Origin: a virus
DNA length: 64,000 nt
Reading direction: 5' to 3' (one strand)
Virus record (IMG/VR): IMGVR_UViG_3300021400_000206
Location: 1,615 to 65,614 of that record
A model generated the notes under the pieces. The model worked only from the letters and a program-made list of their open reading frames with translations, ran no database searches and was not told the origin of the DNA. Position numbers and translations under genes: made by a program. This document shows, in pieces, positions 1-64,000 of the stretch (its first letter is position 1; each line of letters opens with the position of its first letter).

Positions 1-2811
1 TTTAGCATAAACTCTACCTATCAGACGTATATATCTCACGGAGAGAGTGCTTACAACTCATTGAGCAGTTATCTGCCGCTGAGCGGTGGAACGCTTACTG
101 GCGGATTAACAATTAGTAATGGAAGCGATTTAAATTTACAAGCAGTACAAGGTTCGGCAGATTGTGGCGATATTGTTTTTAAAGATGGTTCTGGCAATGA
201 GGTTGGTCGTTTTTGGAAGCAAGATAGTGCTAATATTTTTTATGTAAGATTCGATGATGGTGTTGCACATTCGATTGTGCATAGCGGAAACATAGGTAGC
301 CAATCAGTTAATTATGCAAGTAGTGCTGGCAACGCCGATACAGTTGATGGTTATAATGCATATGCTGGAATTAATAACCCTTATGGTACAATACCAGTAA
401 TAACCGCAAGCGGATGGATGGATGTTGGTAAACAGTTTGAATTTCATTATGATAATACAACTGGTAGCGATTATAGTACCTTGTTGCGCTGCACTGGAAA
501 TTATGACAATGTAGTTGACCTTCCGTCTTCGTCAGGCACACTCGCTTTGACATCTCAGATACCAACAAACAATAACCAATTAACAAATGGCGCTGGGTAT
601 ATCACATCAAGTGGTAGTTGTGCGTATGCTGGTTATTCGGGATATACTACTGGCTACGCAAACTATCTTACATCACAAGGAACTGTGGTTGCGGCTTCTG
701 GTACAGGAAGATACGGAGAAGGTCTTAGGATAGGTCGAGTGTACGGAGAAGGTCATCCTGTTACTTACGGCACAACCCTAACAATGGAAGCATCAAATTT
801 TGGTGCAGAACTTATATTTAATGGAATAGGTGGAGGTGGTGCAACTGGTTCGGGACAAGCAATGTTCCGCACACATTCGGATTGGGACACATCAGAATGG
901 GGTGAATGGCGTACAATTATAGACAGTGTAAATATTGGAAGTCAAAGTGTAAGCTATGCTAATAGTGCTGGAAATGCCGACACACTTGACGGAGTCCACA
1001 ACGGAGATGTTACAGCTCAATATTTTTCAGTTGGCAAAACCCTTACAAATGCAGATACATTGAACACATTGTTGAGCGGTGTGTATTGCTATATGGACGG
1101 AAATAATCCAACTGGTTCTGTCGGAGATAATTGCGTTTTCCTTGGCTTTAGAAATAACCCAAGAACAGATACTTTACAGATAGTAGGTGCTGGTAATGAA
1201 AAACAGCTTTATTATAGGATAGCTTCAAACGTAGGAAATAGTTATGAAACGTGGAGCTCTTGGAAAGTTGTTATAGATAGCGACAATATAGGTAGCCAAT
1301 CTGTTAATTATGCAAATAGTGCGGGTAATGCCGATACAATAGACAATTATCACGCATATCAGCTTTTACCTCATGCTATTAAAAGGTCTGATAATGATAG
1401 TATTTATTCTTTGAGGTATAATCACGGAGAATTTGATAAAGGTGATTTCGGTGGTACGTATGCAAGTGAATATCCTTACAATTTTGGTGTATATATATCT
1501 TTATGTGGTGGTAGTAATAATAATGCTGCATTAATGTTTTTTGAGTGTGACACAAGTAATGCTCTTGGTCATATTAGTGTTTGTACGAGAGGTGCGGGAG
1601 ATTGGAATACATCTTACTCTACTTGGGGAACATTAGCATATATTTCTGATAATGTTGCGAGCGCAACACAATTACAAACCTCACGTTCTCTTTGGGGTAA
1701 CTCATTCAATGGCACTGCCGATGTAACGGGCGGCTTGACCGTATTAGGACAAACAAATCAGTTTGGCAGAGGTACTGGCGCAACCGAGATAAACTACAAC
1801 ACTTATTCTTTGTATGTTGGAACAGAGACATCAAGAACTGCAACTCCAGGATATTATACATCGGGAGTTGCCTTTACTTCGATGATGAAATATGGCGGTG
1901 TCGATAATTTTATTAATTCTCCGCAGGCTTGGATTGGTCTAAGATTAGTCGATTTCCCAGGTTCTGAACGTGCTGATTTAGTTTTTGCAACAAAAGAGGG
2001 TTCAGGTACAAGTAATACTGGAACAGACATACCTACAGAAAGAATGTGTATCTCTTGTTTAGGCAACGTCGGCATCGGAACTACCAACCCATCATATAAA
2101 TTACACGTAGGCGGTGATATTTATTCTTCAACAGGAGCTTATCTTGGTGGGGTTCGTGTAGGCATTAATTCAAGCGGTAACTATGATTCTAACGCTTGTA
2201 TCGAATTGATGTCTGGTTCTGGTTATATAGATTGGCATTATGATGGAAGCAGCTCAGACTATACCACTCGTCTTATTGAAAACGCAAGTGGGCAGCTATA
2301 CCTATATGGAAACTTTGTTGTAAGCGGTGTAACAACATTTGAAAGTAATGTTGGCATCGGTACTACAAGCCCAAGTTACAAACTCCATGTAGCAGGTGAC
2401 ATCTACGCAACTGGTGGTGTAACATCATTGTCAGATGCCCGCCATAAGACCATCATGGGCGACACTAAGCTGAGAGTAGAGCAGATAGCCGAAATGCCCG
2501 CTATCACCTACAAGTGGAACGACAGACGGGACAATGACCTACATGTTGGTTCTATTGCTCAGAATTGGCAGAGGATATTGCCAGAAGTGGTAAGTGTTGC
2601 TAATGACCTTGAGGGTACGCTGTCTATCAATTACGGCGTTGCTGCTATGATTGCAAGTATTGTGACCGCCAAAAAGGTCGTTGACCATGAAGCCCGCATC
2701 AAGGCACTTGAAAGCGAGAATAGTGACTTGAAACAGGCTCTCAGCTTTGTAAAGAACGCTTATGATGATTTGAAATCAAAGTATGGTGAATTAATATCAA
2801 AAATTGCATAA
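1..2811 (+). CDS. Long tail fibre/receptor-binding protein with C-terminal intramolecular chaperone (peptidase S74-like); 5' end lies outside the window
   Basis: Frame is open from base 1. YLPLSGGTLTG, 3x NIGSQSVxYAxSAGNADT, LWGNSFNGTADVTG, 2x NVGIGTTxPSYKLHV; ends with SDARHK...GSIAQ...LPEVV...INYG and a coiled coil. Confidence 0.9.
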   Translation, partial: FSINSTYQTYISHGESAYNSLSSYLPLSGGTLTGGLTISNGSDLNLQAVQGSADCGDIVFKDGSGNEVGRFWKQDSANIFYVRFDDGVAHSIVHSGNIGSQSVNYASSAGNADTVDGYNAYAGINNPYGTIPVITASGWMDVGKQFEFHYDNTTGSDYSTLLRCTGNYDNVVDLPSSSGTLALTSQIPTNNNQLTNGAGYITSSGSCAYAGYSGYTTGYANYLTSQGTVVAASGTGRYGEGLRIGRVYGEGHPVTYGTTLTMEASNFGAELIFNGIGGGGATGSGQAMFRTHSDWDTSEWGEWRTIIDSVNIGSQSVSYANSAGNADTLDGVHNGDVTAQYFSVGKTLTNADTLNTLLSGVYCYMDGNNPTGSVGDNCVFLGFRNNPRTDTLQIVGAGNEKQLYYRIASNVGNSYETWSSWKVVIDSDNIGSQSVNYANSAGNADTIDNYHAYQLLPHAIKRSDNDSIYSLRYNHGEFDKGDFGGTYASEYPYNFGVYISLCGGSNNNAALMFFECDTSNALGHISVCTRGAGDWNTSYSTWGTLAYISDNVASATQLQTSRSLWGNSFNGTADVTGGLTVLGQTNQFGRGTGATEINYNTYSLYVGTETSRTATPGYYTSGVAFTSMMKYGGVDNFINSPQAWIGLRLVDFPGSERADLVFATKEGSGTSNTGTDIPTERMCISCLGNVGIGTTNPSYKLHVGGDIYSSTGAYLGGVRVGINSSGNYDSNACIELMSGSGYIDWHYDGSSSDYTTRLIENASGQLYLYGNFVVSGVTTFESNVGIGTTSPSYKLHVAGDIYATGGVTSLSDARHKTIMGDTKLRVEQIAEMPAITYKWNDRRDNDLHVGSIAQNWQRILPEVVSVANDLEGTLSINYGVAAMIASIVTAKKVVDHEARIKALESENSDLKQALSFVKNAYDDLKSKYGELISKIA

Positions 2812-2819
2812 GAGTAGGG

Positions 2820-2850
2820 TAGGGTGCAGTTCATGTAGAGCTGCACTCTA
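2820..2850 (+). terminator. Hairpin at convergence of tail fibre and minus-strand block
   Basis: TAGGGTGCAGTTC-atgta-GAGCTGCACTCTA just after the stop at 2811; no clear U-tract. Confidence 0.45.
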
Positions 2851-3046
2851 CAGTTACTCGATGCTCAATATTTGAGAATGCCAGGCGATCACCTCTCAAT
2901 ATGCATCTACACAAATTGCGATATTCGTTCACAGGTATGTCAAGCGCGTAAAACCATGCTGTCACCTCGTCAAGATCAGTCAATCGGATATTGCTTAGTG
3001 ACAGCAGGTTCACACAGTTATCTATGGGCACGAGTTTCGTAGTCAT
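2831..3046 (-). CDS. Hypothetical protein (71 aa)
   Basis: Overlaps the end of the upstream minus-strand gene; fills the gap. Confidence 0.5.
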   Translation of the reverse strand: MTTKLVPIDNCVNLLSLSNIRLTDLDEVTAWFYALDIPVNEYRNLCRCILRGDRLAFSNIEHRVTVECSST

Positions 3047-3449
3047 AATGATTGCATTTTGGGCATACTACCATCGCTACGGCAGGAAATAGCAATCTAC
3101 CAAGCTCACCGGTAAGATAGGCCGCCTCCTCACTCTTTGGATCAACATGATAGTAGCTGCTTATGTGTTCAACAATATGTTTCTTTTCGTGGTCGATAGT
3201 GTCGTACATCTGTTCTGCAGATGTAGTCTTGCTCACAAACATCAGCGAGTAATGCCCGTCGTAATCAGTCAGCGTGTAACCACTATTAGGCTGTGATAGC
3301 TCCATACATATCTTGCGAGCTCTATAATCCGGGCACCCAATAGACAGCAACGCCTCGTAGACCTCTCTTAAATCTTCTGTGTCAGATATGTTCAGAGAGG
3401 CCATTATCCACCAGTCGCGACGGCCAAGATAGAATCCGGTCTGTACCAT
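3018..3449 (-). CDS. Putative zincin-like metallopeptidase
   Basis: HEKKH (HExxH) followed by SEEAAYLTG. Confidence 0.6.
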   Translation of the reverse strand: MVQTGFYLGRRDWWIMASLNISDTEDLREVYEALLSIGCPDYRARKICMELSQPNSGYTLTDYDGHYSLMFVSKTTSAEQMYDTIDHEKKHIVEHISSYYHVDPKSEEAAYLTGELGRLLFPAVAMVVCPKCNHYDYETRAHR

Positions 3450-3453
3450 AAGC

Positions 3454-3852
3454 CTAAATCATTCGTTCCCAAAAGATAGGAATGCCCGCATTACACATCT
3501 TGGTAACAAAGCAATCCAATACGTTACACGGATGCCCGTCAGGATCAAGAAGAGTCTCTTCTACGAATGTAGCTCGCTGCTCATCAGTCTTGCAAGTCTT
3601 TGGGTAGTCTGCTACAGCCATATTAAAGAGATACCATGCCGTATAGAACATATTGTCCGGCAGCACTATCTTCTTGTCTGCCATGATTTCTGCCACCTCG
3701 TCTGCCGTGCGCGGTGTTATCGGCTTCATCTTCTCAGTCGCAGGGTCTTTTGCCATCATATTACCAATAGCCCACTTTGCGAGCTTTCTACTAAACTGGC
3801 CATGATACATATCTTCGTATATGGCTCTTTCTTCCGAGATATATTGTTTCAT
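3454..3852 (-). CDS. Hypothetical phage protein (132 aa)
   Basis: Tightly packed in operon; YHGQFSRKLAKWAI and NMAVADY segments. Confidence 0.8.
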   Translation of the reverse strand: MKQYISEERAIYEDMYHGQFSRKLAKWAIGNMMAKDPATEKMKPITPRTADEVAEIMADKKIVLPDNMFYTAWYLFNMAVADYPKTCKTDEQRATFVEETLLDPDGHPCNVLDCFVTKMCNAGIPIFWERMI

Positions 3853-3915
3853 AATTCATTTTATGTTAATTATACAATTAAAAGCCAAGAGAGCCGAAGC
3901 TCTCTCAGCCGATTT

Positions 3916-4164
3916 TTACACGAAACGCCCTCGTGCGTCACGCATACGTCTCCAGTTCTCATCCTGCTCATGGTCCTTGAAGCCATGCTCATAGCCGGTA
4001 CGATACCCTTCGTCGTAGTCATTATCACGATAGTTGCCTGCTCTCATGTCTCCATCCATACGATAGCCATCATTACGATAGCCATTCATACGTCGGTACA
4101 TCTCCTCGCGACGATAACCATCATCAATGTGCTTATCGTTCACAATAATAAAACGTCTGCTCAT
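3916..4164 (-). CDS. Small Arg/Asp/Tyr/Gly-rich protein ending RDARGRFV
   Basis: Low-complexity GYR/GYE repeats; operon spacing. Confidence 0.8.
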   Translation of the reverse strand: MSRRFIIVNDKHIDDGYRREEMYRRMNGYRNDGYRMDGDMRAGNYRDNDYDEGYRTGYEHGFKDHEQDENWRRMRDARGRFV

Positions 4165-4187
4165 ACTTTCTCTTCTTTTAAGGGATT

Positions 4188-4724
4188 CTACTTCTTGGTA
4201 GGTGTAAACAGCTCGTTCAGCTTGTCGATGATAGTGTCGAGTTTCTTATCAGTTGCAGCCTGCCTTTCCTCCAGAACCTTAATAGAGCGGTCGCGTTTCT
4301 TTTCTTCCGCATACCTTGGGTTAAGCTTCTCAAGCATTTTCTCACCTTCGGAGAGAACAGACTTGTTATAAGATTCTCTTTCCAACTCCTGCTTTGATAC
4401 CTGCATCATAGCATCAACAGCCTGAATGGTAGCCTGCTGATTGCAACTTATAAACGTATTACCGCCATTGTAAGATGCAGTCTCGTTGTTTGCAGGCAGG
4501 TTGTTAAATGGTACATCGTTTCCGTTGATTGATGCAACAATATCCACGACAGCATTCTGTCCGTTCATGGCCGAAAGGCCGTTTAAGAGTGGCTGATTGG
4601 TCTGATAAGCAGCCTTCGGCTCGCTCTTAGACTTGACAACACCCAACTGCAGAACTGGCTTCTGCTTGTCGCTTTTTTGTAAAACATAGAGCGTCTGACC
4701 CGCTCCAAGACTTTTGAAATCCAT
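4188..4724 (-). CDS. Hypothetical protein with C-terminal coiled coil (178 aa)
   Basis: ORF track; operon spacing. Confidence 0.8.
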   Translation of the reverse strand: MDFKSLGAGQTLYVLQKSDKQKPVLQLGVVKSKSEPKAAYQTNQPLLNGLSAMNGQNAVVDIVASINGNDVPFNNLPANNETASYNGGNTFISCNQQATIQAVDAMMQVSKQELERESYNKSVLSEGEKMLEKLNPRYAEEKKRDRSIKVLEERQAATDKKLDTIIDKLNELFTPTKK

Positions 4725-4762
4725 TGTTTGTTACTTTTAATGTTGAATAAATTTTCACCGAA

Positions 4763-5104
4763 TCATACTGTAGTGCGAGACATCATCTGTAGTATGCCAT
4801 TGAATCTGTCATTGAATACAGAGAATACGCCGGTCCCTCCGATAAGCTCTGCCACAGTAACGGGAGTCCCATCAAAAAGAGTGAGCGCACGGGTCGTACC
4901 ATTGAGCGTAAGAGTAATCGGCAGCGTTTGCGTGGTGCCGGTTGGAATGGCATCAGCAAGCCGTACCGTGAAGTAGCCCACTGGAGGCAGAGAGCCACGG
5001 ATAAACCCAAGGGCGACATCTACCGACTCTGTGCCGACGGTTATTTTTGTCGAGCTCAGATAAGGAATCCCGCGATTGTTGGTTGTAACGTTAAAACACC
5101 CCAT
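4763..5104 (-). CDS. Hypothetical beta-rich protein (113 aa)
   Basis: ORF track; Thr/Val-rich. Confidence 0.8.
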   Translation of the reverse strand: MGCFNVTTNNRGIPYLSSTKITVGTESVDVALGFIRGSLPPVGYFTVRLADAIPTGTTQTLPITLTLNGTTRALTLFDGTPVTVAELIGGTGVFSVFNDRFNGILQMMSRTTV

Positions 5105-5119
5105 AGCTCACCTCCTTTC

Positions 5120-6061
5120 TTAGAAGTTGACGTTGCCACCGAAACCACCAAAACCACCAAAACCGGGATAGTAACCACCCATGTATGGAGTAGTGTTAAC
5201 TACCGAAACCTGTGGGTACTCAACATTGATGGTGTTGGGGAGTTTGCACTTGATGTCGTCAACCTCCTTGTTCAGAGCTGCGAGGGCAGCGTTTACAGGT
5301 ACCAGGTTCTGAGCAATCACGCCTGCGGTGAAGTTCTGACTCTTCAAGGTAGCAATCTCGGCATCCTTTGCTGCGATTTCGCGGTCCTTTCGGCTGCTCT
5401 CCATGGCATCAATCTTGTTGTCAAGAGCAAGGTAGTTGCGGTTCATTGCGTCAGTAAGATTGTAGGTCTGCTGGCACATGGCAAGCTGATCTGCTGCAGC
5501 CTTGGCATCAACCTTGCTTCCTACGCCATTGATAGCATTCTGCATGGTGTTTGTCTGCTGGCAAGTAGCAAGCTGCTGGTCGCAGCAACACTTTTGGAAA
5601 GCACTTGTCAGTGCTGCATCACCGCTCTGGATTGAGTTGATAATCTGAGGAACACTTACAGCCTGTTGCAAAGCAAGAGTCTGTAATGCGTTCTGAACAT
5701 TACCAACTGCGCTGTTCACGAGGTTGAAGTCCTGGCCGAGCATGGTGCTCAGTGTTTGGATGGCTGTACGTGAAGCCTCGCCCTGGTTGGTCACTGCGTT
5801 CATGATCAGCTCGCGGCCTGAGTCGTTCGAAAGCTGGTTAGCAAGGAAAGCTGCGCCAGAGTTGCCGCCGCCGAAGCCACCATTACCAAAACCTCCGCCG
5901 TTCCAGCCGAACATCGATGCGATGATTGCGAGGCCGAACAGGTCAGCGATACCATTCATACCATAACCAAAACCATTACCCATACCTCCTATGGGAATAG
6001 AGAATGGAACACCTCCGAGACCACTGTTGCCGCCGTCAGGAATAGAATAAATTTCTGCCAT
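5120..6061 (-). CDS. Gly-rich, CCC-motif coiled-coil protein (313 aa), function unknown
   Basis: Hydrophobic GLAIIASMFGW flanked by GGFG repeats, long Q/N/A heptad region with KCCCD, C-terminal GGFGGFGG. Confidence 0.85.
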   Translation of the reverse strand: MAEIYSIPDGGNSGLGGVPFSIPIGGMGNGFGYGMNGIADLFGLAIIASMFGWNGGGFGNGGFGGGNSGAAFLANQLSNDSGRELIMNAVTNQGEASRTAIQTLSTMLGQDFNLVNSAVGNVQNALQTLALQQAVSVPQIINSIQSGDAALTSAFQKCCCDQQLATCQQTNTMQNAINGVGSKVDAKAAADQLAMCQQTYNLTDAMNRNYLALDNKIDAMESSRKDREIAAKDAEIATLKSQNFTAGVIAQNLVPVNAALAALNKEVDDIKCKLPNTINVEYPQVSVVNTTPYMGGYYPGFGGFGGFGGNVNF

Positions 6062-6126
6062 AATCTTTTTTTTTGTTTGAATTGTTAATACTAATTTTAC
6101 TTAGGTTATCCGGAAAAACCACATTG

Positions 6127-6134
6127 CAAAGTTA
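6127..6134 (-). promoter_or_regulatory. Bacteroidetes -7 promoter element for the Gly-rich cassette
   Basis: TAACTTTG(CA) on minus strand, about 65 nt upstream of ATG 6061. Confidence 0.6.
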
Positions 6135-6171
6135 TTACATTTTCAAACACAAAAAGATAATTCATGGCACA

Positions 6172-6414
6172 TCACACTGCATCAATTTTGCAGTCTGTTT
6201 CGAAGCGTTTTAGCAGATAATAAACCTTGCGTTCGCTTATGTTGTATTTTTCTGACAAAACAGCGATGGCATACGACTTCTTGTAGCCATCATTCATAAT
6301 TGATTGATAGTCTTCGTACAAACCTATATAACGCACGTCTTCTATTCTAATGCGAGCTTTTTGCAGCGTTTTAAGGATATTTTGCCCTAATTTTAATATT
6401 TCTACGACTTTCAT
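6172..6414 (-). CDS. Small helix-turn-helix DNA-binding protein
   Basis: LSEKYNISERKVYYLLKRF is HTH-like. Confidence 0.75.
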   Translation of the reverse strand: MKVVEILKLGQNILKTLQKARIRIEDVRYIGLYEDYQSIMNDGYKKSYAIAVLSEKYNISERKVYYLLKRFETDCKIDAV

Positions 6415-6447
6415 TCGTTATATTCATTAAAATTTTATATCTTTGCA

Positions 6448-6577
6448 CCATCTCACCTTAATACGAAACAAAAAGCCCGCATATAGGTTGGAGACGCTTT
6501 AGTCCCCCGCACCTGTATGTGGGTAGAATCGTAAATTGAGGTGAGATGCTATTTATGAAAGTCGGGGGACTTTTTTC
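6448..6577 (+). ncRNA. Candidate structured small RNA with pseudoknot
   Basis: Promoter TATCTTTG at 6438-6445; stems 6449-6462/6535-6548 and 6476-6488/6511-6523; loop AGTCCCCCG complementary to CGGGGGACT at 6563-6571; then a T-run. Confidence 0.6.
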
Positions 6578-6639
6578 TTTATCCCCGATATAAATAGGCA
6601 AGCGGCTTTCACAAGAGGCTTGCTTGAGGTTAAGTTACA

Positions 6640-7263
6640 TTATGAAGAATTACTCTTCCTAAAAAACCTTAGATAAACAACATATATTATAAGAGTTACA
6701 ATCACGAACGGATAGAGGCTCTGTAGCCATCGTTTATACCATGGAACTTCTTTCTCGACCACGGTCTCTTTATTATGTATGTGCAGCAAGGAATCCACTT
6801 TCGAGGATAATACTTGGTTGGAGTGTAATAGCGAGTCGGTCTGCTTTGTAATCTCCGAGTACCACGTATCGTTTGTTTCCGACGATTGATGTTCGCGCTC
6901 GTAGTATTCCTTGATGATGATTTTTTCTTTGATGGTATCTCCTTTTTCGCCAAGAAACACCGTGCGACTCGTGTCGCGCACCTCCTTGCTTTTAAATGAG
7001 TCCACCAAAGCTGTCTGCTGCAGAAAGATGCTCTGCTGCCACGTAGAGGTGGTATGAATCAGCGAGTCAATCCTTGATGTAGCCTCCGTCAACTTCTGAT
7101 AGCTTACATCTGTCTCGACCATGCTCTTAGTAGAGCACGACGCAAAGAGCAGCACGATCACACCAATAAGTAGGTACATCATTATCTGTGGTCCACAGCC
7201 ACCATACAACTGCTGCTGACGATATATCTCAGCAAGCATTTTGCTTTTTTCTTCGTCTGTCAT
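6640..7263 (-). CDS. Lipoprotein with C-terminal TM helix, candidate unimolecular spanin
   Basis: Lipobox LLFASC, C-terminal FVIVTLIIYVVYL; directly follows the endolysin. Confidence 0.65.
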   Translation of the reverse strand: MTDEEKSKMLAEIYRQQQLYGGCGPQIMMYLLIGVIVLLFASCSTKSMVETDVSYQKLTEATSRIDSLIHTTSTWQQSIFLQQTALVDSFKSKEVRDTSRTVFLGEKGDTIKEKIIIKEYYEREHQSSETNDTWYSEITKQTDSLLHSNQVLSSKVDSLLHIHNKETVVEKEVPWYKRWLQSLYPFVIVTLIIYVVYLRFFRKSNSS

Positions 7264-7841
7264 AAGCCAAATTCTTTTTTGAAACGTCTGTAATAGAAAA
7301 GTCTCTGAGCGAGACCATTCTGACCACCATTGACTTTTTTGGTTATTCTTTTCACTACGTCCTCGCCCATCTTGCCGCCATCATCGGTATCGGCAAGCTC
7401 ATTCAGCTTGTTGGTCTGCCAAAACCACATCGAAGCCATCTGGTTAAGCGGAAACTCAGCAACCTTTTCGGGATGGGCCACTACGTCTTCGGTGCAAAGG
7501 TCAGAGTTGTTGAACGCCTTGTAGTTTCCGAGCCCGGTGAGCTGGATATAACCCCGGCCCTTATACTTCTGTCCGTCACCATCTTTTTCGGGCGTGTTGC
7601 CGAGCGCAATAGCCTTGGCACCCGTATCGTAGGCAGCACCACTCGCCAGCTCTGTAGTATATCGAAGGCAGGCACTCTCATGCATCACCTGTGCGAGATA
7701 GTGGACCATTCTTTTCGTTGAGTCAATGCCATAGGCGAGATGCCACATATTGAAAGATGCGACGAACTCGTCAATAGCCGATACGGTAGGGAGGCTGCAG
7801 CCTATCAAAGCCCTCTGAATCTGTTGTCTGTTGATCTGCAT
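7260..7841 (-). CDS. Endolysin, glycoside hydrolase family 19
   Basis: LAQVMHES, YKGRGYIQLTG..NY, SMWFW, ITKKVNGG motifs. Confidence 0.92.
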   Translation of the reverse strand: MQINRQQIQRALIGCSLPTVSAIDEFVASFNMWHLAYGIDSTKRMVHYLAQVMHESACLRYTTELASGAAYDTGAKAIALGNTPEKDGDGQKYKGRGYIQLTGLGNYKAFNNSDLCTEDVVAHPEKVAEFPLNQMASMWFWQTNKLNELADTDDGGKMGEDVVKRITKKVNGGQNGLAQRLFYYRRFKKEFGL

Positions 7842-7843
7842 GA

Positions 7844-8380
7844 CTATTCCTCCTTTTTACTATCGTTAATCGTTTCTTCAAGCGCATTACCTAAATGACT
7901 CTTTGCCTTGAAGATATTAACTACAAATCTCAGCAGCCAACGCCACACGTCAACAACCTTAATCTCGATACCCCACTTTACGTAACAGTAGTGGCCAATG
8001 ATAGAAGCTAATTCAGCCAAGCAGCCTACACCTAATCCGATTGCAGCCGTATATACGTGGCTAAAGCCATTCATCGGTTCTGTTATGCCCAATCCAACAA
8101 AGGCACCAACTACAAGGTAGGTAATGTAATCCACCGACTTGTTTGCGCTTCGCCTGAGAGCTCTCGACTTATGCCACTTGTATTTCTCCATTCCGGCAGC
8201 ATCGCCGCTATCCTTCGCCTCGCAGTACCGCTTCATGGTGTCAGAATGTCCCCACCACAGATCAGCCAATATCAGCATTGCTGATAAAATGATCATGTAG
8301 CGGAGTTCAAAAGCTACCGAAACCATCTCGCCGCCAAAGATGGCAAGCGTAAAACCTTTGTTACCCATACTTGTCTCCAT
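7844..8380 (-). CDS. Holin
   Basis: Several hydrophobic segments, ADLWWG...SRALRRSANK...DY, ELASIIGH; immediately upstream of endolysin. Confidence 0.75.
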   Translation of the reverse strand: METSMGNKGFTLAIFGGEMVSVAFELRYMIILSAMLILADLWWGHSDTMKRYCEAKDSGDAAGMEKYKWHKSRALRRSANKSVDYITYLVVGAFVGLGITEPMNGFSHVYTAAIGLGVGCLAELASIIGHYCYVKWGIEIKVVDVWRWLLRFVVNIFKAKSHLGNALEETINDSKKEE

Positions 8381-8435
8381 AATCTAATCTTTTAAGTTTG
8401 ATACAGAGCGAGCCAGGGCCCGCCCTGCGTTAGCA

Positions 8436-8609
8436 CTACTCATTAATCTTCTTCCAAAGTTTCTTGACTGTCGGAACGCCAAAGCAAGCTGCAATGACGA
8501 TACCGATAACGATTGGATAGCCCTCTTTGTAGTACAGGGCGTAACCGAAACTGCCAACCACTCCGATTATCCAAAGGAACAGGAGCAGACAAATACCTAC
8601 ATTTTTCAT
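8436..8609 (-). CDS. Small two-TM membrane protein (57 aa; not in ORF track)
   Basis: Manual translation MKNVGICLLLFLWIIGVVGSFGYALYYKEGYPIVIGIVIAACFGVPTVKKLWKKINE. Confidence 0.7.
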   Translation of the reverse strand: MKNVGICLLLFLWIIGVVGSFGYALYYKEGYPIVIGIVIAACFGVPTVKKLWKKINE

Positions 8610-8640
8610 TCTGATATAATTTATTAGTTAATAAAAGGGG

Positions 8641-9150
8641 TTACTTCTTGCCTTTCTTCGATGCGGGCTTATCCTCGCCAACGATAATATCCGACAGAGC
8701 TACGGACTGACCCATAGTCCAATCGTTGCCTATCATCAGCTTACCGAAGGCCTCGTCAGAGAGTGGCTCAAACTCAACCTCAACCTCTTTGTTGGCAAAA
8801 TCTTTCAGAGCCGCATCGACAAGATTGTTGTAGGGAATGAGCACCTCATTGACAAATTGGGCGTATTCAGCAGGACCCATAGGCAGCTTGTCTACGTCAA
8901 CGTTATGGATCCGGACCATGCGCTCATACTCCTGCGCCTTCTGATACTTCTCAGCAAAGTCCTTGTCCTGGGGCTTCAACTTCTCTGCAGCATCCTTCGA
9001 ATCCTCATCAAACTTGGTGGCGATAGGTTTCAAGGCACAAGCAATCTTCCACGCCTTTACTTTGTCATCGTCTGACATTGAGCCTGTCTTGGCCGAGTTG
9101 AGTACATTGTAGGCTGATAAAATCAGCGATGTCTTAATCTTTTTCTTCAT
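8641..9150 (-). CDS. Hypothetical helical protein, possibly tail-fibre associated
   Basis: ORF track; A-rich initiation region. Confidence 0.75.
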   Translation of the reverse strand: MKKKIKTSLILSAYNVLNSAKTGSMSDDDKVKAWKIACALKPIATKFDEDSKDAAEKLKPQDKDFAEKYQKAQEYERMVRIHNVDVDKLPMGPAEYAQFVNEVLIPYNNLVDAALKDFANKEVEVEFEPLSDEAFGKLMIGNDWTMGQSVALSDIIVGEDKPASKKGKK

Positions 9151-9227
9151 AACTTATAACTTATTTAAATTGATTGAATATTTACTTTCTGCGAATGTAG
9201 CAAAGAGGGCACGAAGCCCTCAATGCC

Positions 9228-9524
9228 TTAATCGTTCGGTGGGGTGATGATGTTTGACTCAATTTCATCAATAGCATCCCACACGAGGTTGCTGTCCCGA
9301 CGGCTCATCTGCGACAAGTCGTAAGTGAACTCATTACCACTTGGGTAGCCATTAAAATACCCAATGTTAGCCCCGATGTTACCACCATCATTGCGATAGC
9401 AGTCGCCGTGGATACTGGTAATTTGGTTATTACCAACGTCCTTGGAATAGTTACCATTGACGATGATTGAATCTTGAACGCACGTAAATGTGCTGTTCTC
9501 CGTTGTACTTAGAATGTTAAACAT
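9228..9524 (-). CDS. Hypothetical protein (98 aa)
   Basis: ORF track; A-rich initiation region. Confidence 0.7.
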   Translation of the reverse strand: MFNILSTTENSTFTCVQDSIIVNGNYSKDVGNNQITSIHGDCYRNDGGNIGANIGYFNGYPSGNEFTYDLSQMSRRDSNLVWDAIDEIESNIITPPND

Positions 9525-9590
9525 AATTAAAACGTTTTAAAATTGTTAATAAATATTGTGAAAAACACTCAGTCCTTGTAACATATATAG

Positions 9591-10139
9591 CTAATGTCTC
9601 GCAACCCATCTTCCTTGCTTGGCTGGGTGCGCATATAAATCACATCCGTACACATAATTGTTCGCCAATAAAACATCAAGTGAATAGACTTCATTAATAC
9701 CTCCTACCTTATTAAGCCATTGCAAATCAACATGCCCAAAAGCGTTCTCAAAATACACTACAACCTCCATCATTTCATGTGGATTGATAGTTACGAACCG
9801 CTTTGTTCGCATATCCGAATTATACAAGAACGTTGGTATCATTGTCGCCTTTCCATCAAGGTCTATTTTAAAATGCTGCCTACATACTATCTGAACAGCA
9901 TTTGTGGTGTTTACTATTCTCAACTTAATAGCCAAATCTCCACTTGTCCCCATTGACAGCTCCCCATCTGAGCCGCATTCAAAAACGCCATACTCGGAAT
10001 AGCTCATAGAAGCTTCTTTAACCTCTATGCCATAAGGCTCTGGAAATAATTCTACGCCTTTCTGTTGTACGAACTCGGCTTCATCCTCACATGCTGCGAA
10101 GAATAACGCCATTGCTAAAATTAATCCTAATTTCTTCAT
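9591..10139 (-). CDS. Putative lipoprotein (182 aa)
   Basis: MKKLGLILAMALFFAAC lipobox. Confidence 0.75.
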   Translation of the reverse strand: MKKLGLILAMALFFAACEDEAEFVQQKGVELFPEPYGIEVKEASMSYSEYGVFECGSDGELSMGTSGDLAIKLRIVNTTNAVQIVCRQHFKIDLDGKATMIPTFLYNSDMRTKRFVTINPHEMMEVVVYFENAFGHVDLQWLNKVGGINEVYSLDVLLANNYVYGCDLYAHPAKQGRWVARH

Positions 10140-10151
10140 ATCATTTAATAT

Positions 10152-11402
10152 TTAACGTTGAACCCATCCATCCGTTCCTTTGAAAGCGTACATATCGCTT
10201 CCTACGAGAAAAGCTCCGTTACGTGTTATATCAAAACTCCATGCGTTGTTTTTATTAGACGTATTCCAAAAGCTTGAAGCAGCCAATGCAGCGTCCCATT
10301 CAAGGTATATCGTAACAGTGGAGTTATTAGCTATCGTAAAAGTGCTTATCGCACTCTTGCTTGAATTATACATGTATTGTGGAGCACCACTATAAGCATC
10401 CATTGTAAGGTGGAAGTCTGTTCTTGCAATAGTCTTGCTCGAACCGCTCTTATTTGTGATTTTCAGACAGAAGAATAGGTTGCCAGTCGATGAGCGTAAT
10501 GCCCATTTTGCTTCACCACCATCTGTAAAATCAGCCAAAGAGCGATATTCACCATTAAGAGCATAGCTGGCTGTAGTGTTCGCAAAAACATCACCCTCAA
10601 TACCACCTCCACTTTCAGATGCATCGTCATTAATATATAAACTCATCGGGCTGAGATTATAATCGCCTTGCTTTGGTAAAGGCATAAACTCGTATTGTCC
10701 GTCTTTGTAGCGATACAAACAGATATATACATCTGCGACAAAAGAGCCGCTGCCGCTTGGTATTAATATTGGTATTGTGCTTCCGCTTGGGTCGCCATCG
10801 CTCAAGATGTAATCGTCACAAGTGAATATATGCGTGCTAAAGTAAGGGCTATCTACATACGCCACCAACTTCCATTCGTTCAAGTTTAACTCAGACGATA
10901 CAAAGTCAATCGCTTGTAGGTTGATTATGTCATCGTCAGGGTCAAGGTCAACATATATAGTCATATACCTTGAAGAACTTCCACGATTGTACTTCCAACC
11001 TCCTTTTGGATAATTAACTTGTATTGGAGGTACTGCGCTATGATAATATCCGTAGCCAGAAGCAATATCTGTGTTGCCAAAATCGCTTAAACGGAATGGT
11101 TGTTGTGCTCCGCCTACAGGTTGGATATATTCCCAATCATTTGCAGATGCGTCCATTATAGCACCACCGCTTAACGTTCTGCTTTTCACGATGTCCTCTA
11201 CTGTTATGCCTTGTTTGGCAAGTTTTCTTTCAGCATTAGTGATGCCGCCTATTTTAGGGTAAGGGACGGGTTTGTAACGAGCAAATTTATTAATATGCTC
11301 ATCTTTACACAAACTCCCAAGGTCTGTGTGGCTTGTGCCCAATACTGCATTTACATCAGCAAAGCTGACTGGTGAAGAAATGATGTCGTTAGAATGTGCC
11401 AT
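10152..11402 (-). CDS. Putative tail/virion accessory protein (416 aa)
   Basis: N-terminal PVSFADVNAVLG...DLGSLC...INKFARYKPV and PFRLSDF motifs, resembling genes that usually follow Bacteroidales phage tail fibres. Confidence 0.65.
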   Translation of the reverse strand: MAHSNDIISSPVSFADVNAVLGTSHTDLGSLCKDEHINKFARYKPVPYPKIGGITNAERKLAKQGITVEDIVKSRTLSGGAIMDASANDWEYIQPVGGAQQPFRLSDFGNTDIASGYGYYHSAVPPIQVNYPKGGWKYNRGSSSRYMTIYVDLDPDDDIINLQAIDFVSSELNLNEWKLVAYVDSPYFSTHIFTCDDYILSDGDPSGSTIPILIPSGSGSFVADVYICLYRYKDGQYEFMPLPKQGDYNLSPMSLYINDDASESGGGIEGDVFANTTASYALNGEYRSLADFTDGGEAKWALRSSTGNLFFCLKITNKSGSSKTIARTDFHLTMDAYSGAPQYMYNSSKSAISTFTIANNSTVTIYLEWDAALAASSFWNTSNKNNAWSFDITRNGAFLVGSDMYAFKGTDGWVQR

Positions 11403-11404
11403 AA

Positions 11405-11656
11405 TTACACCACCTCCTTTCTTTTTCTGTATTCTGCGATTTCCTCTTTACTCATGCGGTAAGAGTATATCCCACCCGTACAATAGACAGGCTCTGTTTC
11501 GTTTTGGATAAGAATGGAATCAAGCTCAAAATCTCCGTACAGGATTATGTCGTATTCTTTGTCGTTTGGCTCTTTGACAAATACTACATTGTACGATTGG
11601 TGCATAGAATACACATCGCCCAATACCTTCACGTTTCCTCTAACCAATATCCTCAT
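11405..11656 (-). CDS. Hypothetical protein (83 aa)
   Basis: Abuts the 416-aa gene; minus-strand promoter TATATTTG at 11693-11700. Confidence 0.65.
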   Translation of the reverse strand: MRILVRGNVKVLGDVYSMHQSYNVVFVKEPNDKEYDIILYGDFELDSILIQNETEPVYCTGGIYSYRMSKEEIAEYRKRKEVV

Positions 11657-11692
11657 TGCTTCACTTCATTTTCGTTATCTTTGAATTTTGTG

Positions 11693-11803
11693 CAAATATA
11701 CGAATTAAATTCGTATAAATATACGTTTATAAAGAATATTTATACAAAATATGATGAAAAATTGAATATTTCTTGTAAAGAAATCGCTATTTTTGTATAT
11801 TTG
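11693..11803. promoter_or_regulatory. Divergent promoter pair
   Basis: TATATTTG on minus strand (11693-11700) and plus strand (11796-11803) with AT-rich repeats between. Confidence 0.6.
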
Positions 11804-11833
11804 CAGCAGTTTAAACCATAAAAAGTTACGATT

Positions 11834-12193
11834 ATGAGAAAGATTTTTTTGTTCTTGGTATTAATGATCGCCACGGTTTGTTCTGCTCAGAGGGTTGATA
11901 AGCCCGGCGAAGCGTATGACGTTTATTGCGAGGTGTCAACATCTGGGCTGTCTCAGGTTACGATTGAACTTGGTGGCACCAAATATTATATCGCAAAAGA
12001 GAAATGGGGAGATATAACATTCGAAAACGATGCTGATGTTCTTTCGTATATGAGCAAAAGAGGGTGGGAGTATGTAGAGAGAAACCCGGCAATCGGTGGA
12101 CGCTACTTCTTAAAAAAGAAAGTGTTCAGCGATGTAGAAGCAATGGAACATCTCGACATAATACCCGTAAAGAAGAAGAAAAGCAAGGATTAA
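11834..12193 (+). CDS. Secreted/periplasmic protein, moron-like
   Basis: Signal peptide MRKIFLFLVLMIATVCSA; own promoter; opposite orientation to neighbours. Confidence 0.75.
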   Translation: MRKIFLFLVLMIATVCSAQRVDKPGEAYDVYCEVSTSGLSQVTIELGGTKYYIAKEKWGDITFENDADVLSYMSKRGWEYVERNPAIGGRYFLKKKVFSDVEAMEHLDIIPVKKKKSKD

Positions 12194-12699
12194 GTCCCTG
12201 CTTTTCTTTTGTCTCTTATGTTCACATTCCTGCCGCCTTCCGCATGGCCTCCATGCTGATAAATAAAGATTTTCGATTCCGCATCTGCTACAGCCTTAAC
12301 CTTGCTATCCTCGTACATCTCTACGAAAACCCTGGCACCATCCGTTGCCACAACATTGAGCTCAGAGCCGTGGCGCACGTAGATATCGCTACTTGCCATT
12401 CCGTCTACTACCGCGTTCACTTTTGACTCGCCAAGCAACACAACCTTTCGTGCGTTCTTTACTTCTGCAGTGCAATTCAGATAGATTTCATTTTTACGAA
12501 GCAGACTATCCGGGAAATACTCCTTGATAAATGCAATATTCGGATAGTCGTTTGCGATACAAAAATCTATGCCGTTCAGATACTTGTCGATAAGCTCCTG
12601 TCTCGTTGAGTTCTTATCCCACTCCTTGTACCACTGGTCACAGAGACCGAGCTCACGGGCCCGATCTCTGAGTGTCTTATTCAAATTCTTTGTTTCCAT
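12190..12699 (-). CDS. Hypothetical protein with beta-repeat C-terminus (169 aa)
   Basis: Follows tape measure gene; ARELGLC..W..W and GIDFC motifs. Confidence 0.8.
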   Translation of the reverse strand: METKNLNKTLRDRARELGLCDQWYKEWDKNSTRQELIDKYLNGIDFCIANDYPNIAFIKEYFPDSLLRKNEIYLNCTAEVKNARKVVLLGESKVNAVVDGMASSDIYVRHGSELNVVATDGARVFVEMYEDSKVKAVADAESKIFIYQHGGHAEGGRNVNIRDKRKAGT

Positions 12700-12701
12700 A
12701 A

Positions 12702-15700
12702 TTAAGCTATATTAATTCTTTGTCCGTCCGGTGCCACGCTGTGCAGTATGTTGTATATGCGTTCTGCAGCATCGGCATTTCTTCTTGTATAGTTCGCGAT
12801 AGCTTCGAGCTGGGCGAGCTGTGCCCTTGCGATAACAGGCATCTCATCCTGCCCCTGTGCTACTTTAAGCAGCTCCATGATGGTCGCTCTCGTCGCAGAC
12901 ACATCAAGCCTGATGGCATTCAGGTAGCTTGCAACAAGATCGCCGGTCTCCTCAGTAAGGCTCTTTGCAGAGGCCGTTATGGAAGAAGAGCTACCACCTC
13001 CCTTTTCGACATATCCCTTACGCTCGAGTTCATCAAGGATATCGGTGATTGCGATAACCGTCATCTCTCCTGCCTGATTGAGTGCGTCGGCAATCTTCGT
13101 GATGGAAGTTGGATCAAGCTTTCCATTCTTCATCACCATCTCATTCTTAATGAGATCGTCGATGCCAAGCTGGTCAAAGGCTGCTTCAAGCACCTTTTTT
13201 GTTAGTATATTCTTGGTGATGTCACCAACAATCTCCTTTACGGTGTCGCGGAATGCCTTTGCAGCATCTTCACCTCTCTCCCATGCGCCAACGATAGCTT
13301 CGGTCAGGCGACTTGCCCAGTTGCTCAGGTCGATACTGTAGAGAGTGTTTGCCATATCAAGCGCAAAATTCTTGATCTGCTCGTCCATCTCTTTGAGCTG
13401 TTGGTCGTAGTCCATCAGCTTGTCAGCATCCGTTTTCTTCTTTCTGTCCTCTGCATTGCGCTGTTTCTGTATCTCGTCTCGCTGTTTCTTGAGGTTTGCA
13501 AGCATCTCGCGATACCCTCCGGTGGAATAGATACCGCCAAGGGCCTTCTCCATCGCGTCCTGGATATTCTTATACTCATATCCGAGTCTTCTTACTTCTC
13601 GCTGACTCTTCTGTATAGCACGGTCGAGTTTTTTGTCATGGAGCTGCGCCAAGCCGGTGATAGGACCTGTTATTATACCAACGGTATTTGATATAATACC
13701 GCCTACATCACCATTCATAGCACTTTTTAAGACATTCGTTGCCGACTTCACGCCTCCACCGATGGCACCTATGAAGTCTGCAGCATCTCCCCATCCTGCG
13801 GCGCGGCCATCCATACCCAAGGCATCGAACATGTTCGAAATCTGCTGGGCACCCTGCTGCAGGCCGTCGAAAGCTGACGATACATTTGACATGACCGTAG
13901 CAATAGATTTAAGATCCTCTGTTTTTATGCCGATCGACTTTAACAGGGCCTGTGCATTCTTCTGATTTTTTTCCAGTATCTCGAGCTCCGATTTGGCCAA
14001 GGCAAGCCTAATCTTGGCAGCAAGAATCTGTTCGTCAGAAGCCTTCGAATCGAGTTCTGCCTGTGCCTTACGAGCTTCGAGTAGCTTTTCCTGAGCAAGC
14101 TGAATCTTGATAGCATTGGCAGCAACCTCCGCATCCTGCTTGTCATATTTTCTACTCTGCAGCCCAGTAAGTCCACCGGTAGCGAACGTCATGAACGCTC
14201 CCTTATTGCCGCGTATCTTCGCAAGCTGGGATTCTACATTCTTGATGCTTTTGAGATATTTGTCTGCGTTGATAACTCCGTCGGCCAACTGCTTAACAAG
14301 ATTCTCTTTGATGAAGATTCCGGCATTCTCGGCTTCCTCTGCAGTCATCGCGAGGATGGCTGAGTAGAATTTCAGATAAGGCTCTGAGGTTTCAAACTGC
14401 TCAACTGCCAGCTTCTTGATCTCTTCCTGCTTCTGAATGATACGCGGGTCATTCTCACTGGCACCCTTCTTGCGCAGGTCGCTTATTTCGCGCTCAAGCT
14501 TTGCTATCTTTTCGGTTATCGAAAGCAGCTTGCTTGTAGCGTCAGCGGTCTTCTGCAGGCCATCGGTATAGTTATTAGTTATGAGGCTCACAATTTTCTT
14601 CCAGAGGTCGTAGGCACCATTGATACCCTTGAAGTGCTCCTTTGCCTCAGCATCAGTCATTCCCCAATCGATCGCCTGCATATTGTCAGGCAGAATGGAG
14701 CGAAGCTTCTTGGCAAGGGCTTCTGCCTGCTCGTCCCATACCGCACCATCTTTGAACGCAAGTTTTGCGAGATTCTCGTCTCCGCTCTTTTCGAGCAGGA
14801 TCTTATAGAGGTTCCACTGCTTGCTTCCTTTCTCGATATATTCCTGCATCTCCTTCACAGCCTTGTCAGCAGAGTCTTTATCGAACTTTAGAGTGTACTC
14901 CGCCTCAAGTTTATCGATTGAGGTGCCGAATTTCTTTCGAGCCTCGGTGTTGAGGCTAAGGCTATTCTTGATCTTCTCAAGTTCACCAAGGTAGTTGTCA
15001 ACGATGCTGGCACCTTTACCCTTCAAGCCGGGGAAGAACTTCTCAACGAGATCGATGGCTTTCTCGCGACCGTACTGAGCCTCGAACTTACGATACTCAT
15101 CAAGGAATGATTTGAGCTCTTCAAGTCTCGTCTTCGCTCTCTCAAGGGCACTATCCTTCTTAGTCCCATTATTCTTTTTGTCATGCTTGGTCTCGACATT
15201 AAGACTAAAGTGTTTGATAAGCTCGTTTACTGCATCAAGCAGGGGCTTTGAAGTTGTATATCTATCATAACCCTGCTCCTTGAAATAAGGCGATAGGGGA
15301 GATAGGGCATTCTCGCTTGGAAGAGCATCGAGTTTAAAGCCCATGCCTATCAATATTTTTCCACTCTCGTCAACACTCGTCTGCAGCTCATCCTTGTACT
15401 CAGTTACCTTCTTTTTGAGGTCTTCCATACTCATGTCTGCAGAGATGGGAATATTGATACCATGATCCTTCATGTAGTCGTTCACCTCCTTGCGCCACCC
15501 CGTGAGAATCTTGAAGGCACCACCAAGAGATTCCGTAACGGTTACGGGAAGAATAAGTGGGCTGTAATTGAACGTATTGTCAATAATTTTCTTGAACTCA
15601 GGGTAACGCGCCGTAATCTCTGTCTTGGCAATCTCGAACATACTTCTTACGCTGTCTACGACCTTGTCGCTCGTGTCTTCGCCGGTGATATACTTACTAA

Positions 15701-18449
15701 GCACACCATCCTTGTCGATCGTCTTCATGTATTCAGCGATGATACGAGGAAGGTTGTCGCTCTTTACCTGGAACTCGCTATTCATTATGCTGTCCCAAAA
15801 GAGCTGTGCATAGCTCTGCATATCCTTGCTGAACTCTTTGCGACCCATCCATTCTGTAGAGAGCATTTGGAATGTGCGGCGACCTACCTCAGTCGAGAGA
15901 TCCTGTCCCTTCTGAATCATGCGCTCCTTGATATCATTGTAGATCTCCGTGAGCTGTCTGTCGAAATTCTCTTTTTGCTGTGCATAGCTGTTGGTGAAGA
16001 TGCCTCCACTCATGTCAAACACACCGCCAAAGTCAAACTTGCGGTCGTTGGCTGCAGGAGTATTGGCCGCATTCTGCAGTCCGATGTAACGGGATATAGC
16101 CTCGAAGGTGTTTCCGCTTGAAAGCATCTGCTTCACTGTACGGCCAATCTCAACCAGATTCGTCTCGTACTTGCTGAGGGCGCGACCTGAGTTCGTAGCC
16201 TCCTTCTCTATAGCGATCAGCCTGTTGGCCAACTCGTCATAGTCGGAATAGTTCCAATTCTTCGTCTGCTTGATATAGTCGTTGATGGCATCCTGAAAGT
16301 CCTGCATGTTATCAGCAATACCCTCAGTATTCCACCTGTTCGTGCTCTCCTCTGCCTCGTCAAAAGCACCTGCCATTTCCTTTGCTGCGTGCTGTGCGCG
16401 CTGCAGCAGGTCAACTTGCTCCTTCAAAGAGAGCAGTTCCTTTTCCAAAGAGCCGGCAGACAGTCTGATGGCACCGCCGATGATGCTTGCTGCCTCGTCA
16501 GGGATAGCTTCCTTGATAGCATCCTTATAGCGGTCTATCATTTCCTTGATTTCCCTCTCGTTGCCTGTTGAAATAACAATATCGATTGGGTTGTTTTTTA
16601 CGAAGCTAAACAGCTCGTCGTAACGCTGCTTCATGCTTTCGAGTGATGCCGAATACGCCTCATTCATCTTGTTGCTGTTCATGAGCCAGTCGGTAGCAAA
16701 CCAAGCGAGCGCAGCAACTGCAGCCTGCAGCCCTAATGAAAGGAGGCCTGCTGATGATAGTGCGGTAGTCATAGACATAGACACCATGCGGAACGCAGCA
16801 GCAACGCCGCGCCCGTTCAGTATCAGTCTCCTCGTGACAGCATCTATTTGACCGATACGCATCATCTGCATGAGCAGTTGTCTGTTCTCGAGTTTTGTAT
16901 AATCGAGTCGTATAAGGGCCATCTTGTTCATTCTTCCGGCAAGGATGAGGTTGGTGCGCCACAGGGTTGCATCCTTGTTGCGGTTAAGAAGGCTTATCAT
17001 CTCCGACTTGTTAATCTCTCCTTGGATGAAACGCTCACGTATCTTGATGGCATTGAGCTGCTGCGCCTTCGCGATCGTCGCAGAGTAATACTCGTTGCCA
17101 AATGTTGCAAGTTTTGACATGAAGGACACAACCTTTGCCATTGATAATGCAGCAAACGTCGTCGCAATAACAGGTGTCAGATTATCGATATTTTCGATAA
17201 GCCATGTAAGACCCTGAACCATTCCTTTGAACATCTTACCGGTTATGCTCTCACCCTTGGCAAACTCTGAGAGCATAATCTGCCAAGCATCGACAAGGTT
17301 TGACCACTTACCTGTCAGTGTGTCGGCGAGGGTAAACTGCATGTTGTAGAAGCGACCGCCCTCATTCGTCATATCCCACAGCACTTTCTTTACCATCTCG
17401 AAAGGTACGGCTCGTTTTGAAATCAGATCAAACACTTCTCCCGTAGTCACAACCTTACCGTTGAGCTTCGTGAACTCGTCAGCCAAAGCCTGTACCATTG
17501 GGATGCCGGCCTCAGTGAACTGACGCAACTCCTGGCCTCTCAGAACGGCAGCAGAGCGCACCTGTCCGAAAGCCAATATCAGGCGGCCCATGTCGACACC
17601 AAGACCTGCAGACATATCAGCAAGTCTTCGGGTTGTATCATACATCTCTGCATACGGGACGTTGAAGGCGGCGACCTGCTTCGAATAAGTCACCAACTCC
17701 TTGAAGTTGAATGGAGATACTACAGCCAACTGCTTGATTTGGTTGAACATGGTGTTGGCCTGCTCAAGGTCTCCGAGGATTGACTGCAGGGCGATATGCT
17801 GCACCTCAAACTCGCCACCAACTTCGATGATGGATTTCAGCAGTCGCTCCGCACCATAGATTGACACATAGGTGCCTATCTGATTGGTGAGCTGGCCAAC
17901 GGCTCTTGTGGCTGCGCTCCCTTTCTCAACAATCTTGTCATACGAAGCGACCAAGTCCATGTTTGCCTTCGCATTCGCCTGCGTCTGAGCCGCAACATTC
18001 CTCTCTGCGTTCTGTTGCTCACGGAGAAGGCTGTTTACAACCTGCAGCACATTGCGCAATGCGGTATTCTGCGTAGTAAGCATGTCGCCGTTCCAGTCAT
18101 TGCCATTAAGACTCTGCAACTTCTCCAACTGATTACGAAAGTCCAATAGCTGCTTGGTAGCATGATCAAGTTTGTCGGTATCAACCGTTGCACTAAGCCT
18201 TCTGTTCGAAATTCTCTCGAGAGCATCGTCAATTCTCAGGAGCATTTTCTGATAATTCAGAGCATCCCGCACCGCTTTGCCGTTGTCGAATTTCACGGGC
18301 TTAATCTTGCCAAGAACAGTTGCAGAAGCAACAACCTTGTTCATGTCACCTTGTAAAATCTTTGTCATCTCAAGGATCTTACCGAGTGAGTTCGTGACAT
18401 TGTCACGAATACCCATCTCGAACCACATCTTGCCCAAATCTACTGCCAT
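12702..18449 (-). CDS. Tail tape measure protein (1915 aa)
   Basis: Tape-measure domain (LAVVSPF...LADMSAGLGVDMGRLILAFGQV...LRGQELRQFTEAGIP); very long, helical; position in tail operon. Confidence 0.95.
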   Translation of the reverse strand: MAVDLGKMWFEMGIRDNVTNSLGKILEMTKILQGDMNKVVASATVLGKIKPVKFDNGKAVRDALNYQKMLLRIDDALERISNRRLSATVDTDKLDHATKQLLDFRNQLEKLQSLNGNDWNGDMLTTQNTALRNVLQVVNSLLREQQNAERNVAAQTQANAKANMDLVASYDKIVEKGSAATRAVGQLTNQIGTYVSIYGAERLLKSIIEVGGEFEVQHIALQSILGDLEQANTMFNQIKQLAVVSPFNFKELVTYSKQVAAFNVPYAEMYDTTRRLADMSAGLGVDMGRLILAFGQVRSAAVLRGQELRQFTEAGIPMVQALADEFTKLNGKVVTTGEVFDLISKRAVPFEMVKKVLWDMTNEGGRFYNMQFTLADTLTGKWSNLVDAWQIMLSEFAKGESITGKMFKGMVQGLTWLIENIDNLTPVIATTFAALSMAKVVSFMSKLATFGNEYYSATIAKAQQLNAIKIRERFIQGEINKSEMISLLNRNKDATLWRTNLILAGRMNKMALIRLDYTKLENRQLLMQMMRIGQIDAVTRRLILNGRGVAAAFRMVSMSMTTALSSAGLLSLGLQAAVAALAWFATDWLMNSNKMNEAYSASLESMKQRYDELFSFVKNNPIDIVISTGNEREIKEMIDRYKDAIKEAIPDEAASIIGGAIRLSAGSLEKELLSLKEQVDLLQRAQHAAKEMAGAFDEAEESTNRWNTEGIADNMQDFQDAINDYIKQTKNWNYSDYDELANRLIAIEKEATNSGRALSKYETNLVEIGRTVKQMLSSGNTFEAISRYIGLQNAANTPAANDRKFDFGGVFDMSGGIFTNSYAQQKENFDRQLTEIYNDIKERMIQKGQDLSTEVGRRTFQMLSTEWMGRKEFSKDMQSYAQLFWDSIMNSEFQVKSDNLPRIIAEYMKTIDKDGVLSKYITGEDTSDKVVDSVRSMFEIAKTEITARYPEFKKIIDNTFNYSPLILPVTVTESLGGAFKILTGWRKEVNDYMKDHGINIPISADMSMEDLKKKVTEYKDELQTSVDESGKILIGMGFKLDALPSENALSPLSPYFKEQGYDRYTTSKPLLDAVNELIKHFSLNVETKHDKKNNGTKKDSALERAKTRLEELKSFLDEYRKFEAQYGREKAIDLVEKFFPGLKGKGASIVDNYLGELEKIKNSLSLNTEARKKFGTSIDKLEAEYTLKFDKDSADKAVKEMQEYIEKGSKQWNLYKILLEKSGDENLAKLAFKDGAVWDEQAEALAKKLRSILPDNMQAIDWGMTDAEAKEHFKGINGAYDLWKKIVSLITNNYTDGLQKTADATSKLLSITEKIAKLEREISDLRKKGASENDPRIIQKQEEIKKLAVEQFETSEPYLKFYSAILAMTAEEAENAGIFIKENLVKQLADGVINADKYLKSIKNVESQLAKIRGNKGAFMTFATGGLTGLQSRKYDKQDAEVAANAIKIQLAQEKLLEARKAQAELDSKASDEQILAAKIRLALAKSELEILEKNQKNAQALLKSIGIKTEDLKSIATVMSNVSSAFDGLQQGAQQISNMFDALGMDGRAAGWGDAADFIGAIGGGVKSATNVLKSAMNGDVGGIISNTVGIITGPITGLAQLHDKKLDRAIQKSQREVRRLGYEYKNIQDAMEKALGGIYSTGGYREMLANLKKQRDEIQKQRNAEDRKKKTDADKLMDYDQQLKEMDEQIKNFALDMANTLYSIDLSNWASRLTEAIVGAWERGEDAAKAFRDTVKEIVGDITKNILTKKVLEAAFDQLGIDDLIKNEMVMKNGKLDPTSITKIADALNQAGEMTVIAITDILDELERKGYVEKGGGSSSSITASAKSLTEETGDLVASYLNAIRLDVSATRATIMELLKVAQGQDEMPVIARAQLAQLEAIANYTRRNADAAERIYNILHSVAPDGQRINIA

Positions 18450-18467
18450 AGTATATATGTTTAATTG

Positions 18468-18877
18468 TTATAAAATCTTGTTCGTCATAAAATCGTTAAG
18501 AGAGAACTTCTTTCCGACGTAGCTCCTGTTCTTGCGCTTCTTTTTCCAAGCCTCAGTCAGGTCGCTCATCTCGTTCACCTCATCACTTGTTCCAAACATC
18601 GAACGCTCGTTCTTTTTCTCGCTCTTGTAGCTTATCACCGGCTGGTCTGCCACCATGAGATCTATCTGGCACATGGAATATCCATACCAATAATCAAAAG
18701 CCTTGATTCCGAACCTTCTTTCGAACAGGAACGGAAACTTCTCCGCTAAGGAGTAGGCTGCACCCCACCTCGTGCGGCTGGGCCAAGTTCGTGACGAGCC
18801 ATCATCATTGCTGTGTCCATCATCCCGGTCGCTAATATGGTAGCCACTACTAACGGGTCCGATTGAATTTTTTTTTT
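18468..18877 (-). CDS. Tail assembly chaperone extension (gpGT-like), probably reached by -1 frameshift
   Basis: The -1 frame is open from the A10 run (18868-18877) to 18468 and encodes ...LAEKFPFLFERRFGIKAFDYWYGYSMCQIDLMVADQP. Confidence 0.65.
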
Positions 18878-19210
18878 ACTTGCATCGAGGATTGCGACAA
18901 CCTCTACCTGGTCGATATCCACGATATAATAAAGCCATCGCCAATAGATATGGTACCATAAGTTCAGGAGAAAAGCCGTGAGAAGGCCGTTCCGGTGATT
19001 CAGCAGAATACAGGCTGCAGCCTTTACGTTTCGCTTAACAGGGTCTGTCTCCTTCAACATGATGTGTGAGAATTTCCTCACCGTCCGGTTCTTGAGCCAC
19101 CCGATGCGATGTTTCTTACCGCGCAACTCAACGGTCTCAGCTTCCTGCTCCATGATCTCGCTCGTCATGCGCTGCAGGTCAAATGTTGGCTGTTCTATAT
19201 CTTTCTTCAT
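18746..19210 (-). CDS. Tail assembly chaperone (gpG-like)
   Basis: Lies between tail tube and tape measure genes; contains slippery A10 run (SKKKI). Confidence 0.75.
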   Translation of the reverse strand: MKKDIEQPTFDLQRMTSEIMEQEAETVELRGKKHRIGWLKNRTVRKFSHIMLKETDPVKRNVKAAACILLNHRNGLLTAFLLNLWYHIYWRWLYYIVDIDQVEVVAILDASKKKIQSDPLVVATILATGMMDTAMMMARHELGPAARGGVQPTP

Positions 19211-19213
19211 AAT

Positions 19214-20095
19214 CTACTTCATTAACCGCTCACGAAGGGCCGACTTTACAGCCTCTCCATAGAGCGTGTAATTGTTCTCGCATTCATTGTCATTCACACA
19301 TACCACCTGCAGATTTTCATCAAGCAGGGTGGCACGTACCTCATCAACGCTCTTTCTGACACCGACGTACTTTCTGCATGGGGTGCGGTCCACGTAATTC
19401 CCGGAAAGGTAATGCCACCAAGGACAGAGCCACTGATTATAGTTCTTTACCTGCCGGAATGGAGTGATGGTCCGCTTCATCTTGAAATAATTATTCTCCC
19501 ACAGCCTTTCCCATGTACTCTTGAGCATGGGAGTGAGGCTGTGCCCGCCTTTGAGCCATGTATCTGTATAATGTTTACCGAATTGGCTTGCGATGAAGTT
19601 GAGGCCGTTTCTTGCTGCAAAATGGAAGTCGTTAGGATCGTCGGGGAACGGTCTCTCAGTGTAGTGCAGACATGGAACCATTCCCTCGAAGAAATCCGTC
19701 TCCTTCAACTCTGACACAGGGAACATATCATCGTTCCCATAGATGAATCTCTCGCTAAGACCGGGAATCTTATACATGTAGAGCTCAATAGCCCTGCTGT
19801 TGAAGGTGGGAAGGAACTCATCAGGCATAAAATCCTTATGGTAGACGATGTTTACACCTTCCTCATCCATCCAATCCTGCTTCTGACTCTCCATAGCAAG
19901 TATGACGAAAATCCTGTCTACGAACGGCATGAATTTCTTGATACACTGAATGAGGAGATGTTCTGTTCCCCAGCTGCGATAACGGACAAATTCGTATGGA
20001 TTGCTCTCATCGAACACCCTGTTACGCTTGATGAAACTCGACTGCCACTCTACATCGTCATGAAAGACCATTGGCACTACGTAGTCTATTCCCAT
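19214..20095 (-). CDS. Stealth-family hexose-1-phosphate transferase
   Basis: CR1 IDYVVPMV, CR2 RYRS...KFMPFVDRIF...HKDFMP..LPTFNSRAIE..YKIPGLSERFIYGNDDMF, CR3 H.LTP, CR4 CVND. Start taken at MGIDY. Confidence 0.88.
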   Translation of the reverse strand: MGIDYVVPMVFHDDVEWQSSFIKRNRVFDESNPYEFVRYRSWGTEHLLIQCIKKFMPFVDRIFVILAMESQKQDWMDEEGVNIVYHKDFMPDEFLPTFNSRAIELYMYKIPGLSERFIYGNDDMFPVSELKETDFFEGMVPCLHYTERPFPDDPNDFHFAARNGLNFIASQFGKHYTDTWLKGGHSLTPMLKSTWERLWENNYFKMKRTITPFRQVKNYNQWLCPWWHYLSGNYVDRTPCRKYVGVRKSVDEVRATLLDENLQVVCVNDNECENNYTLYGEAVKSALRERLMK

Positions 20096-29445: not shown

Positions 29446-30489
29446 ATGGAAGAAGTATGGAAAGATATTAAAGGTTACGAAGGGCTCTACCAGGTTTCAA
29501 ATCTTGGTAGAGTCAAGTCGGTCACACATGATGTTATTGATTCTATAGGAAGACATTCCGTTAAAGAAGGTCGTATTCTTTCGCTACGAAATTCTACCAA
29601 GACGGGCTACCCGACTATCAACCTTGCAAAAGATGGCAAATTCAAATCGTTCAATATTCATCGACTTGTTGCAGAAGCATTTATACCGAACCCAAAAAAT
29701 CTTCCATGTGTAAATCATAAAGACGAGTCGAGAGATAATAATTGTGTTAATAATCTCGAATGGTGTACCTACAAGTACAATAATACTTACGGAACTGCAT
29801 CTGAGAGAAGGACGAAGAGGTTGAGAGAGTATTTTAATAGCCATGAAGTAATTGGGCACCCGCATCACGTAAAACCTATAGTGCAATATTCATTATCCGG
29901 AAAGGTTGTACGTGAATTTACGAGCATCAATGCGGCAGAACGTGAACTTGGATTTAGCCCAAGTTCTGGAATATCTGCATGTTGTTCTGGAAAGCTCCAT
30001 ACTGCTTATGGCTATGTTTGGCGATTCAAAGACGAGCAATTTAGCTCCATTGAAAGCAAACCAAAACGCCATCAGAAGTTTGTTATCAAGCGTGATGCTG
30101 CAGGAAACGAGATTGCAAGATATAAAAGTGTCTCTGAGGCCGCAAAAGAGAATGGTTTTGAACGTCATACTCTCAGAAAGACAAATATCATTGGCGGTTA
30201 TGTTTATGAAATCGAGAAGAAAGATAACGAGTTCATACCCAAAGGCCACAAAGGATCGCGTCCAGATTTAAAAGGCAAAGGCACCAAGAAAGTGTATCAA
30301 TACGCTAAAGACGGAACTTTTGTTGCAGAGTATAATAGCGTAAAAGATGCAGCAATAGCGATGGGAGGCGCAAGCAAAGGTCCAGACATCTCGAATTGTG
30401 CTAACGGGAAGTTATTGTCTGCTTTTGGTTTTGATTGGAGATTTAAAAAGAAACATCATGGAAGTAAACGTATCAGCAAAGACAAGTAA
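29446..30489 (+). CDS. NUMOD4-HNH-NUMOD1 homing endonuclease
   Basis: EEVWKDIKGYEGLYQVSNLGRV (NUMOD4); HRLVAEAF...VNHKDE...NN..NNLEW (HNH); three NUMOD1-like repeats; own promoter TATCTTTG at 29417-29424. Confidence 0.92.
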   Translation: MEEVWKDIKGYEGLYQVSNLGRVKSVTHDVIDSIGRHSVKEGRILSLRNSTKTGYPTINLAKDGKFKSFNIHRLVAEAFIPNPKNLPCVNHKDESRDNNCVNNLEWCTYKYNNTYGTASERRTKRLREYFNSHEVIGHPHHVKPIVQYSLSGKVVREFTSINAAERELGFSPSSGISACCSGKLHTAYGYVWRFKDEQFSSIESKPKRHQKFVIKRDAAGNEIARYKSVSEAAKENGFERHTLRKTNIIGGYVYEIEKKDNEFIPKGHKGSRPDLKGKGTKKVYQYAKDGTFVAEYNSVKDAAIAMGGASKGPDISNCANGKLLSAFGFDWRFKKKHHGSKRISKDK

Positions 30490-30991
30490 AATGGCCAGGT
30501 CGTTCAAGCTCACGCCTGAACAGATGGCCTTCGCCGACCTTGTGACACAGGGTTGGCCCGAAGAGGATGCATGGGCGATGACTATCAGGACCGGTGCAAC
30601 ATGGAACAGAGCCGCACTCAAGGACGAGGTGGCAAAGCTGTTGGCCACCGAAGCTGTTCAGCAGCGCATTGCTGAGAACAAGGAGGTGCTAAGACAGTCT
30701 CAGATAGACAAGATTCATGAGGGTATCAGGGATCATGCCGACGAGCTGCTTGAGAAAGCAACCAATAAGGAGAAGAAACTTATTGAGCTGCAGCAGATTC
30801 TTGAGAACCTCAAACCCGGCTCTACGGAGTACAATAAGGTCAACGACCAGATCATCAATATCTCCCGCATGAAACAGAATGAAGTGAAGACGGACGACAA
30901 CACCATTCACTATTATCTGCCTGTCAACTACCCTACGGGATGCGATGACTGTTTGTTCAACAAGAAAAGAAAACAGAAAAAGGATGTGTAA
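30458..30991 (+). CDS. Putative terminase small subunit
   Basis: LTPEQMAFADL...AW...AKLL...VQQRI resembles the TerS N-terminal HTH; lies in the packaging operon. Confidence 0.5.
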   Translation: MEVNVSAKTSKMARSFKLTPEQMAFADLVTQGWPEEDAWAMTIRTGATWNRAALKDEVAKLLATEAVQQRIAENKEVLRQSQIDKIHEGIRDHADELLEKATNKEKKLIELQQILENLKPGSTEYNKVNDQIINISRMKQNEVKTDDNTIHYYLPVNYPTGCDDCLFNKKRKQKKDV

Positions 30992-31023
30992 TTGGTATTC
31001 ATTTTGACATAGGTATTTTTTAA

Positions 31024-31052
31024 GGGGAGCCACTCGTGAGAGCAGTTCCCCT
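31024..31052. terminator. Hairpin between convergent operons
   Basis: GGGGAGC-ca-CTC-gtga-GAG-ca-GTTCCCC. Confidence 0.55.
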
Positions 31053-31057
31053 TGCTT

Positions 31058-31522
31058 TTACTTTCCTACCTCCTGCTTTCGCCCGTATTCAGCGATAAGC
31101 AGTGCATCGCACGTAAGAAGCGTTACCTTTTTCCCGAGGGCAGGGAACAGCTCCTGCGCCTTACTTTTAAGTCTCCGCTTCCATTCGGCCTTCTCGAAGT
31201 CAGAACTCTTTCCGAGCTGGTACATCTTCTGCCACTTCTGAGGCGTTATCTTATAAGTCTTGAGGTCGAGGGCCATCGTCGCCATCTCAAGGTGCCCGTT
31301 ATGGCGAGCAAATGTTGCGGTAGCCTTTGAACTCTGACCTGGAATACCCTTTCCAACATCTTCGAGATAAACGAAAGTGTCATCAGGATCGTACTGCCTT
31401 AAAAAGTTCAGAATATCCATCGGGGTCTCCGGCATTGAGATAACCTCTATAACATTTCCTTCTATATCAAGCACGGCCATGCCGCCCTTTTCTCCTGGAT
31501 CAATTCCTATGATAAATTTCAT
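31058..31522 (-). CDS. RuvC-like Holliday junction resolvase
   Basis: IIGIDPG, VYLEDV, ITPQKWQK, DALLIA. Confidence 0.85.
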   Translation of the reverse strand: MKFIIGIDPGEKGGMAVLDIEGNVIEVISMPETPMDILNFLRQYDPDDTFVYLEDVGKGIPGQSSKATATFARHNGHLEMATMALDLKTYKITPQKWQKMYQLGKSSDFEKAEWKRRLKSKAQELFPALGKKVTLLTCDALLIAEYGRKQEVGK

Positions 31523-31530
31523 TTCTGTTC

Positions 31531-31914
31531 TTATTTGTTGTTATCAGTTGATGCTTTGTCAATCTTTGAAAAAGCCGTCATTGGCAGATAGAAGCAGTCC
31601 TGGTCCGCCATCACGCCTCCTACAGTCACGACGTTAGTGACAGTTCCGTCATCCTTCATGAGCAAAGAGTCACACGGCAACCTCATTCCTTTTTTCAGAG
31701 GAAGCCATTTCACCTCACCGATGTCACGCTTCTTGTGTCTTGCGATGAATGTTGAAATCGTGTCAAGCTGGTCGACAAGAGTAAGGTCGCTGCACATGGG
31801 GAGGACGTTTGGAACTTCGTTCGCGCCATTGATGGCACCACAGAGGAAAGTCAGGAAGTCACTCACGCGCGCATAGTCCTGGATCATCTCCATCGTCTTC
31901 TCATCATTCCTCAT
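31531..31914 (-). CDS. Hypothetical protein (127 aa)
   Basis: ORF track; operon packing. Confidence 0.7.
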   Translation of the reverse strand: MRNDEKTMEMIQDYARVSDFLTFLCGAINGANEVPNVLPMCSDLTLVDQLDTISTFIARHKKRDIGEVKWLPLKKGMRLPCDSLLMKDDGTVTNVVTVGGVMADQDCFYLPMTAFSKIDKASTDNNK

Positions 31915-32458
31915 CGCCGGCCTCCTTCTTCATCTGATTCGCCATCTCAACAATATTGCTCTTCGTCTCCTCGTTCTTCTTCAATTCCTCGAGGATCTTG
32001 TCATCTTCCTCCTTGGAGAGGTCCTTGGCGGCCTTCTGACGCTCGATGAGGGCCTGCAGAGCTTTTCCCTTGTCAGCGTAATAGATGCTGTCTCCCTGGA
32101 CGCAGGTGTCTGTCATCCACATACCGAAGAGATGGGCAAAGTCGGCAATACTCTCGTATTCCGGCTCCTCTTTCTTTGCGTCGGCAAGAATGGCGAGAGA
32201 GAGAATGCGATCGATGAACATGAATACGCCCGTGTTGCAGCAGAACTCGACACTCCAAATCTGACTGATAGCCTCAACCTTGATGAAGGGCAGGCCGGCG
32301 CGCGTCAGAGTCTTGCGTACCTCCGGATGGATATCCTTGTCTTCGCGCAACTGCTTCATCTGCTGCTTGGTTAATACTTTGTTGTACTTGAGCACCGTAA
32401 AGTTGCCCACCTGAATCTTCCTTCCGAAAGGAAGCACCATGATTTCTTTCTTTTCCAT
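31904..32458 (-). CDS. Hypothetical protein (184 aa)
   Basis: ORF track; operon packing. Confidence 0.8.
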   Translation of the reverse strand: MEKKEIMVLPFGRKIQVGNFTVLKYNKVLTKQQMKQLREDKDIHPEVRKTLTRAGLPFIKVEAISQIWSVEFCCNTGVFMFIDRILSLAILADAKKEEPEYESIADFAHLFGMWMTDTCVQGDSIYYADKGKALQALIERQKAAKDLSKEEDDKILEELKKNEETKSNIVEMANQMKKEAGDEE

Positions 32459-32469
32459 AATTTTCTTTT

Positions 32470-32775
32470 TTATAATGTGTTCATATAATCTATTGCGAAA
32501 GCCACGGCCTTCTTTAATCTCTCAGGGTCTATATCCTCGACACCTTGCTGTCCTTGCATGAATGAAGAGTGCTGCTGCAGGTCGAGCATGTAACGCTCTT
32601 TGTCATACAGGCTCACATAGGCACGTCTCTTGCAGACATGTGAACTGCCGAACACGCAGTTAGCAGGAGTATCGGGCTTCTTGCATATACCAAAGCCGTC
32701 AACACCCTCATATTTGAACCAACAGCACGATCCGCAGATCCTGTTACTTACGTTAAGCATCTTCTTGCCATCCAT
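32470..32775 (-). CDS. Cys-rich hypothetical protein
   Basis: CGSCCWF...GIC...C. Confidence 0.7.
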   Translation of the reverse strand: MDGKKMLNVSNRICGSCCWFKYEGVDGFGICKKPDTPANCVFGSSHVCKRRAYVSLYDKERYMLDLQQHSSFMQGQQGVEDIDPERLKKAVAFAIDYMNTL

Positions 32776-33194
32776 TACACTTGTTCTTTATTTTCGTAGA
32801 CGGTGCCTTTTACTCTTAACTCAGAATACATGCCATCGATATTGTATTTTAACATCTCACCAAGTGGAGTTCTACTCTCTTTACATGTTTCATTACCAAA
32901 GACTTCGTCCATGTAGAAATATCCATCAGGATGATATTCCACGGAAGCAAAAGGTCTGACAATATCAAATCTTGAATATATCAAGTCACCCTCATAAATC
33001 GGCTTGTTATCGAAGTCATAAAGCCCCGTGAACATACCTACACTCTCAGGCACGACCTCATAGCCGGCCACCATAACACGGTCCTCAAGGCCGGTCTTGG
33101 TGACTTTCTTGTTGTGGACCAAATCACCATAGACCCAACCTTTCTGCCCGACGGCATCAAAACCTCTGAACTTGTATTCTCTCATACGAATCAA
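32775..33194 (-). CDS. YopX-family protein
   Basis: REYKFRG...WVYGDL...SVGMFTGLYD...IYEGD...GTVYEN. Confidence 0.85.
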   Translation of the reverse strand: MIRMREYKFRGFDAVGQKGWVYGDLVHNKKVTKTGLEDRVMVAGYEVVPESVGMFTGLYDFDNKPIYEGDLIYSRFDIVRPFASVEYHPDGYFYMDEVFGNETCKESRTPLGEMLKYNIDGMYSELRVKGTVYENKEQV

Positions 33195-33349
33195 AATGAT
33201 ATGTCACACCTTGGGTCCCCTCCAACAGTATTGCCGAAATCATCATATATATCTTCTGCATTGATATACACTCTGACAGGGGAGCCATGCTCTGATCTCA
33301 GCTTCTTATAAAGCTCTATAAACTGCTTTTTGTATTCTTGTATATTCAT
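33191..33349 (-). CDS. Small hypothetical protein (52 aa; not in ORF track)
   Basis: Manual translation MNIQEYKKQFIELYKKLRSEHG...CDISF fills the gap exactly. Confidence 0.6.
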   Translation of the reverse strand: MNIQEYKKQFIELYKKLRSEHGSPVRVYINAEDIYDDFGNTVGGDPRCDISF

Positions 33350-33352
33350 AAC

Positions 33353-33883
33353 TTAATCTTCTTCTTCGTTAAAGTCAATAGGAGGCATGCTCTTTAATCT
33401 GTATGCCTTGATATATTTCTTCCCTTCAAGAATGGCACGAGCCACCCTGTGATTGCCGTCAGCAACCTGTCCTAAATCGTCAAGAAGGATAGGAATGTTC
33501 GTATCGGCGTTCTTACAACGCTTCATGTGCCAGATAAAGCTATCAAAGTTTCCAACCTTGAAAGGCATCACACTGAGATCAATAGAGGCCAGAGGCACAT
33601 CGAAAGGTTTCAAGCCGTCCTCTTCTGCCTTCTTGTATAGAGAGGCCGCAAGCCAGCCATTCTTCCCACGCACATAACGACTCTCGGCGAAATCAAACCT
33701 TCCACCGAGGTCAACAGTAGGAGCATCTTCCGATTCAGGATGCTCAAAATGTTTCTCCATACCTTTCACGAGATCATCAAATATGTAATGCACGAGCACC
33801 CTTCTTGTATTCACCTCGTTCTCTTTGAGTGCGGAGTCCAAATCCTCCTTACACATATTTATCAACTCTTTCAACTCACTCAT
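33353..33883 (-). CDS. ParB/Srx-like domain protein
   Basis: PILLD...VADGNHRV.RA...G. Confidence 0.7.
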   Translation of the reverse strand: MSELKELINMCKEDLDSALKENEVNTRRVLVHYIFDDLVKGMEKHFEHPESEDAPTVDLGGRFDFAESRYVRGKNGWLAASLYKKAEEDGLKPFDVPLASIDLSVMPFKVGNFDSFIWHMKRCKNADTNIPILLDDLGQVADGNHRVARAILEGKKYIKAYRLKSMPPIDFNEEED

Positions 33884-33884
33884 A

Positions 33885-34322
33885 TCACTTCACTCCTGTA
33901 TGTCCGTAACCACCTTCACCGCGCTCGGTATCATCAAGAACCTCAACGGGAACAAACTCTGCTTTCTCATGCTTGGCAATGACAAGCTGGGCGATACGCT
34001 CACCATCCTCGATGACAAAATCCTCGTTAGAGAGGTTTATGAGGATGGCACCTATCTCGCCACGGTAGTCCGCGTCAATGGTGCCAGGCGCATTAAGAAC
34101 GGTGATGCCCTTCTTCAACGCGAGGCCGCTGCGGGGACGCACCTGTGCCTCATAACCTACAGGGAGAGCTATATGCAGGCCCGTAGGAACGAGAATACGC
34201 TGCAGGGGTGATAATACTATGGGAGCATCGATATTTGCTCTCAGATCAACGCCAGCACTCTGTTCGGTGGCGTACTCGGGCAGCGGATGGTTGCTGCGAT
34301 TGATAATTCTGACTCTTAACAT
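33885..34322 (-). CDS. dut: dUTPase (trimeric)
   Basis: [39 protein letters not shown]. Confidence 0.97.
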
Positions 34323-34594
34323 ATGTGAGTATTAAAATGATTCCCTTTCTTTACATATCTCCCGTAGTGGCCGTAAGGATTGAAGCCGGGGGCCTTCTGC
34401 AGGCCAAGCTCCTTCGCCTTGCGACTTATGATGTCGGTGCTGATACCCAACTCATCGGAGATGTCAACGAGATAGTTATTAGGGTAGAGCTCTTTCAGCT
34501 TCTTCACCTGCTCATCGGTCCATTCATACCGTCTCCTCATAGTCCTCCTTTCTGTCATCGTCACTGTTGGGATCGTAAGAGAAATAATCGACAC
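34316..34594 (-). CDS. Small HTH-like protein (true start probably at internal MRRRYEW)
   Basis: [14 protein letters not shown]...ISDELG...KAKELGL. Confidence 0.65.
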
Positions 34595-34826
34595 CCATGG
34601 CGATGACCATGATGATGATTGATAACCACGAGAGCAGTATGAGGCTTATCGCCACGCCCTTATCCATTGCCGTCAGCTTCTTACTTCTGAGCTTCATGAC
34701 AAAATATTCGATGGCACCAAAGATAAAAGCACCAACAAACCAAAAAACAAAAAACTTAATCATCTTCGTTAATGAATGTTCCTTTTTCCTTAATATAATC
34801 AACATGCATATCCTCGGTCTCGACAA
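34524..34826 (-). CDS. Small membrane protein (start probably MIKFF)
   Basis: Two hydrophobic segments. Confidence 0.6.
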   Translation of the reverse strand: MSRPRICMLIILRKKEHSLTKMIKFFVFWFVGAFIFGAIEYFVMKLRSKKLTAMDKGVAISLILLSWLSIIIMVIAMGVDYFSYDPNSDDDRKEDYEETV

Positions 34827-36285
34827 TGAAAGCCTCCTGCAGACGCTTCTCTATGTCGGTACAACCGTAGATCTGATAGTGGGCCTCTCCGTTGATACGC
34901 TTTCTGTAGAAGCCGAAACGGACCATCGTCTGACCGAACTTCTGCTTCGATGGCACATCGACATTGTTATCGGTACAGAACTGAACAACACTCCTATACA
35001 GGTCCTGTGTGTGCATATAGAGGTAGCTCTCATGGTTCGCCAACGCCTCCTTGCGTATCTGATAGGCATTGATCCACGCAATGACAGGATTCATCTTGAG
35101 CTGGGCCAGGATGATCTGTCTGCGACTGCCCTCCGACGACGGGAACATGAACTTCCTGCGCTTCAACTCCCTGCTGCCACGCAAGATCCAATTAAAGATG
35201 CCGGGGTACTCATCAACCAGCTCACGCGACAAGGCGGGATTCTGCTTGTCCTTCGGTATCGTAACCTCAAAACTGATGAACTGCAGGCGACGGATGAAGC
35301 CAAGGCTCTGATCGTCACTCGTGGGCAGCTCATTCATATTGAAGATAAGGAAAGGGATCTTGCAGTTCTCCTTCACGTCCTCACCAAGCTTTCTGTCCGT
35401 GATGCTCTCACCGCTCACGATCCTCTTGAACACGCCGGTCCGCTTCTTGCCGAAGGTCCTCTGATCGGAGTCGGAGCTCCAGTTGAAGATGGCATCACGC
35501 AACAGGCGGCGGGCCCTCATGCCCTCGTCACCGGTAGCCGTCAAATCATCATAATCCAGACCGCTGATCCTGTCCTTGCCGAAGATGCCCAACGCGGTAT
35601 CATAGATGGTGCTCTTACCATTGGCACCGGTACCAAGCAAAATCAGGCACAGCTCTATCTTCGCCGCATTCTTTCCTTCATAGGGGTTATACACCGTGCC
35701 ACGCTCCATCAGGCCCAGCCCCAAGAACATCTGCAGAATAAGACGGGAGTTCTTGTCCGGCAGCACCTCATGAAGGAAACTCTGCCACCTGTAACACTTC
35801 GCATCCTTATCATAAGGGTAGGGATGGTAATAGGTGACATGAAAACGCTCGTTGAAGTCATACAGCCGGTATTCCCTCAAATCCAACACACCATTACTGA
35901 ATGCTATCAGATCATGACGGGGCAACAGCAGATTGTACTGCTCGATAACCTTCATGAAGTAATCCTGGCACACCTGCTTGTTACCTACCATAGGGGCTAT
36001 ACGCAAATGAACCAATAACTGATCATAGGCACTGATAATGTAATCACGCTTGACAACAACATAAATCCTGCCGTCAAACATGTAGAAATTATCATCGTAA
36101 TACTTGATCGGAGCACACTGAGCAAGCATACGGATCTTCTCTATGAACGCTAACTTCTTCGAACAGTACACCTCGCCGCTCTTGGCACCCCAAGCACCAA
36201 CGAACTCCGAAAAGGACATGTTCTCAGATGTCGATAGGTTCAATAAAGTAGAAAAAATCTTGTTTATTACTGCTGACGCTAACAA
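34756..36285 (-). CDS. D5/P4-primase-family SF3 helicase
   Basis: IAFSNGVLDL (D5_N), WQSFLHEVLPD, Walker A GTGANGKST, FKRIVSGE, NELP, RRL; promoter at 36474-36481 (-). Confidence 0.85.
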   Translation of the reverse strand: MLASAVINKIFSTLLNLSTSENMSFSEFVGAWGAKSGEVYCSKKLAFIEKIRMLAQCAPIKYYDDNFYMFDGRIYVVVKRDYIISAYDQLLVHLRIAPMVGNKQVCQDYFMKVIEQYNLLLPRHDLIAFSNGVLDLREYRLYDFNERFHVTYYHPYPYDKDAKCYRWQSFLHEVLPDKNSRLILQMFLGLGLMERGTVYNPYEGKNAAKIELCLILLGTGANGKSTIYDTALGIFGKDRISGLDYDDLTATGDEGMRARRLLRDAIFNWSSDSDQRTFGKKRTGVFKRIVSGESITDRKLGEDVKENCKIPFLIFNMNELPTSDDQSLGFIRRLQFISFEVTIPKDKQNPALSRELVDEYPGIFNWILRGSRELKRRKFMFPSSEGSRRQIILAQLKMNPVIAWINAYQIRKEALANHESYLYMHTQDLYRSVVQFCTDNNVDVPSKQKFGQTMVRFGFYRKRINGEAHYQIYGCTDIEKRLQEAFIVETEDMHVDYIKEKGTFINEDD

Positions 36286-37070
36286 TTTTTCGTGATAACG
36301 ACGCTCAACTCGCAGTGGTCGATATGATAATCTTGTGGTCGATATTTTTTTCTATCCGCCACCGCAAAACACCTCTGTTTATGCGGGTTTCAAAACGAAA
36401 TGATCGATTTTCGCTATATTTGAAATTTTCGACAAGAAAAAATTCGAATTTCACACTTTCACCGATTCCACTGCAAAAATACAAAATATCTCTCATATCA
36501 ACCACCTTTTATACAAAAACCCTCTATTTATTAAGCTTTTTTAGTGGTCGATATACTTTTTTCAATATTTTTTTATATACATCTTGTGGTAGTTATTGAC
36601 CACGTATCCCCATTTTCGCTATTGTTAAAATGACCCCAAAAATTATGAAAAATATTTTTTGGAGGCGACGTGACCTTGGATTGCACCCTGGGCACGGGGG
36701 TGCATAGGTATGCAATTTTTATGCAATTATCTGCATATCAGCCCATTGGCATGTTATATCGCGTGCAATAGTATTGAAATACTATTTTGATATTTTGTCA
36801 ATATTTTTTACTGGGTGGTTCACGCAATATTTTGCGCAAATTGTATCGCGCCCGCCTCAAATCAACGTAATTTTTACGCAATTTTCAAACGTTCCGGAAA
36901 TTGTTTCGTGTTCCATTTACACTATTTGCCATTTGCATATTATATCGCTATTTACTGGAAGATTACAGAAAACTCCGGTTTTATTTTTGCATGTAAAAAT
37001 AATTCATGTATAGAAAATAGCCTATTATTTAGAATTTTCCGAAATGTGCGTGTTAAAATGTGTAAACGTG

Positions 37071-37252
37071 TAACTTATTGTTTTTCAGTTAGTTACACGC
37101 TGTTTTATAGTGTTTTTAAAACACTATGTTTACAAATTTTGCCTAAACGCTAAATTTTTCGTATATAAAATTCTTTACAAAATAGCCCTTATTTAGACGT
37201 ATCTATATTGTTATATTTATACTTTATAACTTGTTGTTTTTCAGTCAGTTAC
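37071..37252. repeat. Two 26-bp direct repeats in AT-rich intergenic zone
   Basis: TAACTTATTGTTTTTCAGTTAGTTAC (37071) and TAACTTGTTGTTTTTCAGTCAGTTAC (37227), 24/26 identical. Confidence 0.8.
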
Positions 37253-37427
37253 AAACACATAAATATTTATACATGCTTTATTTAGACAAAATAATGCTTT
37301 TTTTCGTTGGGTTTTCGTTTATTTTTCCCTAACTTTGTAGCAAAGAGAAGGGGAGAAGTCCTTAACTCTTATTAACATTCGGTATAGTGCTCCACCTATA
37401 ACGGGCACACACTTAAATTTCTGATTT

Positions 37428-38018
37428 ATGAGTATTTCTAAAAAAGTAGCTGCCGAAACTGCAAAGCAAGTTAAGCAGACAAGTGCGAAAGCATCAAAGG
37501 AAAGTGCAGCCGACAAACTGCAAGCAGCCGTTTTACTGGAGGGTAAGCAAGAACGCGCAAAGTCTGAATTAAGTAAGGCTTTCGAGCGTGCAGAGAACAG
37601 AGCGGCAGAGTTATTTAACTCTGACTGCTTGGCAAAGGTTCAGGAGATGATAGCAAGCCGTATCGAGTTAGCCCTGATTCAGGAGCGCAATTTGTTCAAG
37701 CAGCGCAATATTAACGGGGGATTCTCTGCCGAAATTCGTGTGCTTGATTCAATTCTTTCCAAAGGTAAGGAAGAATCCAACGGATTTAAGGTTAGATTTT
37801 CGGACACTGAAAACGGCTTGACTGCCACACCCGCCACTGATTTACACACTATGTTTGCAGCCGCTAAACAGAGCATGTTAAAAGTGAAAATTGCAGAGCG
37901 GGAAGAGAAAGCAGCAGCAGCCGCAAAGGAGGAGGAAAGAAAACTGGAGGTTATGAAAGAGGTAGGTATCACACCGGAGCAGTTAGCCGCACTTAAAGCA
38001 GCCGGAGTTATCAAGTAA
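37428..38018 (+). CDS. Hypothetical Ala/Lys/Glu-rich protein, stand-alone transcription unit
   Basis: Promoter TAACTTTG at 37330-37337; terminator immediately downstream. Confidence 0.8.
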   Translation: MSISKKVAAETAKQVKQTSAKASKESAADKLQAAVLLEGKQERAKSELSKAFERAENRAAELFNSDCLAKVQEMIASRIELALIQERNLFKQRNINGGFSAEIRVLDSILSKGKEESNGFKVRFSDTENGLTATPATDLHTMFAAAKQSMLKVKIAEREEKAAAAAKEEERKLEVMKEVGITPEQLAALKAAGVIK

Positions 38019-38037
38019 CTTTCACACACTTATAGAG

Positions 38038-38063
38038 AAAGCCCGATTTATTCGGGCTTTTTC
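38038..38063 (+). terminator. Intrinsic terminator
   Basis: AAAGCCCGA-tttat-TCGGGCTTT followed by T-run. Confidence 0.85.
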
Positions 38064-38796
38064 TTTGCCCAAAAGTTTGCGTTTTAATGTAGCTTATCGG
38101 ATTTAATCCGGTAATCGGTCGCAAGCCCGAACGAATACAGAGTGGAACGCAATTCCCAAGCGAACGAACCGAACGAACGGCAAAGCTGGACGAACGGGGG
38201 AAAATTGCAAGCAGAGTTTCAGAGAAAAGTAGGCGAATAGCTAATGAATATCTGGGGCAAGCGGAGAATGAGGTATTTCTTTTGAGATCCCTGGGCAAGC
38301 CGCGACGCAAATCACTCCGTTCAGAGCGAACGACACCCGAACCGAAACAAGTTCGACAAGTGTTTTATAGATAAGGTCCTCGAGACAAAACTCTAATGAA
38401 CAAGTTATTATTTCCCATTGGAAATAGTAACATGAACACATAAATAAATCATATTCTTTTTAGGTCCTGGCTACTTGGATCTGGCGGGTGGTTCCCGCTG
38501 AAAGTACGATAGCACATTTAATCACTTTAGTATGTTATCATTCCGAACGAACACCGAACGATTAAGTACGATGAACGACCGGAAGCACGAAAGAAATTTA
38601 AGGTGTAAGACCTGAGTATAAAGAATGGTTCCCGAATGATTCATAAATCGGAATAAGGAACGGTTGCACGTAAAGAGGCCGAAAGGGACGTGCAGGAGAG
38701 AACAAGTACGATAATAAAAACGAAGTTCCTGAGACTACGGGAGAGAGTACGAGAAATCTGCTCTCTCTTGCCATTAACCCTTTAAAACAAACGAAT

Positions 38797-39009
38797 ATGA
38801 AAAAGAGATTATCAAGAATGCAGTTATTAGAGATTAAAGAAATTATCAGTAACTACAACATGGGATTTCTGACAAAGTTAGAATATAATTGTCAGATTAT
38901 CGCGGTCTATACCTGGGAAAGCAGGAGGCAGATACTATGGCACCTGGCTTGTCTGCTGCCCGAATGGATTCACAACCTGATTTTTAATATCAGAGCAAAT
39001 CGTTCTTAG
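38797..39009 (+). CDS. Hypothetical protein (70 aa)
   Basis: A-rich leader; stop codon fused to repeat element. Confidence 0.65.
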   Translation: MKKRLSRMQLLEIKEIISNYNMGFLTKLEYNCQIIAVYTWESRRQILWHLACLLPEWIHNLIFNIRANRS

Positions 39010-39070
39010 TCTTCACCGGTTATCAAGTACGATGACCGGACGATTTATTAACCAATTAAAACAAACGAAT

Positions 39071-39319
39071 ATGTTTAAATCAAGTTCAATGTTCCGTGGT
39101 GTTGTTACGATGAACAACGGCACACACAAGATTATCCGCGTAGGTGTTCAGATGGTTGCAAGAATTACGACCATGTTCAAGGAAGAGAAGAAGAACGTCT
39201 TCCGGAATGAGCAAAATCTCCTGGCCCTGGCTGGAAATGATATTCTGAACATTTCAGAGGTCAAGAGCATCAAGTTCATGTACGAACACAATCGCGAAGA
39301 GTTGCTGACTCTTGCTTAG
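39071..39319 (+). CDS. Hypothetical protein (start MFKSSS)
   Basis: Bounded by repeat elements. Confidence 0.75.
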   Translation: MFKSSSMFRGVVTMNNGTHKIIRVGVQMVARITTMFKEEKKNVFRNEQNLLALAGNDILNISEVKSIKFMYEHNREELLTLA

Positions 39320-39365
39320 TCTCTGGCGGGATTATTCCCGCTACTATTAACCAAACGATAAAGAT

Positions 39366-39599
39366 ATGAGAAAAAGAAAACTTAAAATGAGCTATCTTTC
39401 TGAATTAGGATTCAGTAAGTTTTGGCGCGGCAAAGTTGCAGGCATCAAAGGTTATTTCTATAGAATGGATAAGCCTCTGACCGATGAGCAACGAGAGTAC
39501 GTTTCGGGATTCTCGAATGTATCTCTTCACACATCATCTTGTGAGTACGCACCGGAAATCAAGCATGAAGTTGTTTTCCTGGCGGACAAGTGCTGGTAG
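39366..39599 (+). CDS. Hypothetical protein (77 aa)
   Basis: Bounded by repeat elements. Confidence 0.75.
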   Translation: MRKRKLKMSYLSELGFSKFWRGKVAGIKGYFYRMDKPLTDEQREYVSGFSNVSLHTSSCEYAPEIKHEVVFLADKCW

Positions 39600-39645
39600 T
39601 CTTAGCAGCCGAACGGCTGCACTATTAACCAAAAACAAAAGAATT

Positions 39646-39822
39646 ATGAAGTTATCTATCACTACAAAGTACGTTTTGATTTTCGTGTGCATTATTTGCG
39701 GGGTCGCTGCCATCATTTTCACGCCCGACCTTTACACTTTATCCCATCGTAATTACGGACCGGCTCTCGCGTTTCTTTTCGCCTGCCTCGCCACACTTCT
39801 TTGGGATTCCGTGGACGATTAG
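39646..39822 (+). CDS. Small two-TM membrane protein (start MKLSITT)
   Basis: Bounded by repeat elements; two hydrophobic segments. Confidence 0.7.
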   Translation: MKLSITTKYVLIFVCIICGVAAIIFTPDLYTLSHRNYGPALAFLFACLATLLWDSVDD

Positions 39823-39863
39823 TCTAAAGCAGCCGAACGGCTGCACCACTAACCAATAACAAT

Positions 39864-40034
39864 ATGATTTACAAGATTATTAAGAAACCGAGCGGGTTTT
39901 GGTATGTTGGAAAGCTACTGACTACCGACCCTGATGAGACTCCCGTGTATCAGCAGGTGAGCAACTTGTATTGCTACCGAGGCTGGGCGCAGGCGTTCTG
40001 TAGGCGAATGAAGATTAAGCCTATCAATTATTAA
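39864..40034 (+). CDS. Small hypothetical protein (56 aa; not in ORF track)
   Basis: Manual translation MIYKIIKKPSGFWYVGKLL...KIKPINY; bounded by repeat elements. Confidence 0.7.
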   Translation: MIYKIIKKPSGFWYVGKLLTTDPDETPVYQQVSNLYCYRGWAQAFCRRMKIKPINY

Positions 40035-40125
40035 TTAGTCTTGAGGGCGCGAGCGGACATTTTTTTCGTTTGTTTTAGTCTGCTTGCGCTTACTATGTTT
40101 AACCAACTAAAAGAAAGGAAAGAAT

Positions 40126-41922
40126 ATGTTGTATTTTAATTTCAAGAACTACGAAGAGTTTGAGAAGATTTTCGGTATCGTCAAGCATGGTAACGGAGTA
40201 GAGTCGCGCAAGAACAAGATTCTTCTGTCTCTCTACAAGGATAAGAAATGGTTCAGAAACCACGTTCTTAATAACGTTGCCGGTGATTACTCATGGGAGT
40301 TCAATAGGCTTTCAGATAGAGTTAGGGCGAAAATCAAGGGTAATAAACCCTCCCTAAGAGAAAGAATGATAAGGAATTATTACTCAGAAAGTTTCAATAA
40401 CGTATCAGACAAAGCCTATCTTGATCCATTGAAATGTACTAACGTCGCATCTCTGAGAGGTACGTTGTTCAGTATTCTGACCAACCCTCGTTTCTTTGTA
40501 TCAGATTCAGATTGCTACGAGTTACATCTCGGTGGAAGGTGTTTCTATTCTACTCAATTCAGGACTGATGATAATTGTGGTGTTTGTTGGGATGGAACCA
40601 CAAATGCCATACGTTATTACAATGTTGAGAAAGGGCGCGTTTTTAAGATGAAAGCAGGAAAGATGTTTAATCACATTCTTTCTTGTAATTCTATCTTATG
40701 CGATGCCCCTGAGCAGATTAAACGTTGGCTTTCAGAGGAGTTTGTGTCCGCCTGGATTGCATATTCCTCAGAGAAAGTCAACCCTGACAGATACAAACTC
40801 CATGTGGACGACAGATTTGATAAGATATACGACTCGAATTGTTGTGTAGGAAATTTCCATTCCTGCATGGTAGATAACGGGCAGTATAATTTCTACAAGA
40901 ACTCTGTCAAAGCCAAAGCTGCGTATATCACAGATAGTGACGACCGCATCGTTGCAAGATGTATCATTTTCCTTGATGTCGAAGACGAAGAGGGGAACAC
41001 CTACAATCTTGCCGAACGTCAGTATTCTTCGGATTCTGACCTCGACCTCCAAAGGTACCTGGTTAATTCGCTTATCCGCGAAGGCTATATCGATGGCTAC
41101 AAACGTGTTGGCGCAAGCTGCCACGATGCCGATGCTTTCGTAAGCAATAGCGGACAAGACTGGAGCGATAAGACATTCCATATCAGTTGCGAACTTGAAG
41201 AAGGAGGCACTTTGTCATACCAAGATTCATTCAAGTATTTCGATCTTGCCAATCAAATCGCTTCAAACAAGGATTTCTCTGGTGCTTGCGATCTGGCGAC
41301 AACGGATAGTACATTCGGAGGAGAAGATTCCTATTGGTCTGAGTACAACCAAGAGTACATTTCTGATAACGAAGCAATTTATGTTGAAACGCGAGATGAT
41401 TACTTCTATGACACTCAGACAGTAACTGCCAATGTGTGGTCAGACAGAACGAACTCATTCTATGAAGAGAGATGTTTCGAGAATGACTGCGTCTATTTCG
41501 ACAATGAATATTACTACGCAGGCACCGATGCATGTTATCCGGAAGACAACGGAATTCGTAAGTGCCCTCGCTGCGGTGATTACTTTGTCGATAGCGAAGA
41601 TTATTATTCTGAGCTTACAGAAGAATACTATTGCTGCGAATACTGCAAGGACAAGGACGAGGAGGATTACAAGGATGATAACTGGTATTACTCTAAGTAC
41701 GACGAAGATTATTTCGAGGACGAAGATGACGTGGTAGAAGCCTTCGAGTGGTCAGAAGCCAAAGGACGTTTCATACCTACAACCATCTCTGTCGCAACCT
41801 TCAACTCTCTCGTAGAATCGAGCAGTGCCACCATTTTCTATGGTGAGCGATTCATTGACGAGGTTCTTTATGACGGCGAGCCCGTACACGAGGACCTCCT
41901 CGACGCAAATCTCGTTGCCTAA
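40126..41922 (+). CDS. Large protein with HSCM/ARCIIF/ERQY core and acidic Cys/Tyr-rich C-terminus
   Basis: 598-aa ORF; CPRC and CCEYC zinc-finger-like motifs. Confidence 0.85.
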   Translation: MLYFNFKNYEEFEKIFGIVKHGNGVESRKNKILLSLYKDKKWFRNHVLNNVAGDYSWEFNRLSDRVRAKIKGNKPSLRERMIRNYYSESFNNVSDKAYLDPLKCTNVASLRGTLFSILTNPRFFVSDSDCYELHLGGRCFYSTQFRTDDNCGVCWDGTTNAIRYYNVEKGRVFKMKAGKMFNHILSCNSILCDAPEQIKRWLSEEFVSAWIAYSSEKVNPDRYKLHVDDRFDKIYDSNCCVGNFHSCMVDNGQYNFYKNSVKAKAAYITDSDDRIVARCIIFLDVEDEEGNTYNLAERQYSSDSDLDLQRYLVNSLIREGYIDGYKRVGASCHDADAFVSNSGQDWSDKTFHISCELEEGGTLSYQDSFKYFDLANQIASNKDFSGACDLATTDSTFGGEDSYWSEYNQEYISDNEAIYVETRDDYFYDTQTVTANVWSDRTNSFYEERCFENDCVYFDNEYYYAGTDACYPEDNGIRKCPRCGDYFVDSEDYYSELTEEYYCCEYCKDKDEEDYKDDNWYYSKYDEDYFEDEDDVVEAFEWSEAKGRFIPTTISVATFNSLVESSSATIFYGERFIDEVLYDGEPVHEDLLDANLVA

Positions 41923-41981
41923 GTCTCTTGACCCGTCTTGCATGGCGGGTCGCTATTATTAACCAACTAAATTTATAGAAT

Positions 41982-42989
41982 ATGAATAAGGATTTATTAT
42001 TTCAGCTTTATGGAGTTTTCTCTCCGAGTGGTAAAGAGCAGAAGATGCGCAAGTTCATCAAGGATTACATCAAGAAGAACTGCGGTAAGTGTGACGTGAA
42101 GCAGGATGATTCCGGAAACCTGTTCATTGTAAAAGGACAGAGCGAAACATATCCCTGCCTCGCTGCACACATCGACCAAGTACAGAGAACGCGCTACAAG
42201 GATTTCATATGCCTTGAGGTTGAGGATAAAGTGCTCGGCTGGTCTCCGAAGATGATGGAGCAGCAGGGCCTGGGTGCCGACGACAAGAACGGCATTTGGA
42301 TTTGTCTTGAATGTCTCAAGAAATATGATGTCCTCAAGGTTGCGTTCTTCGTAGGCGAAGAAATCGGCTGCGTTGGTTCGAGAGCCTGCGACATGAATTT
42401 CTTTGAAGACTGCCGCTTTATTGTTGAGCCTGACCGGATGGGATCTTCCGACCTCATCACGGATATGTTCTGTGGCGATGTCTGCTCTGCGGATTTCGTC
42501 GCTGCCCTGGATGCTTATTCGTTCGGCTACGAGCATGACCACGGAAGTGTTACTGACGTTGGCGAACTCGTCTCCCGTGGGGTAGGCATTAGTTGTCTGA
42601 ACGTGTCCTGCGGCTACTACAGAGCGCATACCGATAGAGAATACACCTGTCTCCCCGAGCTGGAGAACTGCTTGAATTTCGTATGCCACATCATTGAAAC
42701 ATGCGTCATTGTTTATCCTTTCGCCATGGACGATAAATACTACTTTAGCCATGGCGGTTATGGCGGTTATGACGATGACGAGGATTACTGCGATGAGGAC
42801 TACGACATGATGGAACTTCTTCTCCTCGATAATAGCACACTGACGTTCTCAGACATAATCGACGTGTATTCCGTGAATTTCTACACGCAGGACGTAGATA
42901 TCCTGCGCGATATGTACGATGCTGCCCGTGATAATCTTGGAATCGAAGAGAAAGACGAACTCCCATTCAGAATCACAAAAGTCTCTTAA
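41982..42989 (+). CDS. M20/M28-family zinc peptidase/amidohydrolase
   Basis: AHID, GADDKNG, GEEIGCVGS, DR, GYYRAHT metal-ligand motifs. Confidence 0.88.
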   Translation: MNKDLLFQLYGVFSPSGKEQKMRKFIKDYIKKNCGKCDVKQDDSGNLFIVKGQSETYPCLAAHIDQVQRTRYKDFICLEVEDKVLGWSPKMMEQQGLGADDKNGIWICLECLKKYDVLKVAFFVGEEIGCVGSRACDMNFFEDCRFIVEPDRMGSSDLITDMFCGDVCSADFVAALDAYSFGYEHDHGSVTDVGELVSRGVGISCLNVSCGYYRAHTDREYTCLPELENCLNFVCHIIETCVIVYPFAMDDKYYFSHGGYGGYDDDEDYCDEDYDMMELLLLDNSTLTFSDIIDVYSVNFYTQDVDILRDMYDAARDNLGIEEKDELPFRITKVS

Positions 42990-43083
42990 TTCAACGGAAT
43001 CTACGAAGAAACCGCTTAGTCTTTCGTGGGCCTTGCATGGCCCGCACTATTTATTGTTTAACCCTTTAAAATTAAAAAGAATT

Positions 43084-43989
43084 ATGGCAAAAAAGAATTT
43101 CAAAATCAAGAGTGTTGATGAAGTTAAGGTTGTAAATCGTAACTACAACTTGTATATTGATAGAGCTGGCTACTTGTCAGAGAGCGGCAAGCTTGTGTAC
43201 GTCAGAGTTACGAGCATCATCATTGACCTCAAGGCTCAGAGTGCTATCACAACCCTCCTGGATATGGAAGGTAGTGAGTATAAACGACAGGAAGGTTTCT
43301 TGCTCTATAATTCGCCTGACGACTTCGAGGCTAATCAACCCATTGATGCTTACCACCATGCGGTAATAGGATTGATAAATTACAACATTTCAAAGTTTAG
43401 TGACTCTGCCTCTGTAATCCCCAAGAAGGAGGGCGATACGAGTGAGTTCTGTTACGCCGGAGGCTATATCTTCCGCGACAACGATGCGCTCTTTGTTCCT
43501 TTCGAGATCAATAAGATTGAATGGAAGTATGGCAAGTGGTCAGTGGTTGATGGCTCCATTCCCGATGTGTACTACAGGAGTAGGGAAGACGCCTTCTCAT
43601 TCAACGAATACAAGGTGCTCGATGAGGATGGCGAGGAGTTCCTGGAACGCGGCAACAATCTGCGTCTCAAGTTGACCGATGAGCAGAAAGCCCTCGTTGA
43701 AGAGCTGAGGAAGTGCTTCCACAAGGCGCAACAAGCTGGTGTAAATTTCATTTGGGACCGCGAATGTTGCGGTTTTATTGAGGCTTACAACGGAAACGAA
43801 GTTACTGAATTTGGCTACAATGACGGTGGCCTCACAGAAGATGGAGACAATGTCGACATCAGTGAAGTAGAGACTTACAATACCGGCATCGATTTCTACG
43901 ACTTCAACTCATGCGAAGATTACTCATTCGTCTTCAAGAAGACACCTCGCCAACTCAAGGCATGGAAGAAGAGCCATCCCGAAGATTAG
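43084..43989 (+). CDS. Hypothetical protein (start MAKKNF)
   Basis: Bounded by repeat elements. Confidence 0.8.
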   Translation: MAKKNFKIKSVDEVKVVNRNYNLYIDRAGYLSESGKLVYVRVTSIIIDLKAQSAITTLLDMEGSEYKRQEGFLLYNSPDDFEANQPIDAYHHAVIGLINYNISKFSDSASVIPKKEGDTSEFCYAGGYIFRDNDALFVPFEINKIEWKYGKWSVVDGSIPDVYYRSREDAFSFNEYKVLDEDGEEFLERGNNLRLKLTDEQKALVEELRKCFHKAQQAGVNFIWDRECCGFIEAYNGNEVTEFGYNDGGLTEDGDNVDISEVETYNTGIDFYDFNSCEDYSFVFKKTPRQLKAWKKSHPED

Positions 43990-44042
43990 TCTTTAGCCCG
44001 CCCGTCAAGGCGGGTGCTATTAACCACAAAAAAAATATGATT

Positions 44043-44252
44043 ATGGCAAAGTTTATTAAAGTACACAAAGAGGTATTGAAAGACAAGCTTGATTACGAGC
44101 CTTTCTATGTTAATATCGACCACATTGTTCATGTTGGGATAGATCCTCGATATGGCAATAAATGTGTTCTACGATGCAGTAACGAATTTATGTTTATAAA
44201 AGAGTCACCTGACGAAATCATGGAACGTATTCGTGCAGTCAATCGTCTTTAG
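44043..44252 (+). CDS. Small protein, FlbD-like pattern
   Basis: MAKFIKV...YVNIDHI...IKESPDEI. Confidence 0.65.
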   Translation: MAKFIKVHKEVLKDKLDYEPFYVNIDHIVHVGIDPRYGNKCVLRCSNEFMFIKESPDEIMERIRAVNRL

Positions 44253-44292
44253 GGAGCCGCAGCTCCCACCATTAACCCTTAATTTTTAGAAT

Positions 44293-44655
44293 ATGAACGA
44301 ACAGAAATCAATCTACGCTTGCTATGAGGAAATCAAGCAGCGAGAAATCAGAGAGTTGAAAGAGAGATTGAAGGCTTTCGGTGGAGTGGCACATTTCGGA
44401 CCCGACTATACCGGAGAAGGAGCCACCGGCAGTAATATGCCTGCCGTGAGTATTAACTCTGACAACCGCGGGCCGCACGATGTCTTAATTCATGCGGTTG
44501 CCATTGACGACAAAGGCCATCTCACGATACTGGGCGACACATTGGAGGAAGAGGAGTACCCTTCTGAAATCAGTCTCGAGGATATCGCCTACGGCCACAT
44601 CGAGTTTATCACGGATGCTATTCCGCTCCGCGTTCAATCTGAACAATATCAGTGA
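44293..44655 (+). CDS. Hypothetical protein (120 aa)
   Basis: Preceded by repeat element. Confidence 0.75.
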   Translation: MNEQKSIYACYEEIKQREIRELKERLKAFGGVAHFGPDYTGEGATGSNMPAVSINSDNRGPHDVLIHAVAIDDKGHLTILGDTLEEEEYPSEISLEDIAYGHIEFITDAIPLRVQSEQYQ

Positions 44656-44744
44656 ATAATCCATATCTTATCTTTTTAGTTGGTTCGGGGCAGGGGAGAG
44701 AAATCTTCCCGCCCTTTCTATTTTTCACCATTATTCAAAAGTAT

Positions 44745-44888
44745 ATGACCGATTTAGCTAAATGGGTATGGATAATACTCATAGCCATCCTCTTTATGGG
44801 GCCCGTTGTCTTCATGATAATTGGTGCTTCCATTGTTGTATCAATTATCGCAGTGTTTGCCACCGGTATGCACAAGAAGAAGTATTAA
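44745..44888 (+). CDS. Small hydrophobic membrane peptide (start MTDLAK)
   Basis: Long hydrophobic stretch; stop fused to repeat element. Confidence 0.6.
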   Translation: MTDLAKWVWIILIAILFMGPVVFMIIGASIVVSIIAVFATGMHKKKY

Positions 44889-44941
44889 GTCTCAAAGCGG
44901 AGCAAAGGACTCCGCACTATGTTTAACCCTTTAAGAAGATT

Positions 44942-45493
44942 ATGAACAAAAGAGTATTGCTAAAGCAGTTTTCGTTCATTCCAAAGGATGAATTGGATTA
45001 CGAGCTTAAAAATGTGCGCAAGGATTACAAGACCGAACGCGGGTTCATGAATCATTTGACAAAAGTCAACGATGAGAACAAACGCAAGTTGACTATGTCG
45101 GATATCAGCGAACTTCGCATTGATGTTGAGTGGAAGAAATCCCGCTACTGGGGTAACTGCCCTCGCGCTGAGTGGCGTTGTTGGTTCAAGGACGGCTCTT
45201 TCATGAGTGGATCGGAGTACGCGAGCGGCTGTGGTTACGACAAACTATCACAGGTTGTTGCCGACGTATTCAATAAGGTTGCGAAGGGTATGGCCTGGCG
45301 CAAGCGAAACTCACGCAAGAAAGCTCCTTATGGACTCCGTCATGTAGGCAAATGCGCAGACAAAGGATGGCCTCCTTACTTCGAAGGTGGCATTGGTTCT
45401 AACTGCTATTACTCAATCGCAGAATATCTTGGTGGCAAGATGGTCTGGTCAGAAGGTAAGACGTGGGATCGATTCGATTTCAAGTTCAAGTAG
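44942..45493 (+). CDS. Hypothetical protein (183 aa)
   Basis: EWKKSRYWGNCP, ASGCGYDKLS, FEGGIG motifs. Confidence 0.8.
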   Translation: MNKRVLLKQFSFIPKDELDYELKNVRKDYKTERGFMNHLTKVNDENKRKLTMSDISELRIDVEWKKSRYWGNCPRAEWRCWFKDGSFMSGSEYASGCGYDKLSQVVADVFNKVAKGMAWRKRNSRKKAPYGLRHVGKCADKGWPPYFEGGIGSNCYYSIAEYLGGKMVWSEGKTWDRFDFKFK

Positions 45494-45573
45494 TGAATAG
45501 CTTTCATTTTAGTTGGTTGGGGGCCGCGTGGAGAAATCCGCCGGCCTCTTCTATTAACCAAAAAGTAAAGTAT

Positions 45574-46299
45574 ATGATTATCAATGGAAAAGTACATTGT
45601 TTTTTCGAACAATCCGGTACATTTAAGAAGGAGTTCATCAAGTTAGGAATCCCTGCTCTGGATTACGACATTCAGAATAATTTCGGTGAGACAGACTATG
45701 TTATAGACTTGTTCGCTGAGATCTGGAATGCGTATGACGACAAGGCGAGTCTGTTTGACAATATCGACCGAGAGAACGACCTCATCATTGCGTTCTTCCC
45801 GTGCATATTCTTCTCTCAGCAGAACTCTACCTTCTTCGATGGAACGAACACGACTCTGAAAAAATACTCCACCAAAGAGAAAATGGATATTATCCTGGAG
45901 CGCAACCGGCAGAGATCACGTTTCTACGAGACCTGCCTCAAGATGTTCGTTACCGCAGACTTGCGCGGATTAAGAATGATTGTTGAGAATCCTTTTTCTA
46001 CAATTCACTTCCTCTACAACAATTTCCCGTACAAGCCAACGTTCATCGACAGAGACCGACAGAGGCGCGGCGACTATTTCCGTAATCCTACTCAATATTG
46101 GTTCATCAACTGCGAGCCTACCTATGGTAGGTCGTTTCAAAAGCCCGAGCAGGTCCGAACGGTCAACGGGCTAACCGGGCACCAAGGAAATCTGTGCGAC
46201 GAGGACCGCTCTCTTATCAGTCCGGATTACGCCCGCAACTTTATCTGCGACTTTGTTATAGGAAGGGAGCAGCGATTCTCTGAGCCTTCTTTGTTTTAG
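45574..46299 (+). CDS. DNA cytosine-C5 methyltransferase-like protein
   Basis: CFFEQSG (variant motif I), YDI, AFFPC (motif IV), IVENP (motif VI), PTQYW. Confidence 0.65.
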   Translation: MIINGKVHCFFEQSGTFKKEFIKLGIPALDYDIQNNFGETDYVIDLFAEIWNAYDDKASLFDNIDRENDLIIAFFPCIFFSQQNSTFFDGTNTTLKKYSTKEKMDIILERNRQRSRFYETCLKMFVTADLRGLRMIVENPFSTIHFLYNNFPYKPTFIDRDRQRRGDYFRNPTQYWFINCEPTYGRSFQKPEQVRTVNGLTGHQGNLCDEDRSLISPDYARNFICDFVIGREQRFSEPSLF

Positions 46300-46349
46300 T
46301 CTTCGCCCTCACTGAGGGCACCATGTTTAACCCTTTAAATTTATAGAAT

Positions 46350-46691
46350 ATGTTAAGATGGTATTACAATAATCGCATTGGTGACATCTATGTCAAATGC
46401 GAAGACGGAAAAGTCCGTAGGGTAAATATCTTTGGTGGAAATGCTCTTTGTATCTTCACTCAGTGGTTCAAGGACGCAAAGACCGGTAAGATGATGGAGC
46501 GATTGCTTAACTTCTACAATGACGAGAAGCATATCAAAAACATCATCAAGGGAACCGGTAAACTCGCGCCTATCGACGACATCACGTCCATCCGCCTCAA
46601 CATCTACTACAGCGAGGCTTTGATTCTCGCAAAGTATCTTGCAAGATGGTACAAGGTTACACTCTACTACAAAGAGCCTAAGAGCAAGTAG
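46350..46691 (+). CDS. Hypothetical protein (113 aa)
   Basis: Bounded by repeat elements. Confidence 0.75.
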   Translation: MLRWYYNNRIGDIYVKCEDGKVRRVNIFGGNALCIFTQWFKDAKTGKMMERLLNFYNDEKHIKNIIKGTGKLAPIDDITSIRLNIYYSEALILAKYLARWYKVTLYYKEPKSK

Positions 46692-46745
46692 TCCCATGGG
46701 TGCTCATGCACCCGCTATTATGTCAAACCATTTAATAAAAGAATT

Positions 46746-47228
46746 ATGAATAATATTGAAATGAAGAATTTGCGTGAGGAGTGCTTTAACTTGGTGAAGG
46801 ATTTTATGCCTGCTGACTGCTGCCTGGGCGACGTTAGCGGAGTGTTCTTCTTCTTCGACAAGCCATTTGTGGCCTCTATCGACAAGAGAGAGAAATTAAT
46901 GGAGCCAATACGCAGCGAGGAACAGGTCCGTGCCGTGTTCTACACTTACAACCGGCTCTGTCCTGCTGACTGCATCATAGTCATCCGCGAGGGTAATCTC
47001 AAAGCTTTTCAGATGCCGCTATTTAGCGAGGACCTGCATAGCAAGATCAAGCTGGAGCTCACCAACCTCATCGCAAAGAAACGACTGTTCCCTGTGCCAA
47101 TGAGGGAGATTGGAAACGACATCTTCTCTTTCCCGACAAGTCAGGCATCCACACGTTTCATCAATAGTTCGATGACTCGTCGGGCCATGTTTGCCGAAGA
47201 GCTGGCCCATATCCGGACTGTCCGCTAA
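46746..47228 (+). CDS. Hypothetical protein (160 aa)
   Basis: Bounded by repeat elements. Confidence 0.75.
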   Translation: MNNIEMKNLREECFNLVKDFMPADCCLGDVSGVFFFFDKPFVASIDKREKLMEPIRSEEQVRAVFYTYNRLCPADCIIVIREGNLKAFQMPLFSEDLHSKIKLELTNLIAKKRLFPVPMREIGNDIFSFPTSQASTRFINSSMTRRAMFAEELAHIRTVR

Positions 47229-47277
47229 GTCTCATGCTCCCTTCGGGGAGAACTATTAACCCTTAAAAAGAAGAATT

Positions 47278-47739
47278 ATGAATTTAAATCAGTTATTAGA
47301 GACGAGAGAAACGCATCGTCAGCAGTTGCTTGAAGCACTTGAGCAGTTCGTTCGCGACAATGGTGACGACATGTCCGATTATTACCGAGACGAGCATGGT
47401 ATCGACGAAGATTACTACGGCTACGATGTTGTAAAAATCCTCGACACCGCACAATTTGGCTGCGCTTTCCCATGTGCGTTGAGAATCAACGACGACGATC
47501 TGGAAAAAGCAGACTCCATCGACGACCTCTGCGACTCATTCGAGTTTCATGCGTTTTGGTCCTTCTATATTGCAAAAGACAGAAAGACAGGTGAAGAATC
47601 TCTCATGTACTATGAGTTCTGCTGCCCTGGCATAAGATGGAGCGACGAATCATCTTATACTTATCATGAGGCGGCTTTCGACTTGAGTCTCGAAGTTCTC
47701 GAAAACATTATCTCTGCCATCGAATCAGGCATGAAGTAG
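47278..47739 (+). CDS. Highly acidic hypothetical protein (153 aa)
   Basis: Bounded by repeat elements; D/E-rich. Confidence 0.75.
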   Translation: MNLNQLLETRETHRQQLLEALEQFVRDNGDDMSDYYRDEHGIDEDYYGYDVVKILDTAQFGCAFPCALRINDDDLEKADSIDDLCDSFEFHAFWSFYIAKDRKTGEESLMYYEFCCPGIRWSDESSYTYHEAAFDLSLEVLENIISAIESGMK

Positions 47740-47795
47740 TCTAACTATCATTTTCGTGACCTCACGGAAATGGTACCATTAACCCTTTAAAAAAT

Positions 47796-48116
47796 ATGAT
47801 TATGGAAAAGAAATTAATTCCCGCTCCAATCGATGAGAAGAATATCACGAGCGACTGGATTGAAGAGATCTTCGATAACTACACATGCACATGGAGAAAA
47901 GACTGCGCAGTCGGCTTCATAAACAATGTAGCAGTCATGGCCGCCTGGAGTTCCAACATATTGATGTGGAAGTTCATGGAAGAGGCAAATATTGAAGAGG
48001 CTTATGTCGTCCTAAAAGATAGGCTTTCGCGCTATGACGGACAGACAAGTGTCGTCGAAAAGAAGAGACGTGTAGGAAACATGCTGATTCAGCAGTTCTT
48101 TTTCGAAGACGAGTAG
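47796..48116 (+). CDS. Hypothetical protein (106 aa)
   Basis: Bounded by repeat elements. Confidence 0.75.
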   Translation: MIMEKKLIPAPIDEKNITSDWIEEIFDNYTCTWRKDCAVGFINNVAVMAAWSSNILMWKFMEEANIEEAYVVLKDRLSRYDGQTSVVEKKRRVGNMLIQQFFFEDE

Positions 48117-48164
48117 TCTTGAAAGCGGCTTAAATAGGCCGTTTTCGCAACCATCAACCATCGT

Positions 48165-48330
48165 AGATGTTCAATTTGTTGTTCAATTTTTGAACATCTA
48201 CGCACTCTTGTTGTTCAATTTTTGAACATCTACAAGTCGTTGTTGTTCAATTTTTGAACATCTACGGACCTTATTGTTCAATTTGTTGTTCAATTTGTTG
48301 TTCAATTTTTGAACATTAAACTGAACATTA
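48165..48330. repeat. Iteron-like array, candidate replication origin
   Basis: Palindrome TGTTCAA-TTT-TTGAACA at 48180, 48212, 48244 and 48299 plus TGTTCAATTTG half-sites; very AT-rich tract at 48445-48535. Confidence 0.8.
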
Positions 48331-48653
48331 AGGGAAAAAGAGAACAATTTTAAGGGGGTTTTGTTCGCAAATAGAACAATTTTTACGTGGATTTTTGTCA
48401 AAAAACCGGTAATTTCCATTTTCTTGACAAATTTTCCTCGCGCGTAATATTATATTATTCTTTAAGAAAAATAATATATATAAATATATATTTTAAAAAG
48501 AATTTTCCTTCTTATCGAAAAAATATATTATTTTTGCACCTATAAGCCTTTATGAAGGCGAAGCCTTCTTAGGTATAACGAAGCCTTAACGCGCGCGCGT
48601 ATAGGGGTCTCACGTAGGCTTGCCTACCCATACAAACCAAAAGATTCAAGAGT

Positions 48654-49583
48654 ATGATAGAAATCAAAGGATTAACTTTAGAACAGAACAAGAAATATCA
48701 GGCTTCTATAAGCCAGGGGTATTTCGATGGTTACGAGGAGAATCCGCGTGAGTGGAGGCACACGTTCGTAGGGGCTTTCGTTTGGAAATACCCTCTACGC
48801 ACCTCTGTGCTAAACTACTTCCGCGACATGTTGGGCCATGTGCCTACATGGGAGGATATCAACGACCTCAACCTGATGGACTTGCGTGAGGAGTTGTCAA
48901 AGCACTACTGCAACAACACATTGCACAATCGCTTTGCCGAACTCAAGGCTATCATCGGTGAGTATAGCGGTGTTATCAATATCCCTACGACAAGGCCCAA
49001 CAAGATTCTCAAGGCAAAGGAGGAGTCCCCTCAGAATATCTATCTGTCCGAGAGCGAGGTTGATCGTATTCATAACTACGTCCCTCAAACGAATACGGAG
49101 CAGTACGTAAAGAAGATATTCATGATTGAGGCCCTTACCGGAGCCCGTAACATTGACTCTAAGCGAATGAACCGGAGCAACGTTCACTTTGACACCGATT
49201 GTGTGCGCTACGTATCACAGAAGGTCAAGAACGAAATCGTCCTTCCTATTCATCGCTACCTCATGTCCTATCTCGCTGACCCCATAGAAGAGCAGGTCGC
49301 ACTCTCTACGTTCAACCGAACACTGAGGATTATCTGCAAGCGATGTGGTATCAACGAGAAGGTGACTCTCTTTCGTGAAGGAGAGTGGCACACCAAAGAG
49401 AAATGGGCATTCGTCTCATCCCACACCGGACGAAGATGCTTTGCCACGAATCTCTTTGTACGAGGTGCAGACCCATCACTCATCGCCCGTTACATGGGCC
49501 ATTCCTCACCGGAGATAACCATCAAGCGGTATATCGTAGGTTATCGCCAGGCGGATCAGAAGGTCTTGCGCTTCTTTCACTGA
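48654..49583 (+). CDS. Tyrosine recombinase without arm-binding domain
   Basis: LTGAR, SQK, SSHTGRR.FATN, MGHS, KRY give a complete catalytic set; promoter TATTTTTG at 48529-48536. Confidence 0.9.
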   Translation: MIEIKGLTLEQNKKYQASISQGYFDGYEENPREWRHTFVGAFVWKYPLRTSVLNYFRDMLGHVPTWEDINDLNLMDLREELSKHYCNNTLHNRFAELKAIIGEYSGVINIPTTRPNKILKAKEESPQNIYLSESEVDRIHNYVPQTNTEQYVKKIFMIEALTGARNIDSKRMNRSNVHFDTDCVRYVSQKVKNEIVLPIHRYLMSYLADPIEEQVALSTFNRTLRIICKRCGINEKVTLFREGEWHTKEKWAFVSSHTGRRCFATNLFVRGADPSLIARYMGHSSPEITIKRYIVGYRQADQKVLRFFH

Positions 49584-49615
49584 CAGAATCGTCACAAACC
49601 GGCGAGATATGTTTT

Positions 49616-49933
49616 ATGCAAGAAAAGAAAGTTATTATCGCAGAGGTACGCAGTATCTTTGCTGATGCTGCCGAGGGCCGTGACCTTGAGAACATCGAGG
49701 GACGCCTCTCTATCGCAGCCACCAAGTTAGATGCACTTAACGATAACAAGTGCAAAGGTATCATCGAAGCAATCGATGCAGTCAGAAAAAGCATTGGTAA
49801 AGACCCAGATAAGGCACGTTACCATATCAAAGCTCTCACCTCACTTTTGCGTGATGACACAAGTGGCGCACAAGAAGCACTTGACGAACTCCAAGTTCAC
49901 ACTCTTGTCAGCACTCCCTCGCAAGGCGTTTAG
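49616..49933 (+). CDS. Hypothetical helical protein (start MQEKKV)
   Basis: Stop fused to repeat element. Confidence 0.65.
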   Translation: MQEKKVIIAEVRSIFADAAEGRDLENIEGRLSIAATKLDALNDNKCKGIIEAIDAVRKSIGKDPDKARYHIKALTSLLRDDTSGAQEALDELQVHTLVSTPSQGV

Positions 49934-49935
49934 TC

Positions 49936-51171
49936 TTAGGGCACTCCGGTGCCCGCTATGTAACCAACCACGCGAATCACGGCGGCATCAATCTTCTTTT
50001 GGTCCCCTGCCATGTAACGTGCAGTTACATTCTTGGTCCATGAGTGACCGAGACACATGCCGATAGTTCGCTCGCTGATGTCAAGGTCGTTGGCGGCAAT
50101 CGAGCCGAACGAGTATCGGGAAGAATAAAGGGTTATATTCGGACAGATGGGCGCATACTCCACTTTACGGAGTTTGCCCATCTTGTCTTTTACTTTCCAT
50201 GATGGCCCCACCTTCTTGAGTGCATCACCGCAGGCATGTGTGAACGACCGGTACGAGGTCCTGCAGTCCATGAAACCAAGCAGCCATCCCTCTCTCGACG
50301 GATAGCGGTCTATAATCTCTTGGGCCTCCCGAACGACCGGAAGGGTTATCGTGCGAACCTTTGTGGCACCCTCCTTGTCTGTCTTTCTTCTTATGAAGCT
50401 GATATGCCCGTCTTTTATGGCATCCGCTTTCAGGCTCAGAAGATCCACGGCATTCATACCGGCAAGGTAAAGCGAAAGGAAAAAGAAATCAACATAAGGT
50501 TTCTGCCAGCTCTCGCAGGGAAAGTCGCGCAGTCTTCTAAGCACTTCTACGGGTATATTGTTGGGAGTTGTCTCCTGCTCTACGATGTGGTAATCCGTGA
50601 AAGGGTAGTTCTTTGTGTAACCCTTTCTCCGGGCCCAATTAAACACGGCCCTGATGTTACGCAATTCCTTACCTATTCCGTTGGTGCCCATTCCAAGGGA
50701 TTTAAAGTGTGCTCTGAACGACTCAAGCCACTCAGCCGAACAATTATCCAATGTCGCTCTGTCATCGTACTGAGCGACCTTATTTGCGGTCAGCATATAG
50801 ATGGAACGAGTGCTTGCCTTCTTTGCGTCCGCAAACTCTCTGATAAAATCAGATAACAACTTGTATCTTTCTTTTGGTTTGACACCAAGCACCTCTTGCT
50901 GAATCCTGGCTTTGAGGTGTTTGTTATCCAACTCTGTCATTTCTGACATCATACACAATGCTTCTGTGTCTGTCAGATACTTACAGAGAAGGGTAGTCTT
51001 TACCTTCCCGTTCTTATCCGACTTCGGGAAGGTCCTTCCAACCAATCTGTCTGTTGTGGTCATGCCCGCATTAACAAAAAAGCGGCCTGCATGATTCTTT
51101 ACTACGATGTAAACGGGATAGCTGCCATCGGCATTTGCCCGTGTCATGTCTACATAAGGATAGATTCTCAT
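49936..51171 (-). CDS. int: Phage integrase (tyrosine recombinase with N-terminal arm-binding domain)
   Basis: Start MRIYPY..DGSYPVYI; SAM-like domain LRNIRAVFNWA; GMNAVDL, RRKT, YSSRYSF, LGHS, TARY; adjacent to attP. Confidence 0.9.
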   Translation of the reverse strand: MRIYPYVDMTRANADGSYPVYIVVKNHAGRFFVNAGMTTTDRLVGRTFPKSDKNGKVKTTLLCKYLTDTEALCMMSEMTELDNKHLKARIQQEVLGVKPKERYKLLSDFIREFADAKKASTRSIYMLTANKVAQYDDRATLDNCSAEWLESFRAHFKSLGMGTNGIGKELRNIRAVFNWARRKGYTKNYPFTDYHIVEQETTPNNIPVEVLRRLRDFPCESWQKPYVDFFFLSLYLAGMNAVDLLSLKADAIKDGHISFIRRKTDKEGATKVRTITLPVVREAQEIIDRYPSREGWLLGFMDCRTSYRSFTHACGDALKKVGPSWKVKDKMGKLRKVEYAPICPNITLYSSRYSFGSIAANDLDISERTIGMCLGHSWTKNVTARYMAGDQKKIDAAVIRVVGYIAGTGVP

Positions 51172-51357
51172 ACCTATATTTTTTGAGTTAAACGTTTTGC
51201 TGACCGGCAGCGAGACAACAAATATGCTTGCTGTACTGACTGCTGACCGTTTATTACCTCCAAAACCATCAAAACCAATGTATATTACATGGCGAAAGGT
51301 CTTTTTGGCCTCTTGTGGTATAGGTACTTTTTTATGTAAATTACTGATAATCAGAGA

Positions 51358-51400
51358 TGAGCGGAATATGGGAGTCGAACCCACCTCCCAGGCTTGGGAA
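51358..51400 (-). other. attP core: 3' half of tRNA-Gly(CCC)
   Basis: Minus strand TTCCCAAGCCTGGGAGGTGGGTTCGACTCCCATATTCCGCTCA runs from anticodon loop to discriminator; 5' half absent; next to integrase start. Confidence 0.85.
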
Positions 51401-51454
51401 ATCTACACGCCTTTCTGATACCTAATACCAATAAGGGTTTCGGAGAGGATTTGC

Positions 51455-51751
51455 CTATTGTTGTACTGATTGCTGACTTTTCAGCTCTCTACTCTCATTC
51501 TGCAGTCGGGTGATGGTCTCCTGCATGTTGCGTATCTGAAAGTCCGTGCGCTCCTTGTAATTCTTGCGCATGGCCTTCTGATGTTCCAATCGGCGGGTCA
51601 GATCTCTGACCTCCATCTCCAACCGATAAACATCGCTTTCCGACTTGAGGTGCTCGATATCTTGCCTCAGTCGCTCACACTCCTGCTGACTCTTCCTGTA
51701 ATCAGCAAGGAGGTACTTATACATTGTCTCTAAAGGTATGTCATTATTCAT
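51455..51751 (-). CDS. Coiled-coil hypothetical protein (98 aa)
   Basis: Downstream of repressor gene. Confidence 0.7.
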   Translation of the reverse strand: MNNDIPLETMYKYLLADYRKSQQECERLRQDIEHLKSESDVYRLEMEVRDLTRRLEHQKAMRKNYKERTDFQIRNMQETITRLQNESRELKSQQSVQQ

Positions 51752-51755
51752 ATCA

Positions 51756-52061
51756 CTAACCTAACTTGATTATTTTATTGAGTATGTTTGCTAATTCGAG
51801 AGTCAAAGCTGCGCGTTCCTTGTCCTTTTCAGAGGTATTCGCATTCTGCTTACTTCTAAGCATTTCGCCCTTACCTCCGGAAAGAAGCCAGTCGCCCGAT
51901 ATGTCATCGAACGACGAATAAATTAACTCATGGTCGAACGAGTCCCGCTTTTCCCAAGAGTTGATTGTCTGCGCCTTCACACCAAGGATAGCCGCAAACT
52001 TAGCCTTATTCCCATTCGTATAATGGGTAATCAGCATCTCTAACATTTCAGACTTATTCAT
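51756..52061 (-). CDS. CI-like repressor (HTH)
   Basis: NKAKFAAILGVKAQTINSW..R, ISGDWLLSG.GEM; divergent from cro-like gene. Confidence 0.85.
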   Translation of the reverse strand: MNKSEMLEMLITHYTNGNKAKFAAILGVKAQTINSWEKRDSFDHELIYSSFDDISGDWLLSGGKGEMLRSKQNANTSEKDKERAALTLELANILNKIIKLG

Positions 52062-52091
52062 ACCGAATCATAATTTTAGTTAAAAAACAAC

Positions 52092-52194
52092 GCAAAATGC
52101 TTATGTTACAAGCAAAATGCTTATCTTTGCAATCGATAACGAGACAAAGTTCGTTTACAACTTGTTTATATTCTCGTTGAAGAAAGCAAAGTTA
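52092..52194. promoter_or_regulatory. Genetic switch: operators and face-to-face promoters
   Basis: GCAAAATGCTTAT direct repeats at 52092 and 52112; TATCTTTG (+, 52122-52129); TAACTTTG (-, 52187-52194). Confidence 0.7.
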
Positions 52195-52259
52195 GGGATT
52201 AAATCCCGAAATTATTCAAAATGAGTATCAATATTAATAAAATTAAATAAAGTTTAACA

Positions 52260-52451
52260 ATGGCAAGAAGAAAAGAAATCATTCAGATTCCAAAGGGACA
52301 CATTGATAAATTGATGGAAGCCACGGGTAGTTCGCGGTCTGCCGTTTGGAACGCACTTGCTTACCGCTGTGACTCAGAGGCGGCCAAAAACATACGCAAA
52401 ATGGCCCTCGAATCATTCGGAGGAGTAAAGACAAGGAAGCTGGTTCTGTAG
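52260..52451 (+). CDS. Cro-like small DNA-binding protein
   Basis: LMEATGSSRSAVWNAL...AKNIRKMAL...GG; first gene divergent from repressor. Confidence 0.7.
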   Translation: MARRKEIIQIPKGHIDKLMEATGSSRSAVWNALAYRCDSEAAKNIRKMALESFGGVKTRKLVL

Positions 52452-52545
52452 TTATGAGAGAGTCAAGAGATAACATAATCATAACGATCATCGGCATTAT
52501 CGCTTTCATGATGATGGTAGCCATGGTCCTTTATGTTGAATTGGT

Positions 52546-52776
52546 ATGGAAACATTAAAAGTGGCAAAGGTAGATACAACTCGTCTTTGGATGAGTAATG
52601 CAGAAGCAAAGAAATACCTTGGCGTAGGAACAGAATGGTTGAAGACGAGGAGAAAGAACGGAACACTCCACTACTCCAAAGTCGGAAAGACCATCTTCTA
52701 TATTAAGTCAGAGCTTGACAATTTGATCCGCAAGGGTGCGGTTTCAGGCAAGCAGACTTTCTTATGCGTAAAGTAG
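52546..52776 (+). CDS. Excisionase-like HTH_17 protein
   Basis: WMSNAEAKKYLGVG..WL...R..G.L.YSKVG...FY...ELD. Confidence 0.8.
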   Translation: METLKVAKVDTTRLWMSNAEAKKYLGVGTEWLKTRRKNGTLHYSKVGKTIFYIKSELDNLIRKGAVSGKQTFLCVK

Positions 52777-53174
52777 ATTTTGGTTTTAGGTCTTTTTTAT
52801 GAGTATTTTGATTATTTTTTGACGTGTGGACGTTGTGAAACGTTTAAGGTTTAATAATTGCTATTTGTTTAGGAAGTGACCCTACCCATCCGTGAGGACC
52901 GGTAGGTTTTTAGGAGAAGTTAAACAACTTTAGATATTCTCTGTTTATTAACCCTATAAGCCCCGACAAGGACGGGGAGAGGTGAAAGTCCTCAACGGAC
53001 CGCTTAATTTGCAACTGATTCCATAGCCCTCAGCGGAGGGCAAACGGGGAGAAAGGTTTTCGGGTTCGACTCCCGGCTCCCCACAAATTTTGATCTAATG
53101 TGTTAGCTCAGTAAAGTTCATTTTTATAAATCAGAAATTTTTTAAGGCTGCCTGTTGTGAAACACGCAGTATTC

Positions 53175-53289
53175 CACTGCATAGCTCAGTTGGTAGAGCA
53201 TCGGCAAGAATGAATAATTTGAAAGTACGTATTTGCCATAAGTTGATGATAATAGCCGGAGGTCGCGGGTCCGAGTCCCGCTGCAGTGA
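53175..53289 (+). ncRNA. tRNA-like RNA with 49-nt insert replacing the anticodon loop
   Basis: Acceptor CACTGCA/TGCAGTG, D arm GCTC-AGTTGGTA-GAGC, stem TCGGC/GCCGG around 53206-53254, T arm GCGGG-TCCGAGT-CCCGC. Confidence 0.75.
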
Positions 53290-53309
53290 CAAGTTAGATA
53301 GTAAAGAAG

Positions 53310-53480
53310 ATGATTATAGAAGTCTCGAAAACAAATTGGAACAAGATGATGGCACTGATAGACAAATCGGTGGATATTATCAAAGCAGGCAATCCGACCA
53401 ACAAGGAGTACAACACGGCCAGGATGCTCTCAGTAACAAAGAAGGCTATTCTTCGCAACTGCAAGATAGATGGCGAGTAA
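53310..53480 (+). CDS. Small hypothetical protein (56 aa; not in ORF track)
   Basis: Manual translation MIIEVSKTNWNKMMALIDKS...KIDGE. Confidence 0.55.
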   Translation: MIIEVSKTNWNKMMALIDKSVDIIKAGNPTNKEYNTARMLSVTKKAILRNCKIDGE

Positions 53481-53676
53481 TAGTCAGAGGCCCGTGATGT
53501 GCTACTGCACGGAGTGCGGGAGGGCGAAGCTGGTCCAATACGAAACGGACCCCGTAATAGCAATATGCGATAACGGAGAGAGAAATGTAGCCAGCGCGCC
53601 GGTCATGTGCAAACGTTCCACAAAGGTGAAGAAAATCAGATGTATCGAGAATCTTCCGAAGAAAATAGGACTATAG
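53470..53676 (+). CDS. Small Cys-rich protein
   Basis: CTEC...C...C. Confidence 0.6.
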   Translation: MASNSQRPVMCYCTECGRAKLVQYETDPVIAICDNGERNVASAPVMCKRSTKVKKIRCIENLPKKIGL

Positions 53677-53721
53677 AGACGTGCCGATGGCACATAGTAA
53701 TAATTTAAAAGTTTTATCATT

Positions 53722-54174
53722 ATGAAGAGTATTACGGGAATGTGGTTCCTCTGCAAAATCCGCCACGAAAAAACAATGGATGATGGCACATGTAAGACTA
53801 TAACTGAACAGTTTGTAGTCGCAGCATTAAGCTTTACAGAAGCCGAAGCTCGCATCACCAAAGAGATTAGCTCTTACGTGAGTGGCGATTTCGAGGTTGT
53901 TGAGATTGACCGCTGCAAGTTCAAGGAGATATTCTTCGTCGAGGAGGGTGTCGAGGCCGACAAGTATTACAAGGCCAAACTCCAGTTCATCACCATCGAC
54001 GAGAAGACCGAGAAAGAGAAGAAGACTTCTGTTTACTATCTCGTCCAGGCTGATAGCTTCGAACATGCTCGCAAGAACATCGACGAAGTCATGGGTGACA
54101 CATCGTTCGACTATGTCATCTCGTCCGTTTCAGAGACACAGGTTCTTGATGTTTACAAGTACAAGAATGACTAA
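53722..54174 (+). CDS. DUF4494-family protein
   Basis: WFLCKIRHEK...ALSFTEAEARI...YYKAKLQFITIDEK. Confidence 0.85.
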   Translation: MKSITGMWFLCKIRHEKTMDDGTCKTITEQFVVAALSFTEAEARITKEISSYVSGDFEVVEIDRCKFKEIFFVEEGVEADKYYKAKLQFITIDEKTEKEKKTSVYYLVQADSFEHARKNIDEVMGDTSFDYVISSVSETQVLDVYKYKND

Positions 54175-54331
54175 CGGTCTGTATTTCTACGCCAGGCATC
54201 GCAGCATGTGGGGTGTGTGGAAGCGAGATAATCCTAACGAGAGTGCCCGCAGCGGCACTTTCGTAAAGGATTTCCCAACAAAAGAAGAGGCCCGGAATGA
54301 GGTGTATAAACTCAACGGGTGGAAAAAATAA
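54167..54331 (+). CDS. Small hypothetical protein (start MTNGLY)
   Basis: Overlaps previous stop; TKEEARNEVYKLNGW. Confidence 0.6.
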   Translation: MTNGLYFYARHRSMWGVWKRDNPNESARSGTFVKDFPTKEEARNEVYKLNGWKK

Positions 54332-54357
54332 GTAATAGTAATTAAAAATTTAACAAG

Positions 54358-54675
54358 ATGAGAAACAAGAAAAAGAACAATCAGAAAGTAAATCCTGCAG
54401 ATGTCACATTCAAGAAGGTGTTCGACCTTATAGCTCCCGAGGTTGACAAGTGCAGAAAGCGCGGCGCACTCGTTGTCTATGTTGACGAAGAGGCTGGCGA
54501 TGGCAAGGTTTCTCTGAACGCATTCAAATGTGGCAATCCGGAGATCGTATCGCAGGCACTCTACAAGGTCATGACAGAAGACAAGAGATATCGCAAGATG
54601 GTCTTCGATGCCGTGGAGAGGTTCAAGGTTGCCAGCTTTTTGGATAGGATTAACAAAGTCTTCCGTAATAAGTAA
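54358..54675 (+). CDS. Hypothetical protein (105 aa)
   Basis: ORF track; A-rich leader. Confidence 0.75.
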   Translation: MRNKKKNNQKVNPADVTFKKVFDLIAPEVDKCRKRGALVVYVDEEAGDGKVSLNAFKCGNPEIVSQALYKVMTEDKRYRKMVFDAVERFKVASFLDRINKVFRNK

Positions 54676-54687
54676 ATCGAATCGGTT

Positions 54688-55584
54688 ATGGAGAATATAC
54701 TTGAAACATTGAAGACTGCTCCCCACGAGAGCATTCCCGAACTTGCTCACAAGAAGTTTGTTGAGGTTTATTCGCAGAAATTCGGCAGCTCCGATGCTGA
54801 GGCATTCTATGAGGAGCAGAAGAATCTCTTCATCTCTGAGATGAGCAACGGGTCCTATAAGGACTTCTTGAAAAGTGCCACGGGCGAATCAATCTATTTC
54901 GCCTTCCTCTTCCTCGCAATTAACGGACTTTCCATTGAGAAGGGCTCCACCACCACCTGCTATCTCGAATGCAAGCGCGTCAAAATTGGTGAGCAGCAGG
55001 GCAAGGACGGAAAGACTTATCCGGTCTATCAGCCGAATGCCTGCATCACCGTTACCGGTTACGGCGAGATCGTTCTCCGTCAGCGCGCAGGGCAGATCAC
55101 ATCGGTCGACTCTCCCAAGGTGGTGTACGATTGCGACACGCTCCGTTTCGGAGAGCGCGACGGAAAATCGTATCTCGAATACGAGAAGGCTATCCCCCGT
55201 CCGATGGGGTCCAAGATTATCGCCTGCTTCATAAAGATTGTGAAGACCGATAAGACTTACGACTATTTCGTGCTCGATCGCGACGAAATCCTTCGTCTCA
55301 AGAATTATTCCGGCAATGCCAATAAATATTGGGACAATGACAGGAAATGCTATATCATGCGCCCCAATGCTCTCTACGGAACAGCCGAGGATGGCTCTGA
55401 TATCGACACAGGCTTCCTCAAGTCGAAGACTGTCAAACATGCATTCAAGGGCTATCCGAAACTCAAGATTGGTGCAGGCGGCTCGCTCGAAGCTGATAAG
55501 GACATCGAGCAGGTCGACAACACCCCGGCACCTGCACCATCAAAGACCGAGGATAATAATCCCGACGACCCATTTAACTCATAA
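54688..55584 (+). CDS. recT: RecT-family single-strand annealing protein
   Basis: LAINGLS, ITVTGYGE...RAGQI...VVYDCD, KTVKHAFK.YPK; acidic tail; next to exonuclease. Confidence 0.8.
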   Translation: MENILETLKTAPHESIPELAHKKFVEVYSQKFGSSDAEAFYEEQKNLFISEMSNGSYKDFLKSATGESIYFAFLFLAINGLSIEKGSTTTCYLECKRVKIGEQQGKDGKTYPVYQPNACITVTGYGEIVLRQRAGQITSVDSPKVVYDCDTLRFGERDGKSYLEYEKAIPRPMGSKIIACFIKIVKTDKTYDYFVLDRDEILRLKNYSGNANKYWDNDRKCYIMRPNALYGTAEDGSDIDTGFLKSKTVKHAFKGYPKLKIGAGGSLEADKDIEQVDNTPAPAPSKTEDNNPDDPFNS

Positions 55585-55589
55585 TTAAT

Positions 55590-56960
55590 ATGGCAGAAAA
55601 TCAGTTACAAGTAATTGCAAAACAGGCTGGTGAGGTAACAAAGAATATCTCATCTATCAAGTCCGACATATCACAGGCTATCACAGAGAACAACAAATCT
55701 CTGCAGAACTGTATCTCAGCAGGCGAGAATCTTCTCGCCCTGTCTGAGAACATGACCGACGAACTCGATGCTCAGATAGCATCATTCATCAAGAATGCCA
55801 CGGCCACCAAGAAGGCTATGACCGAACGCCGAAAGACCGTCACGCAGGTTTTCGACCTCGTAAAGTCCGGCTTCACAAAGATGGAGTCCTTCCTCGATTC
55901 CAAGTCCGAGGATTCCGTCATCTACAAGTTGCAGAAGAAGCGCGACGAATATGCTGCCTACAAGGTTGAGCTGCAGCGCAAGGCCGAAGAGGAACGCCAG
56001 CGTCTCGCTCGTATCGAGGCTGCAAAGGTACAGCTTCACGATGATGTCATCTCTATCTGCAATCAGATTGTCAACGAGAAGACTTCCGAAGCTCTCGACA
56101 AACTTTCCGAGAAGTTCCGCCTCCTCACCCTCGACAATGCCGATGTGATAAAGAAGGAGATAGCCGACTTCTCCACCGAGATCAAGATCTCCGCATTCTT
56201 GGCCGAGCGCAAGCCATCCGTTCCGCAGGAGGTTAATCCCGATGAGGCTCGTCAGATTATGAATGCCGCCTATAAGGAGGTGGTCGATTCTCTTACCAAG
56301 TCATACTCCGACTCTGTAGCATCTACCAAGCAGGACATTCTCGACCAGTTCGATTCAAAGATTGCTGAACTCCAGGAACAGAAACGTCTCGCAGAGGAGA
56401 GACGTAAGGCTGAGGAAGAGGCGCGTAAGGCCGAAGAGGAACGTAAACGCAAGGAATCCGAACTCAAAGCTGCTAAGGATGAGGAAGAGCGCAAGCGCAA
56501 GGAAGCAGAGTTGAAGGCTGCTGAGGAGGAGCGCAAGCGCAAAGAGGCCGAGGCTGCTGCTGCCGAAGAGGAGCGCAAGCGCAAGGAGGCCGAACTCAAG
56601 GCTGCTGAGGAGGCTGCTGAGAAAGAGCGCGCCGCCAAAGCAGAGGAGGAGCGAAAGGCTCGCGAGGAAGAGGAACGTCTGCGCAAGGCTACTAATCAAA
56701 CTCAGTCACTCTTCGACCAGGCTCCTGCCGCAGCTCCTACCAAGGCAAAGATTTCTCATCGCATCGAAATCGATGCTCCCGAAGGCTACCTCGCCATCAT
56801 TCAGATGTGGTGGGCGCACGAGGGCTCTACCATGTCGATGGAGGATTTGGCAAAGAAGCTGGGCTTCATGGTCAAGGCTTGTGAGAAACTAAAGAACAAG
56901 GAGGACGTTTCTGTCGTCGATGCTAACGTCCGCTATGTCGAAGAAATTGCTGCAAAGTAA
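55590..56960 (+). CDS. Long coiled-coil protein with EEERKRKEAE repeats
   Basis: 456 aa; tandem charged repeats at about 56400-56690. Confidence 0.85.
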   Translation: MAENQLQVIAKQAGEVTKNISSIKSDISQAITENNKSLQNCISAGENLLALSENMTDELDAQIASFIKNATATKKAMTERRKTVTQVFDLVKSGFTKMESFLDSKSEDSVIYKLQKKRDEYAAYKVELQRKAEEERQRLARIEAAKVQLHDDVISICNQIVNEKTSEALDKLSEKFRLLTLDNADVIKKEIADFSTEIKISAFLAERKPSVPQEVNPDEARQIMNAAYKEVVDSLTKSYSDSVASTKQDILDQFDSKIAELQEQKRLAEERRKAEEEARKAEEERKRKESELKAAKDEEERKRKEAELKAAEEERKRKEAEAAAAEEERKRKEAELKAAEEAAEKERAAKAEEERKAREEEERLRKATNQTQSLFDQAPAAAPTKAKISHRIEIDAPEGYLAIIQMWWAHEGSTMSMEDLAKKLGFMVKACEKLKNKEDVSVVDANVRYVEEIAAK

Positions 56961-57625
56961 TGGACCCGTATTATTCTCGAAGTGAGGTCAGTAATTCTGA
57001 CCTTACTTCTCTCAAGTATCGGCTCTATCCGCAGCTCGATTTTGTCAAGCCAAAGGATAAGAAGAAGGCCTTCCATTTAGGGACCCTCGTCGACGGGCTT
57101 GTCACAGAGCCTAAGAACTGCAATCATTTTCGCTACACCGTAGGCGATGAGCAGTACACGAAGGAAGAATGGGCGTGGGGAAAGAAGCAGCTCGATAAAC
57201 TGCGCAAGGCAGCTACCAAAGACCCGTTCCTGGCACACGTTCTCGAACATGCCGACGGACAGAAATGGTTTGCTACTGAGTCGCAGCATTTCGATGTCGG
57301 ATGCTACTCTTTCGATTTACCAACGAGGTGCAAATTTGATTGGTGGCTGGGTAGCTTCGGAGGCGATCTCAAGACTACGGTTGCCACTACGCAGGACCAA
57401 TTCGAGAAATGCATAGATTATTTCGAATGGGATAGAAGCCGTGCTTGGTACATGGACCTTGTAAACTCCATCAATCCTGCATACGGAAACCAGGATTTCA
57501 TCTACGCAGTCTCGAAGACCGCAAACAAGGTTTTCTTTAAGAAGATTATCCGTGGTGACGAGACCTATAACAGAGGCCGAGAGAAATACGAGGAGCTTGC
57601 TTTCAAGTATTATCTGTTTGTTTAG
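56960..57625 (+). CDS. PD-(D/E)XK exonuclease (RecE/exonuclease VIII-like)
   Basis: YYSRSEVSNSDL, GTLVD, RCKFD, DLKTT, WY. Confidence 0.82.
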   Translation: MDPYYSRSEVSNSDLTSLKYRLYPQLDFVKPKDKKKAFHLGTLVDGLVTEPKNCNHFRYTVGDEQYTKEEWAWGKKQLDKLRKAATKDPFLAHVLEHADGQKWFATESQHFDVGCYSFDLPTRCKFDWWLGSFGGDLKTTVATTQDQFEKCIDYFEWDRSRAWYMDLVNSINPAYGNQDFIYAVSKTANKVFFKKIIRGDETYNRGREKYEELAFKYYLFV

Positions 57626-57675
57626 TCTCCCGGCAGCGCGAGTCGCTGCTGCAACAAACTTTAAAAATAAGAATT

Positions 57676-59064
57676 ATGCCAAAGTACATTCCTTACAACT
57701 ATCAAGAAGAGGGGATCAAGAAAACCCTCGAAATGAAACGATGCATCAACGGCGACGAGATGGGATTGGGAAAGACCGGACAGGCTATTGTCAGTGTGGC
57801 CCGTGCAAAGGCTACCCCATGCCTTGTAATATGTCCTGCCTCTCTCAAGATTAATTGGGAGCGCGAGGTCGAGAACTTCACCGATCTCCGTCCTCTCATC
57901 CTCAACGATGCAGTCAAATCAACATTCCCTTACTTCATCGGCCAGCTCAATCTCTACGATGTGGTAATCGTCAACTACGAATCACTCAGAAAGTATTTCG
58001 TAGTCAAGGCCGAGAAGGGAGCCAAACTCAAGGACATCGTTTTTCAAGATGTCATCAAGCAGTTCAAGTCGGTAATCATCGACGAGAGCCATCGTTGCAA
58101 GAACCCATCCACCGCCACAGCCCGCTTTGTCATGGGTATATGCGACGGAAAAGAATATATCAACATGCTCACCGGTACGCCGATAGTCAACGACACGATG
58201 GATCTCGCTACCCAACTTTGCATCCTTGGTCGTATAGGCGATTTTGGTGGCTATAGTAATTTTGTTAATCAGTATAGCGAAGGCAAGCACCTGTCAGAGC
58301 TCAATGCCATCCTTCATAACTCTTGCTATTTCCGTCGTGGAAAGCGCGAGGTTTTGAAAGACCTTCCCGACCTAACACGCTCGAAGGTTATTACCGAGCT
58401 CTCAAACCAAGAGGAGTACGATCTCTGCGAGAACGACCTACGTTCATGGCTTACGGACTATAAGAAGCTAACCGATGCCGAAGCAAAGAAGAAAATGCGT
58501 ATGCAGGCGTTGGTAAAGTTCATGAACCTCCGCAAACTCGCAGGACAGGGCAAGGTTGAATCCGCTATCAGCTTCATCAAGGATAGCTCAGAGCAGATAG
58601 TCGTGTTTGCCGAACATCACGATATTGTAGATGCTCTTCTCGAAGAGCTCCCCGATGCAGTATGTGTCACCGGCCGTCAGAACGCCATTCAGAAGCAGGC
58701 AGCAATCGATGCTTTCCAGGCAGGCCAGCGAAAGGTTATTATCTGTTCCATCCAGGCTGCGGGTGTAGGACTTACTCTTACTGCATCATCGAATGTCCTA
58801 TTCGTTAATTTGCCATGGACGATGGCCGCTCTCTCTCAATGCGAGGCCAGATGCCATCGTAACGGACAGAAGAATGCAGTCAACTCATGGATTCTCATTG
58901 GCAGTCGAGGTGAAAAAGAAACTATCGACTCTTATCTCTACTATCTCATCATGAAGAAAGGCTCAATGGCCAGCCGTGTCACCGGTGCCACCGATGATGC
59001 CCTCAAGGATGAGAAATACTTCGACGAATTAGCAGATTTATTTATTAACGGAATAAAAGAATAA
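57676..59064 (+). CDS. SNF2-family helicase
   Basis: DEMGLGKT, CPASLK.NW, DESH, LTGTP, GVGLTL, QCEARCHRNGQ. Confidence 0.93.
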   Translation: MPKYIPYNYQEEGIKKTLEMKRCINGDEMGLGKTGQAIVSVARAKATPCLVICPASLKINWEREVENFTDLRPLILNDAVKSTFPYFIGQLNLYDVVIVNYESLRKYFVVKAEKGAKLKDIVFQDVIKQFKSVIIDESHRCKNPSTATARFVMGICDGKEYINMLTGTPIVNDTMDLATQLCILGRIGDFGGYSNFVNQYSEGKHLSELNAILHNSCYFRRGKREVLKDLPDLTRSKVITELSNQEEYDLCENDLRSWLTDYKKLTDAEAKKKMRMQALVKFMNLRKLAGQGKVESAISFIKDSSEQIVVFAEHHDIVDALLEELPDAVCVTGRQNAIQKQAAIDAFQAGQRKVIICSIQAAGVGLTLTASSNVLFVNLPWTMAALSQCEARCHRNGQKNAVNSWILIGSRGEKETIDSYLYYLIMKKGSMASRVTGATDDALKDEKYFDELADLFINGIKE

Positions 59065-59068
59065 AATT

Positions 59069-59473
59069 ATGGAAATCAAAGGAAAAGTTATCGCAATCCT
59101 CCCAAAGAAGAGTGGAGTTTCTGCACGTACCGGCAATAGCTGGGCTACGCAAGAGTTTGTTATCGAGACACCGGGTCAGTACCCCAAGAAAGTCTGTCTC
59201 CAAGTATATGGTGAGGACCGAATCAATCAGTTCAATATCCAAGGTGGTGAGGATTTGACTGTCAAGTTCGACATCGATGCTCACGAGTACAACGGAAAGT
59301 GGTTTAACTCACTCAATGCCTACGACATCGCCCGTGGAGGTCAGCAGCAGCCCGCTCCTCAGTCGGCACAAACGGCAGCTCCAGCTCCGGCAGCACCGCA
59401 GCCGCCATATATGCAGCCCGCCCCATTCCCTGTGGCTGATGATTCGAGTGTCAAAGATGATCTCCCCTTCTGA
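59069..59473 (+). CDS. DUF3127-family single-stranded DNA-binding protein
   Basis: MEIKGKVI...QYPKKV...FDIDAHEYNGKWFN; C-terminal DDLPF. Confidence 0.88.
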   Translation: MEIKGKVIAILPKKSGVSARTGNSWATQEFVIETPGQYPKKVCLQVYGEDRINQFNIQGGEDLTVKFDIDAHEYNGKWFNSLNAYDIARGGQQQPAPQSAQTAAPAPAAPQPPYMQPAPFPVADDSSVKDDLPF

Positions 59474-59475
59474 TC

Positions 59476-59913
59476 ATGAAGCTACGACTGCAGAACACAT
59501 CAACCGGTCTGGTTCCTCTCTACGACGAGGACTACGACGAGAAGAAGAAGCTCAAGCGAGGCGAGGTTTATGAGGCAGAGATTCGTCTGCCTCGTAACCT
59601 ATCGTTCTTTCGCAAATATTGGGCTCTTCTCCGTTGTGCCTGGGAGTATCTTAACGAGCGTCAGCAGGATTTCTTCCATAACGACATCGAAGTGTTCCGC
59701 AAGTCGCTCCAAGTAACGGCAGGCTGGTGCGAACCACTCTACAACATCAATACCGGCGAGTGGTATCACGCCCCGAAGTCCATCTCCTTCGAGTCTATGA
59801 AGGAAGAAGAGTTTTCTAAATTGTATAACAATGTGCGCGACATTCTCTTTCGGGCCATAATCCCGAATATCTCACAAGAGGAGTTTGAGCGCAACTTAGT
59901 AAATTTCCTCTGA
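59476..59913 (+). CDS. DUF1367/NinB-like protein
   Basis: PRNLSFFRKYWALL...PKSISFESM.EEEF. Confidence 0.75.
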   Translation: MKLRLQNTSTGLVPLYDEDYDEKKKLKRGEVYEAEIRLPRNLSFFRKYWALLRCAWEYLNERQQDFFHNDIEVFRKSLQVTAGWCEPLYNINTGEWYHAPKSISFESMKEEEFSKLYNNVRDILFRAIIPNISQEEFERNLVNFL

Positions 59914-60632
59914 TGAATACATACGTTACACTTTTATCCACATTTTGGCTCATCGACAGAGAGGTGCCGTTCACTGCAGCAGAGACGAGGCTATATGCCT
60001 ATCTTGTCAACACGGCGTTCGCTCTTGGTTATGACACCGGTTTGTCGAGGACGGACAATCTTCTTGCTGCAGAACTTAGCATGTCGCGCAACACATTGCT
60101 TACTGCAAGGGAGAAGTTGATATGTGCCGGGCTTATAGCTTTGGACGAAGGGAGACAGGGGCGCGCGAGGACTGTGTATCGCATCATGACCGATGTTAAT
60201 GTTCAAGTTGTTGTTCAAAAATTGAACAACAAACTGAACAATAAGCCCCACCTCAATCCTGCTCCTTCTGTCAAGAAGCCAAAGCAGATCAAGGTTGTAG
60301 AGAAGCATGTCGAGGCCGTGCAACCTACACTTTTCCCGGAAGCCATCGTTCCTGTGGAAGAAAAGCCGAAGGAGAAGGTCCGTAGGTTTGTTAAGCCTAC
60401 CGAAGAGCAGGTGGCAGGCTATATCAAGGAGAAGGGTTTCACATTCACGGCATCGGCCTTTATCGATTTCTACGAATCGAAGGGGTGGGTGGTAGGCAAA
60501 TCGCCCATGAAAGATTGGAAGGCCGCATGTCGAACTTGGTCGCGCATGGAGCGCACACCTTCTATAAGCAGAAAGTCAACAGTATTACAAGATAATTCAA
60601 TCAACAAATTCGAAAACGACTCATGGGATTAA
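59913..60632 (+). CDS. Replication initiator (lambda O-like)
   Basis: N-terminal winged HTH; C-terminal F..PT...F.DFYES.GW......MKDWKAA.RTW; internal iteron; followed by ATPase. Confidence 0.8.
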   Translation: MNTYVTLLSTFWLIDREVPFTAAETRLYAYLVNTAFALGYDTGLSRTDNLLAAELSMSRNTLLTAREKLICAGLIALDEGRQGRARTVYRIMTDVNVQVVVQKLNNKLNNKPHLNPAPSVKKPKQIKVVEKHVEAVQPTLFPEAIVPVEEKPKEKVRRFVKPTEEQVAGYIKEKGFTFTASAFIDFYESKGWVVGKSPMKDWKAACRTWSRMERTPSISRKSTVLQDNSINKFENDSWD

Positions 60633-61249
60633 AGAAAAACGAAACTCCTACTATTTCTCATGCTGTAGGCAATGAACTCTTCCGCATACAATCCGGTCGC
60701 GTGGTGTCCGACAATAAGGTGCGTTTCCGTCTCCCTAATGCTCGCGACATTTTGGGCCGTGGTCTCCGTCATTTCTGCGGCGACGATGCTCAGTGGCTCC
60801 CGGAGTATGATGATGTTGTAGCTTGGCTTTCCGACAACCAGGGTAAAGGTCTGCTTTGTCTCGGTAACTGCGGACGCGGAAAGACACTCATCTGTCAGAA
60901 TATCCTTCCGCTCATCTTTCGTCATTGGCTTGGGTTGTTTCTCAACACCTTCACTGCCAATGATCTCAACGAGCACAATGGAGAGCAGCGTTCCTACGAT
61001 GTCATCAAGCAGTACAAGATTATATCCATCGATGATGTTGGCACCGAGTCCGAGGCAGCACTCTTTGGCGAGAGGCATATATTCTTCAATGAGCTGGTCG
61101 ACGAGTGTGAGCGCAAGCAGAAGCTACTCATCGTTACTACCAATCTATCACGTAAGGAATTGAAGGAACGTTACGGCGAACGCACCACCGATCGCCTCCG
61201 GTCCATCACCACTACAATCGAGTTCAAAGGGAAATCATTAAGAAAATAG
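60623..61249 (+). CDS. DnaC/IstB-like ATPase (helicase loader)
   Basis: GNCGRGKT, IDDVG, TTNL, RYGER..DRL, G.SLR. Confidence 0.88.
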   Translation: MGLKKNETPTISHAVGNELFRIQSGRVVSDNKVRFRLPNARDILGRGLRHFCGDDAQWLPEYDDVVAWLSDNQGKGLLCLGNCGRGKTLICQNILPLIFRHWLGLFLNTFTANDLNEHNGEQRSYDVIKQYKIISIDDVGTESEAALFGERHIFFNELVDECERKQKLLIVTTNLSRKELKERYGERTTDRLRSITTTIEFKGKSLRK

Positions 61250-61253
61250 CATT

Positions 61254-61547
61254 ATGACGAGAATTTTTGTCCGGATTGCCAATTATGCCGAGTTTGCCAA
61301 AGTGGTAGACGGCAGCATTAAGCACTATCCGGAGATTCATTTCTACTCAAAAGAAGAAGTGGTAACACATCTTCGAGGTTGCGTACAGGACTTGATTCTT
61401 GCCGGTCGCTTGCTTGATGATGAATATGCCTACCAAGTACCATTGAGTGACACCCACGAAAAGGTGTATTGGTTCAAGCTGGTTGACTATCAGCATAAGG
61501 GCGATGTGTTAGAAATAGAATTATATTATAGAGGAACATTAAAGTAG
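61254..61547 (+). CDS. Hypothetical protein (97 aa)
   Basis: ORF track; operon packing. Confidence 0.7.
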   Translation: MTRIFVRIANYAEFAKVVDGSIKHYPEIHFYSKEEVVTHLRGCVQDLILAGRLLDDEYAYQVPLSDTHEKVYWFKLVDYQHKGDVLEIELYYRGTLK

Positions 61548-61553
61548 ATAATT

Positions 61554-62387
61554 ATGGATTACGAAAAGAAATACAAAGAGGCTTTTGAGCTCATGAAGGA
61601 TTGTATTCCCGATGAAAATGGTTTGGTACACGTCAGACCTTGTGAAATCTTCCCCGAACTTGCGGAGAGCGAGGACGAGAAGATAAGAAAAGTATTGGTT
61701 GATTATTTCACAGCTTACAAAGAACAAAAAGAATGTGGTATTAAGACATTCTACGGAATACCAACCGATAATATTATTGCTTGGCTTAAAAAGCAAGGCG
61801 AGAAAGAAAAGTTTATAAAGAAAGAGCTTGATTGCATTCGGGGCTTCCATGCTGAAATCATTGGTGACAAGGTTGTTATCAAGAAAGTCGAACAGAAGCC
61901 TACTGATGGTGAGCCAAAGTTTAAGGTCGGAAATTGGTATCAATGTACTAAATACTTCTTTGGCAGAGGTGTTACTTTTAACAAGAATACTGCGTATTAT
62001 TGCGCAAAAGAAGGGTGCTTAAAAAATGAATTTGGGTGTCACATAGCAATCGTTAAAGATTTGTATGATAATTTCAAATTATGGACTATCCAAGATGCAA
62101 AGGATGGTGATGTGCTTGTGTCTGAGTCCACATGTGGGATTAACACTTGGTATTGTATCTTCAAATCATTAGATGGCGATGAGAGTATGACAGTATATTG
62201 CTATCTTGCAAGGGATGGGAGGTTTGAAACAAAAAAAGAATTGTGTTTTGATAAAGACCCGTATAATACAAAACCCGCCACCAAAGAACAGCGTGACATC
62301 CTGTTCCAGAAGATGCACAAAGCTGGCTTTGAGTGGAATGCTGATAAGAAAGAATTAAAGAAAATAAATAATACTTATTGTGATTAA
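61554..62387 (+). CDS. Mosaic hypothetical protein (277 aa)
   Basis: FPELAESEDEKIRK, PKFKVG.W, WTIQDAKDGDVL, PATKEQRD modules; lower GC. Confidence 0.8.
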   Translation: MDYEKKYKEAFELMKDCIPDENGLVHVRPCEIFPELAESEDEKIRKVLVDYFTAYKEQKECGIKTFYGIPTDNIIAWLKKQGEKEKFIKKELDCIRGFHAEIIGDKVVIKKVEQKPTDGEPKFKVGNWYQCTKYFFGRGVTFNKNTAYYCAKEGCLKNEFGCHIAIVKDLYDNFKLWTIQDAKDGDVLVSESTCGINTWYCIFKSLDGDESMTVYCYLARDGRFETKKELCFDKDPYNTKPATKEQRDILFQKMHKAGFEWNADKKELKKINNTYCD

Positions 62388-62485
62388 AATGATTATACTT
62401 GAAGCAATTTTTAGTGCAATAATCGGTGCTATTATAGGCTATGTTATTGCTTTAGTCGAACATAAGTTTACTAATAAATAAGGTT

Positions 62486-62926
62486 ATGAAAACAAACGAA
62501 TTAATGATTGGCGATTGGGTGATGGTTAATGATATAGAACATACCCATCCTCTACAAGTAACAGAAATATTCAATAAATGTGGAGCATACTATGCAACTC
62601 TTTATTGGGATGGTATGCCAGACAATGTTAATCCAGAAGTATTGACTGCTGATGTTGACAAGGTATTGCCTATCCCTCTCACCCCAGAGATTCTTGAAAA
62701 GAATTGGTTTAGAAAAATAAGTGAAGGGCGATTCTTGCTTGAAGATTCAGAAGATTTATATTGGGTAAAATTTTATCCAAAAGATACCAACTACACATGT
62801 GGGGCTTACGATTACATAGACCTTGAAAGTGGTTGCATATCTATTAGGGAAATGCCTATAGAGTTCGTCCATGACCTCCAACATGCTATGCGTATTTGTG
62901 GTATTGAAAAAGAAATTGAACTTTAA
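62486..62926 (+). CDS. Hypothetical protein (146 aa)
   Basis: ELMIGDWV...PIPLTPEILEKN...VHDLQHA. Confidence 0.8.
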   Translation: MKTNELMIGDWVMVNDIEHTHPLQVTEIFNKCGAYYATLYWDGMPDNVNPEVLTADVDKVLPIPLTPEILEKNWFRKISEGRFLLEDSEDLYWVKFYPKDTNYTCGAYDYIDLESGCISIREMPIEFVHDLQHAMRICGIEKEIEL

Positions 62927-62938
62927 AAGAACAAAGTT

Positions 62939-63154
62939 ATGAAAAAAGAATTACCGAATAAGATATGGCTTGATTCACGCAGCGTTTTCTTTAACAAGCC
63001 TAACAAAAGCGGACTTACAGAGTACGCTCGCACCGACACCATTATAGAAATGGCAAAAGAATACATATACAAGCAACTTAATGAAGGTTGTATTGAATGT
63101 GGAGATATTGAGAGTTTTGTGGAGAACATGGGAAAGTATATGAAAGGAGAGTAA
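62939..63154 (+). CDS. Hypothetical protein (71 aa)
   Basis: ORF track. Confidence 0.65.
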   Translation: MKKELPNKIWLDSRSVFFNKPNKSGLTEYARTDTIIEMAKEYIYKQLNEGCIECGDIESFVENMGKYMKGE

Positions 63155-63275
63155 GGTATGGATTACGAAGACCAAGATTTTGACTATCGCAAACCTATGC
63201 CTAAAAAGGAGAAATTGCATAGGAAACGATTACAGAGAATACAGGTTATAAGAAATCAAAAGAAAGAGTAAAGTT

Positions 63276-63659
63276 ATGGAAAAGTATATATCGTTAGATG
63301 CCGTATTGGCGGAGATAGAGAAGATTATTGCTGATGAAACCGAAAGCATTAAGTGTTTTGAGCGTCGCAGAAACGTAAGTGAAGTGCAGCGCAGTAATGC
63401 AAGAATAGGCGTGTTGACACACTTACGCTCTCGTCTCAACACCCTTGAGGTGAAAGAGGTAGATTTGGAGAAAGAGATAGAAAAGTATGCTTATTCTCTT
63501 CCACATTCAGCAATTGGAGCAACAATCTATGTTTCTGATATAAAATCTCCTATAGCAAGGGAGTTCGGTATCAAACATGATTGGTCATATGAATGTGTAG
63601 AACAAATTGCCAAACATTTCTTTGAACTTGGGTTTAAAGCACAGAAAAATGAAGGTTGA
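63276..63659 (+). CDS. Hypothetical protein (127 aa)
   Basis: EVKEVDLEKE...IAKHFFELG. Confidence 0.7.
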   Translation: MEKYISLDAVLAEIEKIIADETESIKCFERRRNVSEVQRSNARIGVLTHLRSRLNTLEVKEVDLEKEIEKYAYSLPHSAIGATIYVSDIKSPIAREFGIKHDWSYECVEQIAKHFFELGFKAQKNEG

Positions 63660-64000
63660 AGAAAATGTTGCAAAAGAGAAATGTCTGAAAGCACCAAAAT
63701 GCTTTTGGTACTACAAAGGTGGATGCTATGTTTCACCCTATATAGGGTGTGTAAGAAATAAAGCACAGAAGGGAGAAAAGGTATGTTAAATAGTGATTCT
63801 GGATTCTGTATGTCCGATGGTTCAAATTGTTTTAAATGTGCCTTGTTACGTTGGTGTGGAGGTAAACAAAGAAGAAATTAAATAATTATAGCGTATGACA
63901 GACAAAGAGAAAATATTGGCTGAGATTGAAAGGCTTGAAAAGGAAAACTGTATGAACAACGGTGAACACTTCTGTATGCGGAGAGCACTTTGTTTAGGAC

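Follow-up and report, generated by a model that had tools for sequence, protein, structure and literature searches.

The locus raises the question of why nearly all gene boundaries of one operon of a Bacteroidales gut phage bear the same small RNA-hairpin module. In the window (the whole 64-kb stretch of viral DNA analysed), about 20 junctions carry this element, all on the + strand, between 38731 and 49965 (Table 1). As the initial annotation described it, the element consists, from 5' to 3', of a TA(A)GTCT that includes a stop codon, a GC-rich hairpin whose sequence varies, a short spacer, TTAACC, an A-rich leader and ATG; the earlier count of about 18 rises to about 20 when variant junctions (38731, 44250, 44653, 45491, 46689, 48114 and 48605) are taken with the 15 TA(A)GTCT copies. 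There is about an even chance that the elements are lineage-specific expression adaptors that mark off the genes, most of them unknown, of a long accessory operon, each adaptor combining an mRNA hairpin, a standard leader and a crossover point for one-gene cassettes. The phage group is temperate and siphovirus-like, has a Bacteroidales host and is distant kin of LoVEphage.

Table 1. Elements and associated features of the array (window coordinates; bit scores refer to the covariance model, and R2 is the model used for searches)
Feature	Position	Strand	Remarks
Hairpin + T-run (canonical terminator shape)	38038-38066	+	After ORF 37428-38018, just 5' of ribozyme; from sequence
Probable twister-P1 self-cleaving ribozyme	38081-38148	+	Start of array leader; Rfam RF03160
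Non-coding leader, about 0.7 kb	38064-38790	+	Repeated GTACGATAAT and GAACGA motifs; homologous leader is L120 1-960
Element 0 (variant)	38731-38779	+	AGACTA instead of TAGTCT; 14-pair hairpin, GAAA loop; TTAACC 38774; leads to gene 38797-39009
Element 1	39007-39053	+	TAGTCT is stop of 38797-39009; AAGTACGAT in hairpin loop; TTAACC 39048
Element 2	39317-39352	+	Stop-fused; 38.5 bits
Element 3	39597-39630	+	Stop-fused; 44.2 bits; stem GCAGCC/GGCTGC identical to element 4
Element 4	39820-39854	+	Stop-fused; CTAACC variant; 41.8 bits
Element 5	40036-40104	+	Composite: two TAGTCT, both non-stop; long stem, T-rich loop; TTAACC 40099; 26.8 bits
Element 6	41920-41964	+	TAAGTCT is stop of 598-aa gene; TTGCAT loop; found by R2
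Element 7	43017-43063	+	Not stop-fused (stop 42987-42989); TTGCAT loop; found by R2
Element 8	43987-44025	+	Stop-fused; found by R2
Element 9 (variant)	44250-44277	+	Stop TAG abuts hairpin, without GTCT; TTAACC 44272; 33.4 bits
Element 10 (second class)	44653-44744	+	TTTTTAGTTGGTT then long hairpin; without TTAACC; missed by R2
Element 11	44886-44928	+	Stop-fused, TAAGTCT; found by R2
Element 12 (second class)	45491-45559	+	TTTTAGTTGGTT + 16-pair hairpin, GAAA loop; base includes TTAACC 45554; missed by R2
Element 13	46297-46332	+	Stop-fused; found by R2
Element 14 (variant)	46689-46729	+	TAGTCC, CAAACC; 32.8 bits
Element 15	47226-47261	+	Stop-fused; UUCG tetraloop; found by R2
Element 16	47737-47784	+	Stop-fused; 13-pair stem with G-T pairs; missed by R2
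Element 17	48114-48161	+	Stop-fused TAGTCT; imperfect hairpin; CAACC for TTAACC; iterons (not gene) 3'; missed by R2
Element 18 (variant)	48605-48638	+	GGGTCT, CAAACC; directly 5' of recombinase gene; 24.0 bits
Tyrosine recombinase, 309 aa	48654-49583	+	Distal array end; PF00589, E 4.4e-13
Element 19	49931-49965	+	Stop-fused; between convergent genes; without downstream leader/ATG; 38.9 bits

TAGTCT is present in 20 copies on the + strand of the window (12 at 39007-49931), TAAGTCT in five (three in the array) and TTAACC in 18 on the + strand (14 at 38774-47779). The composite pattern AGTCT-N12-42-TAACC has 16 matches, 13 of which are array copies on the + strand, versus 3.0 +/- 1.7 in dinucleotide shuffles, and none of 100 shuffles reaches 16. 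Twelve of the 15 TA(A)GTCT array copies contain the in-frame TAG or TAA stop of an ORF of at least 40 aa, the exceptions being 40036, 40076 and 43017; stop fusion is upheld, and the previous figure of 14 of 18 differs because it depends on how variant elements are counted. Over four related arrays, 35 of 42 copies are stop-fused, against a background of 72 among 740 TAA/TAG triplets.

Such fusion would be expected of translational coupling or re-initiation devices, in which the terminating ribosome melts the hairpin and the refolded stem and UUAACC leader hand it to the next AUG in a host not using Shine-Dalgarno sequences. Box and AUG are separated by a short stretch of limited length (median 16, range 8-22 for type I elements), the leaders are A-rich and carry no Shine-Dalgarno sequence, and TTAACC plus leader, lacking the hairpin, precedes a few genes in more distant prophages. 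Shine-Dalgarno sequences are ignored by Bacteroidia ribosomes, according to the portions of two reports used here (PMC6847099, PMC7797042). However, stop fusion is missing from three of the 15 copies in the window, no gene follows the last element and no cistron precedes elements 0 and 18; compaction, or homology starting at the stop codon, can also account for the fusion. Translational coupling or re-initiation is therefore an unlikely reading.

All six modelled base pairs covary with double changes, 98.1% of cells are paired and none of 500 shuffles reaches the score, although these pair counts, taken from alignment A5, lean towards structure because A5 was fitted to the covariance model. 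The + strand has 108 G-U pairs among 860 and 17 GNRA/UNCG tetraloops among 40, the - strand 29 among 737 and 3 among 40, in a hairpin set defined by + strand folding; a control with fixed 45-nt windows (n=109), which lessens this bias but does not abolish it, gives the stronger fold to the + strand in 80 cases and to the - strand in 27, with two ties (Wilcoxon 1.8e-9). In the window and three relatives, element 6 and its orthologues, which follow the 598-aa gene, share one loop, whereas all four stems differ. The initial annotation had proposed that stems vary while pairing is kept and that the fold is selected on the sense strand; covariation, + strand stability, G-U counts and tetraloops all agree with this, and together the strand bias, the covariation and the GNRA/UNCG loops point to RNA. 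The basal helix that it had placed between TAGT and ACTA is not well supported: it is paired in only 73.6% of cells, and in 19 of 36 sequences its second pair is broken without any compensating change.

A site acting at the RNA level, the second suggestion of the initial annotation, with a putative role in processing, stabilisation or insulation, fits this sense-strand selection and also the ribozymes, probably self-cleaving, with which the leader begins. REP elements and T7 early RNase III sites are intercistronic hairpins of polycistronic RNA, as the elements would be, and can protect upstream mRNA or mark processing; REPs near stop codons affect the upstream gene. However, T7-type RNase III sites need duplexes longer than the typical 5-9 bp element stems, no sequence relation of either class to the elements and no Rfam match was found, and no RAYT-type transposase was seen.

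The hairpins might instead pause or partly terminate RNA polymerase, so that the elements would be attenuation or antitermination sites where a leader-loaded or box-binding factor sets the read-in distance. A long non-coding leader with repeated motifs lies 5' of the array, GTACGATAAT occurs both in this leader and in the first elements' loops, the stable, GC-rich stems carry terminator-typical tetraloops, several spacers are T-rich, and element 19 sits between two convergent genes, as would be expected of a terminator. However, as noted previously, no T-run directly follows the stem, the spacer beginning RCYA, whereas the canonical hairpin and T-run ahead of the ribozyme indicates that this phage does use such signals elsewhere. 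Neither Pfam nor PHROG assigns a family to the ORF preceding the leader, which hence has no NusG-like match, and no candidate factor co-occurs with the elements. Attenuation thus has a low probability.

Covariance model R2 was searched at E of at most 1 against 474,628 bases from 22 sources. Its 50 matches are all on the + strand and all within homologous arrays (window, L121-L123 and L126-L133), and in whole records they are limited to the array and to one strand. The model found no element in LoVEphage or five Bacteroidales genomes, and gave one weak match in 151 more genomes. Rfam at gathering thresholds yielded only two tRNA matches in the window, and nothing at E of at most 1 overlaps any element. 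The AGYCU and UUAACC boxes are conserved across phages whose common proteins are only 34-56% identical, and the 5' box is uniform per genome but differs between lineages (AGTCT versus AGCCT); a trans-acting factor or concerted evolution would also fit this pattern.

The array genes turn over while the elements persist. Relatives gain, lose and replace genes with breaks at the element, mostly at TTAACC. In the coordinates of relative L126, 17 of 22 boundaries fall in the zone from -45 to +50 around the box, 14.5% of the array, and five of six pure indels join at or abut the box; local alignments run through any common motif, so that a junction at TTAACC is a resolution limit at which homologous and site-specific exchange are inseparable, and intergenic space in the array is almost entirely element, so that selection for intact genes alone would put surviving junctions there. 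In contigs from three other studies, 38773 is joined to 39045, so that one gene is lost from box to box; replacements or insertions are also seen at 39356/39604, 47237-47256 and 47797-47809. One gene pair has opposite orders in the window and in L121. Some boundaries fall inside genes (L126 9588-9841, 10128-10312 and 8955-8963). The only widely common array genes are the 598-aa gene, a peptidase-like gene and the recombinase.

This turnover is also what would be expected of structure-defined recombination sites in an integron-comparable phage system, in which a recombinase, such as the 309-aa tyrosine enzyme of the distal array end, or a single-strand nuclease would cut TTAACC beside a folded hairpin and move one-gene cassettes. 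Like integron cassettes, the array comprises one-gene, co-oriented, apparently promoterless units with a folded element 3' of each gene; as at attC, the junction falls in a conserved 3' box, which leaves the fold attached to the upstream gene, and a tyrosine recombinase is nearby. Gene 39646-39822 is flanked by elements with identical stems. However, unlike attC, the elements lack inverted R boxes, their flanks forming no inverted core sites; the fold is much shorter and bears RNA-type GNRA/UNCG loops on the sense strand, and the basal helix does not covary. A fold of 35-50 nt seems too short for two recombinase monomers, judged from attC sites. The recombinase is distal and co-oriented, with homologues in element-bearing and element-less relatives; it is kept in LoVEphage and G161, whose scanned parts contain no element (model search of the 17-kb locus L132 for G161). 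No preferred insertion point is evident at the array head, no nuclease family, HUH or other, turned up among the array proteins, and no window protein except one structural-module ORF co-occurs with the elements. Thus, of the integron-like cassettes suggested by the initial annotation, the cassette-like behaviour (turnover, reordering and junctions at the element) stands, whereas the mechanism is unsupported by flanks, fold, recombinase and co-occurrence, and dedicated recombination sites are rather improbable.

The best reading, by analogy, is that the elements are a promoterless counterpart of the promoter-early stem-loops (PeSLs) of T4-type phages, their closest precedent (Arbiol et al. 2010, PMC2839356; Comeau et al. 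2014, PMC4122927). As described in the portions of these papers used here, both are repeated composite intergenic motifs that span the upstream stop codon to the next start codon, are concentrated in regions rich in genes of unknown function, include a stem-loop with G-T pairs and contain the indel and replacement junctions of close relatives. However, the core of a PeSL is a strong sigma-70 promoter and its stem-loop works as a terminator, whereas the elements have neither promoter motif nor T-run; their conserved parts are two short boxes, AGYCT and TTAACC, and they occur in a temperate siphovirus-like phage of Bacteroidales. PeSL mini-circles were shown by experiment.

Start-associated sequences (SAS) and extended SAS (ESAS) of Cluster K mycobacteriophages, in the part of Pope et al. 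2011 (PMC3203893) drawn on here, offer a second comparison. SAS are likewise short, asymmetric, single-orientation motifs just 5' of the start codons of non-structural genes, are often preceded by an inverted repeat with variable spacer, are confined to one phage lineage, with next to none in host genomes, differ in consensus between sublineages and are of unknown function. However, the inverted repeats of ESAS (17 bp) keep their sequence, whereas element stems vary freely and covary, which argues for RNA structure rather than a protein-binding DNA site. SAS also resembles a ribosome-binding site, of a kind that the host group of the elements does not use, and that part of the paper reports no cassette junctions at SAS.

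Under the adaptor reading, the 17-gene array would be read as one transcript, starting upstream of the 0.7-kb leader, which would cleave itself at the ribozyme. Each cistron would end with its stop codon within the AGYCU box, a few bases 5' of a very stable hairpin. Cleavage in the single-stranded spacer, UUAACC or A-rich region may leave that hairpin as the protected 3' end of the upstream cistron, and the hairpin may keep the next gene's Shine-Dalgarno-less leader clear of upstream pairing. A gene inserted at such a boundary would thus come under standard expression signals. The repeated boxes appear to be crossover points for whole-gene deletion, insertion, replacement and reordering among related phages, as the junctions themselves show. 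The unit exchanged would comprise TTAACC, leader, ORF, stop box, hairpin and spacer, and general recombination or recombination driven by microhomology, which has been proposed for T4-type PeSLs, would most likely move it; a dedicated site-specific recombinase is less likely.

Each element could also be a promoter for a phage-type polymerase, making every gene its own transcription unit like those of PeSLs or T7-like middle genes. The TTAACC core may resemble part of T3-type promoters. A site that follows a hairpin and lies just 5' of each gene matches the arrangement of PeSLs, as far as the part of that report used here describes it (PMC2839356). However, the elements contain no host-type -33/-7 motifs, the box is only 8-22 nt from the ATG, and the large ORFs checked are not polymerases; PF00940 has no match in four element-bearing records (one 100% complete), a weak result because controls were also silent. 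Such promoters are very improbable. The TAnnTTTG motif occurs only once inside the array, which, like the ribozyme matches at the leader start, speaks for a single operon.

The operon leader probably begins with a twister ribozyme: RF03160 matches over its full model (1-68) at 53.8 bits, below the gathering score of 67.2, with an E of 5.7e-10 over 12.3 kb. A syntenic twister match lies at 7197-7258 in L122, and L121 has a hammerhead match at the leader-start position; these ribozyme scores are below Rfam gathering thresholds. In element 10, TTTTTAGTTGGTT is the reverse complement of the usual leader AACCAACTAAAA.

Nearly every junction between array genes carries a composite element whose architecture is seen in the sequence as the initial annotation described it: a stop-embedded TA(A)GTCT box, a variable GC-rich hairpin, a spacer, TTAACC and an A-rich leader before the next ATG. 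Counting variants, the window holds about 20 junction elements, 28-50 nt long with three longer exceptions, and the distance from the TTAACC-type box to the ATG has a median of 16 nt (range 8-22). On the + strand, 12 of the 20 copies of TAGTCT lie inside the array, as do three of five copies of TAAGTCT and 14 of 18 of TTAACC. The pattern AGTCT-N12-42-TAACC has 16 matches, 13 of them array copies, against 3.0 +/- 1.7 in shuffles, and none of 100 shuffles reached 16. Fusion of the box to the upstream stop codon is borne out, with a revised count: the annotation gave 14 of 18 copies, and here 12 of 15 window copies, and 35 of 42 over four arrays, have a box whose TAG or TAA terminates an ORF of 40 aa or more in frame (background, 72 of 740 TAA/TAG triplets). 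A second element class, with two copies in the window, carries on its 5' side TTTTAGTTGGTT, which is the usual TTAACC leader in reverse complement, and its box can sit buried within a long stem.

The window covers positions 1615-65614 of an IMG/VR virus record of 65.6 kb. Besides a helicase and two tyrosine recombinases it encodes a terminase, a portal, a capsid, a 1915-aa tape measure and a tail fibre. Its large terminase (TerL) shares 51% identity with the one in Bacteroides phage LoVEphage, the nearest named phage. The array comprises 17 genes, all on the + strand, with a non-coding leader of 0.7 kb on one side and the recombinases on the other. Almost all of its proteins are family-less; the exceptions are a DNA methyltransferase, a peptidase-like protein and one that weakly matches FlbD. 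Deposited phages gave no Megablast match to the array; among them, a 598-aa array protein matched a single unannotated 4.3-kb fragment, and an ESM Atlas query with it returned no family. Of the array genes, all related arrays share only those for this Cys-rich protein and the neighbouring M42-like peptidase, which are present also in element-less relatives; no fold or family lead was found. A look-up of RNA data sets listed none containing the array region, and two RNA runs from the source sample contain next to no words of the array region.

Positions of features in the window and in related loci
Feature	Sequence	Position	Detail
Element array	window	38731-49965	+ strand
Non-coding leader	window	38064-38790
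Non-coding leader	L120 (relative)	240-960
Hairpin + T-run	window	38038-38066	canonical
Twister-P1 (RF03160) match	window	38081-38148	53.8 bits, E 5.7e-10
Twister-P1 match	L122 (type I relative)	7197-7258	47.2 bits
Hammerhead	L121 (type I relative)	8129-8184	25.4 bits
AGTACGATAAT in first-element loops	window	39025
AGTACGATAAT in first-element loops	L123 (type I relative)	9364, 9669	elements
AGTACGATAAT in first-element loops	L126 (type II relative)	9152	box
Second-class elements	window	44653-44744, 45491-45559
Second-class element	L121	about 14760-14815
Second-class element	L122	about 14165-14230
UUGCAU hexaloop hairpins	window	41929-41952, 43026-43045
Junctions missed by model R2	window	38731, 39007, 44653, 45491, 47737, 48114
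TTAACC + leader + ATG, no hairpin	L134 (distant prophage)	6000, 7623
TTAACC + leader + ATG, no hairpin	L139 (distant prophage)	11552
TAnnTTTG candidates	window	36982, 37330	upstream of array
TAnnTTTG candidate	window	48529	before recombinase
598-aa protein and peptidase genes	window	40126-42989
Iteron-like direct repeats	window	48160-48340	array end
Iteron-like direct repeats	L120	6900-7200	mid-array
tmRNA 3' match	L122	21473-21566	E 9.5e-9
Structural-module ORF	window	21469-21888
Gene-loss joint	X2, X3, X4 contigs	38773 to 39045	window coordinates
Replaced stretch	X3 contig	39356-39604	window coordinates
Insertions	second X3 contig	47237-47256, 47797-47809	window coordinates
Weaker joints	public contigs	39620-40092, 40033-45549	window coordinates

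Related phages carry the same kind of array. A query with the array-end recombinase found L120 (40% identity), which has the same elements with different stems, and a query with the 598-aa protein found 13 viral loci. Three of these (L121-L123) have the element as in the window (type I); six (L126, L127, L128, L130, L131 and L133) have a type II form with the 5' box AGCCT and the spacer ACATCA or ACATGT, then the same TTAACC-like box and leader. Arrays are absent from L124, L125, L129, L132 and eight Bacteroidales prophage loci, and neither an array nor single elements were found in bases 1-50000 of LoVEphage. A covariance model was seeded with nine equal-geometry elements (alignment A4, hairpins over 34 nt dropped) because alignments of 31 elements with MAFFT (A2) and of 12 elements (A3) left the stems out of register; it was rebuilt as R2 from 38 realigned matches (A5). 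At E<=1 the model matched 50 sites in 474,628 bases from 22 sources, all on the + strand and inside the arrays of the window (14 matches) and its element-bearing relatives; R2 misses six of the about 20 window junctions. In scans of whole records, matches were confined to the array. With a limited number of candidates scored per genome, five Bacteroidales genomes had no match and 151 genomes of the order had one weak match (E 0.018). No element matched Rfam, either at gathering scores or at E<=1, and the novelty claimed for the elements stands in this respect. A loose pattern scan of viral contigs was set aside, its yield being mostly single chance matches. A few genes in distant prophages begin with TTAACC, an A-rich leader and ATG but have no hairpin before them, and the box and leader may predate the hairpin module.

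The evidence for the hairpin favours RNA. Stems that vary in sequence and stay paired, one of the first claims made for the element, reappear in the model alignment, where pairing extends to 98.1% of cells and each of the six pairs shows double changes; no shuffle or slid register comes near its pairing score, the alignment itself being fitted to the model. A model-independent case is the element that follows the orthologous 598-aa gene, where one loop sits on four different stems. Selection of the fold on the sense strand also holds: of 109 fixed 45-nt windows picked by position only, 80 have the better fold on the + strand and 27 on the - strand (p 1.8e-9). G-U pairs account for 108 of 860 pairs on the + strand and 29 of 737 on the - strand, and among 40 four-base loops GNRA or UNCG is read in 17 on the + strand and in three on the - strand. 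An intragenic false positive recurring in type II loci was dropped from the fold tables. The proposed TAGT/ACTA basal helix, by comparison, is 73.6% paired without compensating changes, so it lacks covariation support. From these sequence patterns, an RNA-level role of the hairpin appears likely with good confidence. That this role would be processing, stabilisation or insulation is more tentative, at slightly below an even chance; attenuation and translational re-initiation at the hairpins are live rivals, each compatible with other RNA roles. The UUGCAU hexaloop occurs on different stems in eight of 87 non-redundant hairpins (two in the window, six in L121-L123) and may be a recognition feature of an element subset.

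The elements are not ordinary terminators, as the annotation had argued from the missing U-tract: RCYA, not a T-run, follows the stem. Intrinsic termination was rejected for element hairpins, which have no directly adjoining U-run; a lenient terminator scan caught six elements, whose T-rich spacers are interrupted. The same phage has a canonical hairpin with a T-run directly 5' of a twister match in the leader, and therefore the array transcript either starts after this terminator or reads through it. A host-type promoter within the element was likewise rejected: one Bacteroides-type -7 motif (TAnnTTTG) occurs in the 9.4-kb array, within an ORF, and further candidates lie upstream of the array and before the recombinase. 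Sigma-70-like sites are about as frequent as expected by chance (32 vs 29.2). For the idea of a T3-type promoter, a search for the T7-type polymerase family PF00940 in four records gave no match, a weak blank with controls likewise silent, and none of three large ORFs checked is a polymerase.

The twister-P1 match in the leader (Rfam E-value search) is full length, as is the syntenic one in L122; both score below the gathering score of 67.2. Their stems differ, and both are probable self-cleaving ribozymes by sequence and predicted structure. At the equivalent position L121 has a hammerhead of textbook shape: its Rfam match is weak, but the sequence has three stems, both cores (CUGAUGA and GAAA) and a GUC triplet for cleavage, and it is predicted to fold as the three-way junction. 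The type II loci and L123 gave no ribozyme. That two ribozyme classes occupy one position suggests that the leader RNA is cut, as a required step, and makes a testable case for a biological role of such ribozymes. A cut leader would fit an operon relying on RNA processing, with no direct bearing on the elements; on a bold reading, the mRNA would have a ribozyme at its head and be cleaved at every junction as a form of punctuation. The leaders of the window and L120 also contain repeated AGTACGATAAT and GAACGA motifs, and AGTACGATAAT, which recurs in the loops of first elements, may be a regulator binding site.

Array content turns over between relatives. Homologues of the 17 window array ORFs, the recombinase counted, number six in L121, five in L122, three in L123 and three in L126, and two genes are in swapped order between the window and L121. 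Gain, loss and replacement of genes break mostly at the element, as the annotation's cassette reading anticipated, on the evidence of type II phages and public contigs. Between near-identical type II phages, 17 of 22 boundaries (L126 coordinates) fall within -45 to +50 of a box, a zone that makes up 14.5% of the array; five of six pure indels join at or abut a box, and three events are intragenic. For the window, junctions were read from assembled contigs of public runs: contigs from three other studies (X2, X3 and X4) have lost one gene box to box, an X3 contig has 298 other letters in place of a window stretch, and a second X3 contig has insertions of about 590 and 290 letters. Two further joints are weaker, with short sides. 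The junction positions therefore define an exchanged unit made up of TTAACC, leader, ORF, stop box, hairpin and spacer, and the elements are very likely the crossover points of cassette exchange. Because alignments run through shared motifs and the intergenic space is almost all element, the surviving junction positions can be read and the enzyme cannot.

The comparison with integron cassettes made in the initial annotation holds in part: co-oriented one-gene units with boundaries in a conserved 3' box are common to both, whereas the attC structure and a dedicated integrase find no counterpart. An attC site folds as single-strand DNA of about 57-141 nt into a recombinogenic structure with extrahelical bases; the elements are shorter apart from the three long ones, are more stable on the sense strand and have GNRA/UNCG loops mostly on the + strand. 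The inverted RYYYAAC/GTTRRRY core sites, which in attC pair into the base of the fold, are absent, as had been observed, and the flanks AGYCT and TTAACC are not complementary, which leaves TAGT/ACTA as the sole candidate for basal pairing. The 309-aa array-end recombinase was rejected as a dedicated integrase, since it has homologues both in the element-bearing relative records G157 and G159 and in LoVEphage and G161, which are element-less in the parts scanned; a model search of L132, a 17-kb locus of G161, found no elements. A tblastn search for a partner (92 window ORFs against three element-bearing and three element-less records, 64-100% complete; the method is insensitive for small proteins) found none tracking the elements except one structural-module ORF, which has no Pfam family. 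A Pfam scan of ten further window proteins found no RtcB-type ligase. Phage-borne cassette capture, in which an enzyme of phage or host would recognise the fold next to TTAACC and move single genes while the hairpins secure expression, is improbable; if true, the array would be a phage counterpart of the integron. Exchange by general, over site-specific, recombination is the probable course. The joint statement of an RNA-level hairpin, crossover points, general recombination and a processing, stabilisation or insulation role has an even chance of holding as a whole.

The closest described system is the promoter-early stem-loop (PeSL) of T4-type phages (PMC2839356, PMC4122927). Both are repeated intergenic composite motifs with a stem-loop in a gene-variable region, and in both the junctions of indels and replacements between relatives fall in the motif; unlike PeSLs, which contain a host-type early promoter, the elements have neither a promoter nor a terminator tail. 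Mini-circles arising through exchange between neighbouring motifs are a further trait of PeSLs. With the elements, PeSL-type modular shuffling reaches a further phage group and host phylum, in a promoterless form. A second analogue is the start-associated sequences (SAS/ESAS) of Cluster K mycobacteriophages, repeats of unknown function (PMC3203893). These too are short, oriented, lineage-restricted motifs at a bounded distance 5' of start codons. Their upstream inverted repeats are conserved in sequence, whereas those here vary in stem sequence with double changes at every pair. Literature searches found no prior description of such elements in Bacteroidales phages. Gut Bacteroidales phages carry large blocks of unknown genes whose acquisition and expression are not understood. 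A standard, portable adaptor at each boundary would account for the expression of unrelated genes from a single operon in a host that lacks Shine-Dalgarno recognition. It would also explain the clean exchange of whole genes between phages. The elements would be a ready-made part for multi-gene operons in Bacteroides, and the array is a defined place to seek anti-defence or host-takeover genes.

Iteron-like direct repeats lie at the array end in the window and mid-array in L120, with different sequences, and the putative origin seems also to move as a module. In L122, a sequence 3' of the recombinases matches the 3' part of tmRNA and could be this relative's attachment site.
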